Part shown: positions 1-64,000 of the stretch, piece after piece
How positions within the stretch are numbered: position 1 is the stretch's first letter
Layout of the letters: the number at the start of each line of letters is the position of its first letter
DNA from: an uncultured Bacilli bacterium
Lineage (GTDB): Bacteria > Bacillota_I > Bacilli_A > RF39 > UBA660
DNA length: 64,000 bases
NCBI GenBank assembly: GCA_910584165.1
Contig: CAJTZU010000002.1
Location: 9,595-73,594 of the forward strand
Direction: 5' to 3'
Made by a program: the position numbers and the translations under genes
The notes under the pieces: generated by a model
Database searches by the model: none
Seen by the model: the letters and a program-made list of their open reading frames with translations, nothing else
Told to the model about the DNA's origin: nothing

Positions 1-17
1 ATCCTCAAAGGGATTTT

Positions 18-1400
18 TTATTCCATATTTCGTAATGTTTCTTTTAACCAAGATAATACTCTTTCCATAGACTCTATTTCTACTTTTTCATTTACAGAAT
101 GAATATCATATAAATTAACACCAAGTACACAAATATCTAAATCTTTAATTTCTCGGGCAAAAACTCCTCCTTCAAGGCCAGCATGAACGTCTTCTAAAGT
201 AATATTTTTAGAAAACATACTCTGATAAACATCTACTAGTAATTGACGTAAGGGAGAATCCTCTCTAAAAGTAAAAAATGGTTTTTTATCTTCTAATACA
301 TAATCTAACTGATATTGTTTAGCGATTCTTTCAGCGCGACTTACATAAAAATCTTCAAATCCTACAATACTGCTTCGAATACTTATTTCTACAATAATTT
401 TATTATCCTTATAAGAAATAACACCTAAATTACTAGAAGTTAATGGGAAATAAACATCATTTCTTTTTAAAACTCCATTTTCAATCGTATTTAGAAATTT
501 AATAAGATTCCTACTTTTATTATTCTCCATGGAAAATTCTCTTTTCTTAATTCTTCGAAAATCCATTTTAATAGTAGGATATTCCTCTTGGTAAAAGGTT
601 TTAAAGAAATGAAAGTCTCCACTAAAGTCTAAGTTTGTATTAAAAATACATTTTGCTTCGCTTGGAATAACATTTTCTTTTGTTCCACCTTCTATAGAAA
701 CAATCTCAATGTCTTCTATATCTTTTAACATATTAGCTAAAATCTTAATAGAATTACCACGATTACAATCTATATCCACACCGGAATGTCCTCCCAAAAG
801 TCCACTAATCGAAAGTTGATAAGTATTTTTATTACTAACAATAGGTTCCAAAGGAGTACTTACTTTAATACTAGCCATTCCTGCACAAGAGACTTCTATT
901 TTCCCTTCTTCAGTACCATCTAAACTAATTAAACGCTTTCCTTTTAATTTTTTATAATCTAAATATTTTGCTCCATTCATAGTAGTTTCTTCTTCTGTTG
1001 TAAAAACTGCTTCAATTGGAGGATGCTCCAATGAATTATCGCTTAATAACGCTAAAATGATTGCCATTCCTGCTCCATTGTCAGCTCCTAAACTACTATT
1101 TTTAGCCTTATAATATCCCTTTTCTTGATACCACTCTATCCCATTCTTTAAAAAGTCATATGGAGCATTACTTGTACATACCATATCTGTATGTGCCTGT
1201 AGAATAACTGGCTCACACTGATAAGGGAGTGTCCCCTTCTTTTTTATAATAACATTAGAATGCTCATCTACATCATATTCTAACCCTTGTAACTGCGCAA
1301 AATGGACTAAAAATCCTGCAATTTTATCTTCATGCCCTGAAGGTCTAGGAATTTCTAAAATTTGTTCAAAATAATAACTTGCACTATTTTTCTTTTTCAT
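18..1400 (-). CDS. pepD: aminoacyl-histidine (Xaa-His) dipeptidase PepD, M20C family
   Basis: N-terminus EIPRPSGHEDK, HTDMV, GADNG(A)GMA metal-ligand motifs, ~460 aa, collinear with E. coli PepD. Confidence 0.8.
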   Translation of the reverse strand: MKKKNSASYYFEQILEIPRPSGHEDKIAGFLVHFAQLQGLEYDVDEHSNVIIKKKGTLPYQCEPVILQAHTDMVCTSNAPYDFLKNGIEWYQEKGYYKAKNSSLGADNGAGMAIILALLSDNSLEHPPIEAVFTTEEETTMNGAKYLDYKKLKGKRLISLDGTEEGKIEVSCAGMASIKVSTPLEPIVSNKNTYQLSISGLLGGHSGVDIDCNRGNSIKILANMLKDIEDIEIVSIEGGTKENVIPSEAKCIFNTNLDFSGDFHFFKTFYQEEYPTIKMDFRRIKKREFSMENNKSRNLIKFLNTIENGVLKRNDVYFPLTSSNLGVISYKDNKIIVEISIRSSIVGFEDFYVSRAERIAKQYQLDYVLEDKKPFFTFREDSPLRQLLVDVYQSMFSKNITLEDVHAGLEGGVFAREIKDLDICVLGVNLYDIHSVNEKVEIESMERVLSWLKETLRNME

Positions 1401-1492
1401 ACTATCACCTATTATTAATCATACCATTTTTTATGAAAAAAATCACGAAATTAAAATCTACTAAAAAAGACAAATATAGTTTGCCTTTATCA

Positions 1493-2017
1493 CTAAAAAG
1501 TTTTTTGAGGTTCTACTGCTTTTGGAAAATAACTTTCTAATAGTGTTGGATCTGTCGCCATAATTCTAGTAACAAAATTAGAAAAACGCTCTAAATCGGC
1601 CTCATCAATTCTATTATGTCTAATAAAATCTTTAGGAATTAAAGTTCTAGCTCTAATAGGAAGCGCTATATGGCCATTTAAATCAACAGAATCTCCACTA
1701 TGCCATGGAATATCATCTATATAAGGTTCTGTTACATAAGAACCATTTTCCATATTAAATAATTGAAATTGTCTTTTATGAACAAGTTCATAATAAGTAA
1801 ATGGGCTCTTATCTTTTACTTCTTCCCACGTTTCAAAAGGAATAGAACTTTCTCTTACAAATTGAAACGTATAATCATCAGAAAACAATCCATAAATTTC
1901 ATCAATATTATATAATTTTCTAGTCAAAAATGACTTTAACGTAAATTTTCTCTTTTTACAACTTAATAATTTTTCATTAATACTATTAATAAAAAATCTT
2001 GATGTTTGTGCACTCAT
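1493..2017 (-). CDS. hypothetical protein
   Basis: ORF only; no recognisable motifs. Confidence 0.4.
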   Translation of the reverse strand: MSAQTSRFFINSINEKLLSCKKRKFTLKSFLTRKLYNIDEIYGLFSDDYTFQFVRESSIPFETWEEVKDKSPFTYYELVHKRQFQLFNMENGSYVTEPYIDDIPWHSGDSVDLNGHIALPIRARTLIPKDFIRHNRIDEADLERFSNFVTRIMATDPTLLESYFPKAVEPQKTF

Positions 2018-2096
2018 ACAAATACCTTCTCTCTAGTCTCTATTACCATTCTTTAGTGATATATGATACCATAAAGATAGTTGTAAAGTCAAGGAA

Positions 2097-2131
2097 TAAA
2101 AAAAGATAGAAGTAATTTCTATCTATTTTGC
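2097..2131. terminator. bidirectional terminator downstream of 2214..3131
   Basis: agatagaa-gtaat-ttctatct hairpin flanked by A7 and T-rich run. Confidence 0.5.
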
Positions 2132-2213
2132 TTTATGAGAGTCTGATAATATTTCTTGACCCTCTTGATAGTAATATTTTAAATTTTCATTTTGCTCTGC
2201 TAATATCCTTAAG

Positions 2214-3131
2214 TTATTTTGGTTTCGCCTGACTTTGTATTAATTTACTTATCTCACTAAATTTCTTTTGTTTAAATTCTTCATATTCTTGTAATTTATG
2301 TTGAGCACGTTCTTGCTTCTCTTCTCTAGAAAAAACAATTTTATCATTGATAAAGCATCCATCTAAATCTCCACTAGCTAATATAGTTCTAAGATTATCT
2401 TGTACTTGCTTATTTTGAAAAGCGCTTCCATCTAAAATAAGACTAATTCTTGTACCTGCTAAATTGCATCCTAATCCAATTAGTGAGCCTCCTGTAGTTA
2501 CAATATCAATTAATTTAATAGTAATTCCTTCTAAATTATTTCCCGTTAAATCTGTATAGGTAAAGATTGGGCTTTGAATATTTCCCAAAGAAGAAGGAAG
2601 CACTAAATTGGTATGCGAAAAATTACTTTTTTTAATCTTCCTAAAATAAGATGTATCTATAGTTGATAAATCTACATAAGAGAAATCACAATTTGAAATG
2701 TAAACACCAAATTCCTGTTCTAATAACTTTCTAGCTTTCATTTCCCAGGAAATATTAAAGTCCAAACTAATATTTGTCTTACTATAATCTACTCTTTTTT
2801 TAGGTTTATCACCATATTCAATTAAAAAGCTTTTCCAACACTCTTCATCAAAAGCTTCTTCCCCTAATGTAGAATCCTTCGTATCTTCTAAAAGTGACCA
2901 AGAGACATCTTCAAAAGACACACTACCTAAATCCAGCTTTCTAAGAAAAGAACCTGACCATATAGGTAATTTTACAAATAAATCAGGATTTCTTCTATAA
3001 GCTATTTTTTCAAATAGTAAAAGTTCTAAAATGTCATTCTCTAATTTTATTCTAGTTCCTTCTGGAATATTCTTTAATTCTTTTTCTACTAGTAATCTTA
3101 ATTCTTCTCGCCCTTTTTTATTTAACTGCAT
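2214..3131 (-). CDS. hypothetical protein, C-terminal repeat region (pentapeptide/beta-solenoid-like)
   Basis: ORF; repetitive TNLVLPSSLGN...TDLTGNNLEG...GCNLAGTRISL segment. Confidence 0.4.
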   Translation of the reverse strand: MQLNKKGREELRLLVEKELKNIPEGTRIKLENDILELLLFEKIAYRRNPDLFVKLPIWSGSFLRKLDLGSVSFEDVSWSLLEDTKDSTLGEEAFDEECWKSFLIEYGDKPKKRVDYSKTNISLDFNISWEMKARKLLEQEFGVYISNCDFSYVDLSTIDTSYFRKIKKSNFSHTNLVLPSSLGNIQSPIFTYTDLTGNNLEGITIKLIDIVTTGGSLIGLGCNLAGTRISLILDGSAFQNKQVQDNLRTILASGDLDGCFINDKIVFSREEKQERAQHKLQEYEEFKQKKFSEISKLIQSQAKPK

Positions 3132-3225
3132 AGTTATCCTCCGACCGAAATATTATAACATATATTTTTAGAATTGCAATTTACTTTGTTCTCGTATAAA
3201 ATTCCTTGTTTTTCCAATACTAAAA

Positions 3226-4659
3226 ATGGTGATGTATATGCAAAATAAAGAGCGTATTAAAACAATCAAAGAAAAATTGGGAAATAGTTCAGATATTGTT
3301 GTTAGAGAAGTCAATGAAACCTTAACTTATCTTTATTTAGAAAGTGTTAGTAGTGATGACAAAATTAGTAACTTTCTTTTAAAAAGCATCGTATCTTACA
3401 AAAAAGTAGAAGACATTTTAAAATTATTACAGGAAAATATTTTTAATAGTCATATTGAGAAATTAGATAAATTGGAAGACTGTTATTATTATCTTGCTTC
3501 TGGATATACTTGCTTATTCATTAATAATAAAAATAGTTATATTGTAATTGAAACCAAAGCAGATTTAAATAGAAGTATTGCAGAATCTACTTCTGAACCG
3601 TTAATTAGAGGACCTAAAGATAGTTTTACAGAAAATAATGCCTCTAATCTAGGACTTATTAGAAAACGTATTAAAGACCCAAATTTACGCATTGATGAAT
3701 TAAAAATTGGAACAAGAACAAGCAGCAAAGTTTCTATTATCTATATCAACGATATTGCAGAAGAAAAAAATGTAAACACCATTAAAGAAGCCCTAAATAA
3801 GATTGATATTGATGCTGTACTAGATACAGGATATATTAGAGATTATTTAGAAACCAAGCAGAAATCTTTATTTCCAAAAATGATTAGTACAGAGCGTCCT
3901 GATTTATGCTGTCAAAGTATTTTAAATGGTAAAATAACCATTTTAGTAGAAAATAGTCCATATGCTTTAATAATGCCAGCTATTCTAACCGACTTTTTTA
4001 AAAACCCCGAAGATTATTATTTAAAATTTACTAGTAGTACTTTTAGTAGAATCATTAAATTTATTGCTTTTCTAATTACTATTTTAACACCTGCTCTTTA
4101 TATTGCACTTATGACATTTAATCAGGAGATGATTCCTGACCAACTTATTATTTCTTTAGCTACCCAAAGAAGCCAAGTACCTTTTCCTACCTTCATGGAG
4201 GTCATTATTTTTGTCATCATATTTGAAATTTTAAGAGAAGCAGACATGAAGGCCCCCAGCATGAGTGGTGCCAGTATGAGTATTGTAGGAGCACTCATTT
4301 TAGGAGATGCTGCAGTTGCGGCTAATATTGTTTCACCATTCGTTATTATCGTAGTTGCCATTACTTCAATCTGTGAATTAGTATTTACGGATATGGATTT
4401 TATTAACGCTATTAGACACTGGCGATTATTATTCATTTTCTCAACAATTTTTACAGGAATTGTTGGAATTGTAGTAGCTGGATTAATTTTAATTATCAAA
4501 CTGGCTAGTTTGGAACCTTTAAATACTCCTTATTTAATTCCTTTCAGTCCATTTAATCTATCTGGCATGAAAGATAATATCATTCTATTTCCACCTAATA
4601 AAAGATTTAAAAGACCAAATTATCTTACTAAAAATGAAAAGAGAGGTAATAAAATATGA
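3226..4659 (+). CDS. spore germination protein, GerA/GerKA family (receptor A subunit)
   Basis: GerA-family conserved core (IRGPKDSFTEN...NLG, IIYINDIA, multiple C-terminal TM helices); start overlaps next gene. Confidence 0.8.
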   Translation: MVMYMQNKERIKTIKEKLGNSSDIVVREVNETLTYLYLESVSSDDKISNFLLKSIVSYKKVEDILKLLQENIFNSHIEKLDKLEDCYYYLASGYTCLFINNKNSYIVIETKADLNRSIAESTSEPLIRGPKDSFTENNASNLGLIRKRIKDPNLRIDELKIGTRTSSKVSIIYINDIAEEKNVNTIKEALNKIDIDAVLDTGYIRDYLETKQKSLFPKMISTERPDLCCQSILNGKITILVENSPYALIMPAILTDFFKNPEDYYLKFTSSTFSRIIKFIAFLITILTPALYIALMTFNQEMIPDQLIISLATQRSQVPFPTFMEVIIFVIIFEILREADMKAPSMSGASMSIVGALILGDAAVAANIVSPFVIIVVAITSICELVFTDMDFINAIRHWRLLFIFSTIFTGIVGIVVAGLILIIKLASLEPLNTPYLIPFSPFNLSGMKDNIILFPPNKRFKRPNYLTKNEKRGNKI

Positions 4660-5801
4660 AAAAACTATTATTATTTTGTTTATTCTTTCTACTCACTGGT
4701 TGTTGGAACTATCAAGAATTAAATGAATATGCTATTGTTACAGGAATGGCAGTAGATTATAAAGATGATAAGTATGAGGTTTCTTTCTTAATTGCAAACG
4801 GCAATAAAAGTGAACAAGAGCAAACAAAAACAAGTTTAATTTCAGGAGAAGGAGAAACTATTTACAATGCTATTAAAGATATCAGTTTAGCAAGCCCTAA
4901 AGAATTATACGTCAGTCACCTATCAGTAGTTATTATTTCTGAAGAAATTGCTAAAAATGGAATTTCTAATTTGTTAGATTATTTATTAAGAGAACCTCAG
5001 GCCCATCAGAACTTTTATTTACTAATCTCTAAAGATACAGAGGCATCTAATATCTTATCTATTCTTTCTCCATTATCAGATTATCCCTCACAAAATATTG
5101 CCTCAAATATTTCTAATACTGCAAAACTTCAAGGGAAAATAAGTGATGCTAGTTTCAATTTATTTATGGAAAAATATTTAAGTACAGGATTCGAACCTGT
5201 TATGAATAGTATTACAATAATAGGAAATGTAAAGGAAGGTCAATCTTCTGATAGCAAAGATAAGACCAAGCAAGATGCCTATACTAAATTAGATTCTCTA
5301 GCCATTTTTCAAAAAGATAAATTTGTTACTTGGGCTACACAGGAAGAAAGTATTGGAATTGATTTAATATTAGGAGAAATTAATAATTTTTATCTAAATG
5401 TTCCTTGTGAAAATAGTTTTGCTGTAACACTTTCTAATGATTATAAAGTAAAATATACAATTGAAAAAAATAAAATAAAAGTGTCTGCAGAAGCAGAAGG
5501 AACATTAAGAGAGGTAGATTGTAAAATTGATTTAGAAAAAGAAGAAGACATTAAACAATTGGAAAAATCTGCTGAAGATATCATGAGAAAATACATGGTA
5601 GATGCTATTCAATTAGCAAAAAATAATAAAACTGATGTTTTTGGTTTTGGAGCCAAATATTATAAAAAATATCCTTATGATTACCATCGTATTCAAAATT
5701 GGAACGATTATTTTGTAACACTGCCTATTGAAGTAGAAGCAAAATTTCAATATACTAGGAAAGGCTCATTAGAACAAAGTCTAGAAAGAGAGGAACAATG
5801 A
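4656..5801 (+). CDS. spore germination lipoprotein, Ger(x)C family
   Basis: Lipobox LLTGCW followed by NYQELNEYAIVTGMAVDY, typical GerAC N-terminus; 4-bp overlap with both neighbours. Confidence 0.8.
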   Translation: MKKLLLFCLFFLLTGCWNYQELNEYAIVTGMAVDYKDDKYEVSFLIANGNKSEQEQTKTSLISGEGETIYNAIKDISLASPKELYVSHLSVVIISEEIAKNGISNLLDYLLREPQAHQNFYLLISKDTEASNILSILSPLSDYPSQNIASNISNTAKLQGKISDASFNLFMEKYLSTGFEPVMNSITIIGNVKEGQSSDSKDKTKQDAYTKLDSLAIFQKDKFVTWATQEESIGIDLILGEINNFYLNVPCENSFAVTLSNDYKVKYTIEKNKIKVSAEAEGTLREVDCKIDLEKEEDIKQLEKSAEDIMRKYMVDAIQLAKNNKTDVFGFGAKYYKKYPYDYHRIQNWNDYFVTLPIEVEAKFQYTRKGSLEQSLEREEQ

Positions 5802-6868
5802 ATAAAAAATTAGCTTATACTACTATCAGTTATTTTTTATGTCGTACTCTTTTTATTGGAATAACATTTTCAATTCTAATAAAAGAAGCAAAGCAAGATT
5901 CTTGGATTTCTGTATTACTAGCTTTTATTCTTGGTTTCATACCTATATTTCTTATACAATATATAGCTTCTTATAAACCTACTCTATCCTTAAAAGACAA
6001 GTATCAAGAATTATTTCCTTATACAAATAAACTTCTTATTCTATTTACGGTTATTGGTATATTTCTACTAACCACACTATCTTTTTGGAATCTATGTAAT
6101 TTAATTACAAGCCAATTTTTAAATAAAACACCTAAAATTGTGGTAGGAATATCTTTTCTAATTCCTATATTACTAATTCTTAGTAAAAACGAAAAAGTAA
6201 TTCCCCGCGTTTCTACTATTCTTTTTTATCTAAGTTTTTTCCTTTTCATAATTAGTTTTTGCGGATTAGTATTTCAATTCGAACTAGATAACTTTACACC
6301 TTCGATGCTTTATTTTCCAATTAAACCAATTATTGCTTATATAGGTTTTCAAATTTTTCCAATCTTTTTAATTTTATTTTTCCCAAATAGTGAAATTCAA
6401 AATAGTATAAAAAAAGGATATATTCTATCCTCTATTATTCTTTTTATACAAATTTTACTAATAATAGGAGTGCTTGGAGTAGAACTAGCTACCATCTATC
6501 AATACCCAGAATTTCATATTTTAAAAAGAGCTTATCAAGGGGTATTGACCTATCGATTAGAAAATGCTTTGTCTATTCAATGGATATTTGATATTTTTAT
6601 CTATTGTGTCGTTAGTTTAAAAGGATGCAACCAACTACTTCATTTTGAAAAAGGAATTAAAATGTCCTTTCTTCCAATTGGCATGACTTTTTTGTCTGCT
6701 CATCTTTTTAAAGATAATATTATTGCAAATACATTAATTAACAAATATTTATATTATTTAGTGCCACTTTTCTTCACAATTATTATTCTTCTCTTAGTAT
6801 TTAAAATTTTTATGAAAAAAAGGAGTAAAACTCCTATTTATTCAAAAGTTGAAAACAAAGAAAAATAA
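5798..6868 (+). CDS. spore germination protein, GerAB family (APC-superfamily membrane subunit)
   Basis: ~10 TM helices, position in gerA operon (A-C-B order). Confidence 0.75.
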   Translation: MNKKLAYTTISYFLCRTLFIGITFSILIKEAKQDSWISVLLAFILGFIPIFLIQYIASYKPTLSLKDKYQELFPYTNKLLILFTVIGIFLLTTLSFWNLCNLITSQFLNKTPKIVVGISFLIPILLILSKNEKVIPRVSTILFYLSFFLFIISFCGLVFQFELDNFTPSMLYFPIKPIIAYIGFQIFPIFLILFFPNSEIQNSIKKGYILSSIILFIQILLIIGVLGVELATIYQYPEFHILKRAYQGVLTYRLENALSIQWIFDIFIYCVVSLKGCNQLLHFEKGIKMSFLPIGMTFLSAHLFKDNIIANTLINKYLYYLVPLFFTIIILLLVFKIFMKKRSKTPIYSKVENKEK

Positions 6869-7649
6869 CAATTATGATAACTATTACAATAATGCTAACA
6901 ATTAATATTTTTAATAGTCCATTATGTTTTTTTATATCTTCTCCTAAACTTTTTAAATCTTCAAAATCACTATCTGTAAAGCCTAAACTAGAAGTATAGA
7001 AAGATTTATCAATATTTTCTAATTCAGATGAAACATTTTCTTCTTTCGCATTTTCTTCTAATTCCTTCTGTTCTTCACGTGCTTCTTCAATTAATTTCTT
7101 AATAGAAGCAGATTCTTCTAAATTATTATCTGATTTTAAATTATCTAATAAACCTAAATCATCATCTAATGTTGCTTTCTTACTAGTACGTGTCTTGCTT
7201 CCAACATTAGTGTGCAAGGTAACTGTACTAACTAATTCTTTCTTAACGTCATCATCCTCTGATGATTTTAAATTTAATCTTTTAATAACATCATAATTCA
7301 CGTTTTTTAAAGTACGATACTTTTCGTCTGGCTCTACTCTGGTCTCTTTTGCTTTACTTAATACATCTCGAATATCATAAGTTCTATCCTCTGTATCTTC
7401 TATCAATTCTCGGCTTTCTTCTACTTCTTCTTTTGGAACAATTTCTTGATATTGCTTATTTTTTTGATACCCTTCTCTATTTTGAATCATCCTTTTTACT
7501 TTTGTAATATCTATTTCATTTGTTTTATCAATAGCAATAACGCCCTCAATATTAGAATAATTATCTAGGTTTTCAATACTCTTATAAAGATTCTTATTTC
7601 TAGAACTTCTTCCCTCACTATTATGATAGCGTTCCATTCTACTTGCCAT
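6834..7649 (-). CDS. hypothetical acidic protein with C-terminal transmembrane anchor
   Basis: ORF; highly charged (E/D/K-rich) with single C-terminal TM (LLKILIVSIIVIVIIIVIFL); 3-prime end overlaps gerAB convergently by ~35 bp. Confidence 0.5.
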   Translation of the reverse strand: MASRMERYHNSEGRSSRNKNLYKSIENLDNYSNIEGVIAIDKTNEIDITKVKRMIQNREGYQKNKQYQEIVPKEEVEESRELIEDTEDRTYDIRDVLSKAKETRVEPDEKYRTLKNVNYDVIKRLNLKSSEDDDVKKELVSTVTLHTNVGSKTRTSKKATLDDDLGLLDNLKSDNNLEESASIKKLIEEAREEQKELEENAKEENVSSELENIDKSFYTSSLGFTDSDFEDLKSLGEDIKKHNGLLKILIVSIIVIVIIIVIFLCFQLLNK

Positions 7650-7702
7650 AGTATCACCTAGTATTCATTATATCATAAAAAGCACTTTTTTAAATAATTT
7701 GG

Positions 7703-7731
7703 TTGCATTTTTCGAAACTTTTCTTTATAAT
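7703..7731 (+). promoter_or_regulatory. sigma-A-type promoter TTGCAT-17-TATAAT upstream of ferredoxin
   Basis: Consensus-like -35/-10 with 17-nt spacer, followed by AAAGGAGG RBS and ATG at 7752. Confidence 0.55.
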
Positions 7732-7751
7732 TTTTAAAGGAGGTATAATTT

Positions 7752-7967
7752 ATGAAAGTAAAAGTAAATCCAGATGTTTGTATCGGATGTGGTGCTTGTC
7801 AATCTATCGCTCCTGAAGTATTTGAAATCAATGATGACGGTATTGCTCAAGAACTTATGGAAGATGTAAAAGAAGAATTAGTAGAAGAAGCATCAGATGC
7901 AAAAGAAGGATGCCCAGTAAATGCCATTTATGAGCCAGATGAAGAAGTAGATGAAATGGCTGCTTAA
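7752..7967 (+). CDS. fer: ferredoxin (single 4Fe-4S cluster)
   Basis: CIGCGAC...CP motif, 71 aa, acidic C-terminus. Confidence 0.85.
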   Translation: MKVKVNPDVCIGCGACQSIAPEVFEINDDGIAQELMEDVKEELVEEASDAKEGCPVNAIYEPDEEVDEMAA

Positions 7968-7993
7968 CAATATCAAAAGATATTGTTTTTTTA
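7968..7993 (+). terminator. rho-independent terminator after ferredoxin
   Basis: caatatc-aaaa-gatattg hairpin followed by T-run. Confidence 0.6.
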
Positions 7994-8004
7994 TTATTTT
8001 AACA

Positions 8005-8033
8005 TAAATAAAAAGAGTTGTTTAATACAACCC
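8005..8033 (-). terminator. rho-independent terminator after rluB
   Basis: gggttgt-attaa-acaactc hairpin (minus strand) followed by TTTTTATTT. Confidence 0.5.
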
Positions 8034-8035
8034 TT

Positions 8036-8755
8036 TTATTTTTGAACCTCACTATAAAGAGTTTTTACCTCTTTTACACTTAATAACCTATATTCTCCTG
8101 ATTTTAACCCTGTTGTTGTTAAAAAACTAAATCTTTCCCTTTTTAATTTTAAAACTTCATAGCCAACTGCTTCAAACATCTTTTTTACTTGGTGATTTCT
8201 TCCCTCATAAATAGTAAGTTGAATTAAAGTAGTGTTTGCCTTTTTATCCTTTTTTTTCACTTTTGCCTTTGCTTTACTTGTTCTTTTACCATCAATAATA
8301 ATGCCCTTACAAAGCTTTTCAATATCTTGTTTCATGACAAGACCTTTTACTTTCGCAATGTATGTTTTTTCCACATGATTGCTTGGATGAATCAATAAAT
8401 TTGTCAATTCGCCATCATTGGTAAGCAGCAAAACTCCTGTTGTATCATAATCCAATCTTCCTACAGGATATACTCTTTTATCATCAGGAATTAAGTCTAA
8501 AACTGTTTTTCTCCCCTTTTCATCTTTTGCACTAGTAATTACTCCACGTGGTTTATTTAAAAGATAATAAATCTTTTCTTCTTTTTGATTTAACGTTTTT
8601 CCATTTACTACAATAGTATCAGTATAGTTTACCTTTGTTCCTAATTCTGTTACTAGTTCTCCATTTACTTTTACTTTTCCCATAGAAATTAATTCTTCTG
8701 CTTTTCTTCTAGAACAATATCCTGATTGGGCAATCACTTTTTGTAATCTTTCCAT
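8036..8755 (-). CDS. rluB: pseudouridine synthase, RsuA/RluB family (S4 domain + catalytic domain)
   Basis: N-terminal S4 (RLQKVIAQSGYCSRRKAEELI), catalytic GRLDYDTTGVLLLTNDG motif. Confidence 0.8.
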   Translation of the reverse strand: MERLQKVIAQSGYCSRRKAEELISMGKVKVNGELVTELGTKVNYTDTIVVNGKTLNQKEEKIYYLLNKPRGVITSAKDEKGRKTVLDLIPDDKRVYPVGRLDYDTTGVLLLTNDGELTNLLIHPSNHVEKTYIAKVKGLVMKQDIEKLCKGIIIDGKRTSKAKAKVKKKDKKANTTLIQLTIYEGRNHQVKKMFEAVGYEVLKLKRERFSFLTTTGLKSGEYRLLSVKEVKTLYSEVQK

Positions 8756-8781
8756 AATTCACCTACTCTAAAAAAAGGATA

Positions 8782-9252
8782 CTACTTACAAGTATATCCT
8801 TCTTCTGTCATCACTTGTTTTAATTCTTCCTTCTTCATATTCATACTATAAAGTTCTTTATTTTCTTCGCTCAAAGCTGCCGCTAAAATATCAACCGTAA
8901 GAGTTACTTTATTCCCTTTTGTAGAAACAACTGCTTCGATTCCATCTACTTTATTATAGTTTTCAGCAGAACTTCTAGCTGCATTTTCCCTTTCTGCTAT
9001 AATCGTATCATTATTATAATCGCCTAATAAAGTCGCTGTAGATTTCATAGTGGCCTTTTTCACTTTACCTTGATTATAAATAAAAGTATATTTTACTTCA
9101 ATTTTATAATTTTCATCTTCATCTTGTGCACTACACACTAATCTATTTTCCCCACAACCTGTTAATAAAAATAAACTAAGAAGCACTAATAATATATTTT
9201 TTTTCATAGGAACCTCCTGTGTCATTATAACAAATATCCCCTCAAAATTCAA
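8782..9252 (-). CDS. lipoprotein, hypothetical
   Basis: Signal peptide + lipobox LLTGC; overlaps spmB stop, so in dacB-spmAB operon. Confidence 0.5.
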   Translation of the reverse strand: MNFEGIFVIMTQEVPMKKNILLVLLSLFLLTGCGENRLVCSAQDEDENYKIEVKYTFIYNQGKVKKATMKSTATLLGDYNNDTIIAERENAARSSAENYNKVDGIEAVVSTKGNKVTLTVDILAAALSEENKELYSMNMKKEELKQVMTEEGYTCK

Positions 9253-9779
9253 CTAAAGAGAAAATGGCAAACAAGAATACTTGCAGTAATTCCTACCACA
9301 TCGGCTAGTAAACTAGCCTTTAAGGCATATCTTGTATTTTTAATACCAATACTCCCATAATAAAGCGCAATAACATATAAAGTTGTATCTGTACAACCTT
9401 GGATTGTAGAGCCTAATAAACTATAAAAATGGTCTACTCCATATTTTGTATAAATAGTATTTAAAAGCGCTAAAGTTGCATTGCCACTAATAGGTCGCAT
9501 AAAGGCTAATGATATAACCTCAATAGGTATTTTTAAAAATGGCAATACTAACTCTATTAGAAATTCTAAAATACCACTATCTATTAAGAGATTAACACTT
9601 ACAATCATAGCAAGCAAGTTTGGAAATATCGTATAAGCCATTTTAAAACTTTCTTTGCTACCTTCTAAAAATACATCATATAAATCTACTTTTTTAATAA
9701 TTCCATATATTACAATTCCTAATACCATTAAAGGCAAGATATAATTACTCATGATACCTCCTTGCAAATAAATAATCAA
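9249..9779 (-). CDS. spmB: spore maturation protein B
   Basis: Nucleoside-recognition-domain membrane protein immediately downstream of spmA/dacB. Confidence 0.7.
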   Translation of the reverse strand: MIIYLQGGIMSNYILPLMVLGIVIYGIIKKVDLYDVFLEGSKESFKMAYTIFPNLLAMIVSVNLLIDSGILEFLIELVLPFLKIPIEVISLAFMRPISGNATLALLNTIYTKYGVDHFYSLLGSTIQGCTDTTLYVIALYYGSIGIKNTRYALKASLLADVVGITASILVCHFLFS

Positions 9780-10341
9780 AAATTAAACCTGCTATCGTAG
9801 CAAGAGAAGTAGCTATTAAAGTTGACATAACTGTCATAGTAGGGCTCGCACTTCCATATAAAATACGTAAAGCAATAATAGTTGTTGGAACAATCGTAAC
9901 ACCACTAGTATTTATAGTTGTGAAAGTTATCATACTCCGACTTGCCTTTTTTTTGTCTTTATTTAATTCCTGTAAACTACTCATCGCTTTTAATCCAAAG
10001 GGCGTTGCAGCATTTCCTAAACCAAACAAATTGGCAATGATATTACTGGCGATATAACTTAAAGAAATATGATTTTTAGGAATTTCAGGAAATAAAGGCC
10101 CCAATATTTTAGTAAGAGATTTTGACAAACGGTCTAATAAACCACTTGCTGTTGCGATATTAGCAATTCCTAACCATAAAGCAATAACTGGAAAGATTTG
10201 TAATAATAATTCTAAACTAGAAGTAGTACTAGTTAAAATAGTCTCATTTATTTTTAATGTATTTCCTGAGAAAAGACTAAACACAATTCCTATTATAATA
10301 AAATAACCCCAAATTTTATTTACCATAAACTTTTCAACCAT
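9745..10341 (-). CDS. spmA: spore maturation protein A
   Basis: Membrane protein paired with SpmB downstream of dacB (conserved Bacillus/Clostridium operon). Confidence 0.7.
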   Translation of the reverse strand: MVEKFMVNKIWGYFIIIGIVFSLFSGNTLKINETILTSTTSSLELLLQIFPVIALWLGIANIATASGLLDRLSKSLTKILGPLFPEIPKNHISLSYIASNIIANLFGLGNAATPFGLKAMSSLQELNKDKKKASRSMITFTTINTSGVTIVPTTIIALRILYGSASPTMTVMSTLIATSLATIAGLIFDYLFARRYHE

Positions 10342-11372
10342 TCCATAAAATTCTTATGATATTCTTCTATTCTTCTAGATTGAATAACTTCTTTATAAAT
10401 CTCTTCATTGTCTAAATAAACTTTTGCATAACCTACTTCCCCCTCTTTTGGTGTATCTGATAGTTCGAACTTAATCATTATATTTTCTCCCTCTTTAATT
10501 GGATAGGAATAATTGTTAGAAAGAGATAAATAATAATTTCCATAATATAATTTATCATAGATAGATAATTTTCCTTTTTGCAAAATAGGAACACTTTGAT
10601 AATTGGAAAAGCCATATTCAAATAAATTTTTGTGATCTAAAAAATCATTTCCATCATTTAAAGTAACAGTTACCAAATTCAAATTATCTTTACTAGCAGT
10701 AGATACTAACGTTCTTTTAGCCTTTCTAGTAAAACCTGTTTTTCCTCCTGTCATATATTCATATTGAAATAATAATTTATGCTTATTGACCCAATAATAA
10801 GAATTTTTATTTGTTTTTACTTTATGAAACTTTGTACCTACTATTGTTTTATATTCATCTAAACTCATCGCATAACTAGTTAATATAGCCATATCATATG
10901 CGCTAGAATAATTTCCTTCTTCTTCATCTAATCCATTAGGATTATGAAAGGTTGTTTCCAACATTCCTATTTCTTTTGCTTTTTCGTTCATTTTATCTAC
11001 AAACTTATCCTTCCACAAATATTCTGCAATTGCATAAGAAGCATCATTTCCACTTCTAAGCATTAATCCATATACTAAATCTCTAAGAGTTATTTCTTCT
11101 CCTACCTGAATATAAATAGCAGAGCCGTAGCTCTTTTTAATCTCTTCCCCTACTACTACTATATCATCTAATTTACCAGATTCTACTGCCAATACAGCTG
11201 TCATAATTTTAGAAATACTTGCTACACTTCTAACTTCATGGATATTTTTTGCATATAAAATACGATTAGAATCTATATCCATTAAAATTGCACTTTGAGC
11301 GCTCGTTTCCACTGCTAATACTGTATTAGGTAATAACCATAATAAAAAAAGAAATACAGCTAATTTTTTCAT
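10320..11372 (-). CDS. dacB: D-alanyl-D-alanine carboxypeptidase (sporulation-type PBP5*)
   Basis: Signal peptide, SxxK (SISK), SGN, KTG motifs; operon with spmA/spmB. Confidence 0.8.
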   Translation of the reverse strand: MKKLAVFLFLLWLLPNTVLAVETSAQSAILMDIDSNRILYAKNIHEVRSVASISKIMTAVLAVESGKLDDIVVVGEEIKKSYGSAIYIQVGEEITLRDLVYGLMLRSGNDASYAIAEYLWKDKFVDKMNEKAKEIGMLETTFHNPNGLDEEEGNYSSAYDMAILTSYAMSLDEYKTIVGTKFHKVKTNKNSYYWVNKHKLLFQYEYMTGGKTGFTRKAKRTLVSTASKDNLNLVTVTLNDGNDFLDHKNLFEYGFSNYQSVPILQKGKLSIYDKLYYGNYYLSLSNNYSYPIKEGENIMIKFELSDTPKEGEVGYAKVYLDNEEIYKEVIQSRRIEEYHKNFMEWLKSLW

Positions 11373-11423
11373 AAAATCACCTATTTTACTATATGAAAAA
11401 AAGGACTAGTTTAGTCCTTTTAT

Positions 11424-14400
11424 CTACATTTGATAAGCTTCTACTTCCTCTTTTTTAGGTATATGCCCTACTATCATGGCACGAGCTACCTCTATTTCTT
11501 TTAAAGCTCGTTTATCAAGAGCAATAATTTCTTCATGGATATTTCCCAAACAATCAACATAAATATACCAATCTTGATTAGCAATTCCGTAAGAAATACT
11601 GTTTTCAAATGGCATGGGTTCTACATATTGATAATCTTCTCCAGACAATACTGAATTAACAGAGTGAACACGATTAATCATACTCGCTAAATATTCTATA
11701 TTACTACCCATATATGCTTTTTCACGGGCTGGTAAGTAAGTAGGGACATTAGACTTATCAAAATTAACAGGTGCAAAGGAAGTTTCTGTTGAAGCAAGTA
11801 TGATTCCACTACTCTGAATATCGGAATAAAACCTTTTTAATCCCTTTTTATTATCTGTAATTCCTAAATAAACATCTTTCATATCAGCAGTAGCATAGGC
11901 TTTTGCAACTACAACGTTTTCTATTGGACAAGTACTGCCTTTACTCTTTTCTATTAACATTTCAGCTACTCTTTTACAAGCTTCAACAACATCTAAATCA
12001 GAATATAAAGATTTATTACAGCTATTTCTTAACTCATTTAAAAAAACCGTATTGCCATTTCGAAAGCCAGATACTCTAGAAATATATTCTCCTGTTTGTG
12101 GATCCTCAAATCGAATGTGAAAACCATTTACATCTTCTAAACAAAAGTTAAACAGAGTATCTCCTACACCACCAATTCGCATACAAGCACCAGTTCTTTC
12201 TCCATGCGTAATATTAGAAGGATGAGTAAAGTTTCCAACTGTAGCTTGTAACTTTTTTGAAAAATCACTACAACTCACCTGCTCAGAAAAAGTAGGAATA
12301 GTTACTTTCATACGTCTAAAATTCTGAATAGTCCAATTTAAGGCTTCTTCTAATCTTTCATTTCCAGTAGTTTTCTTTATAGCTTGGTTAGGACCAGGAT
12401 TAGCTTTAACTAGTTTTGCATCTTCTATTCCTAAAAACTGGCTATAGACATTAGATACACTAGAAAGTACATCTGCATTTAGCAAAATATTAACGGCATT
12501 TAACTGGATATTTGTAGTATCTTTTCCTTGACTCTCTAGTCGCTTTTTTTCTGTTTCATAAACTTGATGATAATAAGAAATGAATCCTGATAAATTACCT
12601 AAATCACTAGAAATTTGAATACTCTCTGATTCCAATAAATTTTGAAAACAGGAAGGCATTCTGTGCAACTTATATTTCTCCATCGTATTTTTTAAAGATT
12701 GATAAATTTGTGTACAATCATCTTCTAGTATTTTTTTCTCAATTACATCGATTCTTAAAGTGGATAATATTTGGTAAATATCCAAAGTACATTCTGGCAC
12801 ATGATAAATTCTTTTAATCATCCCTGCCTCATCTAACTTTTGTGTATAAAAATGAATATAATCATCTGATACTTCACCCATTATCTTTTTTATTGCAGGG
12901 ATAGCAAAACGAATATTTTTCTTCACTACTTCTATATCATTTCTATAAATGTGATCCTGTTTAGCATAATAGGCCAATACATCGATAGCAAGAGAATTTT
13001 CCATACCTTTTTTTTCTAATTCTTGAATCACTAATTCTAACATAGAATACATTCTCTTAGTGCCATTTTCTTTTCTTAATATTCTAACATCCTTATGTAT
13101 AATATAAGGCATTAATTTTTTTTCTAAATCTTTAGAATCTAAAGTATACGGTAAATTTAAATCTTTTTCCATTTCATAATGATTATGATACTCTTCTCTT
13201 TTTTGAGAAATATAATAATTTGTTATAATATGAAGAAAATTTATTGCCTCTTCTTTTTCCTCTGGAATCGTGCTTTGTATTTTTAAAACCAAAGTTCTCA
13301 TAAAAGAGATAGGGGAAGATTTGCATTCCCCTAAAGCATTTGGGGCTTCTTTTGCCATATAGGCAAAAAATTTATCATCCATCATAGCAACTAATTCTTC
13401 TATATCCTTTAAATACGCCTTGTCATTATCCTCAATAGAATGTCTAATATGCGTGAAAATATTAATGATATCTGGGTTTTCTCTACTAAAAGCATACTGC
13501 TTTAAAGAATCATACATTGCTTCTATATTAATCACGTTATAATCTGTTTTTGGAAACAAAGCAATTAATTTATCTAATTTATCTGGAGATAATTGTGTCA
13601 TCCTTATAATATTAGAATTATCAAAATAACGAATAACACTAGGTCCAAAAGTAAATTCTATTTTATCAAGATTTGTAATATTTAAATGATATTTTTGTGC
13701 ATAATATTCTTTGATATCCTGATATAATTCTGATGTATAACATCTACTCAACTCTTCATGGTGATTAATATAATCAATTACTTTTTCTAACATAATAAAG
13801 TTTGATTGCTTATAAAATTGAAATAAAATAGGGTTATCAAAAACAAAGGCAGTTGCATAATTAAAAAATCTTTCTTGTAGTTCTAAGTTCTCGCTTAATA
13901 ATTCTACTAATTTCTGAGATTCTTCTGAAGAAAGAGGAAATGATTTTTTCCTACAATCTAATCTATCTATTTTTCTTAAATTTTTAATAATAGTCTCAAT
14001 ATTACCACATAAAATAAGTTTTTTAAAAGTAGCTACATCTAGCTCTACTAAATCTACAACAGTATTATATTGATACATTTCTTCTTCATATATCTGATTC
14101 AAATGAGGATATTGTAGTGCATAGGGAAGAATCTCTATTGGGAAAACATTATTTCTAATTCCTTCCCGCCAAAATTCTGGATACCTCTCACAGATTGATA
14201 CAACTCTATCAGAATTTAAAGAATTCTTTTTCATCGTTTTCATGGCATCCATAATTTCAAAAATATATTGTTCTACAATAGGGCTTCGAAATAAATTTCT
14301 AAAATCACCATTTCTTAAAAAAGTTTCTACTATCTCAGGACAAGAATATAAAAAATAATGACCTTCTAGCATTTTTTCGATACCTTCAAAGGCATAAGCA

Positions 14401-15296
14401 TTTTCCTGATATCTATTTTCAAGAGATTGGGCAAGAAGAGAAATATTTTCTCTAATAGATTCCTCAGAAACTGTTTTTAAATACCACTCTGGATATACTA
14501 AAATCATTTTCTTTTCAAATTCTAATTTTTCTTCAGGAGATAATAACTCATAAAATTGTTCAACAGCATCTTTCCGGCTATAAAAGTCCCTTCCTAATGA
14601 AAAAGGATTAATCGATTTTGACATATCAGTAGTAGAGTCAAACATTTTTCTCCTTAAAATTGGAAATATATGCTCAATATCTCTTAAAAATATTTCTAAT
14701 AATACATAGACATTTAAATCTTCATAATTTTCTTGTACTTCTTCCAATATTTCTTTAGGAATATCTAAACCTAAGTTCTTAAAAGAATAAGGATAATTTT
14801 GTAATACCTTTTTTAAAGTATCATTATCTAAACGAGGGCTATGAACATATCCTCTTTTTAAATTAGAAAAAAGAGAATATCTTTCTGTTTCTATTAAAGC
14901 AGTTGCAACAAGATTGCCAAAATTAGTAGAAAATGTATAATTTGGCTCTTTTAATTTTTCAAGTAAATATTGATAAATGATATCTTTATCTACATATTCC
15001 GTCAGTTCTTCTACTTCATCTAATTTTCCACTATCTATCTTTGATAAGCAGCAATAATTAAAGATATCCTCATTTAAAAATTCTACGTCTTCCTCTTTTG
15101 TATTATTATAAAAAAAATCACTAATGGATGGTGTCCAGATTTCTCTTCCAGAAGATAATATCTGAAAAACTTCTTTTCTAAGCTCAAAATCTGTAGTAAA
15201 TAAAAATTCATCTTCTCTAGTAAATTTTTCAGTTCCCCTACGCACTTTATCAAGTAATTGTCTTTTTTTATCATCCAAATTCATTAAAAATTTCAT
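11424..15296 (-). CDS. large hypothetical protein (1290 aa), cytoplasmic, mostly helical, Cys/His-containing C-terminal domain
   Basis: Single uninterrupted ORF; no signal peptide/TM; no recognisable catalytic motif except conserved-looking HGERTGACMRIGG segment. Confidence 0.6.
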   Translation of the reverse strand: MKFLMNLDDKKRQLLDKVRRGTEKFTREDEFLFTTDFELRKEVFQILSSGREIWTPSISDFFYNNTKEEDVEFLNEDIFNYCCLSKIDSGKLDEVEELTEYVDKDIIYQYLLEKLKEPNYTFSTNFGNLVATALIETERYSLFSNLKRGYVHSPRLDNDTLKKVLQNYPYSFKNLGLDIPKEILEEVQENYEDLNVYVLLEIFLRDIEHIFPILRRKMFDSTTDMSKSINPFSLGRDFYSRKDAVEQFYELLSPEEKLEFEKKMILVYPEWYLKTVSEESIRENISLLAQSLENRYQENAYAFEGIEKMLEGHYFLYSCPEIVETFLRNGDFRNLFRSPIVEQYIFEIMDAMKTMKKNSLNSDRVVSICERYPEFWREGIRNNVFPIEILPYALQYPHLNQIYEEEMYQYNTVVDLVELDVATFKKLILCGNIETIIKNLRKIDRLDCRKKSFPLSSEESQKLVELLSENLELQERFFNYATAFVFDNPILFQFYKQSNFIMLEKVIDYINHHEELSRCYTSELYQDIKEYYAQKYHLNITNLDKIEFTFGPSVIRYFDNSNIIRMTQLSPDKLDKLIALFPKTDYNVINIEAMYDSLKQYAFSRENPDIINIFTHIRHSIEDNDKAYLKDIEELVAMMDDKFFAYMAKEAPNALGECKSSPISFMRTLVLKIQSTIPEEKEEAINFLHIITNYYISQKREEYHNHYEMEKDLNLPYTLDSKDLEKKLMPYIIHKDVRILRKENGTKRMYSMLELVIQELEKKGMENSLAIDVLAYYAKQDHIYRNDIEVVKKNIRFAIPAIKKIMGEVSDDYIHFYTQKLDEAGMIKRIYHVPECTLDIYQILSTLRIDVIEKKILEDDCTQIYQSLKNTMEKYKLHRMPSCFQNLLESESIQISSDLGNLSGFISYYHQVYETEKKRLESQGKDTTNIQLNAVNILLNADVLSSVSNVYSQFLGIEDAKLVKANPGPNQAIKKTTGNERLEEALNWTIQNFRRMKVTIPTFSEQVSCSDFSKKLQATVGNFTHPSNITHGERTGACMRIGGVGDTLFNFCLEDVNGFHIRFEDPQTGEYISRVSGFRNGNTVFLNELRNSCNKSLYSDLDVVEACKRVAEMLIEKSKGSTCPIENVVVAKAYATADMKDVYLGITDNKKGLKRFYSDIQSSGIILASTETSFAPVNFDKSNVPTYLPAREKAYMGSNIEYLASMINRVHSVNSVLSGEDYQYVEPMPFENSISYGIANQDWYIYVDCLGNIHEEIIALDKRALKEIEVARAMIVGHIPKKEEVEAYQM

Positions 15297-15310
15297 AATT
15301 AAACCCTACT

Positions 15311-15547
15311 CTATCTATTCTCTATCATCTTTTGTTTTGGCTTTTCCATAACTTCTTCTAATGCTTTAATAAAATAAGCTCTATTTTGATTACAGATAGT
15401 TTCCCCACGAAACGCCACTAAATCTCCAACCATTAATTCTTTTTGTGTACTAATATCTTCTTTTAAAAATAGATATTCTTCTTTTTCAGATACAATTCTT
15501 CCACAGTAGTCATCAAACATAACAATCTTTCCAATATCATAGTTCAT
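15311..15547 (-). CDS. hypothetical small protein
   Basis: ORF only. Confidence 0.35.
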   Translation of the reverse strand: MNYDIGKIVMFDDYCGRIVSEKEEYLFLKEDISTQKELMVGDLVAFRGETICNQNRAYFIKALEEVMEKPKQKMIENR

Positions 15548-15607
15548 ATCATTCGCCCCATATCCTATTTTTATTATATCATTTTTTATATATAAAAAAA
15601 ATACACA

Positions 15608-16138
15608 TTAGTATATGTATATACCGTGTATTTTTTGTAAAGTAGATTCATTTAAATCATCTATTTGCCATTCTTTATCTTTTTTTGTCAAATAGAAAGT
15701 TACTGTATATTTTACTTTGTCTTCTACTTTTTCCATCTCATTTAACTGATAATTATAATAAGCTTCATCTGTATAGTTACCTTCTTCATCTTTAATATCA
15801 TCTGGTACCTCTTTTGAAGAAAGAACTTTACTATAATCTTTTACTTCTACTTCTACTTCTACAGTTGCTTTATCTCCATTAATTTTTTCTTCTTTTATTT
15901 CATATTTCATATCTTTATAATGTTTTTTCATTAATTCTTTATAACGAGATTTTTGTTCTACTGTATATTCTACATCATGAAGTAGAGTATCTAAATCATT
16001 TAATACAGATGAATCTAGTTTTTGATAGCCATCCATGTAAGCTTCTACTCTTTTAGTTGGTGTATTAGTCATATCTTTACCAATAGAGCATCCTACTAAA
16101 GAAAGCATACATAGACAAGCTATAAACAACTTTTTCAT
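15608..16138 (-). CDS. lipoprotein, hypothetical
   Basis: Signal peptide with lipobox LVGCS. Confidence 0.5.
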   Translation of the reverse strand: MKKLFIACLCMLSLVGCSIGKDMTNTPTKRVEAYMDGYQKLDSSVLNDLDTLLHDVEYTVEQKSRYKELMKKHYKDMKYEIKEEKINGDKATVEVEVEVKDYSKVLSSKEVPDDIKDEEGNYTDEAYYNYQLNEMEKVEDKVKYTVTFYLTKKDKEWQIDDLNESTLQKIHGIYIY

Positions 16139-16178
16139 TTTTTCCCCTCCCCTAATAGTTTGGGCAAGAGTTTTAAAA

Positions 16179-18710
16179 TTATACTCCCTGATTTTTATTT
16201 TTTAATCGCAAATAATATTTTCTAAGCCAATCAATTGGTATTACTAAAAGGGCAAAGAATATCATTAATTGTAATTCCTGAAAACTTAAAATAGTGGTTC
16301 GAAATACACTTCCACCAAAATAAATTAAAAGCAATTGTACAATAACAATAAAACTGATAATGACAATAAAAACTTTATTCTGTTTGATATTTGCAAATAA
16401 GTTTAAGCGATTAGTTCTAGCATTAAAACTATTAAAAATATCAATAAAAATAAATAGACCAAAGAAAGCTGAAAGTAAAGCTTCTTCACTTTGATAAAAA
16501 GATTTAATCCAAGAAGATTTTAAGAAAAAGAAACAAAGGAAAGAAGAAAGCAGTCCTGTCCATAAGATTTGACTATACATATAATAGTTCATAATTGGTT
16601 CATTTTTTCTTTTTGGTTTTTCCTTCATATACTCTAATAAAGGAGGTTCAAAGGCAAATGCTAACCCTGCTAAAGTATCCATAACCATATTAATCCAAAG
16701 CATTTGAATAACAGTTACTGGAGTATCTATGCCTACAAATGGACCAATAATACTTAAACTTAAAGCACATAAATTAATAGTCAATTGTAAAATAATAAAC
16801 TTTCGGATACTTTTAAAAATAGTTCGTCCATACAAAATAGCTTTACTAATAGATAAAAAATTATTATCTAAAATAACAATATCACTTGCTTCTTTAGCAA
16901 CTTCTGTTCCACTCCCCATACTAAACCCTACATCAGCTCTTTTTAAAGCAGGAGCATCATTTACACCATCTCCTGTCATTCCTACTACTAAATTTAATTC
17001 TTGACAGATTCTAATTAATCTACTTTTATCATGTGGTAACATTCTAGCAACTACCCTTAATTTAGGAATTACTTTTTTTAATTCAATATCACTCAGACAA
17101 TTTAATTCTTCACTTGTTAAAATGACAGAATCTGGCTCTAATAAGTGGAGTTCTTTAGCAATTGCACAAGCAGTTTCTTTATTATCGCCTGTTAGCATAA
17201 CAGTATTAATATGTGCAGATTTTACTAGTTCAATACCTTCTATAACATTTGGACGAATATCATCTTTAATTAAAAGAAGTCCTACTAAATTTAAATTATG
17301 AAATGGCAAGGCTTCCTTTTGTGTACTGGTTGCTAATAATAATATGCGAATTCCTTCTTTTGCTTTTTTGCCAATATATTCTGTTATTTTCTCTTTCTTT
17401 AAATATTCTTTTTTTCCAAATTCATTATAATAATATTTACAAAATGGAAGAATCTTTTCTGGTGCTCCTTTTATTAAATGGATTCTTTCCTCATCATATA
17501 TAGTGGTAATCGCATATTTATTTTGACTAGTAAAAGGAATTACTTTTTCTTTTGCATAAGAAATATTATTTTTTTTAACAAATTTTAAAATAGCCTTATC
17601 TGTTATATTTCCACCAATAACATTTTCCCCGTCAAACGAACTAGCATTATTTACTGTACACGATATTTTTACAATTTTGGATAGCTTTGTTTGAATTAAT
17701 TCCTGGTAAGAATATTCTTTTAAGTTTCCGTCTACATATTGAATTACTTCTAATTCTCCTTTTGTTAAAGTACCTGTTTTATCTGTAAACAGAATATTTA
17801 AGCTACCTGCTGTTTCTATTCCTACTAATTTTCTAACTAATACATTATCTTTTAGCATTTTCTTCATATTAGAAGAAAGTACTAAAGTTACCATCATAGG
17901 TAGACCTTCTGGGACACACACAATAATAATTGTAACTGCTAAAGTAAGAGCATAAAGAACATTAGAAAATGAAATTCCATTTAAAAATAAATAGGAAATA
18001 AAAATTAGAAAAGCACTAATATATCCAATTTTACTAATTAAATCCGCTAATCCTGCTAATCGCTGCTTCAAAGGACTAACTGGTTGTTCTATTTTTAATT
18101 CTTCTGCCATCTTTCCATAAAATGTATGAATTCCCACTTTTTCTACTTGCATTAAAGCTTCTCCAGAAGTAACTACACTCCCTCGTAATATAGTTGAAGA
18201 AACATTCTTTTTTACTTCTTTGCTTTCCCCATTTAAACTAGACTCATCAACAGAAATAGAACCTTCGATAACCTTACCATCGGCAGGAATTTTATCTCCA
18301 CTTTCTAAAAAGACAATATCCTCAACTACTACTTCTCCAACAGATATTTCTATCTTCTTTTTTTCTCTTTTTACACGACATTTAATCTTAGAAGCTTCTT
18401 CCATTAATTTAGCAAATGCTTTATCACTTCCATACTCAGAAATACTAGAAATAAAGGAAGCCATAAAAATCGCTAAAAGAATGCCCAATGTTTCATACCA
18501 ATCAAAATTTTTCATTAAAAAAATAGTTTTAATTGCTAAAGCTATCAATAAAATTCGAATAATAGGATCTCCTAAAGATTGTAAAACTAAATGAAGAAAA
18601 CTATTTTTTTTGTAATTTCCTATATCATTCGTTCCATATTTTTCTCTATTTTTTATTACTTCTTCTTCAGTTAAACCGTTTTCCTTCTTCATAGTATATC
18701 CTCCTAACAA
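16179..18710 (-). CDS. cation-transporting P-type ATPase, Ca2+-ATPase (PMCA/YloB-like)
   Basis: DKTGTLT phosphorylation motif, TGDGVNDAPALK hinge, 10 TM topology, 843 aa. Confidence 0.85.
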   Translation of the reverse strand: MLGGYTMKKENGLTEEEVIKNREKYGTNDIGNYKKNSFLHLVLQSLGDPIIRILLIALAIKTIFLMKNFDWYETLGILLAIFMASFISSISEYGSDKAFAKLMEEASKIKCRVKREKKKIEISVGEVVVEDIVFLESGDKIPADGKVIEGSISVDESSLNGESKEVKKNVSSTILRGSVVTSGEALMQVEKVGIHTFYGKMAEELKIEQPVSPLKQRLAGLADLISKIGYISAFLIFISYLFLNGISFSNVLYALTLAVTIIIVCVPEGLPMMVTLVLSSNMKKMLKDNVLVRKLVGIETAGSLNILFTDKTGTLTKGELEVIQYVDGNLKEYSYQELIQTKLSKIVKISCTVNNASSFDGENVIGGNITDKAILKFVKKNNISYAKEKVIPFTSQNKYAITTIYDEERIHLIKGAPEKILPFCKYYYNEFGKKEYLKKEKITEYIGKKAKEGIRILLLATSTQKEALPFHNLNLVGLLLIKDDIRPNVIEGIELVKSAHINTVMLTGDNKETACAIAKELHLLEPDSVILTSEELNCLSDIELKKVIPKLRVVARMLPHDKSRLIRICQELNLVVGMTGDGVNDAPALKRADVGFSMGSGTEVAKEASDIVILDNNFLSISKAILYGRTIFKSIRKFIILQLTINLCALSLSIIGPFVGIDTPVTVIQMLWINMVMDTLAGLAFAFEPPLLEYMKEKPKRKNEPIMNYYMYSQILWTGLLSSFLCFFFLKSSWIKSFYQSEEALLSAFFGLFIFIDIFNSFNARTNRLNLFANIKQNKVFIVIISFIVIVQLLLIYFGGSVFRTTILSFQELQLMIFFALLVIPIDWLRKYYLRLKNKNQGV

Positions 18711-18765
18711 AAATATATTCAGATATACAAAAAAGATTTTGTTTTTTATACTACAAAATTGGACA

Positions 18766-18793
18766 ACCTAAAAAAGATAACTAACAGTTATCT
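18766..18793 (-). terminator. rho-independent terminator (symmetric, flanked by A-run and T-run)
   Basis: agataac-taaca-gttatct hairpin immediately after stop of 18795..19163 ORF. Confidence 0.55.
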
Positions 18794-18794
18794 T

Positions 18795-19163
18795 TTAATT
18801 AAACATTCCTTTTCTTTTTTTATAGTAAACTCTAATGGCTAATAGAATAAGAATTAAAACCACTATAATTCCTGTAAACTTAGCAAGTTCTATATAATTA
18901 ATAGAACCATGCATTCTAGCCATAAATCGAAATGGATTAATTTTTTCAAACAAAGTAATTCCGAACAAAGCCAAGAAAAACATTCCATAAATTAAAGAAA
19001 TAAATACAATTGCTAAAGTATTTGTTACCATAAATAAAATATAACCAACTTTTTGCTGCTGTCCTAATGTAACAAAAGTAACTAAAGTAAATAGTAACCC
19101 AAAAACTCCTGCAATAGTAAAGCCCTCAGTAACCATCTCATATAATGATAAAATTATACTCAA
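18795..19163 (-). CDS. small membrane protein (3-4 TM), hypothetical
   Basis: ORF-track start is TTG; a more likely ATG (MVTEGF...) lies 9 codons in. Confidence 0.45.
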   Translation of the reverse strand: MSIILSLYEMVTEGFTIAGVFGLLFTLVTFVTLGQQQKVGYILFMVTNTLAIVFISLIYGMFFLALFGITLFEKINPFRFMARMHGSINYIELAKFTGIIVVLILILLAIRVYYKKRKGMFN

Positions 19164-19333
19164 AAAATTAGTACCAAATAAAAATAATGAAAATTCATAG
19201 GAAGAGCTGGCTGAAAATTTCCTACATCCAAATCTTCAGACACTTTTGCTGGCCCTAACTGATTTTTTCCTCCACATCTAATACAATAATCTTTATCCTT
19301 TGGCATTTTTGCGCCACAATTTTTACAATACAT
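19160..19333 (-). CDS. zinc-ribbon domain small protein (57 aa), not in ORF track
   Basis: MYCKNCGAKMPKDKDYCIRCGG...: two CxxC pairs; hydrophobic tail; stop overlaps start of downstream membrane-protein ORF in a different frame. Confidence 0.4.
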   Translation of the reverse strand: MYCKNCGAKMPKDKDYCIRCGGKNQLGPAKVSEDLDVGNFQPALPMNFHYFYLVLIF

Positions 19334-19384
19334 ATTTTCTCCCCTCTCTAATAAAAAAGATATATCTTGTTATAATATATCTTT

Positions 19385-19732
19385 TTAACTTTTATTAATT
19401 AAATCAGCTTCTTTTAATACATTATAAATACATGAATAACTTCTTTTACCATAAAATTTACAAAATTTGCGAATACTTACATTTGACCTTCTATATAAAT
19501 CAATAATATATTTTTTTTCTTGTTCTGAGATTGTATTAATTGGTTTTCTATTTTTATTTCCATGCTCTAAACGAATCTCATTATTTAAAATTTCTTTTTT
19601 CAATTTTAATATATATTTAGGATGATAACCTGTAATAGTGGCAATTTCTTGATAAGACAAAAAACTGTTTCCAGCCAATTTTTTATTTATTAATTCTACT
19701 GCTTCTGCCTTTCTATTCATCATCATCACCAA
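19385..19732 (-). pseudogene. IS481/IS3-like transposase N-terminal HTH fragment (truncated; no DDE domain present)
   Basis: LEHGNKNRKPINTISEQEKKYIIDLYRR...RKFCKFYG resembles HGNxGRxP region of IS481-family OrfA/N-terminus; only 115 aa and no integrase core downstream. Confidence 0.4.
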
Positions 19733-19736
19733 CTAT

Positions 19737-20138
19737 CTATACTTTATCAAAATATGTTATCTTTCTCTCCATAACATCTGCTTCAATCGCATCACGTAAT
19801 AGCTTTCTTACTTGCGCTGGATTTTCAATATTTTTTAAAATAACTTTTGAGCCAATCCTTTCGGCAGCGCCATGTGTATCTATTACTACTGAAACATTAC
19901 CAATCTTTAGCATTCTTTGATATAAACTTTCCGTTGTATCTGGATCTTTTAATACATATAACTCAACAGAATTTGTTTTTTTATGAAAAAAACCTGTTGT
20001 AACAATCAATTCATCCTTTGTTATCTGATAAGTTGTAAAATTCATGTGTATAGAGGTTAAAAACCTTTGCCATAATCCAGATGGTTTTCCTTCCCATAAA
20101 ATTTCAAAGTCTACATTTTTTAAATTTTCATCTGTCAT
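19737..20138 (-). CDS. bacterial PH-domain (YdbS/YdbT-like) protein
   Basis: 133 aa, pattern matches bPH_2 family. Confidence 0.4.
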   Translation of the reverse strand: MTDENLKNVDFEILWEGKPSGLWQRFLTSIHMNFTTYQITKDELIVTTGFFHKKTNSVELYVLKDPDTTESLYQRMLKIGNVSVVIDTHGAAERIGSKVILKNIENPAQVRKLLRDAIEADVMERKITYFDKV

Positions 20139-20197
20139 GCTTAACCTCCATTATTACCTACATTATAGCATAAATTTCAAAGGAATAAATACTTTTT

Positions 20198-20800
20198 TTA
20201 AAAATCAAAATCAATTGGTTTAATTTTTTCTAAATCTTCTTTATTATCAACAATTTTATATTCATTATTAATAGCTTCTGCTACTTTAAACCATCCTTCT
20301 ACTAATAACTCTAATTCTTTACGAAGAGAAGCTTCAATAATTACTTCCTTAATATCCTCTAGTTCTAATATTAATTTATATATCAATATATATTTTGGTA
20401 CCTTTTGATGAAATCTCGCAAATAAAATTTCATCAGCTTTTTGTTTTGTTTGACTCATAATTCTTTCATAATTAGCTCTTACATTCGCATTAACATATAA
20501 AGAATTAAAAAATCTTTGATAGCAATTTCCAATAATTGGTTCCACTATTTCTTTTGAATTTCCTTTTTTTAATACCCAATGCATAATTTCAAAATTAACA
20601 GCCATTACTACTAACTGATTTTCAGTCGCATCATAAATAGCTCCTGCTCTATCTAAAATTGGTTCTATTTCTGAATTTCTAACTTTTACTGTACCATAAA
20701 TTAAACCTTCCATCTTTATAGAATTTAATTCTTGCTTCATTTTAAACCAACTCATATTATTCACCATATCTATTATAACAAAAAAAAGGAATGACTTCAA
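20198..20800 (-). CDS. hypothetical protein
   Basis: ORF only. Confidence 0.4.
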   Translation of the reverse strand: MKSFLFFVIIDMVNNMSWFKMKQELNSIKMEGLIYGTVKVRNSEIEPILDRAGAIYDATENQLVVMAVNFEIMHWVLKKGNSKEIVEPIIGNCYQRFFNSLYVNANVRANYERIMSQTKQKADEILFARFHQKVPKYILIYKLILELEDIKEVIIEASLRKELELLVEGWFKVAEAINNEYKIVDNKEDLEKIKPIDFDF

Positions 20801-20812
20801 TTATCATTCCTT

Positions 20813-21415
20813 TTATTTCTTTCGTATTTCCTGAATATAGGCATCTACTTTTTTATACCATGATTTCGATGTAGCATATCTTTTGTTAATCTCTTTAGTT
20901 GAGGTTATTCCCTTCGAAAAATAGTTTTTTGATAATCCATTAATAAAAGCTTTAATTCCTTCCTCTAAATTAGAATAAGCTTTATAAGAGCCACAACCTT
21001 TCCCTTTTTGTCCTCCAACATTGTTACAAGTCTTCACAATACGACTACATTTCCATTTACAACCAGTTTCTTGTAACATAATAGCAGTAGCTATATAAGG
21101 ATCTACTCCTTTTTCTAAAGAATAGGAAGCAATTAAACTTCCTTTTCCAGCTAAATCATCATTTAAAGATTTATCTAATTTATTAGAAAGCTCTTCTAAG
21201 GTCATATCTTCAAAAACAATTTTTGCTTTTTCCTCTTCTATTACCATTGCCATTAATCTTTCTTCATCAATCTCTAATATTTGACCAAACTCTAAAATTT
21301 TAACAGGCTTTTCTTTCACACTTTCTTGATTATTTTGAACTACAATATATCCTCCAACGATACAATCTATTACAGCCAATGTGACTAGTAATATCGTTTT
21401 CAGGCTTGCTTTCAC
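20813..21415 (-). CDS. mannosyl-glycoprotein endo-beta-N-acetylglucosaminidase-like (glucosaminidase domain) protein, membrane-anchored
   Basis: N-terminal TM; C-terminal domain AIMLQETG...YATSKSWYKKV typical of PF01832. Confidence 0.6.
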   Translation of the reverse strand: MKASLKTILLVTLAVIDCIVGGYIVVQNNQESVKEKPVKILEFGQILEIDEERLMAMVIEEEKAKIVFEDMTLEELSNKLDKSLNDDLAGKGSLIASYSLEKGVDPYIATAIMLQETGCKWKCSRIVKTCNNVGGQKGKGCGSYKAYSNLEEGIKAFINGLSKNYFSKGITSTKEINKRYATSKSWYKKVDAYIQEIRKK

Positions 21416-21554
21416 TATAAGTCACCTCATTCTATTTCCTTTTTAGGAAAGCAAAATTATCGTAACATATTCCTTTTAGTCCTGTCAAACTTACTTTACA
21501 TTTATTTACATATGTTTATTATTTTATAACTAAATAAAGTAATATTTTTATAAA

Positions 21555-22085
21555 TTAACTTTTTCTTATAACATCTTCTAAAGGCTTTCTAGGCCTTGCA
21601 TGAGGTTCTTGGGCTTTATAACCTATTGCAACAGTAGATACCACTCTTAAATCTGTATGTAATAGTTCTTTTAGTTCCTCTTCAATCAAACTAGTATTTC
21701 CTATCCAAAGACTTCCTAAATTCTTATCTGTTGCCCTAAGTAACATATTCTCAATAGCTCCACCTATTGATAAAATATCATATAAATAATTCTCTTTATT
21801 ATATTCTGTTAAATAAATAATAATGAGTACTGGAGCCTCTTTTATAATTCCTGACGTATGAGGAGCGGTAGACCCTTCTATGCCTATTGTTTTTTGATAG
21901 AGCGTATCAGCAATTGTATTCTTTAATTCTCCTCTTACAATTTGAAACTTCCACGGCTGCCTATTATGTCCAGAAGGGGCTTTGGTAGCACATTCAATCA
22001 AATCTAATAATATCTCATCAGAAACATCTCTTTCCTCATATTTACGAATACTTCTTCTTAATTCTATTGCTTCTTTTAATTCCAT
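21555..22085 (-). CDS. nitroreductase family protein
   Basis: RRSIRKY...APSGHNRQPWKF motif. Confidence 0.8.
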   Translation of the reverse strand: MELKEAIELRRSIRKYEERDVSDEILLDLIECATKAPSGHNRQPWKFQIVRGELKNTIADTLYQKTIGIEGSTAPHTSGIIKEAPVLIIIYLTEYNKENYLYDILSIGGAIENMLLRATDKNLGSLWIGNTSLIEEELKELLHTDLRVVSTVAIGYKAQEPHARPRKPLEDVIRKS

Positions 22086-22102
22086 ACTATTTTCTCCTTT
22101 TA

Positions 22103-23278
22103 TTATTTATGAGTTTGATTATCTTTTCTATATTTATCCATGTATCCAAATCTAGTAGCCTTCAAGAAATTAACAGAATGTTCTATCAACCAGTCAATTT
22201 GTTCTTGATTATACCCTTCCATTTTTTTTGTACGTAATAATACTTTAGGTAATAAATCTAATACACTATCCTCTCTAGGTTGCTGATTATTAACCCTTGA
22301 TAATTTTTTCAAACTATCTAATTCCATCGATTCTTGTGTCTTATAAGAAATAGCTTTAAATATATTATCAGAAAAATATTTTTTATATTCCATTAGAGGA
22401 ACCATATAAAACATATACGATATATCACTTATCATGCCCTCTACTATCGTATCATCTTCTTTTACATTAATTTCAAATTTATAATCAACTGTACCATTAG
22501 CTTTCTTTACCAATTTAATATTCTTATTAGAATCCCATGTAGGGTCAAAAACAAATAAATCTGATACACCATATTTTTCATCTTGAATATTTACCATTAC
22601 TCTAACATGGTCTGAATCCGTTTGACCTACAAATAATAAATAAGCATTCATCCCTAATTCTTTTAGCAATTGGCAAAAAAAGCGACTATATCCTGCGCAT
22701 ACAATGCTTCCTGTATCTAATATCTTAGCAACTGTTCGACTATAATAAGCAGATGCTTCTGTTTCATTATATTGATAAAATTTAACACAATCATAAGCAA
22801 TTGTCACTTTTTCTAAAGGGGATAAATGAAAAGTTGAATAATAATCTCGAAATTGTTTCAATATTTGACGCATATATTGGAATTCATCTAAAGTACATAT
22901 TCCTGAATCATTGGTAACCTGAATAAAAATATCTAAGTTAAGTTGGCGTAAATCCTCAAGATTTTCATAATCTTTATTCTCTAAACAAATAATAGCTTTT
23001 TTATATTTACTTAAATCCTGACTTTTCGCATATTCCAAAATTTGGGGAATAGTTGTAATAGTTCCATTTTTCTGTGCTTTATCTATTCTAAATGTTTCAC
23101 TAGATCTTCGTAACTTAGCAAAATCCCAACAAGAAGATTTAATGTCATTAAAAAATTGAATGAGGGCCTCTCTATTTTGAGGATTATAAACATTTAAATA
23201 TCTTTTCTCAAAATCTTCAAAATCTGAAAATTGATCGAAATACTTTTTTAAAAGTTCTAAACTTGACTCTGTTGCCAT
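22103..23278 (-). CDS. transglutaminase-like cysteine protease domain protein
   Basis: Cys (CAGYSRFFCQLL), His (DHVRVMV), Asp (FDPTWD) triad arrangement. Confidence 0.55.
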   Translation of the reverse strand: MATESSLELLKKYFDQFSDFEDFEKRYLNVYNPQNREALIQFFNDIKSSCWDFAKLRRSSETFRIDKAQKNGTITTIPQILEYAKSQDLSKYKKAIICLENKDYENLEDLRQLNLDIFIQVTNDSGICTLDEFQYMRQILKQFRDYYSTFHLSPLEKVTIAYDCVKFYQYNETEASAYYSRTVAKILDTGSIVCAGYSRFFCQLLKELGMNAYLLFVGQTDSDHVRVMVNIQDEKYGVSDLFVFDPTWDSNKNIKLVKKANGTVDYKFEINVKEDDTIVEGMISDISYMFYMVPLMEYKKYFSDNIFKAISYKTQESMELDSLKKLSRVNNQQPREDSVLDLLPKVLLRTKKMEGYNQEQIDWLIEHSVNFLKATRFGYMDKYRKDNQTHK

Positions 23279-23321
23279 AACTCACCTACTTTTCTTTATT
23301 ATATCACAAAAAAGAAGATGA

Positions 23322-24506
23322 TTATTCATCTTCTTTGATACGTCTATGGAGAATATCTTTATAACCATTTACACCTGGCTGATCATAATAATTAATTTTT
23401 AATAAATAGCTACCTAACATAGCACTCATTTCAAAGAAGAAAATCAAATATCCTAAGTTTTCTTCTGAAATTGTATCTAATGTAATAATAGAGGTTGGAA
23501 TATGACCTTCAAAATGTGCTTGTGCGACGCTTTCCATTGCCAATTTATTAACAGTGTCTAAAGTTTTACCATACTTTTCAAGATAGATATCTTCATCCGA
23601 ATGTACAAAAAATGTTGTTGAGAATATCATATCAATTCCATCTTGATAGTATTGTCCTAAAGAGTGCAAATCTCTTGTATTGATTGTAGAAACAGGAAAA
23701 ATACCCTTTCCTTCTTTTCCTTGGGATTCTCCAAATAATTGTTTTAACCATTCAACAAAGGAAGCTAATTTAGGCTCATAAATATCAAAAGACTCTATTA
23801 CCTTATTTCTATTATATAATTCATGTCTTAACATAGTGTAATAATAACACTCTTCCAAATTTTCTTTTGCCTGTAAAGCACCAGCAAATAAAGATTTAAT
23901 AGAAAGGTCTGCTACTGCAATAGGAAGAAGTCCTACTGGTGTAAGTACAGAAAATCTTCCCCCAATATTATCAGGAACAACAAATCTTTGAAAACCTTTT
24001 TGATTTGCAAGAGGTAACAGTTCTCCACTCTTTTCATCTGTTGTTACAAAAATTCTTTTAGAGCTTTCATCCTCTCCATATTTTTGCTCCATAAATTCTA
24101 AGATGAGATCAAAAGCAATAGCAGGTTCTAAAGTAGTTCCACTTTTAGAAATAACATTAACCATTACTTCTTTATCTTGTAGATAGTCAATTAAATCAGC
24201 CATATAATCACTAGACAATTGATATCCTGCAAATAAAATCTCCAGTTTCTTTTCCCCATAGTATGGAGATAAAGCATCAATTACTGCTTTAGCACCCATA
24301 TAAGAGCCACCTATTCCTATTACTAAAAACACATCGCAATTATTTCGAATATAACTTGCTGCTGATGAAATTGCTTCTACACAAGATTGGTCAAGCTCAT
24401 ACCAACCGCTCATCTTCTTATCTTTCAAAAATCTTTCTTTTATATCAGATAAGTCAGTATCCTCTATTTCATTATAATGATACTTTTTAAAATCAAAAGT
24501 TATCAT
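23322..24506 (-). CDS. pgi: glucose-6-phosphate isomerase
   Basis: VIGIGGSYMG, SKSGTTLE SIS motifs, GGRFSVLT, C-terminal DQPGV; starts 1 bp after stop of giant upstream gene. Confidence 0.85.
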   Translation of the reverse strand: MITFDFKKYHYNEIEDTDLSDIKERFLKDKKMSGWYELDQSCVEAISSAASYIRNNCDVFLVIGIGGSYMGAKAVIDALSPYYGEKKLEILFAGYQLSSDYMADLIDYLQDKEVMVNVISKSGTTLEPAIAFDLILEFMEQKYGEDESSKRIFVTTDEKSGELLPLANQKGFQRFVVPDNIGGRFSVLTPVGLLPIAVADLSIKSLFAGALQAKENLEECYYYTMLRHELYNRNKVIESFDIYEPKLASFVEWLKQLFGESQGKEGKGIFPVSTINTRDLHSLGQYYQDGIDMIFSTTFFVHSDEDIYLEKYGKTLDTVNKLAMESVAQAHFEGHIPTSIITLDTISEENLGYLIFFFEMSAMLGSYLLKINYYDQPGVNGYKDILHRRIKEDE

Positions 24507-24507
24507 T

Positions 24508-27500
24508 TTACACCCCTCTCTTAATATTTACATTTACATTATGAGTTTGTTTATCATTAACTAATTCTATTTCTTTTACAATTTTTCCATCTAGTCTAAT
24601 TTCATCGTTATCTCTATTATTATTGACATTAATAATATATGTTGTATCTTCAAATTGATAAGTAATTTTATATCCTTCCCATTTACTTGGAATAGATGGC
24701 AAAATATAAAGTTTATTTCCTATCTTATTGAATCCTAAAATATTGGAAATAGCAACTCTGTAAAACCAACCACTAGAACCAGTATACCAAGTCCATCCCC
24801 CATGTCCAATAAAATGCGGATTACTATAAATATCAGCAGCTATAACATATGGTTCAACTTGATACTCTTCTACTTGACTTTTTGTCATGGTATGATGAAC
24901 AGGGTTAATCATTTGGTAACAATGATAAGCTCTATCATTTAAACCAAGTTTTAAAAGAGCCATAATCCACCATGCGACAGAATGGGTATATTGACCACCA
25001 TTCTCGCGTATACCACTAGCATAATCTTTAATATATCCAGGATTATTTTTAGGGTTTGAAAAAGCTGGTGTTAGCAATTTGATAAAGCCATGCTCTTGAT
25101 TTACTAAATTATCTTCTACTGCCATAACAATAGATTTTATTTGCTTTTCTAATGCAATATCCGTTAAAATAGCCCAACTTTGAGAAATTAAGTCAATTTT
25201 ACATTCCTCATTTTCCTTACTTCCAAGTTTATCGCCATTATCAAAATAAGCACGTAAATAATGTTCTCCATCCCAAGCATTTTCTCGTAAAGCCTGTTTT
25301 AAATCTTCATTAAATTTTTCATATTTAGAAACATCTTCATTTTTATATGTAGAGGCGATTTCCATAAAACGATTAACAACTTCATAGGCAAAAAAACCTA
25401 ACCATACACTTGTACCTTTTCCTTTGATACCAACATGGTTCATTCCGTCATTCCAATCTCCACCACCCATTAATGGGATTCCATTCTCCCCCATTTCGTG
25501 GAAAAGTTTATCTATAACAAGAACCAAATGCTCATATAAAGATACTTTCGTTTCACTATAACTAAATGACATTCCTCTTTCTTCTTCATCTGGATATAGC
25601 AAATCTCCTTCTACAAATGGAACAAGCTCTTCCAAAATAGAAGAATCATTTGTTATTCTTAAATATTCCATAGTCGCATAAATTAACCATAAATAGTCGT
25701 CTTTGTATCGTGAGCGTAATCCAAAATGATTTTCAACATGCCACCAATGAAGTACATCCCCTTCTTTAAATTGGTGTTTCGCACATATTAAAATTTGTTT
25801 ACGAGCTGCTTCGCTATCTACAATGCATACATTCATAGAATCCTGTAATTGATCGCGGAAACCAAATGCCCCTCCAACCTGATAAAAACCAGATTTTGCC
25901 ATAATACGAGATGCGAATGTTTGATATAAATACCAATGATTAATCATAAAGTCAAAAGAATCTTCAGAAGTTTTTACTTGAATAACACCAAGTTTTTTCT
26001 TCCACCATTCCTTTGTTTCTTCTAATTTATTTTGAACATAAACAATATTATTATATTTTTCTACTTGTGATTGAATAGAATCTTTATTTTTTTCACAACC
26101 CAATAAAAACGCAAATGTTATAGAATCTTTTTTCTCTAAATTCTTAGAAATATGAATACTTTTAGATAAAACTGCATCCGTATCAACGCTTGTAATCTCT
26201 TCTGTACTACTCATATATACAATATTTTCTTTAAAAGCAAGAGCATACTTATTCTGAATCGTTAAGAAATTATTTAGCTCATAGTAATTGCATACTAAAT
26301 GCCTTACTGTTTTTTCTTCAGATACACCAAGAATTGGATTAATCCAATAACGAATGTCTAAGTCTAAATCTTTAGAAGATACATTTTTTAATGTGAATAA
26401 AGCTACTTTAACATTATCCTCTGGCGGTACAAAATAAGTAACATCTATTTTATAATCTTTATTTTTAAATTTAAATTTACTATATCCTATTCCATGAATA
26501 CAGTCATACCAATTAATTAATTGATTATTGACACTGATTCCTTCTGATTTATCATCAATAATGGTATCATTTGTCCAAGATGTTAGCTTATATTCCCTAC
26601 TGTTGTCAGAATAAGTAAAACTATTATCTTTATTAGTAATAACTGTACCAAAATTACCATTGGTTAAAACATTTGACCAAGGCATTGGCGTATTAGGATT
26701 TGTAACGTGATATTCACTACCATCACGAGTAAATCCACCAAATTCATTTTGATATACCAATTCTTCATCATCATTTGTATTATCACTATTTAAGACTTGC
26801 TGCTCTATATAATCATTAATTTTATTTTCTTTTTGTAATCTATCAATCTGTTCTCTTAATGAATTATTATAAACTGTATTAAATGTTAATCTAGCAATAC
26901 TTCTAAATAAATTAATTTGTTCTTCGCTCATCTTATTTTTATCTAATAAAATAACACGACCTGGAGTATTAGAAAAACTATTTATAGCATACATACGATA
27001 TAATTCATCGGAAACAACCTTAGAAATTGTTTTTGCATTCTTTTCATCAGAACTATTTATAATAACTAAATCAACAAAGATACATTTACTTTTATAATAC
27101 TCAAACGTTTTTAATAGTTCCTGAACTAAACTAACAGAACCTATATCATTAATTTCTACTAGTATAATTGGCCTATCTCCACTTACACCAAAGCTCCATA
27201 AAGTATCTTGACCTAAAGAGTTATCTGTCAATAATTGTTTTCTTGTTTCATTTAAATTAATACGACTAGTTTGATATAAATAATTAAGCATCATGTTATA
27301 TAAATGTACATCTGCTCCTGTTACACCTAATTTTTTAGTAGCAGAATTTGTCATCATTGTTGTAAGCTCAAAAGCCTCTTCAATCAATTCTTCATTGCCA
27401 TAGGCATTCACAATTGCTAAAACCTGCTCTTCTGATTTTCCAAATCCGTTAATCATATAAACAGTTATCTCTTCTCCAGATGGAATTTCAATACGGTTGC

Positions 27501-30500
27501 GAATACTGCTAATAGGATCTAGGTTTTCTCCTACATAGTTTGTTAATTTGGTATGAAGACCACTTGGATTATGATAGTTTGTACCATTCGCAATAAAATG
27601 ACTTCTCTCTGTTTCATAACTGTAAGAATCTATAGGATTATCTATTAATAATCTACTAATCATATAATATTTATCCCTAGTTCCACGAATTCTTCTATTT
27701 AAAATTAAAGAATTCGTTTCTTCATGATAACTAGATTTTATAAACATATTATTAAACACGCGATGACCAATATCTGCTTCCACTTCACAAAGAATAGGTT
27801 CCGTATAAGTTGTCAACTCTAATTTTTTTGCTTTTGGTGAAACATTTCGAATCGTAATTTTTCTTATTTCAGCATTATGTCCTTTGGTAACAATAATTTC
27901 TGAATTTGTTACAATATCATTATCCACTCTCATATATTTAATACGATCTAAAGAGAATACGACATTATATCTTTCTGGTTTTATATTTGTTGGAGCATAC
28001 GTATTACTCCAAACCTGATTATTCTCTAAATCCCTAATGTATAAGAAATTTCCATACTCTTGTTCTGTAATTTTTCTAGAACGATTTAACTGAATAGTTT
28101 TATATCGGCTAAATCCAGAACCTCTATCATTTAATAAAACACAATATCTAGAATTTGATAAAACAGAAACTTCTGGTCGTAATGAAATATAAGAATATTC
28201 TCTAATATCATTTTCAAAGGATTCTTTTTCATAATCATATTTTTTATATTTTACAATTTTTAAATCTATCATTGGTTCTATTTGAACTTTTTCTTTATTC
28301 AATACATCAAAAGATTGTACACGAATATCATCATAGAAATAATTTTGAAGTGTATTATTACAAAGATAATTTGCTAAAGAGCAAAGAATCATTCCTTGAT
28401 GATGCGCAAAATAAGAAAATATCGGTGTTTTATCTTCATAATCATAAGATTCAAAGAAACCATAATCACCATACATTTTTAACTTTTTAAATTTCTGCAA
28501 ATTATTATAAACATCTTTTGGAAATTTAGAAACTGCTAAAGCAGAACTATAAGGAGATAGTACAATTCTTTCCTCTACATTATCCCTAAATTTTAAATAA
28601 GGAGTTCCAAATGCTTTATATTTATAGTTTTGAGAATCATCTAATAAATTATAAGCTGTTTCACTAATTCCCCATGGCATATCATTATCAATAGTACGCA
28701 TATATTCTTTTTGACAATAATGTGCAAAATAATAACTTTCATCCATCAAAGTATTCTGATAATCTTTCATCCAAATAAGAGGCATATAATATTCGAAAGA
28801 AGTTCCAGACCAAGAAAGTAGACCTTTTCTTCCTTGGAATGTCGTCAAAGTCTTATCTAACAAAAACCAATGTTGTTTTTTTACATCCCCTTTTGCAATA
28901 GCAATAAAGCTAGTAAGCCTTGCTTCACTTGCAAATTTATTGTAGTGGAACGGAATTAATTGTTCATTATAAGCATCATATCCACAGCTAAATACCATTT
29001 CTTCTCTATTAAATAAATATTTAAAATTTGTTTGTTGAATTAAATTTTCAATTCTATTTTTTAAATTTTTACTACCATATTTTTTTACAAAAGATTTTGT
29101 CACCATTAAAGAAGCAACAAAGTTCCCACTATCTACTGTAGAAATTGTTGGTGGGTTCATCTTTTGTAAAGTTTTAATATTGTACCAATTGTATAAATGG
29201 CCATGCCATTTTTCTAATTTCTCTACTGTTTCAATCACTTTTTCAATTCGATAAACGGCATCTTCGTAAGAAGTAAATTTTAATTCTGCTGCACTAATAA
29301 GGGACATTAAAGAAAATCCTATATTAGTAGGAGAAGTTTTAATATCTTCTTTAATCTCTCTATTTAATTGGTAATTGTCTACAATTAAATAATTATTTTC
29401 TGACACTAAAAATCTATCATAAAACTTCCATGTATCATGCGCTAAAACATTTAATGAATCCATTTCTTTTTTAGTTAATTTTTTGGCCTCTTGGCGAATA
29501 GGCTTACTGATTAAATAGAAAACACTATTACTTACAAAGAAAATAAGACTGACTCCTAAAGCTAAAGTAAAATAATTTCTTTGTAAAAAATATACTAAAA
29601 CTAATAATAATAAAGAAACTAAATAATTAATTTTAAAATTAGATAAATAAGATAAAAAATTATTCTTTGTTTTCTTAGATGCTTCATCTGCTGTTACCCA
29701 AGCAAGTAAATGTTTATGACTAATATGTAAACGATAAATAGCACGAATAAAAGCATCAGCATATAATTTAGCATTATATGGAAGAGCACTAAAAGTAGAT
29801 AAGGTTCTAATAAATACAGATTCAAAACCATAAGCAATATTACGGTAATGCTTAATTTTTAATGTCCTTTCTTTCTGAATTTTTAGCTTATCTTGAATAT
29901 AGAAAATAATTGGTAAAATTAAAACCAAAGTTACAAATAAAATCCACCACGCAGGATTATATACACCAAGTAGAAATGCTGCAAATATAGTTGCTAATAA
30001 AAATAAGTCTACTAATCCACGTCTAATATTATCAAATAGCTTCCATTTTTCTATTAAATTTAGAGGAGCTTTTTTACTACTCATATAGGATAAAACTTGC
30101 ATATCTCCTCTAGCCCATCTGTGTCTTCTATTAGCATCTGCTAAAAAGTTAGATGGAAAATCGTCTATTACTTCTACATCAGATACAAATCCGCATCGAA
30201 TATAATTCCCTTCTAATAAATCGTGACTTAAAATCCTATTTTCAGGAAATATTCCAGATAATGTTTCGTCAAAAACAGATAAATCATAAATTCCTTTTCC
30301 CCAGAAACTTCCTTCTTTAAATACATCCTGATAAAAATTAGCAATTACTTTACTATAGATGTCATATCCACCTATACCAGCATAAATCTGTGTAAAAAAT
30401 GATTGGTTAGTGGATTCTACATCTACACTTACTTTTGGTTGCATAATTCCATAACCTTTTACTATCTTAGTATGGTTTTGATTAAAAACTGGCTTGTTAA

Positions 30501-32172
30501 GAGGATGTGCCATAGCTCCTACTAATTGGAATGCAGAACCTAATACTAATTGAGTGTCTTGGTCTAAAGTAATCACATATTTAATTTTTTTCTTAAAGTC
30601 TGTAAAATTATGGCCCATATAATATTTTTGTTGGTCTTCTAAAGATAATTTTCCTAATAATAATTTATTGAAATGCCCTAAAGCACCTCTTTTTCTCTCA
30701 TATCCTAACCATTCTTCTTCTGATTCATTATATACTCTTTTACGATACGCAAAATAGAAAATTTCTTTTCCATATTTTTTATTTAACATCTCTGCCTTTT
30801 TTAATCCAGCTTCCAATATTTCATCATCAAAAGGCTCTATTTGATGCTCGCTAGAAGAACAATCCCCTAGTAAAGTAAAATACAAATTGTCGCTTTTGTT
30901 TGCTAAATAATAAGATTCCAAAGAGTCAAACATAGTATTTACTTTTTCAGTATTTTTTAAAATAGTAACAATTACTGTCATTGTAGCGGAACTTTTCGGT
31001 ATTCCATCACTAAAGTCTAATTTGGGAATTGGTTCTGGTTTATAAATTTTCAAGTAAACTCTACTAGCTATTTGCATTACAATTTCACTCATTGGAACTA
31101 GTAAAATTAATAAGCCTAAAAATCTTGGTCTAATAAAATATTTAGAAGCAAGGAATGCTAATAAAAAACTTAAAACAACTACTAAAGAAACATATAAAAA
31201 AGAGCGCAATTTTAATAATTCCTTTTTTTGTAAATATTCTCCAATATGCTTATTTTCTTTTGTTGCTATAGCAATTACACTCTTCGCATAATCATATTCA
31301 CATTGTTTCCTTTTTTTCGCATTTTTAATAATTAAACCACGATAAGTTTGTTTTGTTTCTATCGTCATTTGACCATAATAAGAATCCATTAATAGAATAT
31401 ATTCAGTTTTACTAACTTTTCGATATAATTCTTCTATTTTCATGCGATTGATTTTAACAATACTATTAAAAATATTGGCTACTAGCATATTTTCATCAGC
31501 AGCAGATTGATATACACTTTCAATAATATTATTCAATTTAATAGATTTTCTATCTAAGATTTCATTTAATTGTTTAAATACATCATTAGAAATAGTACCT
31601 AATTCTTTTAATCCAGCATTTAATTTTTCTAAATAAACAGGTCTTTGAATAATATCTTCTGTTAACGTAATATAATCTTTTAAATTTACTTCATGATATT
31701 TATTAACATCACTTTCAATCGTTTCGATTAACTCTTTTACTTCAAATTCATCATCTAATTTTTTCTTTTCTCTTTCACACAAAGTAACTAATTCATTCAC
31801 TAATACTAAATAGGCTACTACCCCTATAGAATTAATTTCATGATAAGTAAAACGATAACTAAAGTTATCTTGATAGCGATTTAATTCTTTAATTAGAATA
31901 GAAACATCTATTTTGTACTTATTTCTCTTTAAAATTTTTTTCATTACTTGGTAGAGATCTAAACTATTTTCAAAAGCATATTTATAAGCTTTTCTATCTT
32001 TTAAAAAGTTTTTAGTAGTCTTTTTTTGTTCAACTATTAAATAATAGTTATCTATTATCCACTCATTAGTTGTTCCAATATAGCAATGATTCTTAGTTAG
32101 TTGTGTTAAATATGCATAATAGGAAGATAATGTTTTCATGTTTTTATTAAAATTCTTTCTGTATCTTTTCAT
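24508..32172 (-). CDS. cyclic beta-1,2-glucan synthase-like protein (NdvB/Cgs-like: N-terminal membrane GT2-like glycosyltransferase + C-terminal GH94 phosphorylase-like domain), 2554 aa
   Basis: GT-A DxD (TLDQDT) and RRHRWARGD (QxxRW-like) motifs flanked by TM helices; C-terminal (alpha/alpha)6 GH94 hallmark GGGDWNDGMN. Confidence 0.7.
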   Translation of the reverse strand: MKRYRKNFNKNMKTLSSYYAYLTQLTKNHCYIGTTNEWIIDNYYLIVEQKKTTKNFLKDRKAYKYAFENSLDLYQVMKKILKRNKYKIDVSILIKELNRYQDNFSYRFTYHEINSIGVVAYLVLVNELVTLCEREKKKLDDEFEVKELIETIESDVNKYHEVNLKDYITLTEDIIQRPVYLEKLNAGLKELGTISNDVFKQLNEILDRKSIKLNNIIESVYQSAADENMLVANIFNSIVKINRMKIEELYRKVSKTEYILLMDSYYGQMTIETKQTYRGLIIKNAKKRKQCEYDYAKSVIAIATKENKHIGEYLQKKELLKLRSFLYVSLVVVLSFLLAFLASKYFIRPRFLGLLILLVPMSEIVMQIASRVYLKIYKPEPIPKLDFSDGIPKSSATMTVIVTILKNTEKVNTMFDSLESYYLANKSDNLYFTLLGDCSSSEHQIEPFDDEILEAGLKKAEMLNKKYGKEIFYFAYRKRVYNESEEEWLGYERKRGALGHFNKLLLGKLSLEDQQKYYMGHNFTDFKKKIKYVITLDQDTQLVLGSAFQLVGAMAHPLNKPVFNQNHTKIVKGYGIMQPKVSVDVESTNQSFFTQIYAGIGGYDIYSKVIANFYQDVFKEGSFWGKGIYDLSVFDETLSGIFPENRILSHDLLEGNYIRCGFVSDVEVIDDFPSNFLADANRRHRWARGDMQVLSYMSSKKAPLNLIEKWKLFDNIRRGLVDLFLLATIFAAFLLGVYNPAWWILFVTLVLILPIIFYIQDKLKIQKERTLKIKHYRNIAYGFESVFIRTLSTFSALPYNAKLYADAFIRAIYRLHISHKHLLAWVTADEASKKTKNNFLSYLSNFKINYLVSLLLLVLVYFLQRNYFTLALGVSLIFFVSNSVFYLISKPIRQEAKKLTKKEMDSLNVLAHDTWKFYDRFLVSENNYLIVDNYQLNREIKEDIKTSPTNIGFSLMSLISAAELKFTSYEDAVYRIEKVIETVEKLEKWHGHLYNWYNIKTLQKMNPPTISTVDSGNFVASLMVTKSFVKKYGSKNLKNRIENLIQQTNFKYLFNREEMVFSCGYDAYNEQLIPFHYNKFASEARLTSFIAIAKGDVKKQHWFLLDKTLTTFQGRKGLLSWSGTSFEYYMPLIWMKDYQNTLMDESYYFAHYCQKEYMRTIDNDMPWGISETAYNLLDDSQNYKYKAFGTPYLKFRDNVEERIVLSPYSSALAVSKFPKDVYNNLQKFKKLKMYGDYGFFESYDYEDKTPIFSYFAHHQGMILCSLANYLCNNTLQNYFYDDIRVQSFDVLNKEKVQIEPMIDLKIVKYKKYDYEKESFENDIREYSYISLRPEVSVLSNSRYCVLLNDRGSGFSRYKTIQLNRSRKITEQEYGNFLYIRDLENNQVWSNTYAPTNIKPERYNVVFSLDRIKYMRVDNDIVTNSEIIVTKGHNAEIRKITIRNVSPKAKKLELTTYTEPILCEVEADIGHRVFNNMFIKSSYHEETNSLILNRRIRGTRDKYYMISRLLIDNPIDSYSYETERSHFIANGTNYHNPSGLHTKLTNYVGENLDPISSIRNRIEIPSGEEITVYMINGFGKSEEQVLAIVNAYGNEELIEEAFELTTMMTNSATKKLGVTGADVHLYNMMLNYLYQTSRINLNETRKQLLTDNSLGQDTLWSFGVSGDRPIILVEINDIGSVSLVQELLKTFEYYKSKCIFVDLVIINSSDEKNAKTISKVVSDELYRMYAINSFSNTPGRVILLDKNKMSEEQINLFRSIARLTFNTVYNNSLREQIDRLQKENKINDYIEQQVLNSDNTNDDEELVYQNEFGGFTRDGSEYHVTNPNTPMPWSNVLTNGNFGTVITNKDNSFTYSDNSREYKLTSWTNDTIIDDKSEGISVNNQLINWYDCIHGIGYSKFKFKNKDYKIDVTYFVPPEDNVKVALFTLKNVSSKDLDLDIRYWINPILGVSEEKTVRHLVCNYYELNNFLTIQNKYALAFKENIVYMSSTEEITSVDTDAVLSKSIHISKNLEKKDSITFAFLLGCEKNKDSIQSQVEKYNNIVYVQNKLEETKEWWKKKLGVIQVKTSEDSFDFMINHWYLYQTFASRIMAKSGFYQVGGAFGFRDQLQDSMNVCIVDSEAARKQILICAKHQFKEGDVLHWWHVENHFGLRSRYKDDYLWLIYATMEYLRITNDSSILEELVPFVEGDLLYPDEEERGMSFSYSETKVSLYEHLVLVIDKLFHEMGENGIPLMGGGDWNDGMNHVGIKGKGTSVWLGFFAYEVVNRFMEIASTYKNEDVSKYEKFNEDLKQALRENAWDGEHYLRAYFDNGDKLGSKENEECKIDLISQSWAILTDIALEKQIKSIVMAVEDNLVNQEHGFIKLLTPAFSNPKNNPGYIKDYASGIRENGGQYTHSVAWWIMALLKLGLNDRAYHCYQMINPVHHTMTKSQVEEYQVEPYVIAADIYSNPHFIGHGGWTWYTGSSGWFYRVAISNILGFNKIGNKLYILPSIPSKWEGYKITYQFEDTTYIINVNNNRDNDEIRLDGKIVKEIELVNDKQTHNVNVNIKRGV

Positions 32173-32251
32173 AGCATTCCTCCATCCATTCTACTAATTT
32201 TATTATAACAGAAATGAAACAAAAAAAGAAGTATTCTAATAAGGATTAAAA

Positions 32252-32278
32252 TATAAAAAAAGACCAATTTTTGGTCTT
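32252..32278 (-). terminator. bidirectional rho-independent terminator
   Basis: aagaccaa-ttt-ttggtctt hairpin between A-run and T-run, directly after stop of 32279..33571. Confidence 0.6.
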
Positions 32279-33571
32279 TTAATAAGTCTTTCCAGGTCCT
32301 CTCCAAATATAAGATACAGAACTTCCAGAATTAGATAATAAATTTCTTTTTTCAAAGCCTTCGAAAAGTTCATCTTCACAATTCCACAAATCTTCCTCTG
32401 TTAAAGAAAGTTTCTCTAATACTAAAGCTCTATCCTCCTTAGACAAATCAGATGATAAAACAGCAATTGCTTGGTATAAATGATATTTTTTTAAAACCTC
32501 CAATACCCTAGCGTGTTTTTTTGCAATATAAGCTTTATGCTCCTCATCTATATCTTGTCTCATCAATTCTTCATATCCTAACTCTTGATATTTGTCATGA
32601 AGTGCATTTCTAACATCCCTACTAGCATAATCTTCTCCAGATAGGAAAATACCTGCTATAATAGCATCTTCTACACAATATCCTTTTCTAATCTTGTCAG
32701 AAATATATCGTCCTGGTAATTTTTCCTTAATATAAAAATGAGATAATAATATATTTCCAAGAGAAAAAGTATAAGAAGTAAAATCACGTTGCCCTTCTTT
32801 TATATAAATTTCAACCGCTTCTTCTGGACTATATCCCTTTCTAATAGAATAAAATATAGATTCATAATTATACTGATTCTCTAAGCAATACTGCGCTAAG
32901 GTAGTATCTCCCATCATAATCGTTTCATTTTTAATTCTTGGTTCACTATTAATATAATGCTCTACAGCTTCCTCTGGTGTAACACCTGTTCTTTTTAGAT
33001 AACTAAAAATAGCACTGTAATTATATTGATTTTCTAAACAATAACGAAATAAAGTAATATTACCTATCATTAAAACTTTTCGTTGATAGGAAGATACTAG
33101 TTTTTCTATTTCTTTCTCCTGATACTCTTTATCTGGATTTAAATGAGTGGATAAAAAAGTCCTAGGAACTCCTGTTAAAAGAGAAATTTTATAAATACTA
33201 TAAAGCCCTTTTCTATAGGGGTATTTCTTAGAAATATTTTTTTTGATAGTCTCTACAGCATCTTTAACAGACATACCACTTTTTAATCTACGATAAATAG
33301 GTTCTTCAGAAATGCCCTCCATAGAAGCAATTTCTGCTACTGTATACATACCTTCTTGATAAGGATATTTAATAGAAACTCTATTATTAGTTTTCGGTCT
33401 AGTCTTAAAAACAATTCCAGATTTCTTCTTACCTTCTTCAATTGCATCATAAAGACTAAATCCCTTATTTAAATATTTATAAAGAGTGGATGGTGCTAAT
33501 TCAACAATACCTGCAATTGTCTTTACTGATAATAATTTTCCTTCATATTCATATAATTTTCCTGTATACAT
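32279..33571 (-). CDS. hypothetical protein composed of ~6 tandem ~38-aa helix-turn-helix-like modules
   Basis: Repeated Y-x-Y-x-G-hY(S/T)hxEIAxxxGhSxxTLxxYL..G.S.EEAVE modules, e.g. TLFRYCLENQYNYSAIFSYLKRTGVTPEEAVEHYI vs TLAQYCLENQYNYESIFYSIRKGYSPEEAVEIYI. Confidence 0.5.
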   Translation of the reverse strand: MYTGKLYEYEGKLLSVKTIAGIVELAPSTLYKYLNKGFSLYDAIEEGKKKSGIVFKTRPKTNNRVSIKYPYQEGMYTVAEIASMEGISEEPIYRRLKSGMSVKDAVETIKKNISKKYPYRKGLYSIYKISLLTGVPRTFLSTHLNPDKEYQEKEIEKLVSSYQRKVLMIGNITLFRYCLENQYNYSAIFSYLKRTGVTPEEAVEHYINSEPRIKNETIMMGDTTLAQYCLENQYNYESIFYSIRKGYSPEEAVEIYIKEGQRDFTSYTFSLGNILLSHFYIKEKLPGRYISDKIRKGYCVEDAIIAGIFLSGEDYASRDVRNALHDKYQELGYEELMRQDIDEEHKAYIAKKHARVLEVLKKYHLYQAIAVLSSDLSKEDRALVLEKLSLTEEDLWNCEDELFEGFEKRNLLSNSGSSVSYIWRGPGKTY

Positions 33572-33579
33572 AATAATCC

Positions 33580-33816
33580 CTACTTATTGGTATTCTGATA
33601 ATAGTTTCTCTCCGAAATTTGAATAGATATATTTTCTAATTCCTCTATTTCTTCCTCTTCTAATATTCTATCAATATAATATAAGATTTCAGTTAATTGA
33701 AAACAATTTTGATAAGGAATTTCATATCTATCTAAAATAGATACTTCCTCATCCGATAACCAAATACCATGATTTCTTTCTTTTAAAAATTTTTTTTCAA
33801 AATCTATTTCTTCCAT
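33580..33816 (-). CDS. hypothetical small acidic protein
   Basis: ORF only. Confidence 0.35.
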   Translation of the reverse strand: MEEIDFEKKFLKERNHGIWLSDEEVSILDRYEIPYQNCFQLTEILYYIDRILEEEEIEELENISIQISERNYYQNTNK

Positions 33817-33819
33817 ATT

Positions 33820-34689
33820 TTACTCCGTATAAAGTGTAATGATTCCCTCTCTATGAAGTTCTAAAATTTTAGTCCATACATCATCTTCTACATAACGATT
33901 TTTTTTAGGATGAACTAAATAACGAATAAAGAATTCCATGTGACTATCCACTACCTTCATATAAACAATTGGATCTAATTTATTATAATAAATTCTATAA
34001 TCTAAACTAATCTCTTCCATTTCACTCTGCATTTTTTTAGGAATTCTTTTAACTACTTCATTTTGATTGATGATTTCTAATAACTTCTTCTTTGTTTCTC
34101 CCACATCAGCATCTAAAGTAGTTTTAACAATGATTTCTGTCCAAATATATTTAAAATTCTTATCCTCATTTTTAATAGGTGTTGTAAGAGCAAATGAATT
34201 TGGTACATTAATAGCAATACCAGTGCTTTGAGAACCATTTTCATTATTATTTACTTCTAATAATTCAAAATTAAGAGTACTAATATTAATAACATCACCC
34301 TTAATGCCATTTACTTCAATTCTATCTTCAATAACAAACGGTTTTTTTATTTTAATATAAATACCTGCAAAAAAGTTAAAAATAAGTTCTCTTAAAGCTA
34401 GTGTTAAAGCAGCTGATATAAAACTGATAATTGTAATAATATTATCCAAAAATTTATCCCATAAAATAAAGATAATAATAACATTCATACTTGTTAAAAC
34501 AATATTACAAATCTGATAATAATGATAAGCTTTCTTCTGTTCAAAAATCATTAAAATATTTTTTAAACAAACCTTAACAATTTTAAATATTAAAAAGGAT
34601 AACAATGTTAAAAGAATCGATAAAAAGATTTCATTATCAATACCTGTACTTTCTTCTACCCAAAGACTAAAATCTTCTAAGTATTTCAT
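33820..34689 (-). CDS. mechanosensitive ion channel, MscS family
   Basis: 3 TM helices followed by FAGIYIKIKKPFVIEDRIEVNGIKGDVINIS beta-domain signature. Confidence 0.7.
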   Translation of the reverse strand: MKYLEDFSLWVEESTGIDNEIFLSILLTLLSFLIFKIVKVCLKNILMIFEQKKAYHYYQICNIVLTSMNVIIIFILWDKFLDNIITIISFISAALTLALRELIFNFFAGIYIKIKKPFVIEDRIEVNGIKGDVINISTLNFELLEVNNNENGSQSTGIAINVPNSFALTTPIKNEDKNFKYIWTEIIVKTTLDADVGETKKKLLEIINQNEVVKRIPKKMQSEMEEISLDYRIYYNKLDPIVYMKVVDSHMEFFIRYLVHPKKNRYVEDDVWTKILELHREGIITLYTE

Positions 34690-34770
34690 AAATCACCTCT
34701 AAACACAATTATGACATCATAACATATTTTATCTACTAAGTCAAAAAATTATGCACATATATGTACATAA

Positions 34771-35811
34771 CTATTTTTGTTTCTCTGACTTTTTTGTTAA
34801 ATAATCTTCTAAAGTGTATTGTAACGTTTCAATACGCATATCTACCTGTTTTTCATTTGCCAGAATACCATTTTCATCTAAGCAATTCTCTACTGCTCTA
34901 GCAGCGTTACAAAGATTAGATTCATCGCTACTAAGTAAATCTGTAGCGCCTGTTACCTCATGAATAATTAGCCATCTTCCTTCAATACACTCTAATACAT
35001 ATTCTGAAGCAGTATACGTACTTTTTGTTCGGTTAACATAATCTGTTTTTACTTTCAGATAAATTTTTTGAATTAAATCTGTAGTACGCTTAGAATATTG
35101 AGTATTATTAAATATAGTACCTGTATAAACAGTAGTTTCCCTATTTTTTCCAATCTCTGCTTTTTCATCAATACAAGTTAAATAAGCGGTTCTATACCCA
35201 TAACTAGTTTCTTTTGCCTCTTCATAACATTTTAATACCTCTAATATTTCTTGTGGGGTTGGAGTCTTTTTTAAATTAATAAAACGAATTAACGTCATAA
35301 GAGCTTCTTCATCTACATCAAGCTGATAAATAGTCCTACTAGTATAGTAATAAAAAGATATTCCATCTTCTACTTGCATACCAATTTCTTTTGGCCAATT
35401 AGGATCTGTTATTTCAATTTCTTCATCAATATATTTTCTTTCTTTACTAATAACTTCATACGTTAGTAATTCTCCGTCTAAAACAACAGGAATATCTAAA
35501 GATTGCTCAATAAATTTGCGTAATTCCTCCTTCAATAAAATAATACGAGCAGAAATCTGCTTTTCTACACTAGTAGTATTACGATTCATCTCTTCTAATT
35601 CTTGACAATCCCGTAATAATATTTCTAATTCCTGTGGCACTGTAGTTTCTACATAAGTATCTATTGGAACTTCTACTATATTTGCCTCACTTGAAGGCAA
35701 TAATATTGTAGTTGTTAATAATAAAACTGATAATGATTTTACCAATGTGATACGACTAGGAATCTTTCCTCTTCTATTTATCCTCATATTACCCCACCTT
35801 ATTATCTTCAT
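34771..35811 (-). CDS. hypothetical secreted protein
   Basis: N-terminal signal/anchor; no motifs. Confidence 0.4.
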   Translation of the reverse strand: MKIIRWGNMRINRRGKIPSRITLVKSLSVLLLTTTILLPSSEANIVEVPIDTYVETTVPQELEILLRDCQELEEMNRNTTSVEKQISARIILLKEELRKFIEQSLDIPVVLDGELLTYEVISKERKYIDEEIEITDPNWPKEIGMQVEDGISFYYYTSRTIYQLDVDEEALMTLIRFINLKKTPTPQEILEVLKCYEEAKETSYGYRTAYLTCIDEKAEIGKNRETTVYTGTIFNNTQYSKRTTDLIQKIYLKVKTDYVNRTKSTYTASEYVLECIEGRWLIIHEVTGATDLLSSDESNLCNAARAVENCLDENGILANEKQVDMRIETLQYTLEDYLTKKSEKQK

Positions 35812-35841
35812 TATACCATAAGATTTTTAAAAAAAAGACAA

Positions 35842-37089
35842 TTATTCATTGTCTTTACATTTTTCTAATTCATAAATAGCTGATAATACTCCTAATTTTC
35901 CATATTCATAAGTAAGTCCACCTTGTTGATAAGCAATGTAAGGCTCTCGAATTGGTCCATCACAAGATAGTTCAATAGAAGAACCTTGTGTGAATGTTCC
36001 TGCTGCCATAATCACTTTATCCGTATAACCTGGCATATCCCATGGTTCTGGAACTGCAAAAGCATCTATTGGAGAGCCTTTTTGAATACCTTGGCAATAT
36101 TTAATTAACTTATTTGGGTCATGAAAACATATATTTTGAACAATATCAGCTCTTGTTTCATTCCATTTAGGTTCTACTTCATAACCTAATTTTTCTAATA
36201 CTTTACTAGTCAAAACCGCTGTTTTTAAGCTACTTGCTACTACACTAGGAGATAAAAATAATCCCTGTGCAATAGACTTATTAATTCCTAAACTTGGGCC
36301 TACTTCTCTTCCTTCTCCAGGTAAAGTTAATCTTTCTGAAGCTAATTCTACTAACTCTTTACGTCCTGCAATATAAGCACCATTAGGAGCAATGCCTCCT
36401 CCTAAATTTTTAATTAAAGAACCCACAATAACATCAGCTCCTACCATTGTAGGCTCTTTTTCAGATACAAACTCACAATAGCAGTTATCTATCATAATTA
36501 TTACATTTTTATCAATTGTTCTAATATCTTTTATAATTTTCTCTACCTTGTCAATTGTTATACTTTTACGACTAGAGTATCCTTTAGAGCGTTGAATTTC
36601 TATCAACTTTACAGTATTATTGTTTAAATATTGTAAAATTGCATCTGTATCAAAATCATTTTCTTTCAACTCTATTTGGTCATATTTTATTCCAAAAGAT
36701 TTTAAAGAACTAGCATTCTCTTCTATCCCTATTACTTCATGTAATGTATCATATGGTGTACCTGTAATACTAAGCATTAAATCGCCTGGACGAAGATAGG
36801 CAAATAATGCAACAGTTAAGGCATGACTACCTGAAATAAACTGACTTCTAACTAATGCATCTTCTGCTCCTAGTACTTGCGCAAATACTTTTTCAATTGT
36901 ATCTCTTCCGATATCATCATATCCATATCCTGTAGTGGAACCAAAATGAGCATCTGAAAAATTATATTTTTGAAAAGCATCTATTACCCTTTTAGAATTA
37001 GCAAATTCTAATTCTTCTATCTTTTTAAATTCATCTTGTACTTCTTTTTCACTTTCTTCTACTAATTCTTTTAATTCCTCATAACTCAT
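35842..37089 (-). CDS. PLP-dependent Cys/Met-metabolism family enzyme (YnbB / aluminium-resistance protein family)
   Basis: Overall YnbB-like sequence (N-terminus MSYEELKELVEESEKEV..., GSTTGYGYDD, lysine-containing region). Confidence 0.6.
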   Translation of the reverse strand: MSYEELKELVEESEKEVQDEFKKIEELEFANSKRVIDAFQKYNFSDAHFGSTTGYGYDDIGRDTIEKVFAQVLGAEDALVRSQFISGSHALTVALFAYLRPGDLMLSITGTPYDTLHEVIGIEENASSLKSFGIKYDQIELKENDFDTDAILQYLNNNTVKLIEIQRSKGYSSRKSITIDKVEKIIKDIRTIDKNVIIMIDNCYCEFVSEKEPTMVGADVIVGSLIKNLGGGIAPNGAYIAGRKELVELASERLTLPGEGREVGPSLGINKSIAQGLFLSPSVVASSLKTAVLTSKVLEKLGYEVEPKWNETRADIVQNICFHDPNKLIKYCQGIQKGSPIDAFAVPEPWDMPGYTDKVIMAAGTFTQGSSIELSCDGPIREPYIAYQQGGLTYEYGKLGVLSAIYELEKCKDNE

Positions 37090-37811
37090 AAAATTCCTCC
37101 ATCTACGCGAATTACTTCATTATTGATATATTTTGCTTGAGGGCTTGCTAAAAAGACAACAACATTAGCAATTTCTTCTGGCTCAGCAAATCGACGAACT
37201 AGTATTTTTTCACATTCTTCCTTAATATACTCTTCATCTAATTCTTTAATCATTTCTGTATTAACCCATCCTGGCGCTACTGCATTTACTCTAACATTAG
37301 GAGAATATTCAACTGCTAAATTATGAGTTAAAGAAATTAATCCAGCCTTAGAAGCATCATAATCTAAGCTATAGGGATAATAAGTATCTATTCCATTTGT
37401 AGACGTAATATTAATAATAGAACTTCCCTCATTCATATACTTTTTACATTCTCTTGCACATAAAAATGCACCAATTAAATTTACTTTCAGTGTTCTTTCA
37501 AAATCTATTACTGTTTTATCTTCCACCAATGTATCAATAGCAATTCCTGCATTATTTACTAAAACGTCTATTTTTCCATAAGTATCTACTACTTTTTTTA
37601 CCATTTCTCTTACTTCATCTTCATTCGATATATCTGCCTTAACTATCATAGAAGAATTTCCCATTTCTTCTATTTTATTTTTTACCTCTAATGCTCTTTC
37701 TTCACTACTACGATAATTAATAATGACAGTATCTTTTTCTTTAGCAAAAGCAAATGTTATGGCAGAGCCAATCCCACGGCTTGCGCCTGTTATTAATACA
37801 ACTCTATTCAT
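37086..37811 (-). CDS. SDR-family oxidoreductase (3-oxoacyl-ACP reductase FabG-like)
   Basis: TGASRGIG Rossmann motif, NNAG, YxxxK; 4-bp overlap with downstream PLP enzyme gene. Confidence 0.75.
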   Translation of the reverse strand: MNRVVLITGASRGIGSAITFAFAKEKDTVIINYRSSEERALEVKNKIEEMGNSSMIVKADISNEDEVREMVKKVVDTYGKIDVLVNNAGIAIDTLVEDKTVIDFERTLKVNLIGAFLCARECKKYMNEGSSIINITSTNGIDTYYPYSLDYDASKAGLISLTHNLAVEYSPNVRVNAVAPGWVNTEMIKELDEEYIKEECEKILVRRFAEPEEIANVVVFLASPQAKYINNEVIRVDGGIL

Positions 37812-37927
37812 AAAATCCTCCTAAATATTTCTTATTCATTATAACAATTTTCATACACAAAGTCTATCACAACTAGTATTTACTTACTAGTTATGGTATA
37901 GTTAGCATGTAGAAAGTAGTTGATGAT

Positions 37928-38221
37928 ATGTTTTCATTTTTTAAAAAGCCAGAAAATATCGTACTTCCTTCTGAATTTCAGGATTTTCCTGCCTATACTG
38001 GAATTATAAAAAAAGGACCAATTTTAATTGATAAAACAGAGTACTCTAGAATCTCCTATTATGTAAAAGGAGGAATAGAAGAATATAAACAAGTTTTAAA
38101 TAATTATGGATATAGTCAAAAGTCAGAAGTAAAATTTCAAAATCAATTTAATGATAATTATATTATTATTGAAAAAGAAGGTTTCGTACAATATAAAATT
38201 GCTTATCATAAAAAAAAGTAG
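37928..38221 (+). CDS. hypothetical protein
   Basis: ORF; TGnTATAGT extended -10 about 25 nt upstream. Confidence 0.35.
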   Translation: MFSFFKKPENIVLPSEFQDFPAYTGIIKKGPILIDKTEYSRISYYVKGGIEEYKQVLNNYGYSQKSEVKFQNQFNDNYIIIEKEGFVQYKIAYHKKK

Positions 38222-38226
38222 ATATT

Positions 38227-38934
38227 CTACTTTTTTCTTTTACTACTAATAATTGGATATTTGAAAGAATACTGCCATCCAGACTCTTTGGTTACCTCAA
38301 AACCATCTTTCTCTTGCAGTTTTGCTAAAGCATAAATCTCATCTACATAACTACCATAACTAATAAGAGCACTAGGAATTGCTAGATTACTAGAATGTAC
38401 ACAACCGCACATTGCTAAAAAGAATTCCTTATGCTCTTTTGTTGCTTTTCTAATAATCATACGAGTTGCTTCACATGGCATAATTCCTACCACTAAATCA
38501 TAAGACTCTACTGACATTTCTTCTGTAAAGCATTCTTTATGCAATGCAATATTTCCTAATCTATCCACAATTAAATCTGGATCATAAACAGTAATCGTTC
38601 CTTTACTTCCATTTTCTTGTTGAAATTCATCTACATATTTTGAAAACATTGGAAAAAAACCTCCACCTATTTCTAAAATATGAGAATTCCATCCATATCT
38701 TTCCCCTATCATATTAGCAAATCCTAAGTAACAGTTTTCATCCTCATTTAAAATACCAAATAAAGCATAAATTTGTTTTAATAAATCTGTCGTATCACTA
38801 ATTGGCATTCTCTCTAAAAAATGTTCTTCAATAAATTGAACTGCTAAATCAGGATATTTATCTTGATAAATTTTTAAATAATGAGATAGCATTTTTAAAT
38901 AAACAATTTTATCTATTTCACTTATTCTAGACAT
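38227..38934 (-). CDS. hypothetical Rossmann-fold protein (SAM-methyltransferase-like GxGxG), downstream of RT
   Basis: HILEIGGGFF (motif I-like), TVYDPD (acidic post-I), DLVVGIMPCEA; strong SD AAAGGGGA 7 nt before ATG. Confidence 0.4.
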   Translation of the reverse strand: MSRISEIDKIVYLKMLSHYLKIYQDKYPDLAVQFIEEHFLERMPISDTTDLLKQIYALFGILNEDENCYLGFANMIGERYGWNSHILEIGGGFFPMFSKYVDEFQQENGSKGTITVYDPDLIVDRLGNIALHKECFTEEMSVESYDLVVGIMPCEATRMIIRKATKEHKEFFLAMCGCVHSSNLAIPSALISYGSYVDEIYALAKLQEKDGFEVTKESGWQYSFKYPIISSKRKK

Positions 38935-38969
38935 AAAAAATCCCCTTTTTATGAGTAGTTATTCTAACA

Positions 38970-38997
38970 TAAGAAAAAAGAGTTGTCAAAACTCTTT
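38970..38997 (-). terminator. terminator/attenuator-like hairpin overlapping RT stop codon
   Basis: Minus strand aaagagtt-ttgac-aactcttt followed by UUUUCUUAU; stop codon TGA lies in loop. Confidence 0.4.
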
Positions 38998-40173
38998 AAA
39001 TTTATAATAAGCATTTACAAGGCTTTTATAACCATTTTCTTTTAATAATTGATAAGGAACTTTCCACTGATTACTTTCATGATAATTACCAGTCATAATA
39101 TATCTTAAATTTTTTTGAAAATAATTATCAATCTCGCGTAACCCAGAAACACTATTAATAACAGGAAAATACCAAATACTCCAATTTAATTCTTTCCCTT
39201 TTTTCTCATAAAAAAATTTATAATTGAAAATAGTATTCATAGATTTTAAAGCTTTTTCTAATGGAATATTTTTTCTAATTGCCCATCTTCTAAGTGCTTT
39301 AGCTTTTCTTTTTATTTTAGTCTTCATTTTCTCTTTTGCATGATTTGATAAATCTATGGTTCCTTGAAAGTAAGAAAATCCCAAAAATTCAAGTTTCTCA
39401 TTAGGAGTATAGTATTTTTCTTTAGAAAGATTGATTTCTAAGCTTGCTTCTTTAAAATATTGCTTTATAAAAAAGACTTTCTTTTCTAGCTCTTCTTTTG
39501 TACTAGCAAATAAAATAATATCATCTGCATATCTAGCATAATTACTATCCTTCATTTGAAAATCTAATGGTGATAAATATATATTAGATAAAAAGCAAGA
39601 AATGGGAGTTCCTGCCATTACTCCTTTTTTCTCATATAAGATTTTTCCATCATACAGAACTCTATCATCCAATAATATTTTCTCTAATAACCGATAACTT
39701 TTTTCATCTATTTTTCCATTTAATATTTCTAGTAAAGAATCTATCGGTATACTATTAAAGTAATTTTGAATATCCACCTTATAACCATAACCAGAAAAAG
39801 ACTTTTGAATTGATAAAAATGCTTGTTTTGGTCCTACTTTTCTCCTAAAAGAATAACAATTATCACACAAAAGGAATTCATACTCTGAAAAAAGAAAATG
39901 AATCATCTTTAAAATAATATTCTCTTCTTCTCTAAATTGATAAATAACTCTTTTTTTAGAAGAATGATTTTTATTAATTAACTTTTTTTGAGGAATCGAA
40001 AAAGTATATGCTTCTTCTACTATCTTTTGAGAAATGGGTAAATATCTTTTTTCTTCTATATATTGTTTTAATTTTTGATATTCTCTTTTCTTTAGATTTT
40101 TTTCTTCTAAAAATTGAAGCCATTTATCATGATTTATTAAACCGTCTAACACAGACACTATTTTCACCACCAT
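38986..40173 (-). CDS. reverse transcriptase (RNA-directed DNA polymerase), orphan group-II-intron-like/DGR-like class, no endonuclease domain
   Basis: RT motifs 1-7: KKRVIYQF / CYSFRRKVGPKQAF / DIQNYFNSI / AGTPISCFLSNIYLSPLD / YARYADDIIL / LEINLSKEK / LEFLGFSY; thumb-like C-terminus; 395 aa. Confidence 0.85.
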   Translation of the reverse strand: MVVKIVSVLDGLINHDKWLQFLEEKNLKKREYQKLKQYIEEKRYLPISQKIVEEAYTFSIPQKKLINKNHSSKKRVIYQFREEENIILKMIHFLFSEYEFLLCDNCYSFRRKVGPKQAFLSIQKSFSGYGYKVDIQNYFNSIPIDSLLEILNGKIDEKSYRLLEKILLDDRVLYDGKILYEKKGVMAGTPISCFLSNIYLSPLDFQMKDSNYARYADDIILFASTKEELEKKVFFIKQYFKEASLEINLSKEKYYTPNEKLEFLGFSYFQGTIDLSNHAKEKMKTKIKRKAKALRRWAIRKNIPLEKALKSMNTIFNYKFFYEKKGKELNWSIWYFPVINSVSGLREIDNYFQKNLRYIMTGNYHESNQWKVPYQLLKENGYKSLVNAYYKFKEF

Positions 40174-40298
40174 GGAAGAGAAAAAATTGAATAATCAATA
40201 TATTGATTAATGACTGGATTATATATATCAAAGTCACTTGCAAAACATCATACATGATATACTGAATCCCCTACAAGTGTGTTTCCACATCTCTTCCA
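40174..40298 (-). ncRNA. candidate structured 5-prime leader / ncRNA upstream of RT (terminal 9-nt inverted repeats, GAAA-tetraloop hairpin)
   Basis: Minus-strand transcript predicted to start at UGGAAGAGA (40298-40290) and end at UCUCUUCCA overlapping AUG (40181-40173); internal ugug-GAAA-caca hairpin. Confidence 0.3.
40192..40209. promoter_or_regulatory. 18-bp perfect palindrome TAATCAATATATTGATTA, candidate operator, 18 bp upstream of RT start
   Basis: Exact self-reverse-complement verified by hand. Confidence 0.45.
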
Positions 40299-40303
40299 AA
40301 ATC

Positions 40304-40336
40304 ATTATAGCAGTTCCTTTCTACAAAGTCTATTTC
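40304..40336 (-). promoter_or_regulatory. extended -10 promoter (TGcTATAAT) driving RT leader
   Basis: Minus-strand tagact-17-TGcTATAAT; predicted TSS ~7 nt downstream coincides with 5-prime inverted repeat. Confidence 0.45.
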
Positions 40337-40422
40337 TATAAAATGACATTTTTCTAATCTTTTAGTAGCATATTTTAAAAAAATTCAGTATAATACAACT
40401 ACAAAGAAGGAAGGAAGTATTT

Positions 40423-41565
40423 ATGTCATCGTTTCAAAACAATAAAAAAAGATTTTATGTAACTATTTTTACTATTATCCTATTTTTAGGAAGTATTTCG
40501 ATAGCTATCATTTTAGATAAGCCAAAGAAGAAAGAAAATTATCCAGTTAGAAAACCTAACTCTACTAGTATAAGTAACAATGGAAACTCTGATAAATTTA
40601 CAAATGACAACACAAATACAAATTCTCAAAATAATCAAGATTCTAAAAAGGAGAATTCTAACACAAATAAGTCTAGTAATTCCCAATCATCATCTAGTAA
40701 AGTTACCAATAATATAAAAACTAGTAATTCTAATCAAAGTAAACCTTCAAATACAGCAAGTAATTCCAATACCAATTCTAATAAGCCTACAAATTCTAAC
40801 ACAACAAGCAACTCCAATACCAATTCTAATACAAGCTCTAATAAGCCAGTAGAGCCACCTAAAAATGAAGATAAAAATAATAGTAAAAGAAAATCTATTG
40901 AAAAGGCATATGGGGTTAAAATATTATATGGGAATGAAATAGGTTCCTACAAACCTAAAGGAATAACTCCTACAAAATTAACTAACGATAATGATATTGA
41001 AAATTATCTAAATCGTCTCAATACAGAATTAGCAAAATATCCTAAAAACTTCTTTCAAGATTTCAATAAAAAAGGAATGCCACTTACCATTTATTTAATT
41101 AAAAGTGCGAATGGTGCTTTTTCTGGGTTTACTGATTATCAATTTATGAATGATATTAAACTAACTTTAACAACAGATTTTGAATTTGAATATACTTTTC
41201 ATCATGAAATAATGCATTATATCGATTGCTATCTAAATATTGTTATGTACCCCAAAACTCCTTATGAAGAATTTGAAGCATTAAATCCAAAAGAATTTCA
41301 ATATGGAAAAGCATCTAGTTCTCAAATATATAATATGGCAAATAATCCTAGAGGGGCTTATTTTATTTCCAAATATGGAGCTAGTAATGTTGCAGAAGAT
41401 AGAGCTGAAATTTTTAAATATATGACAGCTAGAGCATATGCTCCTATTGGATGTTTTGAAAAAGAGGAAATTATTCGAAAAAAAGCAATTATTATTAGTA
41501 AACAAATAAAAACTTATTTTCCATCAGTAACAACAGATGCTCATTGGGATAGATTTATAAAATAA
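40423..41565 (+). CDS. membrane-anchored/secreted protein with Asn/Ser/Thr-rich low-complexity linker and C-terminal HExxH zinc-metallopeptidase-like domain
   Basis: N-terminal TM (FYVTIFTIILFLGSISIAIIL), ~100 aa NSNT repeats, C-terminal FHHEIMHYID; promoter TATAAT at ~40389 and RBS AAGGAAGGAAG. Confidence 0.5.
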   Translation: MSSFQNNKKRFYVTIFTIILFLGSISIAIILDKPKKKENYPVRKPNSTSISNNGNSDKFTNDNTNTNSQNNQDSKKENSNTNKSSNSQSSSSKVTNNIKTSNSNQSKPSNTASNSNTNSNKPTNSNTTSNSNTNSNTSSNKPVEPPKNEDKNNSKRKSIEKAYGVKILYGNEIGSYKPKGITPTKLTNDNDIENYLNRLNTELAKYPKNFFQDFNKKGMPLTIYLIKSANGAFSGFTDYQFMNDIKLTLTTDFEFEYTFHHEIMHYIDCYLNIVMYPKTPYEEFEALNPKEFQYGKASSSQIYNMANNPRGAYFISKYGASNVAEDRAEIFKYMTARAYAPIGCFEKEEIIRKKAIIISKQIKTYFPSVTTDAHWDRFIK

Positions 41566-41605
41566 ATAGGACACATAATTGTGTCCTATTTTATTAGTTA
41601 TTACT

Positions 41606-42211
41606 TTATTCTAAATCTTGATTCCAACAAGTATCTAGTTCTTCTTCATTAGCAAGTTTAGAAACAGCAGCACTTAAACAACTATACATTGCTCTTGTAC
41701 TTTTACCTGTTGCTTGATAATTTGAAATATGTTTTTTAGAAATACCAATTGACATTCCTTCTTGATAAGCATCTATATTAGCGCCTAAATAGATAAATTT
41801 CCAATCTTTTTTAGATGTAATTAATTTTTTGACTTTATCACGAGTAAATTCGCGACTAGAATTTTCCATACCATCTGTGGTAATAACAAATATTACTTTA
41901 CTGTTTTTTGCTCTTTTACTAATTTTTTGAATAGTAAAACCAATCGCATCCATTAAAGAAGTTGTACTGCCAACATAATAATCTTTTTCTGTTAAAGATT
42001 TTACATCTGAAATATCTTTTCCATCATGTAAAAATTCTAACGAAGAATCAAATAATACTGTCGTTATTTTTACTTCTCCTTTTAATCTTTTCTGTTTTTC
42101 CAAGAAACTATTATACCCACCTATCGTATCACTTTCTAAGCCTGCCATGGAACCACTCTTGTCTAATAAAAAGACTATTTCTGTTTTTTTCATAATATCC
42201 CTCCGTTTCAT
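41606..42211 (-). CDS. von Willebrand factor type A (vWA) domain protein
   Basis: MIDAS motif LLDKSGSM (DxSxS), ...TTDGMEN (T...DG), 201 aa. Confidence 0.7.
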   Translation of the reverse strand: MKRRDIMKKTEIVFLLDKSGSMAGLESDTIGGYNSFLEKQKRLKGEVKITTVLFDSSLEFLHDGKDISDVKSLTEKDYYVGSTTSLMDAIGFTIQKISKRAKNSKVIFVITTDGMENSSREFTRDKVKKLITSKKDWKFIYLGANIDAYQEGMSIGISKKHISNYQATGKSTRAMYSCLSAAVSKLANEEELDTCWNQDLE

Positions 42212-42241
42212 GCTATAATAATACTAAATCCAAACAATGAT

Positions 42242-42757
42242 TTGGTCGCCTTGGAGGGGACATTTATGAATACTTTAGAAAAATTAAAAATTTATCTTGA
42301 TACAAATTTAGAAGAAGTTTCTTTTCAATCCGCACAATGCTTTGAATGTGATATGGCATTTCCTAAAAGAATGTGTAAGGTAGGTTCTATCAATGACTAC
42401 GTAGAAAATGAAATAAATGATAATACATTCACTTCTCTACTCCTTTCTTATATTGATAAAAAAGGATTAAAAGATTCTGATATCTATCATAAAGCAAATA
42501 TAGATAGACGTCTATTTTCTAAAATTAGAAGCAATGAATTTTATCACCCCAAAAAAGAAACTGTAATTGCCCTAGGACTTTCCTTAGAACTATCTATTGA
42601 AGAATTTGAAAAATTACTGGAAAGTGCATCTTATTCACTACCTAAAAATAATGTTTCAGACTTAATTATTCGATTTTGTATCATGGAAAAAATATATAAT
42701 GTTATAGAAGTAAATTCTCTACTCTCTGAATATCAATGCCCATTACTTTTCCAATAA
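42242..42757 (+). CDS. XRE-family helix-turn-helix domain protein
   Basis: LKDSDIYHKANIDRRLFSKIRSNEFYHPKKETVIALGLSLELSIEEFEKLL matches XRE HTH pattern. Confidence 0.45.
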   Translation: MVALEGTFMNTLEKLKIYLDTNLEEVSFQSAQCFECDMAFPKRMCKVGSINDYVENEINDNTFTSLLLSYIDKKGLKDSDIYHKANIDRRLFSKIRSNEFYHPKKETVIALGLSLELSIEEFEKLLESASYSLPKNNVSDLIIRFCIMEKIYNVIEVNSLLSEYQCPLLFQ

Positions 42758-42782
42758 AAAAAGACGCTTAAGCGTCTTTTGG
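42756..42782. terminator. bidirectional terminator shared by convergent genes
   Basis: aagacgc-ttaa-gcgtctt perfect hairpin flanked by A-run and T-run; stop codon of minus-strand gene sits in loop. Confidence 0.6.
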
Positions 42783-43433
42783 TCTCATAATAGGAAATTT
42801 TTGATACATAAATTCATCATCATACACTTTATCATAAAATTCCCCTGAAACAGTAAATGGCTTTTGACCATTATTACGCCATGCCATTCTAGCAAATGCA
42901 CTATACGTAATAAAAATATCTAATAAAAGGAATACTAAGACAATCTTATAAATTGGTTGTCCTATTTTATATGGAATTTTTTCTATCCAATTAGATACTT
43001 TAGGATAAATTAATTTCATTAATATGGTTCCAAGTATCCCCCAACCTAGCATAAAGGGGACACTAGTTCTTCCTTGTATATTTAAAAAATGATCTGAGTA
43101 ATCCCAAAATTTTACTTCAAAAAAAGTATCTGCTATAAAACCAGTTATATATTCTGTAATGCCACCTATTAAACAGGCATAAAGAAATGTTTTTAAAATA
43201 CTTCTAGCATCATTCTTTTTTCCTAATAAAAGGACAAATGCCAATACTCCTACTCCATAAATAGGACTAAATGGTCCATAAATTAAACCTTGTCTAGTAG
43301 TAATTTCTCCATACTTAATAAACCATAATACCTCTTCATAATAAGTACCAATTAGACAACCTAATACAAAAAAGATAAATAGTTTAGTAAAACAGTACCC
43401 TTTCGCAAACACTTTTTCTTCCATACAACACAC
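42768..43433 (-). CDS. integral membrane protein, hypothetical (putative ABC-transporter-associated permease-like)
   Basis: 6 TM helices. Confidence 0.4.
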   Translation of the reverse strand: MCCMEEKVFAKGYCFTKLFIFFVLGCLIGTYYEEVLWFIKYGEITTRQGLIYGPFSPIYGVGVLAFVLLLGKKNDARSILKTFLYACLIGGITEYITGFIADTFFEVKFWDYSDHFLNIQGRTSVPFMLGWGILGTILMKLIYPKVSNWIEKIPYKIGQPIYKIVLVFLLLDIFITYSAFARMAWRNNGQKPFTVSGEFYDKVYDDEFMYQKFPIMRPKDA

Positions 43434-43477
43434 ATCCTATTTTTAGTATAACAAAAAAAGGATATAAAGTCATATCC

Positions 43478-43795
43478 TTACATCATCTCATTTACTTTAG
43501 GACTATACTTCCCACTTGTTTCATCTAGTTTTTGCTGTTCTGCTCTTTCTAAGCAATACCAACCTCTTTGAAAAGCATAATCAAAAAATAATCTTTGTAA
43601 ATTAGATGTTTCATCAAAAATAGTTTTAATAACGTCATAAAGTGGTCTATTACTTGCTTCATTTAAAGCATAAGAGTAATTATTTACCATATTTTTTAAA
43701 CTTTCCAATAAATCATTTAAATAATTTTCATCATTCATATCTGTTGTTTGTGGTACTTCTACTTTTGGGTTCGTAACTTTATTTTGATTATTCAT
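43478..43795 (-). CDS. spore coat protein, CotF-like (Coat_F domain)
   Basis: LNDLLESLKNMVNNYSYALNEASN...LYDV..IFDET pattern. Confidence 0.55.
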   Translation of the reverse strand: MNNQNKVTNPKVEVPQTTDMNDENYLNDLLESLKNMVNNYSYALNEASNRPLYDVIKTIFDETSNLQRLFFDYAFQRGWYCLERAEQQKLDETSGKYSPKVNEMM

Positions 43796-44012
43796 TAGAA
43801 CCTCCTATACTAAGTGCTTGCAAAAGCTTTTCATAGTGTTCCTTACAAGTATTCGCTAAAGAAAGAAATGCATCCCTTAACGCCTCATCTGTTACTTCTG
43901 TACTGAAATGATATGCTTTTTTAGACATTGTATAATTCCAATTCATCATATCTTCTAAATACGCTAAATCTTTGGTTGAAACCATTGCTGGTACTGTATT
44001 CATATAATCCAT
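43788..44012 (-). CDS. spore coat protein F-like, small partner protein
   Basis: 8-bp overlap with CotF-like gene; helical ~74 aa. Confidence 0.4.
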   Translation of the reverse strand: MDYMNTVPAMVSTKDLAYLEDMMNWNYTMSKKAYHFSTEVTDEALRDAFLSLANTCKEHYEKLLQALSIGGSNE

Positions 44013-44074
44013 CCTTTCTATCCATATAATGTACTAGGAAAGTGAAATTTATACAAAAAAAAGATAGATTTTTT

Positions 44075-44746
44075 TCATCTAACTTTTTCTTCAAAAAGAT
44101 GATTTTCTCTAAAAATATATCCTAAATCTTCAATCGATTTTGGCATATTAAATCTTCCATTTCCAACAGGATAAAAAATAGGATATACTTTATATTCTTT
44201 ATCTTTAATTTTTAAATATTTATACTTTTTACGCCACTCTGTTACGGATACTTTTTCATCTAATAGAATACTACTTACTTGATTACCAAAAGTAACAATA
44301 ATATCAGGGTTTATATATCTTATTTCTTCTTTTAATAGATGAAGATATTCTAGATAGACACTATCTGGTAACGGTCTAGCATCTATTTGCGTACATTTTC
44401 CTAAATTGGTAATAAAGTATCCTTTAGAAGCTACTTCATCATATACCTTTTGAGAAAACTCCGGTGTCCAATCTTTTGGTTTTATATTTTGTATCTCTTG
44501 AAAAATTTCTTCATCTAATAATCCTATTTGATAAAATAATTGCCATACTATTTTTGTGCCTATCCATGGAGCACGAATTCCTGGCCAAGAAGAATCTGAC
44601 GCTACATTTCTACCCGTTGGATTCATAAAAACAAAACATACTTTTGGATTAGAAAAACAGCCTCCGTGATAAATAGCATGTAATTCTTTTGCACCATATT
44701 GCTTTTGTAATTTGTCATACTTTTTATACAATTTTTCTAACTCCAT
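44075..44746 (-). CDS. uracil-DNA glycosylase superfamily protein (putative)
   Basis: VCFVFMNPTGRN N-terminal pocket motif and C-terminal YPVGNGRFN resemble UDG-like fold families. Confidence 0.35.
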   Translation of the reverse strand: MELEKLYKKYDKLQKQYGAKELHAIYHGGCFSNPKVCFVFMNPTGRNVASDSSWPGIRAPWIGTKIVWQLFYQIGLLDEEIFQEIQNIKPKDWTPEFSQKVYDEVASKGYFITNLGKCTQIDARPLPDSVYLEYLHLLKEEIRYINPDIIVTFGNQVSSILLDEKVSVTEWRKKYKYLKIKDKEYKVYPIFYPVGNGRFNMPKSIEDLGYIFRENHLFEEKVR

Positions 44747-44785
44747 AGTATCACCTAATTCATTATAACATAAAAAGAAAGACTG

Positions 44786-45538
44786 TTACATCTTTCTTTG
44801 TTTTGATACTGCTAAACGTAATAATAAGCATTTTTCTGGGCCTATCTCATTACCATCTAATTTTGCTTCTGCTTCCTCTAATTCATATCCATGGACAGTA
44901 TTAAGAACAATTGGTTTTATCACTTGATTATATTCTTCTTCTGCAATACAAGTACCATTAGCAAAATCAAATACTTTTCCATTTTGTCTTACATAACTAT
45001 GATATTGTTTTCTTCCAAATTGATGAGGAATTAAACCAGTTACTGCTTCATATTCTGGATTTTCTTTTATAAATCTTTCGGAAGCATCGTGACAAAAGCC
45101 ATAATAAAATCTTCTAGCTGCATAATCCTGTATTGTTAAATCTTGTAAATAAAGTACTAATGGAGTGGTCACTAAAGTTCCTACTTTAGTATCTAATACA
45201 TAATTATTTTGAATTCTAGTAATCGCATTCATAGAATAGAAAAATTTCCATTCTGAACACAATTCTGGTGGTATACCACATCGTATTCTTGCATCCATAT
45301 TAGCTAAAATATAAGGTATTTCAAATTCATAACTATAATTCAAATCTTTTAATAGTGGCCATAATAAGTTACTATATCCACTCTGTATTAAAGAATAAAG
45401 CTTTGTAATAGAATCCATATTAGATGGAAAAGTAACATATCCATAGCGCTTTTGAAATTCATTTAATACAGTGTCTGCAATTTCTAATACCTCTTTATGT
45501 TGACCTTTTGTTTCATTGTAAACTTGATAAGCATTCAT
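44786..45538 (-). CDS. hypothetical protein
   Basis: ORF only. Confidence 0.4.
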   Translation of the reverse strand: MNAYQVYNETKGQHKEVLEIADTVLNEFQKRYGYVTFPSNMDSITKLYSLIQSGYSNLLWPLLKDLNYSYEFEIPYILANMDARIRCGIPPELCSEWKFFYSMNAITRIQNNYVLDTKVGTLVTTPLVLYLQDLTIQDYAARRFYYGFCHDASERFIKENPEYEAVTGLIPHQFGRKQYHSYVRQNGKVFDFANGTCIAEEEYNQVIKPIVLNTVHGYELEEAEAKLDGNEIGPEKCLLLRLAVSKQRKM

Positions 45539-45583
45539 AATAATCCCCCTTTTTACGGTGAATTATTCTAACACAAATTTAAT

Positions 45584-46090
45584 TTACTCGCAAATTTTTC
45601 CAAAATGATTATGGTAAATTTGTTCAAAACAATGAATATGAACTTCCTCATCTTCTATAATTCGTTCTAATATTTTTTTTATATAAGGATCATTTATTTC
45701 TTGAATGTGTTTTTGATATGTTTTAATAGCTTTCATTTCTCTAGCAATATTATCTAATAAAATAGTAGATAAATTAGTAGCATAATTTACATTTTTACTA
45801 GTCCATGGAATTACACATTCAATATTACTATCTACTGTATAAAAAGATGGTAAATTACCTAATTGATAAATCAATTTTCCTAAAATTTCTAAATGATGCA
45901 TCTCTACTTTAGAAATACCCTCTAATATCTCTTTTTCCTCTTCTACAACAAGACTTTGATAAAAATAAGTATGGATTGCAGTATCTTCTCCATTTTCTCC
46001 TGCATAATCTTCTAATAAAATCTTAGCGTATTCTATATTTTCTCTTTCTACTTCAATTTTAGGATAGGGTTTACAAGAACAATACTCCAT
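45584..46090 (-). CDS. ferritin-like/rubrerythrin-like protein (CotJC/Mn-catalase-like)
   Basis: Paired E..H motifs (KVEMHHLEIL, EDEEVHIHCFE). Confidence 0.45.
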   Translation of the reverse strand: MEYCSCKPYPKIEVERENIEYAKILLEDYAGENGEDTAIHTYFYQSLVVEEEKEILEGISKVEMHHLEILGKLIYQLGNLPSFYTVDSNIECVIPWTSKNVNYATNLSTILLDNIAREMKAIKTYQKHIQEINDPYIKKILERIIEDEEVHIHCFEQIYHNHFGKICE

Positions 46091-46147
46091 ATCATCACCT
46101 ATTCCAATATATGCCTTAAATTCTTAAAAATTCTTCTCATTTAGAAA

Positions 46148-46176
46148 TTGATATATACTCTCTTTTATAGTAGAAT
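46148..46176 (+). promoter_or_regulatory. promoter TTGATA-17-TAGAAT upstream of phosphoketolase
   Basis: Consensus-like hexamers; RBS AAAGGGG before ATG. Confidence 0.45.
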
Positions 46177-46202
46177 AGTATATAGAATAAAGGGGCGATG
46201 TT

Positions 46203-48542
46203 ATGCAGACATTAGAATTAGAAAGAATCCATAATTATTGGAATGCTGCTAATTATTTAGCACTAGGACAATTATATTTATTAGATAATCCATTACTAGA
46301 GCAACCACTAGAAAGAAAGCACATTAAGAAAAAAATTGTAGGGCATTGGGGAACTGTTCCAGGCCAAAATTTTATTTATGCTCATTTAAATAGAATTATT
46401 AAACAGTATGACTTAAATATGATTTATATTTCTGGTCCAGGTCATGGTGGTAATGCCCTAGTTGCGAACACTTATTTAGAAGGTACTTATAGTGAAGTTT
46501 ATCCAAATATTAGTCAAGATAAAGAAGGATTAAAAAAACTATTTAAGCAATTCTCCTTCCCTGGAGGAATTTCTAGTCATGTGGCACCAGAAACACCAGG
46601 CTCTATTAATGAAGGCGGAGAATTAGGATATTCTTTAGCTCATGCTTTTGGAGCTGTATTTGATAATCCAAATTTAATAGCTACTTGCGTAATTGGAGAT
46701 GGTGAGGCAGAAACTGGCCCTTTAGCCACTGCATGGCACTCTAATAAATTTTTAAATCCAAAAACAGATGGTATTGTTTTACCTATTTTACATTTAAACG
46801 GTTATAAAATTAGCAATCCTACTATTTTTTCAAGAATTTCTAGAGAAGAAATTACCAGATTCTTTGAAGGTTGTGGTTGGCACCCTTACTTTGTTAGTAA
46901 TAATGATGTTATGCAGATGCATGAGCAAATGGCTAATACACTAGATTGTGTAGTAAGAGAAATTCAAATTATTTGGAGGAATGCTAGAGAAAATAAAGCA
47001 ACTCGAAGACCTTTTTATCCTATGATTATTTTTGAATCAAAAAAAGGATGGACAGGACCAAAAATAGTGGATAATAAAGAAATTGAGGGAACCTTTAGAG
47101 CTCATCAAGTTCCACTATCTATGGAAAAAGAAGAACACATTCCTCTATTAGAAGAATGGTTAAAAAGTTATCATCCAGAAAAATTATTTACACCAGAAGG
47201 AAAATTAATTCCAGAATTACAAGATTTGGCGCCTACTGGCGAAAAGCGTATGAGTGCCAATCCACATGCAAATGGAGGATTATTACTAAAAGACCTACGC
47301 TTACCAGATTTCAAAAACTATGCACTTTCTTTCAAACATCCTGGCGAGTTAGAAGCACAAGATATGTTAGAATTAGGAAATTTCGTTAGAGACATTATTA
47401 AATTAAATGAAGAAAATCGAAATTTCAGACTGTTTGGTCCTGATGAAACAATGTCTAATAGACTTTCTAAAGTTTTTGAAGTAACAAATAGGGCCTGGAG
47501 TGCAGAAACTCTTCATAATGATGAATTTTTATCTTCTAATGGTAGAGTAATGGATTCTATGCTTAGTGAGCACATGTGTGAAGGATGGCTAGAAGGATAC
47601 TTACTAACTGGTAGACATGGTGTTTTTGCGAGTTATGAAGCCTTTATTAGAATTATAGATTCTATGGCCAGTCAACATGCTAAATGGCTAAAAGTTTGTT
47701 CAGAATTACCATGGAGACAAAGTATTGCTTCTTTAAATTATATTTTAACTTCTAATGTATGGCAACAAGATCACAATGGTTTTACTCATCAAGACCCTGG
47801 TTTTCTAGACCACATGGCAACGAAAAAAGCAGATATTACAAGGATTTATTTGCCACCTGATACTAACTGCTTATTATCTGTATTTGACCATTGTATACGT
47901 AGTAAGGATTACATCAATGTCATTGTGGCTTCAAAACATCCAAGACCACAATGGCTAACAATGGAAGAAGCCATTAAACATTGCACCCAAGGTATTAGTA
48001 TTTGGAAATGGGCAAGTAACGATTTTGATGGAGAACCTGACGTTGTTTTAGCTTGCGCTGGGGATACTCCAACTTTAGAATGTTTAGCAGCTATCTCTAT
48101 TTTAAAAGAAATGAAAATAGATATTAAAGTTCGCTTTATTAATGTTGTAGATTTAATGAAATTACAACCAAAAACAAAGCACCCGCATGGTTTAAGTGAT
48201 CAACAATATGACGAATTATTTACAAAAGATAAACCAATTGTTTTTGCTTATCATGGCTATCCATCTTTAATCCATGAACTTCTTTACTACCGTAATAATA
48301 GAGATTTGCACGTACGCGGATATAAAGAAGAAGGAACGATTACGACTCCTTTCGATATGCGCGTTCAAAATCATATCGATCGTTATCACTTAGTAATGGA
48401 TATCATTAGAAGAGTCCCTAGATTAAGTGGCGAATGCGCATATATTGTACAAGAGATGCAAGAAAAGATTATTGAGCATAGACAATATATTCGAGAGGTA
48501 GGAGAAGATTTACCAGAAATTAAAAATTGGAAATGGAACTAA
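46203..48542 (+). CDS. xfp: D-xylulose-5-phosphate/fructose-6-phosphate phosphoketolase
   Basis: [26 protein letters not shown]-binding GDGE, ~780 aa. Confidence 0.85.
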
Positions 48543-48572
48543 AAAAAGAGAAGTAATTCTCTTTTTTTAACA
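48543..48572. terminator. bidirectional terminator between convergent xfp and TPR-protein gene
   Basis: aaagagaa-gtaa-ttctcttt hairpin flanked by A-run/T-run (coordinates +/-1). Confidence 0.55.
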
Positions 48573-50069
48573 AGCACCATTAGACTCTATAAATTTGATT
48601 TTATGCTCAATCTTTTCCCTATCTTGCTCTAAAATGTCCTTATCAGATAAATATTCGCTTTGCTGCACTAAAGCCCATTCATCTAAATGGAATCCTCTTG
48701 ATTTTAATCTACACTTTCGATAGCAACTTAAAGATATTTCTATAGCACTTTTAACATCTTTTTTTCTCATATAAATTTTATATAATAAAGTACTGGCTTC
48801 CATTGTAGCAATATATCCTTCTTGTAAATAAGCTAAGGCGTTTTCTTCTGCTTCTTTAAAAAAGCCTAAATGATAACAAGCTACTGCTATTTTTACCTTG
48901 AAATAAGGGAGTGCGCATTCCTCATATCTTTTCGCACAACTAGAAATAACTTCTTCATATTTTCCTTCTGACATAAGTCTTTCTATATGGGAAAGAAATA
49001 AACTAATTTCTCTTGCTTGTTTTGCTTCTATTTGTTTTTCAGAAATCAATTTTTGATAATTTTCCATCATAGATTCTTGCTCTTTTGTTGGGTTTAATTT
49101 GGATATTTCTTCTAATAATTCGGGAATTGGTGTATACGCTTTTAAATCGATATATGCGTCAATTAATATGAAATAGCTTTCAATATCTGTTTTATCTAAA
49201 TTTAATAGTTGAAAAGCTAAAACCATTCTTGTTCCAACTTCACTAGAACCTAAAGAAGTTAAAGACATAATTCCACCATCTCTTAATGCAAGGATATTAT
49301 TATCTCTTTTAGTTTCTAACGCTATTCGCACGCTAGTTTTAATAGTATTTAGTTGCATTTCAGCAGCTTTTTTAGCCAATAATATTACTGGTTGAAAATC
49401 TATTTTAAACCCCTTTATATTAGCCAGTTTTGCGCATACTTCCAAATGTCTTATTACTTTTTGATAATCTTTTTTAGAAAGAGCTTGCTCTGCTAAACGA
49501 TAATTTCTTAGTAAAGGCATATAATCTACTTCTGATAATTGTATATAATTTTTATTTCTATTTGGAATAGATACATTTTGACCTGTCATTACATTCAAAA
49601 GCCTATATTCTAAAGAAAAATCAGATGATTTACTAGGTATTTTTTCCTGACATTTATTTAATAAACGATAGGCCTCATCATATTCCCCTTCTAAAACTTC
49701 AATTTTAAATAATTCATAATAAGCAGATACTAAGGAAGGATTTTTCATGAGTTCCATATAAAAGTGTATTCTAGCACTCTGTAAAAATTTCGCATATTCT
49801 TCTTCTGAAAGTATAGAATCAACATACTCTAAATTACAAAATAAAAGTGAGAAATTTTCTTCAACTACATCTAAAGAAATTTCTTTCCATAAATATTCTT
49901 TTATTTTCTGAAGTTCCATTAAAGTAAGTTTCTTATCTAATGCATATTGAATAATCCCCTCAAAAGATAACTGTTCCGAGGCAGATTTCTTTTCTTTTTT
50001 TTCCATTTTTTCATTCCAATCTAGTTCTTGACACAAATTAAAAGAACAGGGATTTTTTCTTTTTTCCAC
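48567..50069 (-). CDS. TPR-like helical repeat protein, hypothetical
   Basis: 500 aa, alpha-helical repeats. Confidence 0.4.
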   Translation of the reverse strand: MEKRKNPCSFNLCQELDWNEKMEKKEKKSASEQLSFEGIIQYALDKKLTLMELQKIKEYLWKEISLDVVEENFSLLFCNLEYVDSILSEEEYAKFLQSARIHFYMELMKNPSLVSAYYELFKIEVLEGEYDEAYRLLNKCQEKIPSKSSDFSLEYRLLNVMTGQNVSIPNRNKNYIQLSEVDYMPLLRNYRLAEQALSKKDYQKVIRHLEVCAKLANIKGFKIDFQPVILLAKKAAEMQLNTIKTSVRIALETKRDNNILALRDGGIMSLTSLGSSEVGTRMVLAFQLLNLDKTDIESYFILIDAYIDLKAYTPIPELLEEISKLNPTKEQESMMENYQKLISEKQIEAKQAREISLFLSHIERLMSEGKYEEVISSCAKRYEECALPYFKVKIAVACYHLGFFKEAEENALAYLQEGYIATMEASTLLYKIYMRKKDVKSAIEISLSCYRKCRLKSRGFHLDEWALVQQSEYLSDKDILEQDREKIEHKIKFIESNGAC

Positions 50070-50219
50070 ATTTTCCTGTTCTTATACTACTTAACTCCAC
50101 ATGTCTTTTTCACAAGACACGATTGGTATTTTATCAAAAAAAAAGGATACTGTCAAATCCACTATTTACTTCCTTTCCTATTTTCCGTATAATGAAAATA
50201 GTAGAGGGAGTGTGAGCAA

Positions 50220-52385
50220 ATGTTAAATTTAATTGAAAGTGTTAGAAAGCTTTTTAAAACAAAAGGAGCTCGTTTCTCATTAAAGGAACTTGCCGAAGTT
50301 TTAACATTAAGAGGAGATGAATTGGAAGTTCTAAAACTCGCTTTAAATGAATTAGAACTAGGTGGAGAAATCTATTTAAATGATTCTCAAGAATACATAC
50401 CGTTTCCAAAAGATCAAAATTTAGCAATCGGACAATTACGATTTGATAAACGTCGCAATCCATTTGTCTTAATTGGTCATAGTATGGTCTTTATTCCTGA
50501 GAATCATCTAAATGGTGCTATTAAAGGAGATACTGTCTTAATTAGAAGAAATAATTTTGTAGGTATGGGAGAAACAAAAACAGTCGTTACTAAAATCCTA
50601 AATAGACAACATCATTTTATTATCTTTGAATGTTATAAAAACCAAGGGAAAAAAAGGGTTAGACCATATAATAGTCCTTTTAAATGTCATATTTCCTTAA
50701 GCAAAAAGGATTGGGACTCAATTTCAGTAGGCGATAGATTTGGTGTACAAGTAGATAAAGTTAATCATAATGGAATCTTTCATGGAGATATAAGTTTTAA
50801 AATAGGTAGTAAAAACGATCCTTTTTTACCGCTAAAAACAATTGCTGCTTCCCATGGAATTAGAATCGATTTTCCAGAAGAAGTAAATTTAGAAGCTGAG
50901 GAAATTCCTACTACTATTAGAGAAGAGAAAATAGAAGAAGAAATTAGAAATGGTCGCGTTGACTTAAGAAAAAAAATAATTTTTACTATTGATGGAGAAC
51001 ATTCTAAAGATTTAGATGATGCAGTTAGTCTAGAAATCAACGACAAAGGAAATTATGTATTAGGGGTTCATATTGCAGATGTTGCATACTATGTTAAAGA
51101 AGGAACTGCTATCCAAAAAGAGGCCGCTTTAAGAGGAACTAGTTACTACTTTAGTACTCTAGTAATTCCAATGCTTCCCCCTACTTTATCTAACGGGATT
51201 TGTTCCTTAAATCCTAACCAAGACCGTTTCACTAGAACAACGGAAATAGAAATTAATCCAATGGGAGAAATTTTAAATTTCAAACAGTATAAAAGTATTA
51301 TTCATTCTAAGAAAAAAATGACTTATGAAAGTATTAATCAAATCTTTGAGGAAGGCATTTCCTTAGAAGAATATCAAACATTTATTCCAACTTTAAGAAA
51401 TATGTTTCAACTATCTAGTATTCTTGAAAAAAAGAAAGAACAACGTGGGTATATTAATTTTGGAACAGAGGATTTCTTCATTACTACTGATGAAAATGGA
51501 AAGCCAAAAGAGATTCTCCCTAGAAAAAGAGGGATGGCTGAAAAATTAATCGAAAACTTTATGCTATTAGCCAATGAAATCACTGCCATTTATCAGCAAA
51601 ATATGCAATTTTTAAATCAAGAATTACCATTTATTTATCGTGTTCATGGGTATCCTGATGAAAAACGAATAGCAGAAATTATTACTTACTTAAAAAATAG
51701 CGGTTTTTATATTGAAGAAAAAGATTATCATGACCCAAAAGAATTTCAATTACTTTTAAAATCATTAGCAACACTTCCTGCTTTTCCGGCTATTTCTGAT
51801 GTTCTTATTCGAGGACTATCCAAAGCAAAATATAGTGTAAATAACATTGGGCACTATGGTTTAGCGCTCGGCTATTATACACACTCAACTTCTCCTATCA
51901 GAAGATATTCTGATTTACAAACACAATATAATATGGATAAATATACAGAACAAGATTTATCTAGAATTGATATGGAAGAGCAAGCTGATAAAATCATCCA
52001 GATTTGTAAACACACTACCAAGGTAGAAAAAATAGCAGATGTCACCGATAGAGATATTACAGGATATCAATTTGTTCAATATATGGAAAATAAAATTGGG
52101 CAAACTTTTACTGGTATGATTACTTATATTAGTAAACATCATATTATTGTAAGAACTACTAACTATGTAATTGGTACCATTGAAACAAACGAATTATTAG
52201 ATAGAGGATATAAACTAATTGACCAAGGGACTACTTTATTTGATCCAAAAACGAAAAAACATTTACGAATCGGAGATTTAATAGAAGTTGTTTTAAAACA
52301 AACAAGTTTAGAAGATAGAAAAATTTTATTTTCTATCCCTAATTCTAAAGAAAAAGTTTATAAAAAAAATAGTTTGCTACCTTAG
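50220..52385 (+). CDS. rnr: ribonuclease R (RNB-family 3-prime-5-prime exoribonuclease)
   Basis: RNB domain motifs (DLDDA, cold-shock + S1 arrangement), 721 aa. Confidence 0.8.
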   Translation: MLNLIESVRKLFKTKGARFSLKELAEVLTLRGDELEVLKLALNELELGGEIYLNDSQEYIPFPKDQNLAIGQLRFDKRRNPFVLIGHSMVFIPENHLNGAIKGDTVLIRRNNFVGMGETKTVVTKILNRQHHFIIFECYKNQGKKRVRPYNSPFKCHISLSKKDWDSISVGDRFGVQVDKVNHNGIFHGDISFKIGSKNDPFLPLKTIAASHGIRIDFPEEVNLEAEEIPTTIREEKIEEEIRNGRVDLRKKIIFTIDGEHSKDLDDAVSLEINDKGNYVLGVHIADVAYYVKEGTAIQKEAALRGTSYYFSTLVIPMLPPTLSNGICSLNPNQDRFTRTTEIEINPMGEILNFKQYKSIIHSKKKMTYESINQIFEEGISLEEYQTFIPTLRNMFQLSSILEKKKEQRGYINFGTEDFFITTDENGKPKEILPRKRGMAEKLIENFMLLANEITAIYQQNMQFLNQELPFIYRVHGYPDEKRIAEIITYLKNSGFYIEEKDYHDPKEFQLLLKSLATLPAFPAISDVLIRGLSKAKYSVNNIGHYGLALGYYTHSTSPIRRYSDLQTQYNMDKYTEQDLSRIDMEEQADKIIQICKHTTKVEKIADVTDRDITGYQFVQYMENKIGQTFTGMITYISKHHIIVRTTNYVIGTIETNELLDRGYKLIDQGTTLFDPKTKKHLRIGDLIEVVLKQTSLEDRKILFSIPNSKEKVYKKNSLLP

Positions 52386-52838
52386 CAAACTTTTTTCTTC
52401 TGGTTTTTGATATAAATACATAGAAAGCCCTAAATAAAAATTATAAATTTTCTCAATCTTCGTTTGAACATTTGGCGCTTTTTCTATTACTGCACTTTTT
52501 TCTTCCTCCAAAACTTTAGAGGATTTCCAAGAAAACTCTTGAACATTATTGTCAGAATCTATAGAAGCTCCAGTATAAGGTACTACTGGAATGCCTGAAA
52601 TAGTTTCAATACTCTTTGCTTCTTCTGGAATACAAACTTCATCAATTTGGGACTTCACCTCTCCAATAGATACTTTTAAACGTTTTAAACGTGCTGACAA
52701 CAACTCTATTTGAACTTGTAAGGTAGTTCTCATAAGTTCATCTTTTGTCCGAATAAACTGCCTAATAAACTCTATTATCAAATCTGAAAGTTCTTTTAGC
52801 TTTCCCATTTCTTCCATATTTATTCCCGATTCTGGCAT
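52377..52838 (-). CDS. hypothetical protein
   Basis: ORF; convergent 9-bp overlap with rnr. Confidence 0.4.
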   Translation of the reverse strand: MPESGINMEEMGKLKELSDLIIEFIRQFIRTKDELMRTTLQVQIELLSARLKRLKVSIGEVKSQIDEVCIPEEAKSIETISGIPVVPYTGASIDSDNNVQEFSWKSSKVLEEEKSAVIEKAPNVQTKIEKIYNFYLGLSMYLYQKPEEKSLLR

Positions 52839-52933
52839 ACTCTCACCTTCTTAAATTAATTATACATGATTTCTCCCTAAAATAAACATTTTTTCTATGA
52901 TTTTTTCATATTTTTTAATAGAAAAGAGGAAAT

Positions 52934-53980
52934 ATGAATCAAATTATTCTTTCAAAGGATGAAATTGAAAATGAAAATATAAGAATGCGATTAGAGGAAG
53001 ATTCTCTCATCTCTTTAAGTTCTTATCCAAAAACAAAAACTAGGCAGGAAATAATAGAAGAAATTACAAGTTCTTCTGTTACTAAAATGGATATTCCAAA
53101 AGAAATTTTAGAAAATAGAAATATTAAAAAAATACCTGAGGAAACGACTATTACTTATGGAATTACAACAAAACGCTGCACTTTAAAATACTTACCAACA
53201 ATAGAAGATTTCTATTCATCAAACATCGTATCGGAGAATACAGCAACTGAATTACCTTATGCTACCCCACTTCTAATCATTCATCAAAGTGAAGACCAAA
53301 AGTGGTTATTTATTCAATGTTCTTTTTATAAAGGATGGCTTTTAAAAGAGGATATCTTATGTATAACTGAGCAAGAATTTTCACTATTTTTAAATCCTGA
53401 AAAGTTTATTACTATTACAAAACCATTACTACCATTCCATAATACTTACTTAGATTTAGGGGTTACTCTACCCGTTTTAGGGGTTCATGAAAACTACTTT
53501 GAAATCTTTATACCTGATAAGGAGAAAATAAAAATTGAACCATTTTATAAAGGTTCTTGTACATTAGGTTACTTACCATATACCAAAGAAAATATTATAA
53601 ACCTTGCTAAATCCTATATTGGAATACCTTATTCTTGGGGTGGAAAAAAGTATGGAGTCGATTGCTCTTTTTTCATCTTCACCCTATTTAAAACTTTTGG
53701 TTTTCAATTTCCAAGAAACACAAAAGAACAAGAAAGAGTTATTGGCTTGAAAAAAATAGATTTAAAAGGAAAAACAGAAATAGAGAAAAAAGAAATTTTA
53801 AAAACACTTGATTACCCTGCAATCTTTCATAAAGAAGGACACATTTTATTAGGAATTTCTAATACCCAGGTTATCCATGCATATGGGGACGTAAAAAGAG
53901 TTATTTTGTCTGAAATAGAAACTTGTTATGGTACTAATTTATTTCCGTTTTTAACAACTGTTACCTGCCTATTAAAATAA
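52934..53980 (+). CDS. NlpC/P60 (C40) family peptidase with N-terminal SH3-like domains (YkfC-like gamma-D-Glu-L-diamino acid endopeptidase)
   Basis: YIGIPYSWGGKKYGVDCSFFIF catalytic Cys motif; later His. Confidence 0.7.
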   Translation: MNQIILSKDEIENENIRMRLEEDSLISLSSYPKTKTRQEIIEEITSSSVTKMDIPKEILENRNIKKIPEETTITYGITTKRCTLKYLPTIEDFYSSNIVSENTATELPYATPLLIIHQSEDQKWLFIQCSFYKGWLLKEDILCITEQEFSLFLNPEKFITITKPLLPFHNTYLDLGVTLPVLGVHENYFEIFIPDKEKIKIEPFYKGSCTLGYLPYTKENIINLAKSYIGIPYSWGGKKYGVDCSFFIFTLFKTFGFQFPRNTKEQERVIGLKKIDLKGKTEIEKKEILKTLDYPAIFHKEGHILLGISNTQVIHAYGDVKRVILSEIETCYGTNLFPFLTTVTCLLK

Positions 53981-53996
53981 TATTTATAAAAAGATA

Positions 53997-54025
53997 TTGA
54001 CAGATTAAAATTTTATTTATATACT
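53997..54025 (+). promoter_or_regulatory. promoter TTGACA-17-TATACT
   Basis: Consensus -35, 17-nt spacer, near-consensus -10, ~27 nt before ATG at 54052. Confidence 0.55.
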
Positions 54026-54051
54026 GATTGTGAATAGAATGGGGTGAATTT

Positions 54052-54831
54052 ATGGACTTAAAAACAGATAAACTATTATTACACGCATCTTTAGTAGATC
54101 AAATGCTAGATGAACTTTCTCCTATTAGTACCTTTATGAAACAGGAGGAGTATCAGAAAGTATATGATTATGTCAATACTTTAAAAAGTAAAAAATGGTT
54201 TTTGGATGCTAATTTTTTTAAGCCTATTAATCTGCCAAAAAAGGAAGATATTCTTCCATTTTCATTAAAACTATATACCGATTCTAAATCACAAAAATTA
54301 TCAGATTCTCTTGCTATTATTCCCTATGAATTTCAGTATATCAAAAAAGATTTACCAGAATTTGATGTTATTATTATTAGAATGTCACTAGATTCCAAAA
54401 GTTATAGAATCGCTACAATGGAGGTTTCTGAAGACGTTATTAATTCTTTCGAAATTTACTTTAAACAGGTATTAAATGAAAAGCCAAATGAAGATTCTAG
54501 CAATATTTTTGATGAAGCTTGCTTCCTATGTGTAAAAGAATATATTGAAAGAATTATACGAACAAAAGGAGTTTTTTACCAAAATTGGAATAGTTTTCGT
54601 ATAGAATTTAAAAAGAAACATAACAAAAATATTCAAGACTATTCTGATATAGGAAAATATTTATGGCAAACAGACTTTTTACGATTTGATAATAGATATA
54701 GAAAACACGATAAAATTACCACTCTTGTGGAGCAACTAGAAAATTATAAGAAACAAGAAGAAAATAAAAATACTGAAAAAAATACTAGAAAAAAGCCTTT
54801 TTCTTCTATCAAATCATTTTTTGAAAAATAA
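54052..54831 (+). CDS. hypothetical protein
   Basis: ORF only. Confidence 0.45.
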   Translation: MDLKTDKLLLHASLVDQMLDELSPISTFMKQEEYQKVYDYVNTLKSKKWFLDANFFKPINLPKKEDILPFSLKLYTDSKSQKLSDSLAIIPYEFQYIKKDLPEFDVIIIRMSLDSKSYRIATMEVSEDVINSFEIYFKQVLNEKPNEDSSNIFDEACFLCVKEYIERIIRTKGVFYQNWNSFRIEFKKKHNKNIQDYSDIGKYLWQTDFLRFDNRYRKHDKITTLVEQLENYKKQEENKNTEKNTRKKPFSSIKSFFEK

Positions 54832-54855
54832 AAAGATTGGAAAACCAATCTTTTT

Positions 54856-55857
54856 TTATTGCAAATCTTTATTTTCTTCTGTTTCATTAGAAATAGCTGA
54901 TTCCGTTGTAACTGTATTTTCTACTGGTTCTGATACAGTTTGAAAAGCATCCACTGGAGCTTGAACAGCAGACTCTTCCACTACTGGAATTGAAGCTGAT
55001 TCTGTTACCAGTACATCCACTTTTGGTTGCTCAACCACTGGTTCTGATACAGATATTCCAACTGATGGTTGTTCGACCATCGGAACATTTTGTGAAACTT
55101 CTGGATTCATAATTGGTTGCTCTACCATGCCAGTAGGTTGCTGTGGCATACCAGTAGGCATATCAGTCATTGGTATTCCATTTGAATTATTTTTATTTTT
55201 TCTAGTCATTACCACTACTACAATTACAATTGCAACAATTGCAACACCAATAATACCTGCAATAATTAATAAGGTATTATTTCTTCCCATAGAAAATTCA
55301 TAATTAATATTAGTTAACGTATTAAACTTAACTTTCCATGTTAATGTATTTCCTTCTACCTTAGTAGCATTGTGAGAAATAGCTTTAGAAGGTAATGTTA
55401 CAGAATAAGAAATATCAATATTAGAATCATAAAGAGAGGCTGTTTCACTATCAAAATCTTCTGATCTAGTGTCAATTGTAAAATTAGCTTTATATTTATT
55501 CTTTCCTACTTTTTGAAAAAACTTTATATCAGATTTTGGATCATTTAAATATTCATCAAGCGATACTACAACTTCTTTATCAGTACTAATGTCTGCTAAT
55601 TTAAAAGTTTTTGTAGCTTTGATACCTTTCATATCATCTTCTACATATTCTTCCACTTTAAAACCTTTGTCAGCAAATTCTTTTTTATCTTCATCAGTAA
55701 TTGTCATATCTTCAGACATAGACTCTGCAAAAGCCATAATGATAGATAATTCTACATTCCCATTTGACTTAATATTCATTGAAATACTTTCTTTTACACA
55801 ACCTGTTACTAATAAAACCGTTAATAACATTATAAATAACTTACCTATTCTTTTCAT
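54856..55857 (-). CDS. lipoprotein with single TM and Pro/Gln-rich C-terminal tail (VEQP repeats)
   Basis: Lipobox LVTGC, TM IIAGIIGVAIVAIVIVVVV, repeats PTGMPQQPTGMVEQP. Confidence 0.5.
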   Translation of the reverse strand: MKRIGKLFIMLLTVLLVTGCVKESISMNIKSNGNVELSIIMAFAESMSEDMTITDEDKKEFADKGFKVEEYVEDDMKGIKATKTFKLADISTDKEVVVSLDEYLNDPKSDIKFFQKVGKNKYKANFTIDTRSEDFDSETASLYDSNIDISYSVTLPSKAISHNATKVEGNTLTWKVKFNTLTNINYEFSMGRNNTLLIIAGIIGVAIVAIVIVVVVMTRKNKNNSNGIPMTDMPTGMPQQPTGMVEQPIMNPEVSQNVPMVEQPSVGISVSEPVVEQPKVDVLVTESASIPVVEESAVQAPVDAFQTVSEPVENTVTTESAISNETEENKDLQ

Positions 55858-55941
55858 AACTTCTATCCTTTCTAGATTCTACAATCAATTTTATTATATC
55901 ACATTTTTTCTTATTACAAAAGAAAAATCCCATAAGGGACT

Positions 55942-56550
55942 TTATCCATTTAAATTATTTTTATAAATTTGTAAATTGATTCTATTAATCATTCCTAGTA
56001 TTTCAATTTGAGTATCCATACTAGTATTTTCTTGAGTGGTTAACTTCATAACATAATCAATTTCAGACTTTTTCACAATATCTTTTCCAGTTCCTCCTGC
56101 ATTTAACTTCGCATAGAGAGTATTCAAATCTGATATTCTTTTATCAACTGCTTTTACCCCTCCTACAATCTCTTCGCTAAATTTCTTTGCTTCATGATTG
56201 TATAAAGTTTGTAAATCACTTTGAAACGTTTCTAAAATCGTATTTTCTTCTTCATTAAAATCAATAGAAATTCCTTGTGAACGCATTAAAATCGCTAAAG
56301 TAGGAATCTCTAATTTATCTAATAATTCTTTCAAATCTTCCTTACTATAATATTGTTCTAATACTTTCTCAATCCATTCTCTAGAATACTTTTTTAAATT
56401 ATCTGTAGATTCTTCCAAAGAAGATATAAAACCTGATAAAACACTTAATTGTTCTGTCTTAATGGCTGCTTTTTCTCTTAACTTTTTCTCTTCTATTGCC
56501 TTTGTATCAAACATAGATAGAAGTTTTCTTTTAATATCGTCTTCCATCAT
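55942..56550 (-). CDS. hypothetical helical protein
   Basis: 1-bp overlap with upstream 474-aa ORF (operon). Confidence 0.45.
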   Translation of the reverse strand: MMEDDIKRKLLSMFDTKAIEEKKLREKAAIKTEQLSVLSGFISSLEESTDNLKKYSREWIEKVLEQYYSKEDLKELLDKLEIPTLAILMRSQGISIDFNEEENTILETFQSDLQTLYNHEAKKFSEEIVGGVKAVDKRISDLNTLYAKLNAGGTGKDIVKKSEIDYVMKLTTQENTSMDTQIEILGMINRINLQIYKNNLNG

Positions 56551-57974
56551 TATTTATCCCCCTTTATATTGCTTTTCCAATAATCTTCTACTTGTTGAGT
56601 AATCGCAAGCATACTAGAATATTCACTACTATCTGTTAAAATCCAATTATTCATCTCTGAATAAGATTTTGCGATAAGAGCAAGTAATTCTCTAGTTACA
56701 ATCTTATCTTTCTTTTCAAGTTTCTCACTTGTAACTACGAAAGTATTATCCTTTGGAAATTTTCTAAATAATACAAAAGTTTCTTTTCCCGTAATTACTC
56801 CTACATTTCCATCATATAGAGTGACATTATCAATATTTTTAGTATCTTTTCCTTCTCGTAATTGATTTAATAATGATAAAGAATCTTCTGTAACATTTTG
56901 ATAAGCAAAAGTCGGAACCCTAGGATCAACCCATGCATTATAAATTAATGTTTTAGGAATTGGTTTTTCTAAACTAGCAGAAAGGGCTTTATTAGAAGCT
57001 TCTTTCTTTAAAATATCTTGATAAATTCTATCTATTTTTTCAAGCTTTTCCATCATTTCTAATAAGTTAAACAAAGAAGTGCTTCCCTTTGCTTTCTTTA
57101 ATAAAATTTCCATCCATCGATACAATAAATACTCATACATACCTGGATAAGCTGTTAGCAGTTTTTTTGCTTCTTCTAAAGAAACTTTATCTTTTTCTAA
57201 TAGTCCTAAAATATTTTCAAGATAAAGGTTATCACTATTTTCTATTTTTTTATCAATATAATTTAAAGCATATCCCTTTATAGCAACTTCAAATTGTTCT
57301 ACTTTTTGAGCCTGCTCTGGAAATAGACGATATGGTAATTCTTCATCAATTTCATCATTCTCAATTAATTCAGCATTTTTTCTAACAATTGCATTAACAG
57401 CAACTAAACAGCTAGAAATATCATCAGGATATAAAAACTCTTTAAAGAACGGAATATAAATATCTGTATCTACTAGTTGCCCGTCTACAATAGAGCTAGA
57501 TAAATTGCTCATTAATTTTAATTCTTCTTCTACTTTTAAATTTTCATCTATTAATCCACTTTTTAATTCTTCATAAGCCGCGGCTGCTTCTTTTGCCTTA
57601 TCAATAGTAGCAACTGCATCTAAATATCTTTTTCCTGTTTTAACTTTTGGATGAGTAGCCATATTAATAACAGAACTAGCAATCATAACACTTTCTGCAG
57701 ACATATCAGAATCTGTAGATGCAGCATCTAAAAATTTCTTTAATTCCTCTTTATCCATTTTTGCAATTTTAGATACATCTTTTTCATGTGCTACTTTAGA
57801 AGCTGTTCTTCTAATTGCTAACTCTTCCTGAACATGGTCATGGTGGACAGATTTCACCTGATGTAGTTTCTGCAACTTTTCTAATATATTTGTTAAGGCT
57901 TGTTCCATACTATTACCCCTATCTATTCCCTTTATTCTATATAATAGTATATCAATTAATAGAAAATAAAACAA
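56550..57974 (-). CDS. hypothetical protein
   Basis: ORF; probable true start MEQALTNIL. Confidence 0.45.
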   Translation of the reverse strand: MFYFLLIDILLYRIKGIDRGNSMEQALTNILEKLQKLHQVKSVHHDHVQEELAIRRTASKVAHEKDVSKIAKMDKEELKKFLDAASTDSDMSAESVMIASSVINMATHPKVKTGKRYLDAVATIDKAKEAAAAYEELKSGLIDENLKVEEELKLMSNLSSSIVDGQLVDTDIYIPFFKEFLYPDDISSCLVAVNAIVRKNAELIENDEIDEELPYRLFPEQAQKVEQFEVAIKGYALNYIDKKIENSDNLYLENILGLLEKDKVSLEEAKKLLTAYPGMYEYLLYRWMEILLKKAKGSTSLFNLLEMMEKLEKIDRIYQDILKKEASNKALSASLEKPIPKTLIYNAWVDPRVPTFAYQNVTEDSLSLLNQLREGKDTKNIDNVTLYDGNVGVITGKETFVLFRKFPKDNTFVVTSEKLEKKDKIVTRELLALIAKSYSEMNNWILTDSSEYSSMLAITQQVEDYWKSNIKGDK

Positions 57975-58006
57975 TATTTGATTTTATTTTCTTGTAATTT
58001 TTTTAT

Positions 58007-58921
58007 TTGACAAAATTTGCAGAAAATGATACGATAAATATCGTGTTTTTTAAGAAAGGATATGAGAATATGTTTGCTTTCCTTAATAAAACATCAAGAA
58101 AACCAACACAAAAGACAAATATTTTCAGTAACGATATTTTAGATTCTTTAAGTGATACAGGGCTATCTAGAAGTAATAATGAAGATTGTGTAATCACCAT
58201 TACTCATCCTGATAACCCTAATTTAAAACTACTTGCGGTAGCAGATGGAGTGGGCGGAAGAACTTCTGGGGAAGTAGCTTCTAACTTTGCTATTATCGCA
58301 TTAGAAAGATGGTTTTTAAAATTATCTGAAGAAAAAATTCAAAATACAAAAGAACTTTCAAGAAAATTAAATAAAATGATACGTTGTATTAATGATTGCC
58401 TTTATTTACTAAAGTCTTATCATACTGGCTGTGCGACCACTCTTACCTGTGCAGTTGTTAATGAAGAAAAAACAGTCATTGCTAATGTTGGAGACTCTAG
58501 AGCTTATATTGTAAAGAAAAATACAATTAAACAAATTACAAAAGATGATTCTGTAGTTTGGTATTATTATGAGCACGGGGATTTGACTAAAGAAGAATTA
58601 CGATTTCATAAGCAAAATACGCTAATTACAAAATGTATTGGCCCTGATTATGGAACAAAGCCAAATATTACCATTTTAAAAAATAACAGTTATGATGGAC
58701 TTCTATTATTTACAGATGGAGTTACAGACTGTTTATCAGATTCTAAAATTGAAAAGCTAATTCAACGGAAAAAAGAAAATTTAGCACAAATTATTATTAA
58801 AGAGGCAGTCTACGGAAAACCGACAAAAAAAGTTCCAAAAGGGAAAGATTTCTATCGTCCTCTCAATGGAAAAGATAATGCAACCGTTGCCCTTTACTTT
58901 AAAAAGAACCAATACATTTAA
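58007..58921 (+). CDS. PP2C-family Ser/Thr protein phosphatase
   Basis: LLAVADGVGGRTSGEVAS metal-binding motif; track start is TTG, likely ATG start at ~58070 with AAGGA RBS. Confidence 0.75.
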   Translation: MTKFAENDTINIVFFKKGYENMFAFLNKTSRKPTQKTNIFSNDILDSLSDTGLSRSNNEDCVITITHPDNPNLKLLAVADGVGGRTSGEVASNFAIIALERWFLKLSEEKIQNTKELSRKLNKMIRCINDCLYLLKSYHTGCATTLTCAVVNEEKTVIANVGDSRAYIVKKNTIKQITKDDSVVWYYYEHGDLTKEELRFHKQNTLITKCIGPDYGTKPNITILKNNSYDGLLLFTDGVTDCLSDSKIEKLIQRKKENLAQIIIKEAVYGKPTKKVPKGKDFYRPLNGKDNATVALYFKKNQYI

Positions 58922-58995
58922 ATTTATGATGGTTTCTTTTTATTTTTTTTAACTGGAAAATATGATATAATATTTTTATCAGGAGGCTATTCATC

Positions 58996-60261
58996 ATGTC
59001 GTCAATATTTAAAGAAAACGAAGAAGAAATAAGAAAAAGAGAAATGGAAAGTTTAGATTTTACTAGTCTTTTAGAAAAAGGAATAAAAACTTGTCATTTA
59101 GATAGTGACTTAGAACTTCTTCTTTACGATATTAGTGATGCTATTAAAGAAAGCCAAATTCTTTTAGTAGAGGCAAAAAAAGGCCGTGAAGAGGCCTATT
59201 TAATTCCCCTTTTGTTAGCTTATCAAAATACGACTTTCTTTAATAGATTTATTATTGCTACAGCATCTAGTACAGCTAGGGAAAACATTATTCAAAAATT
59301 ACAACAAATTTCTAAACTTTTAGGAGTAGATATTCCTATTCATGTATTAGAAAATGAAAGAAAGTATATCTGCTTAAAAAGATTAAAAGGATATAATCAA
59401 AAAAGAAAAAAAAAGTTATCTTCTTCAAAACCTAACTCCATTAAAAAAGAGGAATGGAGAAAAATTCAAGTAAGAACTTGCACGTTATCAAGTTGTAGTT
59501 TTTTCAAAAAATGTAAATATGCACTTGCTTATACTTCTATTAGTCAAAAAGGATGCTCTATTATTAGTCATGCTACTTTAATAGGAAACAGAAGATTCTT
59601 ACAAAATAGTCGTACACATGGTGAAAGTGATATTATCATTATTGATGAAGCAGATTCTTTTACCAATAATATTAGAGATAGTTATCAGCAAATTATGAGT
59701 TATGACTATATATGCAATTGCTTTTCTAGAGCAAAACAACTATTAAATAGAACAGAATATAGTTATATAGAAAATAGACATTTTAACGAATTACAACATT
59801 TTTTTGAAGAATTAAGTACTTGTGAAAGAGGTCTTCATTGGCACAGTACTGAAGAATTACAAAATAGTGCTAGAAAATTAGCAGAAATCTCGAAAAGAAT
59901 ATTAATTCACCTTACTAGGCAGTACGCTGTCAAACATTTTTCTAAAGAAACAGAACAATTTTGTGAAATGATTCTAATTATAGAAAAGTTTTTTGAAGAT
60001 ATGGCTAATCAGCAAGAATATCATTTCCAACTACAAGAAAAAGAACGTAGTGAGAATACTCCAAACTATAGAAAAGTACAAGTTTTCTATTATCCTAAGC
60101 AAGTAAATTCTATTATTGCTAATAGCTTAAAAAAAGTAGGTGGAAGTATTGTTTTTACAGGAAATCATATTGCTGGAGATAATGATTACCAACTACTAAT
60201 AAATGATTGTGGATTAGAAGAAATAGATAAACCTAAAGTAAAAGAATTTGTAGTCAAATAA
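58996..60261 (+). CDS. DinG/XPD-like helicase domain-1 protein with degenerate Walker A, lacking helicase domain 2
   Basis: LVEAKKGREEAYLIPLLLA (vs EAPTGTGKTLAYLLP), RFIIATASSTARENIIQKL (motif Ia-like), Cys cluster CTLSSCSFFKKC...C, DIIIIDEADSF (motif II); ends at 421 aa. Confidence 0.45.
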   Translation: MSSIFKENEEEIRKREMESLDFTSLLEKGIKTCHLDSDLELLLYDISDAIKESQILLVEAKKGREEAYLIPLLLAYQNTTFFNRFIIATASSTARENIIQKLQQISKLLGVDIPIHVLENERKYICLKRLKGYNQKRKKKLSSSKPNSIKKEEWRKIQVRTCTLSSCSFFKKCKYALAYTSISQKGCSIISHATLIGNRRFLQNSRTHGESDIIIIDEADSFTNNIRDSYQQIMSYDYICNCFSRAKQLLNRTEYSYIENRHFNELQHFFEELSTCERGLHWHSTEELQNSARKLAEISKRILIHLTRQYAVKHFSKETEQFCEMILIIEKFFEDMANQQEYHFQLQEKERSENTPNYRKVQVFYYPKQVNSIIANSLKKVGGSIVFTGNHIAGDNDYQLLINDCGLEEIDKPKVKEFVVK

Positions 60262-60298
60262 AAAGTTATGCACACTAAAGTTCATAACTTTTTTTTAT
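60262..60298. terminator. bidirectional terminator
   Basis: aaagttatg-(12 nt loop)-cataacttt followed by T-run; minus-gene stop inside loop. Confidence 0.5.
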
Positions 60299-60721
60299 TG
60301 CTATTAATAAATTTTTACACCCATCATATATTTCCTGATAAGCCTTATCAAAGTTCCTACTATACCAAGGATCTATCACATCTTTTTCATTTAATTTTCT
60401 CACCTTTAATTCATCAATAACAAAGAAATCCTTTAAAATCTTATTTTTTTGATATTGCTCCATCACAATAATATAATCATAATATTCAATATCTGACTGA
60501 GTAATTTGCCTAGCTTTTCTCTTTTCTACTGGAATACCATGCTCTAATAATATCTTTTTTGCAAATGGATAAATATCATTTCCCTCTTCTTCATTACTAA
60601 TGGCGCAAGAAGAAATAATAAAGTTTCCTTCTATATTTTCTTGTCTCACCATTTCTTTTAATATCATCTCTGCCATAGGAGACCTACAAATATTTCCAAG
60701 ACAAACAAATAATACTTTCAT
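60275..60721 (-). CDS. low-molecular-weight protein-tyrosine phosphatase
   Basis: VLFVCLGNICRSPMAE P-loop (CX5R). Confidence 0.85.
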   Translation of the reverse strand: MKVLFVCLGNICRSPMAEMILKEMVRQENIEGNFIISSCAISNEEEGNDIYPFAKKILLEHGIPVEKRKARQITQSDIEYYDYIIVMEQYQKNKILKDFFVIDELKVRKLNEKDVIDPWYSRNFDKAYQEIYDGCKNLLIAIKKSYEL

Positions 60722-60728
60722 ATATCAC

Positions 60729-62471
60729 CTATTCCAATGTAATAGAAGATTCTGTTGTATATAAACTTCTATAAATTGTAGAATTATTTAATAATTCTTT
60801 ATGAGTCCCTGAAGAAACTAGTTTACCATTATCAATGATATGAATAATATCAGCATCCATAATAGTAGATAAGCGATGAGCAACAATAATAACAGTATGA
60901 TTTAGAATTAAATTATCAATGGTCTGCTTAATATATTCTTGACTTTCATTATCAAGAGCACTTGTTGCTTCATCAAATAAAATAATCTTTGTGTTACTTA
61001 ATAAAGTTCGCGCAATCGCAAGTCTTTGCTTTTGACCACCAGATAAGTTTACTCCCCCTTCTCCAATAATAGTATTATACTGATTTGGTAAAGACATAAC
61101 GTAATCATCAATATAAGCTTTTTTACAAACCTCTCTTACTTCCTCTAACGTAACATCTTCTTTCACAATTTGAAAGTTATCCATAATCGTTAGATTGAAA
61201 AGGAATGGAGCCTGACGAATAACAGAAATATTTTTTCTTAAAGATTCTTCTGTTAATTCTTTAATGTCAATACCATCAATTTTTATTTCTCCTTTAGTAG
61301 CATCAAAATACCTTAACAATAAATTAAAAATAGTACTTTTTCCATTACCGCTTTTTCCTACAATTGCTACCTTTTTATGAGGCTCTATTGTAAGATTTAA
61401 TCCTTTTAAGGTATCCTGCTCTTCCTCTCTATAGCGGAAATAAACATCCTTAAATTCAATCTTTCCTTCAGAATCTATCAAAACTTTATCCCCAAATTTT
61501 TCATCAGAATAAAGTCTATTGTTAATAATCTCATCAATCCGATTTAAAGATACTTTTACTTTATTATAATTAATTCCAAAATCACTAATGCTTTCAACAA
61601 CATCATCTATTTTCCATATATAAGATTCTAAAACAATAAATAAAGCATACGTCATTTGACCGTTTACAACTAAACTTCCTGCTGTTATTAATATAATTGT
61701 TTGTAAAAGAAAATAAACTAATGCATTTAAATTAAAATAAGCAACTTCATATTTTCTCATCTTTCTTTGATCTTGAAAATGAACATCTATATTATAATGC
61801 ATTCTATTTTCAATATTCTTTTTAATCCCTAAAGCCTTTATTTCACGAATACCAGTTAAATTTTCTGTTGCCATTTTTATTTGCATATCAGAATCTTTTT
61901 TAATCTTCTCTTGTGTCTTTTTTATCTTAGGAAAAAATTTTGCCGAAATAAATCCCATAACAATACTAAAAATAATAATTTCCATTCCTAATAAAATAGA
62001 ATTCGCAAAAGCTAAAACTAAAACAATAAGAACAACAACTGCACGGCAAGTCATTTTAATCAATCTTCCTAGTAAGTCCATAACCCTATCTGGGTCTGTT
62101 GTCATTCTATTAATAAATTCCCCCACACCTATATTTTCAAAAGCAATAGCTGGCATTTCTGTAATTTTATGATATAAATCTTTAATAACTGCTTTAGAAA
62201 ACTTTATCTCTAAATAATTATAAATTAAATCTCTCGGAACCGATAAAAAGCAATGAAATAAAATATGTAATCCTTCTCTTAACAATAAAAATATTAAAAA
62301 AGTACGAAGAGAATTTTCAATTAATCCTTGAATAGCATATCCCCAAAAAAAAGAAGAAAGCAAAGTTGGGATATAAGTTATTACTGTTAATAATAGAAAT
62401 AATAATAATTTTCCTTTATCATCCTTTAAATATTGAAAAATTAAACGAAAAGATTTTTGTTTCTTTTTCAT
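60729..62471 (-). CDS. ABC transporter, fused permease/ATP-binding (MsbA-like exporter)
   Basis: 6 TM + Walker A GKSGNGKST, signature LSGGQKQR, Walker B ILFDEATS. Confidence 0.85.
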   Translation of the reverse strand: MKKKQKSFRLIFQYLKDDKGKLLLFLLLTVITYIPTLLSSFFWGYAIQGLIENSLRTFLIFLLLREGLHILFHCFLSVPRDLIYNYLEIKFSKAVIKDLYHKITEMPAIAFENIGVGEFINRMTTDPDRVMDLLGRLIKMTCRAVVVLIVLVLAFANSILLGMEIIIFSIVMGFISAKFFPKIKKTQEKIKKDSDMQIKMATENLTGIREIKALGIKKNIENRMHYNIDVHFQDQRKMRKYEVAYFNLNALVYFLLQTIILITAGSLVVNGQMTYALFIVLESYIWKIDDVVESISDFGINYNKVKVSLNRIDEIINNRLYSDEKFGDKVLIDSEGKIEFKDVYFRYREEEQDTLKGLNLTIEPHKKVAIVGKSGNGKSTIFNLLLRYFDATKGEIKIDGIDIKELTEESLRKNISVIRQAPFLFNLTIMDNFQIVKEDVTLEEVREVCKKAYIDDYVMSLPNQYNTIIGEGGVNLSGGQKQRLAIARTLLSNTKIILFDEATSALDNESQEYIKQTIDNLILNHTVIIVAHRLSTIMDADIIHIIDNGKLVSSGTHKELLNNSTIYRSLYTTESSITLE

Positions 62472-62587
62472 CTTACACCTCCTAAAGAAAACTACTAAAA
62501 ATTAGTAGTTTTAAAGTCATTTCAAATATGTATTCATTTTAGCATGAAAAAAATAATTATACAAGAAAAAAAGTGGTTTATTACCAC

Positions 62588-63037
62588 TTATAATGCTTTT
62601 CCTTCTTCTTTTTCATGACTCTTTGCTCGCTCAGAAATACTTGTATAAAGTCTATCATATTCTTCTTTTTGAGCACTATAATTAGCATAAGCAGAACCCA
62701 TATCTTCTACTTCTACACTATATCCTGTATTTAATTTAATATAAGATGAACTCATTCCTAACAAACTAGTTACTTTACCATCTTCTTTTTTACCATATAA
62801 ATCTAATAATTCTTCTGTTGTTAATTCTGGAGTTGTAATACCTGATGGTATAGACATAGCTGATGCTGCTGTTATCATAGCTGCTAAAACATGAGGCTGT
62901 GCAACATCTTGCTTTTTTGCTTCTGCAATAAAAAGACTTTCTACAGTTCTTTGTAATTCCAAATCTCTAGGATCTCTTTCCATTTGATAACCTCCTTCTA
63001 TTATTATCATTATAACACGTCTCCAAAAGACAAGCAA
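62588..63037 (-). CDS. hypothetical protein
   Basis: ORF; probable start at internal MERDPRD. Confidence 0.4.
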   Translation of the reverse strand: MLVFWRRVIMIIIEGGYQMERDPRDLELQRTVESLFIAEAKKQDVAQPHVLAAMITAASAMSIPSGITTPELTTEELLDLYGKKEDGKVTSLLGMSSSYIKLNTGYSVEVEDMGSAYANYSAQKEEYDRLYTSISERAKSHEKEEGKAL

Positions 63038-63095
63038 ATAAATTCTATAATTATTTAAATTTATTTTACTACCATTTATACATCAAAAAAAGAAA

Positions 63096-63467
63096 CTACT
63101 GTTTCTCCCTTTTGATAATTTCTTTAATAATATTTAATAAATCTTTTTCATTTTCATATTCTATAATATTTTTTGTAATTGATTTTAAAGAATTAGATAC
63201 TTTCATATTTTTTTGAAATAAACAATAAATAGGTACATTATCATCATAAGCCCAACCTAATTCAATTCCCATACCAGTTGCAGGATAACTAACTTCTGCT
63301 ATCATAATAGATAAGTCTTTATAAAATTCTCTACTATTATAACTATCATTACTTTCCTCATGTGGAAGTAGAATTGTATGCTCTTGTAACTCTTTATCTT
63401 CCCTAATTGGCCTATATAAATTTTCTAAATAATTTAATTGTTTAGAATGTGCTACATATATTTTCAT
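63096..63467 (-). CDS. nucleoside 2-deoxyribosyltransferase-like family protein (putative)
   Basis: IYVAHS...GMGIELGWAY pattern. Confidence 0.3.
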   Translation of the reverse strand: MKIYVAHSKQLNYLENLYRPIREDKELQEHTILLPHEESNDSYNSREFYKDLSIMIAEVSYPATGMGIELGWAYDDNVPIYCLFQKNMKVSNSLKSITKNIIEYENEKDLLNIIKEIIKREKQ

Positions 63468-63495
63468 TTTATCACCAAATTCATTATATTTTTTA

Positions 63496-64000
63496 CTAAC
63501 CTTCTACTACTTTTTTTACTTTATTCTTATTTGTCTCTTCAATAATAGAAAGTAAAGTATCGTAATCTTTCTCTTTGTTTTCTAAATCTTCATTAGCAAT
63601 TTCTGGAAATAAGTCAGGCATTGTACATCCCATTTTTGTCTCTATTTCTTTTTGTAATTGAAGTGCTAATAAAAAATGTTGTTTAGAGTGTTCTGTAACG
63701 CCTTTCCGTTTTGTAATATCTAATAATCTTTTTTCAATGGTTAAATAACCGTTCCATTCACAAAAAAGGTCACATAATTGGATAATATTATCATAAACTG
63801 TAACTGGATGATTTCTTAAATATTGATCTAAAAAAGCATTTATTTCCCCTTTCGGGCCAACTCCTGCAGTCATACAAATATCATTATTAATAAAAGAGTG
63901 TGTTAAACAAATCCCTGACTCTACAACATAACCTTTTGATTGCATATAATAATATCCCTCTATTGGATGAGTAGGATGATTAATTCTTCTACCAATATCA
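63496..64000 (-). CDS. hypothetical protein, 5-prime end outside window (partial)
   Basis: Reading frame continues to window edge (…INHPTHPIEGYYYMQSKG…). Confidence 0.4.
   Translation of the reverse strand, partial: DIGRRINHPTHPIEGYYYMQSKGYVVESGICLTHSFINNDICMTAGVGPKGEINAFLDQYLRNHPVTVYDNIIQLCDLFCEWNGYLTIEKRLLDITKRKGVTEHSKQHFLLALQLQKEIETKMGCTMPDLFPEIANEDLENKEKDYDTLLSIIEETNKNKVKKVVEG

Follow-up and report, generated by a model that had tools for sequence, protein, structure and literature searches.

Class 2 of the UG/Abi reverse transcriptases (RTs) is characterised by YxDD RT motifs without any additional known domain, and includes the UG26 group (Mestre et al. 2022, NAR, PMC9226505; the group also appears in Toro 2019). 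In the 2022 study UG26 had 35 members of about 400 amino acids, consisting of an RT with a C-terminal extension and no other domain; neither an ncRNA nor a function was reported, and the defence score was described as 'inconclusive'. A COG2852/Vsr-like neighbour was reported in only 9 of the 35, and is therefore accessory to the group, not defining. DRT9 (UG28) combines an RT with an ncRNA, and copies a conserved U-tract into protein-primed poly-dA. DRT10 (UG17) combines an RT, an ncRNA and a SLATT protein, and makes telomerase-like tandem-repeat cDNA (bioRxiv 10.1101/2025.10.16.682844 and 10.64898/2026.06.29.735271). In both DRT9 and DRT10 the protein itself primes synthesis, from a Ser or Tyr at its C-terminus. 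Each Class 2 UG RT studied has revealed a new route for making DNA from a small RNA, and DRT2 builds a gene de novo. To our knowledge, UG26 is among the UG groups that have been characterised by nobody. RT-5 is one of a series of RNA motifs, RT-1 to RT-19, found near RT genes and speculated to belong to retrons or DGRs (Weinberg et al. 2017, NAR, PMC5737381); no paper tying RT-5 to UG26 was found in the literature.

The window, ie the whole 64,000-nt stretch of DNA analysed here, carries a three-part accessory UG26 module, which probably works as an ncRNA-templated system. We give this reading a probability of roughly 0.6, with the role of the module as its least certain step. What had been taken for an orphan RT becomes a defined system of a cis-encoded 104-nt RT-5 RNA, a 390-residue RT directly downstream and a convergent 97-residue partner. 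The link of RT-5 to UG26, the covariation-backed pseudoknot and the partner genes are new from the present analysis.

The reverse transcriptase

The RT gene lies at 38986..40173 on the minus strand and encodes 395 amino acids, or 390 if the GTG at 40158 is the start. The sequence-only reading had described it as a free-standing RT with the usual motifs, YADD included, and the translation agrees: the motifs YKVDIQNYFNSI, GVMAGTPISCFLSNIYL, YARYADDIIL and LEFLGFSY are all found, and Pfam returns RVT_1 and nothing else (residues 66-267, E=2.2e-23). Profile HMM classification, which that reading had proposed as a check, gave PADLOC RT_UG26 as the best match, at 434.7 bits (E=6.5e-131) and with residues 7-394 aligned to profile positions 2-397 of 398. 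The next-best groups, UG17, UG27 and UG4, are all near 1e-31, with UG17 second at 107 bits (2.1e-31). The proposed place in the UG/DRT world was thus the right one, and the RT can be classified, its whole length belonging to a catalogued group. Judged by its profile and motif matches, the ORF is a genuine free-standing RT and a complete UG26 protein, of the same length and layout as those published. The family is far larger than the published one, with at least 533 loci encoding relatives among species-representative genomes.

The layout of the protein is motifs 1-7, with the catalytic YADD, followed by a C-terminal extension of about 125 amino acids; with no additional known domain, this is the Class 2 trait. 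In an alignment of 36 family sequences D134, G188, Y215, D217, D218, K251 and G265 are invariant, the two YADD aspartates (D217/D218) being encoded at 39525-39520. A GY(K/R)SLVxxYY element near the C-terminus is also invariant in this alignment. Its two tyrosines, Y389 and Y390, come after the conserved GY(K/R)SLV and lie 5-6 residues from the C-terminus; in DRT10 there is a comparable conserved C-terminal helix which ends in hydroxyl residues.

Translation probably begins with the GTG at 40158 (MSVLDGL...) and not with the annotated ATG, because relatives start there, a Shine-Dalgarno-like GGTGGTG run precedes it, and the gene is called at 390 amino acids in two public assemblies. The cysteine in motif 4, which the sequence-only reading had marked as atypical, is present (C193), but it is confined to the closest relatives. 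Other family members have S, A, P, T or G at this position, giving a UG26 motif-4 pattern of AG(T/V)PxSxFL(A/S)N. From the alignment, the cysteine is a trait of the closest relatives and carries no family-wide meaning.

The fingers and palm resemble those of group II intron RTs. The best NCBIfam match is a group II RT/maturase model (E=6.6e-31), GsI-IIC RT is second among solved structures (E=3e-28), and motif 7 contains LGF, as might be expected of what is left of a group II intron, degraded or reduced to its ORF, or of an RT of the group II-like (G2L) kind. We give this origin almost no credence. The score with this model, TIGR04416, is 107.7 against a cutoff of 300, and Pfam detected neither a maturase (GIIM) domain nor an HNH endonuclease, while the UG26 profile scores 434.7 bits. 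No intron family was found among 4227 Rfam models, either at E<=1 in 37500-41000 or at the gathering threshold in the whole window; a flanking domain V/VI, the ribozyme part that would have made the gene an intron, was thus sought and not found, and the RNA which does lie upstream is a different conserved one (see below). The earlier judgement that this is not a group II intron holds. The DRT9-like structure 9ioa also matches the window RT (E=9e-22), DRT9 sharing with it a Class 2 RT and an upstream ncRNA, although the DRT9 RT is about 100 amino acids longer. A DGR was rejected, as no pair of template and variable repeats was found near the RT: direct repeats in 33000-47000 exceed neither 50 nt nor 83% identity, and are only short matches at chance level.

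The RT-5 RNA

The space between the RT and the divergent gene, put at about 250 bp by the sequence-only reading, is 249 nt (40174-40422) and contains RT-5 (Rfam RF03026) at 40179..40282 on the minus strand. The match covers model positions 1-104 of 104 and, at 57.3 bits (E=9e-10), is above the gathering score, which is 45.7. Our own covariance model, R1, gives the same copy 85 bits. With R1, 78 of 81 UG26 loci, spread over Bacillota and Bacteroidota, were found to have one same-strand copy of RT-5 upstream of the RT, and Rfam's own model confirmed it in 10 of the 11 loci tested. An Rfam motif of unknown function is in this way tied to a specific RT group, and an RNA which did not appear in the published account of UG26 is nearly universal in the family.

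In RT-5 a pseudoknot (CACUUGUA / UUGCAAGUG) is formed between the 5' single strand and the apical loop of P1. P1 itself, a helix in three parts, comes after the 5' strand, and is separated by a GU, which is invariant, from the P2 hairpin (UAAUCAA-UAUA-UUGAUUA). P2 is followed by UUCAA and then by a pyrimidine tract, UUUUUUCUCUUCC, the 3' end of which is 1 nt before the annotated ATG of the RT. Over the 78 copies, pairing is 97.6% in the pseudoknot, 95.7% in P1b and 95.1% in P1c, values reached by none of 500 shuffles, and the pseudoknot had been left out of the model that built the alignment. Compensatory changes occur at six of its seven pairs. In a covariation count both partners have changed at 26 of 29 pairs, with a score of 0.531 vs 0.221 in shuffles, and the P2 stem has a mean of 7.1 bp vs 4.3 bp in shuffles. 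When the window copy, which is AT-rich, is folded by itself (MFE -20.6 kcal/mol, z=-0.29) it is no better than shuffles, so the structure is one drawn from comparison and covariation. On that comparative basis the pseudoknot is backed by covariation. RT-5 is thus a structured cis ncRNA, as found in the Class 2 UG systems DRT2, DRT9 and DRT10. The DRT10 RNA, by comparison, is a 137-nt figure-eight with six stem-loops, whereas RT-5 has 104 nt and a pseudoknot.

A promoter-like site was found by consensus scan at 40304..40332 on the minus strand (TAGACT-17 nt-TATAAT, 10/12 matches, with an extended -10, ie TG before the -10). It would start a transcript approximately 15-20 nt upstream of RT-5, but is weak evidence, because such sites are no more frequent in the region than in shuffles. 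No terminator-like site was seen between RT-5 and the RT gene in the site scan. By analogy with DRT2, DRT9 and DRT10, RT-5 would probably be transcribed with the RT, as the leader of its transcript.

A leader may be no more than cis-regulatory, for example a site for autorepression by the RT, with the ribosome-binding site hidden by the tract. In that case the RT would work on another template or template-free, as Class 1 UG RTs do. The position of RT-5, ending 1 nt upstream of the annotated ATG and 24 nt before the likely GTG at 40158, fits this view, as does the lack of a visible terminator. Furthermore, the CCUCU of the tract could pair with a following GGAGG in several Firmicute loci, and a template repeat in the RT-5 tails is not demonstrable. 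The tract is, however, best conserved in Bacteroidota sequences which have no GGAGG before the start codon, and a pseudoknot and two helices kept across phyla exceed the needs of a translational operator. In all characterised Class 2 UG RTs, moreover, the cis ncRNA is the template. We therefore regard a purely regulatory RT-5 as rather unlikely. Since the pyrimidine tail abuts the ribosome-binding site, part of RT-5 could nevertheless serve translation control and not templating.

It is much less probable still that RT-5 is an msr/msd-type RNA from which branched msDNA is primed at a 2'-OH. Such a retron-like arrangement was the general suggestion for RT-1 to RT-19 (Weinberg et al. 2017, PMC5737381), and would agree with the position of RT-5 upstream of the RT and with its invariant unpaired G residues (the AG bulge and the GU junction). 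In retrons, on the other hand, the 5' end is paired with the 3' end in the a1/a2 stems, whereas that of RT-5 is paired with an internal loop in the pseudoknot. RT-5, the only Rfam match, also has no long msd-like stem. The RT itself lacks the VTG box, as the sequence-only reading had pointed out; it scores 63.6 with retron_St85_RT, for which the cutoff is 235, and the PADLOC retron RT models are far below UG26.

Partner genes and chromosomal setting

The description of the RT as an orphan did not survive, as the spacer contains RT-5 and a conserved partner gene lies 0.76 kb downstream. This gene (37928..38221, plus strand) is convergent to the RT and encodes a 97-residue protein with a short hydrophobic and basic N-terminus (MFSFFKK) followed by an alpha/beta domain of about 85 amino acids. 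Members of its family, c5, have this convergent orientation in the whole of one RT clade, and the pairing was confirmed in four of four further look-ups. No recognisable effector domain was found in the 97-residue protein and the family is absent from PADLOC; we consider the protein a candidate for the role of effector or of sensor. A second family, c2, which is COG2852-like, lies upstream of the RT in 48 of the 81 loci, all of them from the other RT clade. No c2/RTasCOG2852 homologue occurs near the window RT, whose clade has the 97-residue protein instead of the neighbour published for UG26. From the distribution of the two families, c5 and c2 are alternative partners which track the RT phylogeny. 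Homology between them was rejected (hhalign probability 1.2%), the likeness being limited to an amphipathic N-terminal start of the MGLF type. Profile searches of the PDB gave no significant match for either family, including that of c2 to the LINE-1 ORF1p RRM (E=0.1).

The comparison with DRT10 is closest at the level of organisation, ie a Class 2 UG RT, an upstream cis ncRNA and a third small protein. The RT groups differ (107 bits with the UG17 profile, 435 with UG26), and the partner in DRT10 is a SLATT protein, whereas no SLATT match was found in the proteins flanking the window RT. Among 54 c5 members there is a single weak match to RTasSLATT (E=0.0015).

The gene between the RT and its partner, P235 (38227..38934, minus strand), encodes 235 amino acids with a predicted class I SAM-methyltransferase-like fold (AF2 pLDDT 93.9), the model matching methyltransferases in Foldseek at E ~1e-5 and TM ~0.45. 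As a partner of the RT it was rejected: homologues of 33-42% identity belong to rimM-trmD-rplS and infB-rbfA-truB operons, a ribosome and translation setting in which there is no RT, and the gene is kept at this site in both syntenic genomes which lack the RT. A promoter-like site, TTGACA-17-TAGAAT, was found for it by consensus scan at 38989-38961, and the sequence is also upstream of the gene in L178, one of those two genomes. We judge P235 to be outside the RT module; in the window's clade this unrelated gene came to stand between the RT and its partner, which it merely separates.

The sequence-only reading had placed the RT in a small non-core islet and had suggested looking for the islet in related genomes. 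RT-5, the RT and the 97-residue gene are jointly present in six syntenic genomes (that of the window, L001-L004 and L179) and jointly absent in two, L178 and L180, while P235, fabG and ynbB persist in all eight. Neither was the module found in the 8-kb flanks of any of the 25 more distant loci which retain fabG-ynbB. The module is accessory, as supposed, and the syntenic genomes without it are natural presence/absence controls.

This setting bears on whether the module is defensive. It may instead have a host-beneficial role, ie RNA-templated DNA synthesis for a cellular function in gut anaerobes, and would then be the first of the Class 2 UG RTs to serve anything but defence. The module occupies the same chromosomal site in the six related genomes, and within the clade the RT has diverged to a similar extent (59-78% identity) as the neighbouring fabG (57-81%). 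Base composition and GC content of the locus show no anomaly and no sign of recent transfer. Carriage by phages or plasmids was rejected, as no UG26-like RT was found in PLSDB, INPHARED or IMG/VR (the last having only distant RTs, of about 30% identity). The 135 flanking genes are mostly housekeeping, with a few strong defence matches (AbiO, Nhi, TIR), and the published defence score is inconclusive. Against a non-defensive role, presence varies among close relatives, L178 lacking the module although its ynbB is 94% identical; one UG26 copy is inside a MobL/ParB/SNF2 mobile element, and some loci do abut AbiO, Nhi or TIR genes. The literature, moreover, states that all UG RTs characterised so far are antiviral. 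We consider a non-defensive role unlikely, though worth keeping in view, and the module a good candidate, by analogy, for RNA-templated DNA synthesis in bacterial conflict with viruses. Whether defence or other conflict, the role would be the least certain part of our explanation.

A model for templated synthesis

By analogy with DRT2, DRT9 and DRT10, the RT would bind RT-5 and copy, repeatedly, a short single-stranded stretch bounded by stems. Two stretches are candidates for the template: the GU that links P1 to P2 and, 3' of P2, the UUCAA with the pyrimidine tail. This conserved single-stranded, U/C-rich tract could act like the U-tract of DRT9, although the DRT9 template is a poly-U loop whereas the RT-5 tract is a mixed-pyrimidine 3' tail by the start codon. 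The cDNA made in this way would be repetitive or resemble a homopolymer, and its priming may be from the C-terminal Y389/Y390. The 97-residue protein would then link the activity of the RT to an effect on the cell, such as arrested growth upon phage infection.

UG26 occurs commonly among the Bacteroidota and Bacillota of the gut and the rumen. More tentatively, and with the odds against it, UG26 and RT-5 may together form a compact telomerase-like RNP, in which a pseudoknot RNA presents a stem-bounded template that is copied repeatedly from a C-terminal tyrosine primer, with the output read by one of two small partner proteins, unrelated and previously undescribed, c5 in the window and c2 elsewhere. 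The Class 2 UG systems would thereby gain a fourth type of mechanism, one widespread in gut and rumen anaerobes and not in Enterobacteria. Were the mechanism like that of DRT10, the small size of the system would be of interest for RT evolution and for tool building.

A template of the A-B-A' type, as in DRT10 and telomerase, was looked for 3' of P2 and is unsupported, repeats being no commoner than in dinucleotide shuffles: the mean longest direct repeat was 3.63 nt vs 3.86 in the shuffles, and a direct repeat of at least 5 nt occurred in 14% of tails vs 27%. As templates, neither the GU junction nor the internal loop of P1b/P1c showed anything decisive on inspection by eye. Single tails can have striking repeats, TCGATTCTC occurring twice in that of locus L005 and GATTTT twice in that of L080.

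Identity of the reverse transcriptase

The reading frame at 38986..40173 on the reverse strand is real and encodes 395 amino acids, and every motif quoted in the sequence-only reading was found in its translation. RVT_1 is the sole Pfam domain (residues 66-267, E = 2.2e-23). Across a 36-member family alignment the catalytic and structural residues D134, G188, Y215, D217, D218, K251 and G265 are invariant, as is a C-terminal GY(K/R)SLVxxYY. The translation start is likely to be the GTG at 40158, judging by the relatives' proteins, which begin MS(V/I)LD at the matching point, by a GGTGGTG run immediately 5' of it, and by two public assemblies of this organism, in which the protein has 390 aa. 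A spacer of 249 nt separates the gene from its divergent upstream neighbour, in agreement with the earlier estimate of about 250 bp.

The protein matched the PADLOC profile RT_UG26 over its full length (434.7 bits, E = 6.5e-131), the runner-up named groups, UG17, UG27 and UG4, giving about 1e-31 to 1e-29. The gene had been described as a free-standing reverse transcriptase (RT) that was not a mobile intron, and both points hold; it is not, however, unclassified. Tested on the features that define them, the group II intron, retron and diversity-generating retroelement (DGR) readings all failed. Of the NCBIfam models, that for group II RT/maturase gave 107.7 (cutoff 300) and that for retrons 63.6 (cutoff 235), and those for Drt2, Drt3a and Drt5 were far under their cutoffs. 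Of the DGR, retron-like or defence-type (DRT/UG/Abi) associations originally offered, the UG type is the one that holds. The cysteine in motif 4, to which significance had been attached, is confined to the nearest relatives, other members having S, A, P, T or G, and it is therefore without meaning at the level of the family.

UG26, a Class 2 UG/Abi group, was described on the basis of 35 members, nine of which adjoin a COG2852/Vsr-like protein; no ncRNA was reported for it and its defence prediction was called inconclusive (Mestre et al. 2022, PMC9226505). No later publication characterising the group was found in a literature search. The family is much bigger than published, with relatives encoded at 533 loci or more when one genome per species was scanned by pattern. 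The best 80 of these at least 533 loci are nearly all from MAGs of Bacteroidota and Bacillota of the gut or rumen, with one from Methanomethylophilus. The RT in that Candidatus Methanomethylophilus MAG (locus L077, 6001-7305, 39% identity) had no detectable RT-5 RNA (described below) and neither of the partner families; it may have been acquired from gut bacteria, or the bin may be contaminated.

A structured RNA upstream of the gene

Visual comparison of 80 loci revealed a conserved pattern in the 110 nt 5' of the RT gene, and an Rfam scan matched the full model of the RT-5 RNA (RF03026) at 40179-40282 on the reverse strand (57.3 bits, gathering score 45.7), the only Rfam match across the entire 64-kb window. 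RT-5 belongs to a set of 19 'RT motifs' described from the vicinity of RT genes, with no specific function proposed (Weinberg et al. 2017, PMC5737381). Our own covariance model, made from 39 copies, found exactly one copy, upstream and on the RT strand, in 78 of 81 sources, and Rfam's model confirmed 10 of the 11 loci tested.

Base pairs were counted over the 78 copies. Helices P1b and P1c were 95.7% and 95.1% paired, respectively, and a pseudoknot that joins the 5' single strand (consensus GCGCCUGC, window CACUUGUA) to the apical loop (consensus UUGCAGGC, window UUGCAAGUG) was 97.6% paired, with compensatory changes at six of its seven pairs. Since the pseudoknot was absent from the model that produced the alignment, its pairing is an independent test. 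The observed pairing values were approached by none of 500 shuffles and by no slid register. On the 3' side of an invariant GU lies a second hairpin, P2, variable in sequence and length, whose mean uninterrupted stem is 7.1 bp (4.3 in shuffles); it is followed by UUCAA(A) and a pyrimidine tract extending to the ribosome-binding region. On its own, the RNA of the window did not outdo shuffled sequences in folding (z = -0.29), and the case for structure therefore comes from comparison.

Some 20 nt 5' of RT-5 there is a promoter-like site whose -10 is extended, and no terminator was recognised between RT-5 and the RT gene. Both observations are weak and at the level of consensus, and they suggest that RT-5 is produced as a leader on the RT transcript. 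That it acts mainly as a translational leader is a live alternative to the template-like role considered below. The promoter-like sites 5' of RT-5 (40302-40333, reverse strand) and 5' of fabG (37836-37867, reverse strand) have a common 32-nt stretch, ATAGACTTTGT...TGnTATAATGA, with 75% identity. The leader of the methyltransferase-like gene that follows the RT gene (38932-38972) likewise resembles that of a gene ending at 45538 (78% over 41 nt). The resemblances probably reflect promoter and RBS styles usual in this organism.

Partner genes and joint presence in relatives

Clustering of all ORFs of the 81 loci gave two unrelated small-protein families near the RT gene, c2 and c5, which track the RT phylogeny. 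Family c2 (about 170 aa, 48 loci) is encoded 5' of the RT gene in the same orientation, RT-5 occupying the gap. Its weak matches to PADLOC RTasCOG2852 (15 of 22 members, best E = 3.9e-6) indicate that it is probably the published COG2852-type association of UG26. The only PDB matches of the c2 profile (eg L007, 5296-5832) were to the RRM domain of LINE-1 ORF1p, an RNA chaperone from a eukaryotic retroelement; with E values of 0.1-0.3 they are not significant and may be noise. Family c5 occurs at 15 loci of a single RT clade that includes the window, where it is a 97-aa ORF at 37928-38221 on the forward strand. It is convergent to the RT gene, abutting or overlapping its 3' end in nine loci, with inserted genes between in six. 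Four c5 homologues were picked from the results of a database search, and each adjoins an RT of about 400 aa with RT-5; one of the pairs lies within a MobL/ParB/SNF2 element.

Between the RT gene and c5 in the window lies a 235-aa ORF, P235 (38227-38934, reverse strand). In the five closest loci this ORF comes after the RT gene, but its fold, its homologues, its own promoter-like site and its retention without the RT place it outside the RT module. It is confidently modelled as a class I methyltransferase-like Rossmann fold (pLDDT 93.9), homologues with 33-42% identity occur in RT-free rimM-trmD-rplS and infB-rbfA-truB operons, and its strong promoter-like site overlaps the RT stop codon. The occurrence in ribosome-biogenesis operons makes the family, for which there is no Pfam model, a candidate uncharacterised RNA-modification enzyme of Bacilli; its invariant P153-C154, T157 and C176-G177-C178 may form a metal or redox site.

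Syntenic relatives located through P235 homologues served as natural controls. In L179, whose ynbB is 82% identical to that of the window, RT-5, the RT (57%), P235 and a convergent c5 (60%) are all present. L178 and L180 (ynbB 94% and 80%, respectively) keep CoatF, P235, fabG and ynbB, with no RT, RT-5 or c5 even at very permissive thresholds. RT-5, RT and c5 are thus jointly present in six genomes (the window, L001-L004 and L179) and jointly absent from two, even though P235 stands between the RT and c5 genes. No other evidence ties the 97-aa gene so strongly to the RT, which had been called an orphan and has in fact both an RNA and a protein partner. Because of its presence in six and absence from two syntenic genomes the module is accessory, as the earlier term 'non-core islet' implied. 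None of 25 more distant genomes keeping the fabG-ynbB pair (ynbB 50-73% identical) has it within 8 kb.

RT divergence within its own clade is about equal to that of fabG, there is no GC anomaly, and searches of viral contigs, plasmids and phage genomes yielded no relative. The module can travel on mobile elements, since the copy in L092/L093 (RT at 3906-5114 of L092) lies inside a conjugative-element-like region, with ParB and a MobL relaxase on one side and an LPD28/SNF2-helicase on the other. Between the window and L178, ynbB (35842-37089) is 94% identical, the adjacent fabG (37086-37811) just 61% and P235 59%; so sharp a mosaic at a gene boundary suggests recombination in the region.

Possible mechanism and neighbouring genes

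The comparisons establish the anatomy of the module and the linkage of its parts. In DRT2, DRT9 and DRT10 the RT binds a cis-encoded ncRNA and repeatedly copies a short single-stranded template between two stem-loops, and in DRT9 and DRT10 priming is from a C-terminal Tyr or Ser after a conserved helix. UG26 is similarly a Class 2 RT, and its cis RNA combines two domains of stems with single-stranded segments that are conserved (the GU joining P1 to P2, and UUCAA with the pyrimidine tail 3' of P2). A third small protein component and, at the C-terminus of the RT, the invariant GY(K/R)SLVxxYY are further points of fit with this logic. By analogy, UG26 would carry out RNA-templated, protein-primed DNA synthesis. 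Our confidence in this is moderate, because no template could be assigned and the A-B-A' pattern, by which DRT10 templates are defined, was no commoner than in shuffles. Confidence in a defence role is lower. Just a handful of the 135 flanking genes gave strong defence matches (AbiO, Nhi, a TIR protein, RTasRmuC), the remainder being housekeeping. A non-defence function is a live alternative. Both the RT (UG26) and the RNA (Rfam RT-5) fall into catalogued families. No literature description was found of the link between UG26 and RT-5, the pseudoknot, the c5 partner clade or the joint presence and absence. The module is a well-defined experimental lead, of a known kind but functionally uncharacterised.

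A 201-aa VWA-domain protein (41606-42211, reverse strand) is paired with a divergent gene for a 171-aa protein with an HTH-like C-terminal half (42242-42757, forward strand). The pair recurs directly upstream of RT-5 in L002 and directly downstream of the RT in L048, a distant Oscillospiraceae locus, and L010, too, has a VWA homologue close to the RT. The L048 VWA protein is 46% identical to that of the window, higher than the RT itself (42% identical to the family query) would lead one to expect; the recurrence could be chance, or the two could form an occasional accessory pair. The divergent neighbour of the RT gene (40423-41565, forward strand) encodes 380 aa. Its product has a membrane anchor at the N-terminus and a long low-complexity region rich in Asn, Ser and Thr, and its C-terminal domain resembles the LIC13305 lipoprotein family at E = 2e-20, though the 73 bits fall short of the cutoff, 250. 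The low-complexity region is partly encoded by 48-nt tandem repeats at 40726-40821.

Follow-up and report, generated by a model that had tools for sequence, protein, structure and literature searches.

What is the leader that precedes the reverse transcriptase (RT) gene at this locus, and what could the RT do with it? The locus lies in a stretch of 64,000 nucleotides (hereafter the window, meaning the whole stretch that was analysed) from a gut Bacillota MAG, in which the surroundings are housekeeping genes and not a defence island. A sequence-only reading had proposed that a promoter-driven, structured non-coding RNA is attached to the RT gene, and the present analysis supports that proposal. 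The flagged leader is a structured RNA of ~125 nt that is conserved and belongs to a catalogued family, RT-5, and the window copy is an ordinary member of this known kind of element.

The RT-5 RNA and its homologues

All parts of the RNA lie on the minus strand. Transcription would be driven by the RNA's own sigma-70-type promoter (40304..40332), in which a -35-like TAGACT is separated by a 17-nt spacer from a TG-extended TATAAT -10 box (10/12 matches), the same extended -10 that had been recognised earlier. Promoter-like matches as such are not enriched at the window locus (13 found vs 12.4 expected). Counting ~7 nt past the -10 box, the transcript would start at G40297, the first G of GGAAGAGA, within the arm where the start had been predicted. 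The 5' end of the RNA would be formed by the purine-rich strand of the closing helix P1, (U)GGAAGAGA (40290..40298), whose pyrimidine-rich 3' arm, UCUCUUCC(A) (40173..40181), lies just upstream of the RT ribosome-binding site. The two 9-nt arms are 108 nt apart and 100% complementary, so the terminal inverted repeat described from the sequence is exact. A modest chance expectation (about 0.1-0.3) had been attached to it; when the 249-nt intergenic region was dinucleotide-shuffled, perfect inverted repeats of 9 nt or more arose in 30% of the shuffles. The repeat alone is thus within chance, and only the comparison with other loci makes it significant.

P1 closes a multiloop that bears P2, P3 and P4. 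The UGUG-GAAA-CACA hairpin noticed earlier is present as P2 (40278..40289) and is conserved in the 75 homologues. After it comes ACUUGU (40273..40278), identified from the covariance-model alignment as the 5' strand of a pseudoknot. Its 3' strand, GCAAGU (40236-40241), is borne by the P3 terminal loop UUGCAAGU, which in this way pairs with the post-P2 strand. P3 itself (40215..40270) is a long interrupted hairpin, supported by the Rfam alignment and an inverted repeat, and makes up the central part of Rfam's RT-5 model. The junction J3/4 (GUCAUU, 40209..40214), with its GU invariant in homologue alignments, leads into the P4 hairpin AAUCAA-UAUA-UUGAUU (40193..40208; Rfam alignment and inverted repeat). 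J4/1 (AUUCAAUUUUU, 40182..40192), the last segment of the central loop, joins P4 back to P1. Folded as a single sequence, the window RNA has a minimum energy of -33.3 kcal/mol (z = -3.08). The GUGACU/AGUCAU stem that had been proposed inside the leader does appear in this fold, but it is not conserved, with 61.6% of cells paired vs 61.9% in shuffles.

The window RNA matches Rfam RF03026 ("RT-5 RNA") with 57.3 bits, above the gathering score of 45.7 (E = 1.6e-08 over the whole window). The match (40179..40282) covers model positions 1-104 of 104 and stops 20 nt short of the RT start codon (GTG 40158); among homologous loci, 13 of the 18 tested are above the gathering threshold. The sequence-only reading did not recognise the element as this catalogued family. 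RT-5 has stood in Rfam since 2017 without an assigned function. Weinberg et al. 2017 NAR (PMC5737381) defined the class of RT motifs by position beside an RT gene and speculated that many of them take part in retrons; RT-5 was given no RT class there, and its function was suggested only as possibly retron. The Rfam model and the window RNA share the same 104 fully matched positions, and both adjoin an RT gene. However, the model begins only within the 3' arm of P2 and leaves the 3' tail single-stranded, and it is therefore without the 5' arms of P1 and P2. Its structure line also has no pseudoknot, whereas the window RNA and its homologues have one, and the partner RT, unclassified in Weinberg 2017, is identified as UG26 in the window.

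For comparison, we used 80 homologous RT loci from gut and rumen MAGs, or 81 sources with the window. In 77 of the 81 (76/80 plus the window), a covariance model gave exactly one match, which lies on the strand of the RT and immediately before it, and a 78th source gains a match with filters off. Three sources (L071, L077 and L079) have no clear RNA motif by the covariance model. The RNA is obligately linked to UG26.

The structure was counted in 75 full-length copies, which come from several phyla. RNAalifold on a plain MAFFT alignment recovered 8 pairs only, as the lengths of the P1 and P2 arms differ between copies. The plain alignment was replaced by a hand-given structure, a covariance-model alignment and an N-padded, structure-registered alignment, in which MAFFT shifted three rows by one column. 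Overall, 89.9% of cells are paired, vs 68% in shuffles and 44-47% with the partners slid. The P1 helix is found in all 75 homologues (6-19 bp); its 5' arm occurs in 51 distinct versions with a purine content of 96%, and 9/9 of its pairs are changed on both sides; mean helix length is 11.5 for cognate arms, 7.9 for non-cognate arms and 6.7 for shuffled flanks. A hairpin at the P2 position is likewise present in 75/75 (2-13 bp, 40 distinct arm sequences), with compensatory changes in 6/6 pairs. The check by covariation across homologous loci that had been suggested for the leader bears it out for both helices.

The pseudoknot columns, which were taken from the covariance-model alignment (A4) although the model itself has no pseudoknot, are 100% paired in the 75 sequences and show both-side changes in 6/6 pairs. 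In the closest relative (L001), the two strands read ACUGGU/GCCAGU. Within P3, 87.7% of helix 4 and 95.7% of helix 5 is paired, and both show compensatory changes. The GU of J3/4 is invariant in alignments A2, A3 and A5, and the junction is 6 nt long in 53/75 loci. The P4 hairpin occurs in every locus; its columns are badly registered when aligned with the covariance model (55.7% paired). J4/1 is 9-11 nt long in 68 of the 75 loci and has a conserved UCAAA, with the consensus UCAAAAUCAU and U-runs in few loci only.

The positions of promoters and terminators, together with the RT's own Shine-Dalgarno sequence, suggest a discrete RNA, beyond an mRNA leader. Promoters end 2-7 nt before P1: an exact TATAAT ends 3-12 nt before it in 20 Firmicutes-type loci (5-7 nt in 17/20), and in L018, L020 and L027 a TTGACA-17/18-TAxxAT promoter is present, with its end 2-4 nt ahead of the ncRNA match. 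Intrinsic terminators separate the RNA from the RT in L018 and L027, and U-tracts (at least 5 U in the 8 nt directly after P1) are found in 48/75 loci. The window has neither a terminator nor a U-tract after P1, and the sole form of its RNA may be the 5' UTR of the RT mRNA.

Other roles considered for P1 and its flanks were rejected. For two of them, a small ORF from an AUG of the 5' arm and a Shine-Dalgarno/anti-Shine-Dalgarno switch, the spacing is too short and the AUG lacks conservation (P1 is followed by UG, CG or UA); in Bacteroidales, a group making little use of Shine-Dalgarno pairing, the loci also show the same purine/pyrimidine bias. A triplex of the U-tail on P1 was set aside: the window clade has no U-tract, and the registers agree only in part.

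The reverse transcriptase and its neighbours

The RT gene (38986..40158, minus strand) encodes 390 aa with a Pfam RVT_1 match and a full-length match to PADLOC RT_UG26 (E = 6.5e-131). Five sampled homologues (43-62% identical) and the window RT are all RT_UG26 (E = 1e-131 to 1e-163), and the next-best UG profiles for these proteins are at about 1e-30 to 1e-40. They include RT_UG17 (E = 2.1e-31 for the window RT) and UG27 (E ~1e-31 to 1e-36 for its family). Other profiles match the window RT partially: Drt9 with E = 1.8e-19, the best retron-type PADLOC profiles with E ~1e-16 or weaker, and the Drt2 profiles with E ~1e-13. NCBIfam retron_St85_RT gives 63.6 bits, below its cutoff of 235. A group II intron was also sought: TIGR04416 scores 107.8 bits, below its cutoff of 300, and no group II intron RNA was matched by Rfam within the 64-kb window.

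Judged by profile match, the RT is a Class 2 UG enzyme (UG26) and not a retron RT. Of the earlier description of the leader as retron- or DRT-like, the DRT-like half stands, through RT_UG26 and Rfam RT-5, while the retron half is reduced to an a1/a2 geometry. Mestre et al. 2022 (PMC9226505) placed UG26 in Class 2 UG/Abi and rated its defence association inconclusive, and we found no report of a UG26 ncRNA or defence role in the literature searched. No UG26 RT and no close relative was found in IMG/VR viral contigs or in phage and plasmid records, where the RTs are only distant ones (at most 31% identity).

The RT most likely starts at GTG 40158-40156, and not where the gene is mechanically called (38986..40173). 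Thirty homologues start with MSVLD/MSxLD, which aligns with residue 6 of the mechanically called ORF, and the RT of the identical locus in databases is 390 aa in the NCBI and Logan calls (395 aa in that of JGI). The inverted repeat had been said to overlap the A of the RT's AUG; this is true of the mechanical ORF and its P1 3' arm, but the probable GTG start lies downstream. The further claim that the RT has no Shine-Dalgarno sequence fails, since GGUGGUG (40171-40165) precedes the probable GTG with a 6-nt spacer, and the apparent lack would be due to the mis-called start.

Directly downstream of the RT, a 235-aa ORF (38227..38934, minus strand) is lineage-specific, with homologues in L001-L004 only, and is probably not core to the RT system. 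A 97-aa ORF of family W (37928..38221, plus strand) is convergent with the RT. W-family ORFs lie convergent downstream of the RT in 15/81 sources, often overlapping its 3' end, and family U is found upstream of the RT in 48/81, never alongside W. It is possible that W is an accessory or effector protein, its membership in the system being read from linkage only. Searches of Pfam, NCBIfam and PADLOC gave nothing significant for U, W or the 235-aa ORF, W has no family or fold match, and no homology between U and W is detectable by hhalign (probability 0.5%). PADLOC gave one marginal match among the window neighbours (E = 2e-4, in a low-complexity stretch); no SLATT gene was matched there by Pfam or PADLOC, and no recognisable effector gene was found at the window locus.

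A candidate template and competing explanations

We consider it probable (about 0.7) that the RT-5 RNA is both the structured non-coding scaffold and the template of the UG26 RT. Class 2 UG RTs need an ncRNA encoded in cis, whose short template is flanked by a pair of stem-loops (bioRxiv 10.64898/2026.06.29.735271). By analogy, the UG26 RT would bind the RT-5 RNA as a scaffold and copy a short internal segment into cDNA; RT binding, templating, the cDNA product and any anti-phage role are what we infer from such systems.

The template is most likely J4/1, framed by P4 and P1, given its constrained length, its UUC...UUC direct repeat and the analogy with DRT10 and DRT9. In the window it reads UUC-AAUUUU-UUC, where the second UUC extends into P1 and has half of its length inside that helix. 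A UUC-containing direct repeat is present at both ends of J4/1 in 48/75 loci, with a commonest spacing of 10 nt. The two copies do not covary (cognate 3.16 nt vs non-cognate 3.02 nt), and UUC...UUC could be a protein-recognition motif instead of an alignment element. As an alignment element, the direct repeat would lead to 9-10-nt A/T-rich tandem repeats, predicted to be (AAAATTGAA)n in the window and (GATTTTGAAT)n for Bacteroidales loci, and we hypothesize that the UG26 RT synthesizes tandem-repeat cDNA of this kind. More tentatively, and with the odds against it, UG26 and the RT-5 RNA may form a telomerase-like, defence-type system in which the ~10-nt J4/1 (AUUC-AAAAUC-AUUC, or UUC-AAUUUU-UUC in the window) is recopied to A/T-rich repeats and U or W acts as effector or sensor.

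Alternatively, the RNA could be a cis-acting 5' leader only, which would govern RT transcription or translation as an attenuator or as a site for autoregulatory RT binding and would have no template role; we judge this unlikely. Autoregulation of such a kind occurs in group II intron RTs, which bind RNA around the start of their own gene. Here the RNA abuts the RT ribosome-binding site and is followed by no terminator in the window, and the terminators and U-tracts after the structure in many loci could serve as attenuators. However, the Shine-Dalgarno sequence and start codon lie downstream of P1 and are not sequestered, and a separate promoter precedes the RNA even in loci with gene U just upstream. 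Four helices and a pseudoknot in 125 nt, with junction nucleotides that do not vary, are also more than an operator would need, and all Class 2 UG RTs characterised so far template on a neighbouring ncRNA (bioRxiv 10.1101/2025.10.16.682844; 10.64898/2026.06.29.735271). Cis-regulatory and template roles are not mutually exclusive.

A retron-like msr-msd RNA is less likely still. In that case P1 would be the a1/a2 repeats, and the 2'-OH of a guanosine just past the 5' arm would prime the copying of the RNA's 3' part into a branched msDNA. This would agree with the speculation of Weinberg et al. 2017 (PMC5737381) on RT motifs, with the terminal inverted repeats that enclose a structured RNA directly upstream of an RT, and with a G found 2 nt past the P1 5' arm in about 60/75 loci (UG 49, CG 11). 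That conserved G, however, is the first paired base of P2; the RT belongs to class UG26 (E = 1e-131), with retron-type matches partial and at ~1e-16 or weaker and retron_St85_RT below cutoff; and no retron-type effector gene is present. We know of no retron in which a pseudoknot ties the 5' strand to a loop like that of P3. Priming is also different in the characterised Class 2 UG RTs, from a serine in DRT10 (bioRxiv 10.1101/2025.10.16.682844), from protein in DRT9 and from the RNA 3' end in DRT2 (PMC12039810).

It is very improbable that the whole region enclosed by P1 is copied again and again by a DRT2-like rolling circle, with jumps across the P1 base, into a concatemeric, Neo-like endless ORF. 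P1 does join both ends of a ~110-nt region, and the DRT2 ncRNA is looped, pseudoknotted and directly upstream of its RT (PMC12039810). Against this, the circularised P1 region is stop-free in only 23/75 loci, with no such frame in the window, the P1-enclosed length modulo 3 is spread evenly across loci (26/26/23), and the RT matches Drt2 profiles only partly (E ~1e-13). Lastly, a functionless chance inverted repeat in AT-rich intergenic DNA, compatible as it is with the shuffled sequences and the unenriched promoter-like matches, is refuted by the comparative data, in which P1 is conserved and covaries in 75 loci from several phyla and the Rfam match is above threshold.

Relation to characterised RT-ncRNA systems

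Three results turn an orphan motif into a testable system. The RNA and the RT are linked, since essentially all UG26 genes examined are preceded by a single copy; the RNA model gains a pseudoknot, a 5' hairpin and a closing helix that covaries; and a junction of constrained length occupies the template position of DRT9 and DRT10. The system yields concrete predictions about the RNA boundaries, compensatory mutants and the cDNA repeat unit.

The likeness to retrons is one of geometry only, with a1/a2-type repeats closing an RNA just upstream of the RT; the RT clade is another one, and the RT-5 RNA has a pseudoknot and is without the long msd hairpin with a defined stop and without an effector. 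UG27 resembles the present family in its predicted conserved ncRNA and its gut Bacteroidetes/Firmicutes settings, but it is phage-borne with two associated protein clusters, and its RNA consists of three long stem-loops (Mestre et al. 2022, PMC9226505). DRT2 (UG2) also has a pseudoknotted ncRNA immediately upstream of a ~400-aa RT without extra domains (PMC12039810). It differs in RT class and in its endless ORF, which is not conserved in RT-5, and its ncRNA is more than twice as long as the RT-5 RNA (G277 is near the 3' end of the DRT2 ncRNA; Wilkinson et al. 2024, PMC12039810).

The products of the characterised systems differ as well, and are 120-nt repeats in DRT2, poly-dA in DRT9 and, by telomerase-like synthesis, 9-nt tandem repeats in DRT10/UG17. 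DRT9 (UG28) is likewise a two-component Class 2 system of an RT and an upstream ncRNA, and the window RT profile matches DRT9 structures with E = 1e-21. The RT-5 RNA, however, is without a conserved poly-U template loop, since the U6 of the window J4/1 is missing in most homologues.

DRT10 likewise has a Class 2 UG RT, and its ncRNA is 137 nt long (about 125-135 nt here), with a big central stem, smaller stem-loops and an A-B-A' template in the central loop (bioRxiv 10.1101/2025.10.16.682844). In the RT-5 RNA, too, a large stem closes a multiloop that bears smaller stem-loops, the last of which is separated from the closing stem by a short junction, and the UUC...UUC at the ends of this junction recalls A-B-A'. 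The two systems differ in the RT (UG17 in DRT10, UG26 here), in the SLATT gene, which is present there and not here, and in the ncRNA position, upstream of SLATT there and directly upstream of the RT here. The pseudoknot of RT-5 is unmentioned for DRT10 (0 occurrences).

The DRT10 authors found the DRT9 and DRT10 ncRNAs to be closely alike (bioRxiv 10.1101/2025.10.16.682844), and the RT-5 topology, with its closing stem, multiloop, 9-11-nt last junction and UUC...UUC, parallels both. The length-constrained junction sits where the DRT9 and DRT10 templates sit. If the telomerase-like reading of UG26 is true, the known types would be joined by a further Class 2 system, and the template logic of a closing stem and two anchors would be seen to hold also for a pseudoknotted RNA whose hosts are mainly gut anaerobes.

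An RT-5 RNA upstream of a UG26 reverse transcriptase

The sole Rfam match above its gathering threshold in the whole 64-kb window is RF03026, the RT-5 RNA, at 40179-40282 on the minus strand (57.3 bits, where the gathering score is 45.7, with the full model covered). The reverse transcriptase (RT) ORF behind it has a full-length match to the PADLOC class RT_UG26 (E = 6.5e-131); the next-best specific UG classes, UG17, UG27 and UG4, reach E values of about 1e-30, and Pfam recognizes RVT_1 only. Each of five RTs sampled across the family belongs to UG26 (E = 1e-135 to 1e-163). By sequence profile, the nearest PDB matches are a 224-aa RT (8bgj) and group II intron RTs, with DRT9 (E = 1e-21) and DRT2 (E = 2e-14) also among them; this search found no UG26 structure in the PDB.

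The motifs RT-1 to RT-19 were found adjoining reverse transcriptase genes by Weinberg et al. (2017), whose only functional suggestion, offered as speculation, was that many of them act in retrons (PMC5737381). UG26, with 35 members, was placed among the Class 2 UG/Abi RTs by Mestre et al. (2022), who rated its defence association inconclusive, noted that it is occasionally linked to a Vsr-like protein, and described no ncRNA for it (PMC9226505). In full-text literature searches, no later paper treated UG26 as an RT, and "RT-5 motif" gave no results. The window element is a further member of the catalogued RT-5 family and not a new category; the useful leads are the link of RT-5 to UG26, the extended fold and a layout like that of DRT9 and DRT10.

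The RT family comprises 1587 proteins at E <= 1e-10. A genome scan confirmed at least 533 encoded relatives, and the best 80 loci were retained; they derive from Bacilli, Clostridia and Bacteroidales MAGs of gut and rumen origin, with one Methanomethylophilus bin. Of 18 loci tested with Rfam RT-5, 13 carry it directly upstream of the RT. A covariance model that we derived from 14 sequences gives exactly one match per source in 77 of 81 sources (the best 80 of at least 533 loci plus the window), and all of these matches are on the RT strand, immediately upstream of the RT; contig ends truncate two of the 77. When the filters were switched off, locus L022 yielded a divergent 78th RNA; no clear RT-5 motif was seen in L071, L077 and L079.

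L077, from a Candidatus Methanomethylophilus MAG (an archaeal bin), encodes a UG26-like RT of 39% identity and has no detectable RT-5 RNA. L001 is labelled Muribaculaceae (Bacteroidota), and its locus is nearly identical to the Bacilli-type locus of the window, including the TATAAT promoter. Both taxonomic oddities may reflect binning contamination or horizontal transfer.

The leader and its conserved fold

The intergenic region ahead of the RT (40174-40422, minus strand, 249 nt) carries a promoter, TAGACT-17 nt-TG-n-TATAAT (40332-40304), then GAUUU and, after it, the 5' arm of the closing helix P1, UGGAAGAGA (40298-40290). Directly 3' of this arm is the hairpin P2, UGUG-GAAA-CACA (40289-40278); the P1 3' arm, UCUCUUCCA, lies at 40181-40173, and UGGUGGUGAAAAUAGUG comes next. 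The two arms form a perfect 9-nt inverted repeat, 108 nt apart, which closes the single-sequence fold of the window RNA (-33.3 kcal/mol, z = -3.08). Of dinucleotide-shuffled versions of the 249-nt region, 30% contain perfect inverted repeats of 9 nt or more, and promoter-like matches are not commoner there than in shuffles; in the window sequence only, the 9-nt repeat is weak evidence. A perfect 10-nt inverted repeat, TATACTGAAT/ATTCAGTATA (40258-40267 and 40383-40392), joins the 5' strand of hairpin P3 to DNA upstream of the ncRNA promoter, beyond the predicted RNA, and is probably due to chance because such lengths are common in shuffles.

Comparison among homologues raises the terminal repeat flagged by the sequence-only reading well above chance, and on these alignments the observation is real. 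P1 is a terminal helix of 6-19 bp in 75 of 75 full-length RNAs, with 51 distinct 5' arms (for example, GGAAGAGA/UCUCUUCC, AGGAGAAGA/UCUUCUCCU, AGAGUAAGGAAGA/UCUUCCUUACUCU, AAAAGGUGGAAGA/UCUUCCACCUUUU and CGGAUAAGA/UCUUAUCCG). Its paired fraction is high by construction because the arms were picked by a best-helix search. In an independent control the mean best helix was 11.5 for cognate flanks, versus 7.9 for non-cognate and 6.7 for shuffled flanks, and only 6.4% of non-cognate partners equal the cognate one. The helix is strictly asymmetric, with a 5' arm that is 96% purine, a pyrimidine 3' arm and often a U-tract next to it (75 loci); for this bias we considered triplex formation, a polypurine-tract-like role or terminator function as candidate readings.

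P2, the GAAA hairpin already singled out in the leader, recurs at this position in 75 of 75 RNAs, with a stem of 2-13 bp and 40 distinct arm sequences. The GUGACU/AGUCAU stem proposed alongside it pairs no better across homologues than in shuffles. Hairpins P3 and P4 agree with the Rfam RF03026 model, which begins inside the P2 3' arm and so has no 5' arm for either P1 or P2. A pseudoknot joins the strand 3' of P2 (consensus GCCUGC) to the terminal loop of P3 (GCAGGC). Pairing is 100% across 75 sequences, with changes on both sides at six of six pairs, in columns taken from a covariance-model alignment whose model does not include this pairing. These strands read ACUUGU/GCAAGU in the window and ACUGGU/GCCAGU in its nearest relative. 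Over the whole structure, 89.9% of cells are paired, versus 68.0% in shuffles and 44-47% with the 3' partners slid, and both sides change at 42 of 44 pairs.

Transcription, RT start and neighbouring genes

From the end of an exact TATAAT to the first P1 nucleotide there are 3-12 nt in 20 Firmicutes-type loci (5-7 nt in 17 of them), and near-consensus TTGACA-17/18-TAxxAT promoters end 2-4 nt before the RNA in L018, L020 (about 385-410) and L027. At least five of the 8 nt 3' of P1 are U in 48 of 75 loci. Intrinsic terminators, a hairpin plus a U-run, lie between RNA and RT in the Clostridia loci L018 (4112-4141) and L027 (2082-2107), and in Clostridia loci with their own promoter and terminator the ncRNA is, as predicted from these signals, its own transcription unit. 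The window's own clade has neither U-tract nor terminator after P1. Together, TATAAT spacing, promoters, terminators and U-tracts suggest that the RNA starts at P1 and that many lineages terminate it, at least in part, just 3' of P1; read-through would yield the RT mRNA.

Public records of the identical locus start the RT at ATG 40173 (395 aa, JGI) or GTG 40158 (390 aa, NCBI, Logan). Thirty homologues start with MSVLD/MSxLD, aligned to residue 6 of the mechanically called window ORF, and a Shine-Dalgarno sequence, GGUGGUG, precedes GTG 40158 with a 6-nt spacer; we therefore favour the GTG. With this start any functional overlap between the P1 3' arm and the start codon would disappear, and the RT would possess a Shine-Dalgarno sequence, so the earlier argument from such an overlap and a missing ribosome-binding site falls away.

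The window neighbours are housekeeping genes (SDR, a Met-gamma-lyase-family protein, phosphoketolase, an RNB-family RNase, UDG and a rubrerythrin-like protein), and no close UG26 relatives were found in IMG/VR, phage or plasmid records. Two small ORF families flank UG26 loci (example loci L038:1462-1983 and L063:6183-6656). In 48 of 81 sources U (~170 aa) lies directly upstream on the RT strand and stops about 8-12 nt short of the ncRNA; 15 of 81, the window among them (37928-38221, plus strand), have W (~95-218 aa), which converges on the RT 3' end and often overlaps it. The two never occur together in one UG26 locus among the 81 sources. Searches of Pfam, NCBIfam and PADLOC matched neither family, and no PDB fold matched W; both are candidate accessory or effector proteins. 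The 235-aa ORF that follows the RT occurs only in the window's clade.

Downstream of the RT, tRNA genes occur within a few hundred nt in L006 (6558-6643, minus) and at about 1.1 kb in L018 (6467-6540, plus), and a tRNA adjoining the RT could mark an integration site. L009 has a c-di-GMP-I riboswitch 3 kb downstream (9161-9246, plus). Divergent from the RT, a 380-aa ORF (40423-41565, plus) combines a hydrophobic N-terminal segment, a long low-complexity region rich in Ser, Asn and Thr and, in its C-terminal domain, an HExxH motif. As a whole this ORF has a weak, below-cutoff match to the LIC13305 lipoprotein family (E = 2e-20) and looks unrelated to the RT system. The window also encodes a giant 2554-aa ORF (24508-32172, minus) with GH94 and glycoamylase-type glycoside hydrolase/phosphorylase domains, and a Coat_F (spore coat) gene at about 43478-43795 (minus). 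Gene order and Coat_F are shared with MAG GCA_948728675.1 (CAPWRE010000001.1) and JGI metagenomes 3300006147 and 3300006168. The host is a low-GC Bacillota organism that probably forms spores.

A candidate template and the relation to DRT systems

The sequence-only interpretation is right about the kind of element, a DRT-type ncRNA that partners an RT. It errs in three details: the third stem, the start-codon and Shine-Dalgarno argument, and the retron analogy, which fails on the RT clade. Among DRT modes, copying of the DRT2 type gave a negative endless-ORF test, and a template of the DRT9 type would involve a conserved poly-U that RT-5 RNAs lack.

In all characterised Class 2 UG RTs, a cis-encoded ncRNA is both the scaffold and the template from which cDNA is made iteratively (bioRxiv 10.64898/2026.06.29.735271). 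J4/1, the junction between P4 and P1, is 9-11 nt long in 68 of 75 loci and begins with a conserved UCAAA. A direct repeat containing UUC flanks the junction, at a most frequent spacing of 10 nt; the second copy extends into P1, and the two copies do not covary (3.16 nt vs 3.02 nt). From a topology like that of the DRT9 and DRT10 ncRNAs, the junction length and the UUC repeat, we propose J4/1 as the template; copying it would produce 9-10-nt tandem repeats in cDNA. The DRT10 ncRNA (137 nt) has a large central stem bearing smaller stem-loops, holds its A-B-A' template on the downstream side of the last stem-loop, within the central loop, and closely resembles the DRT9 ncRNA according to its authors (bioRxiv 10.1101/2025.10.16.682844). 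RT-5 has the same topology, with P1 closing a multiloop that holds P2, P3 and P4.
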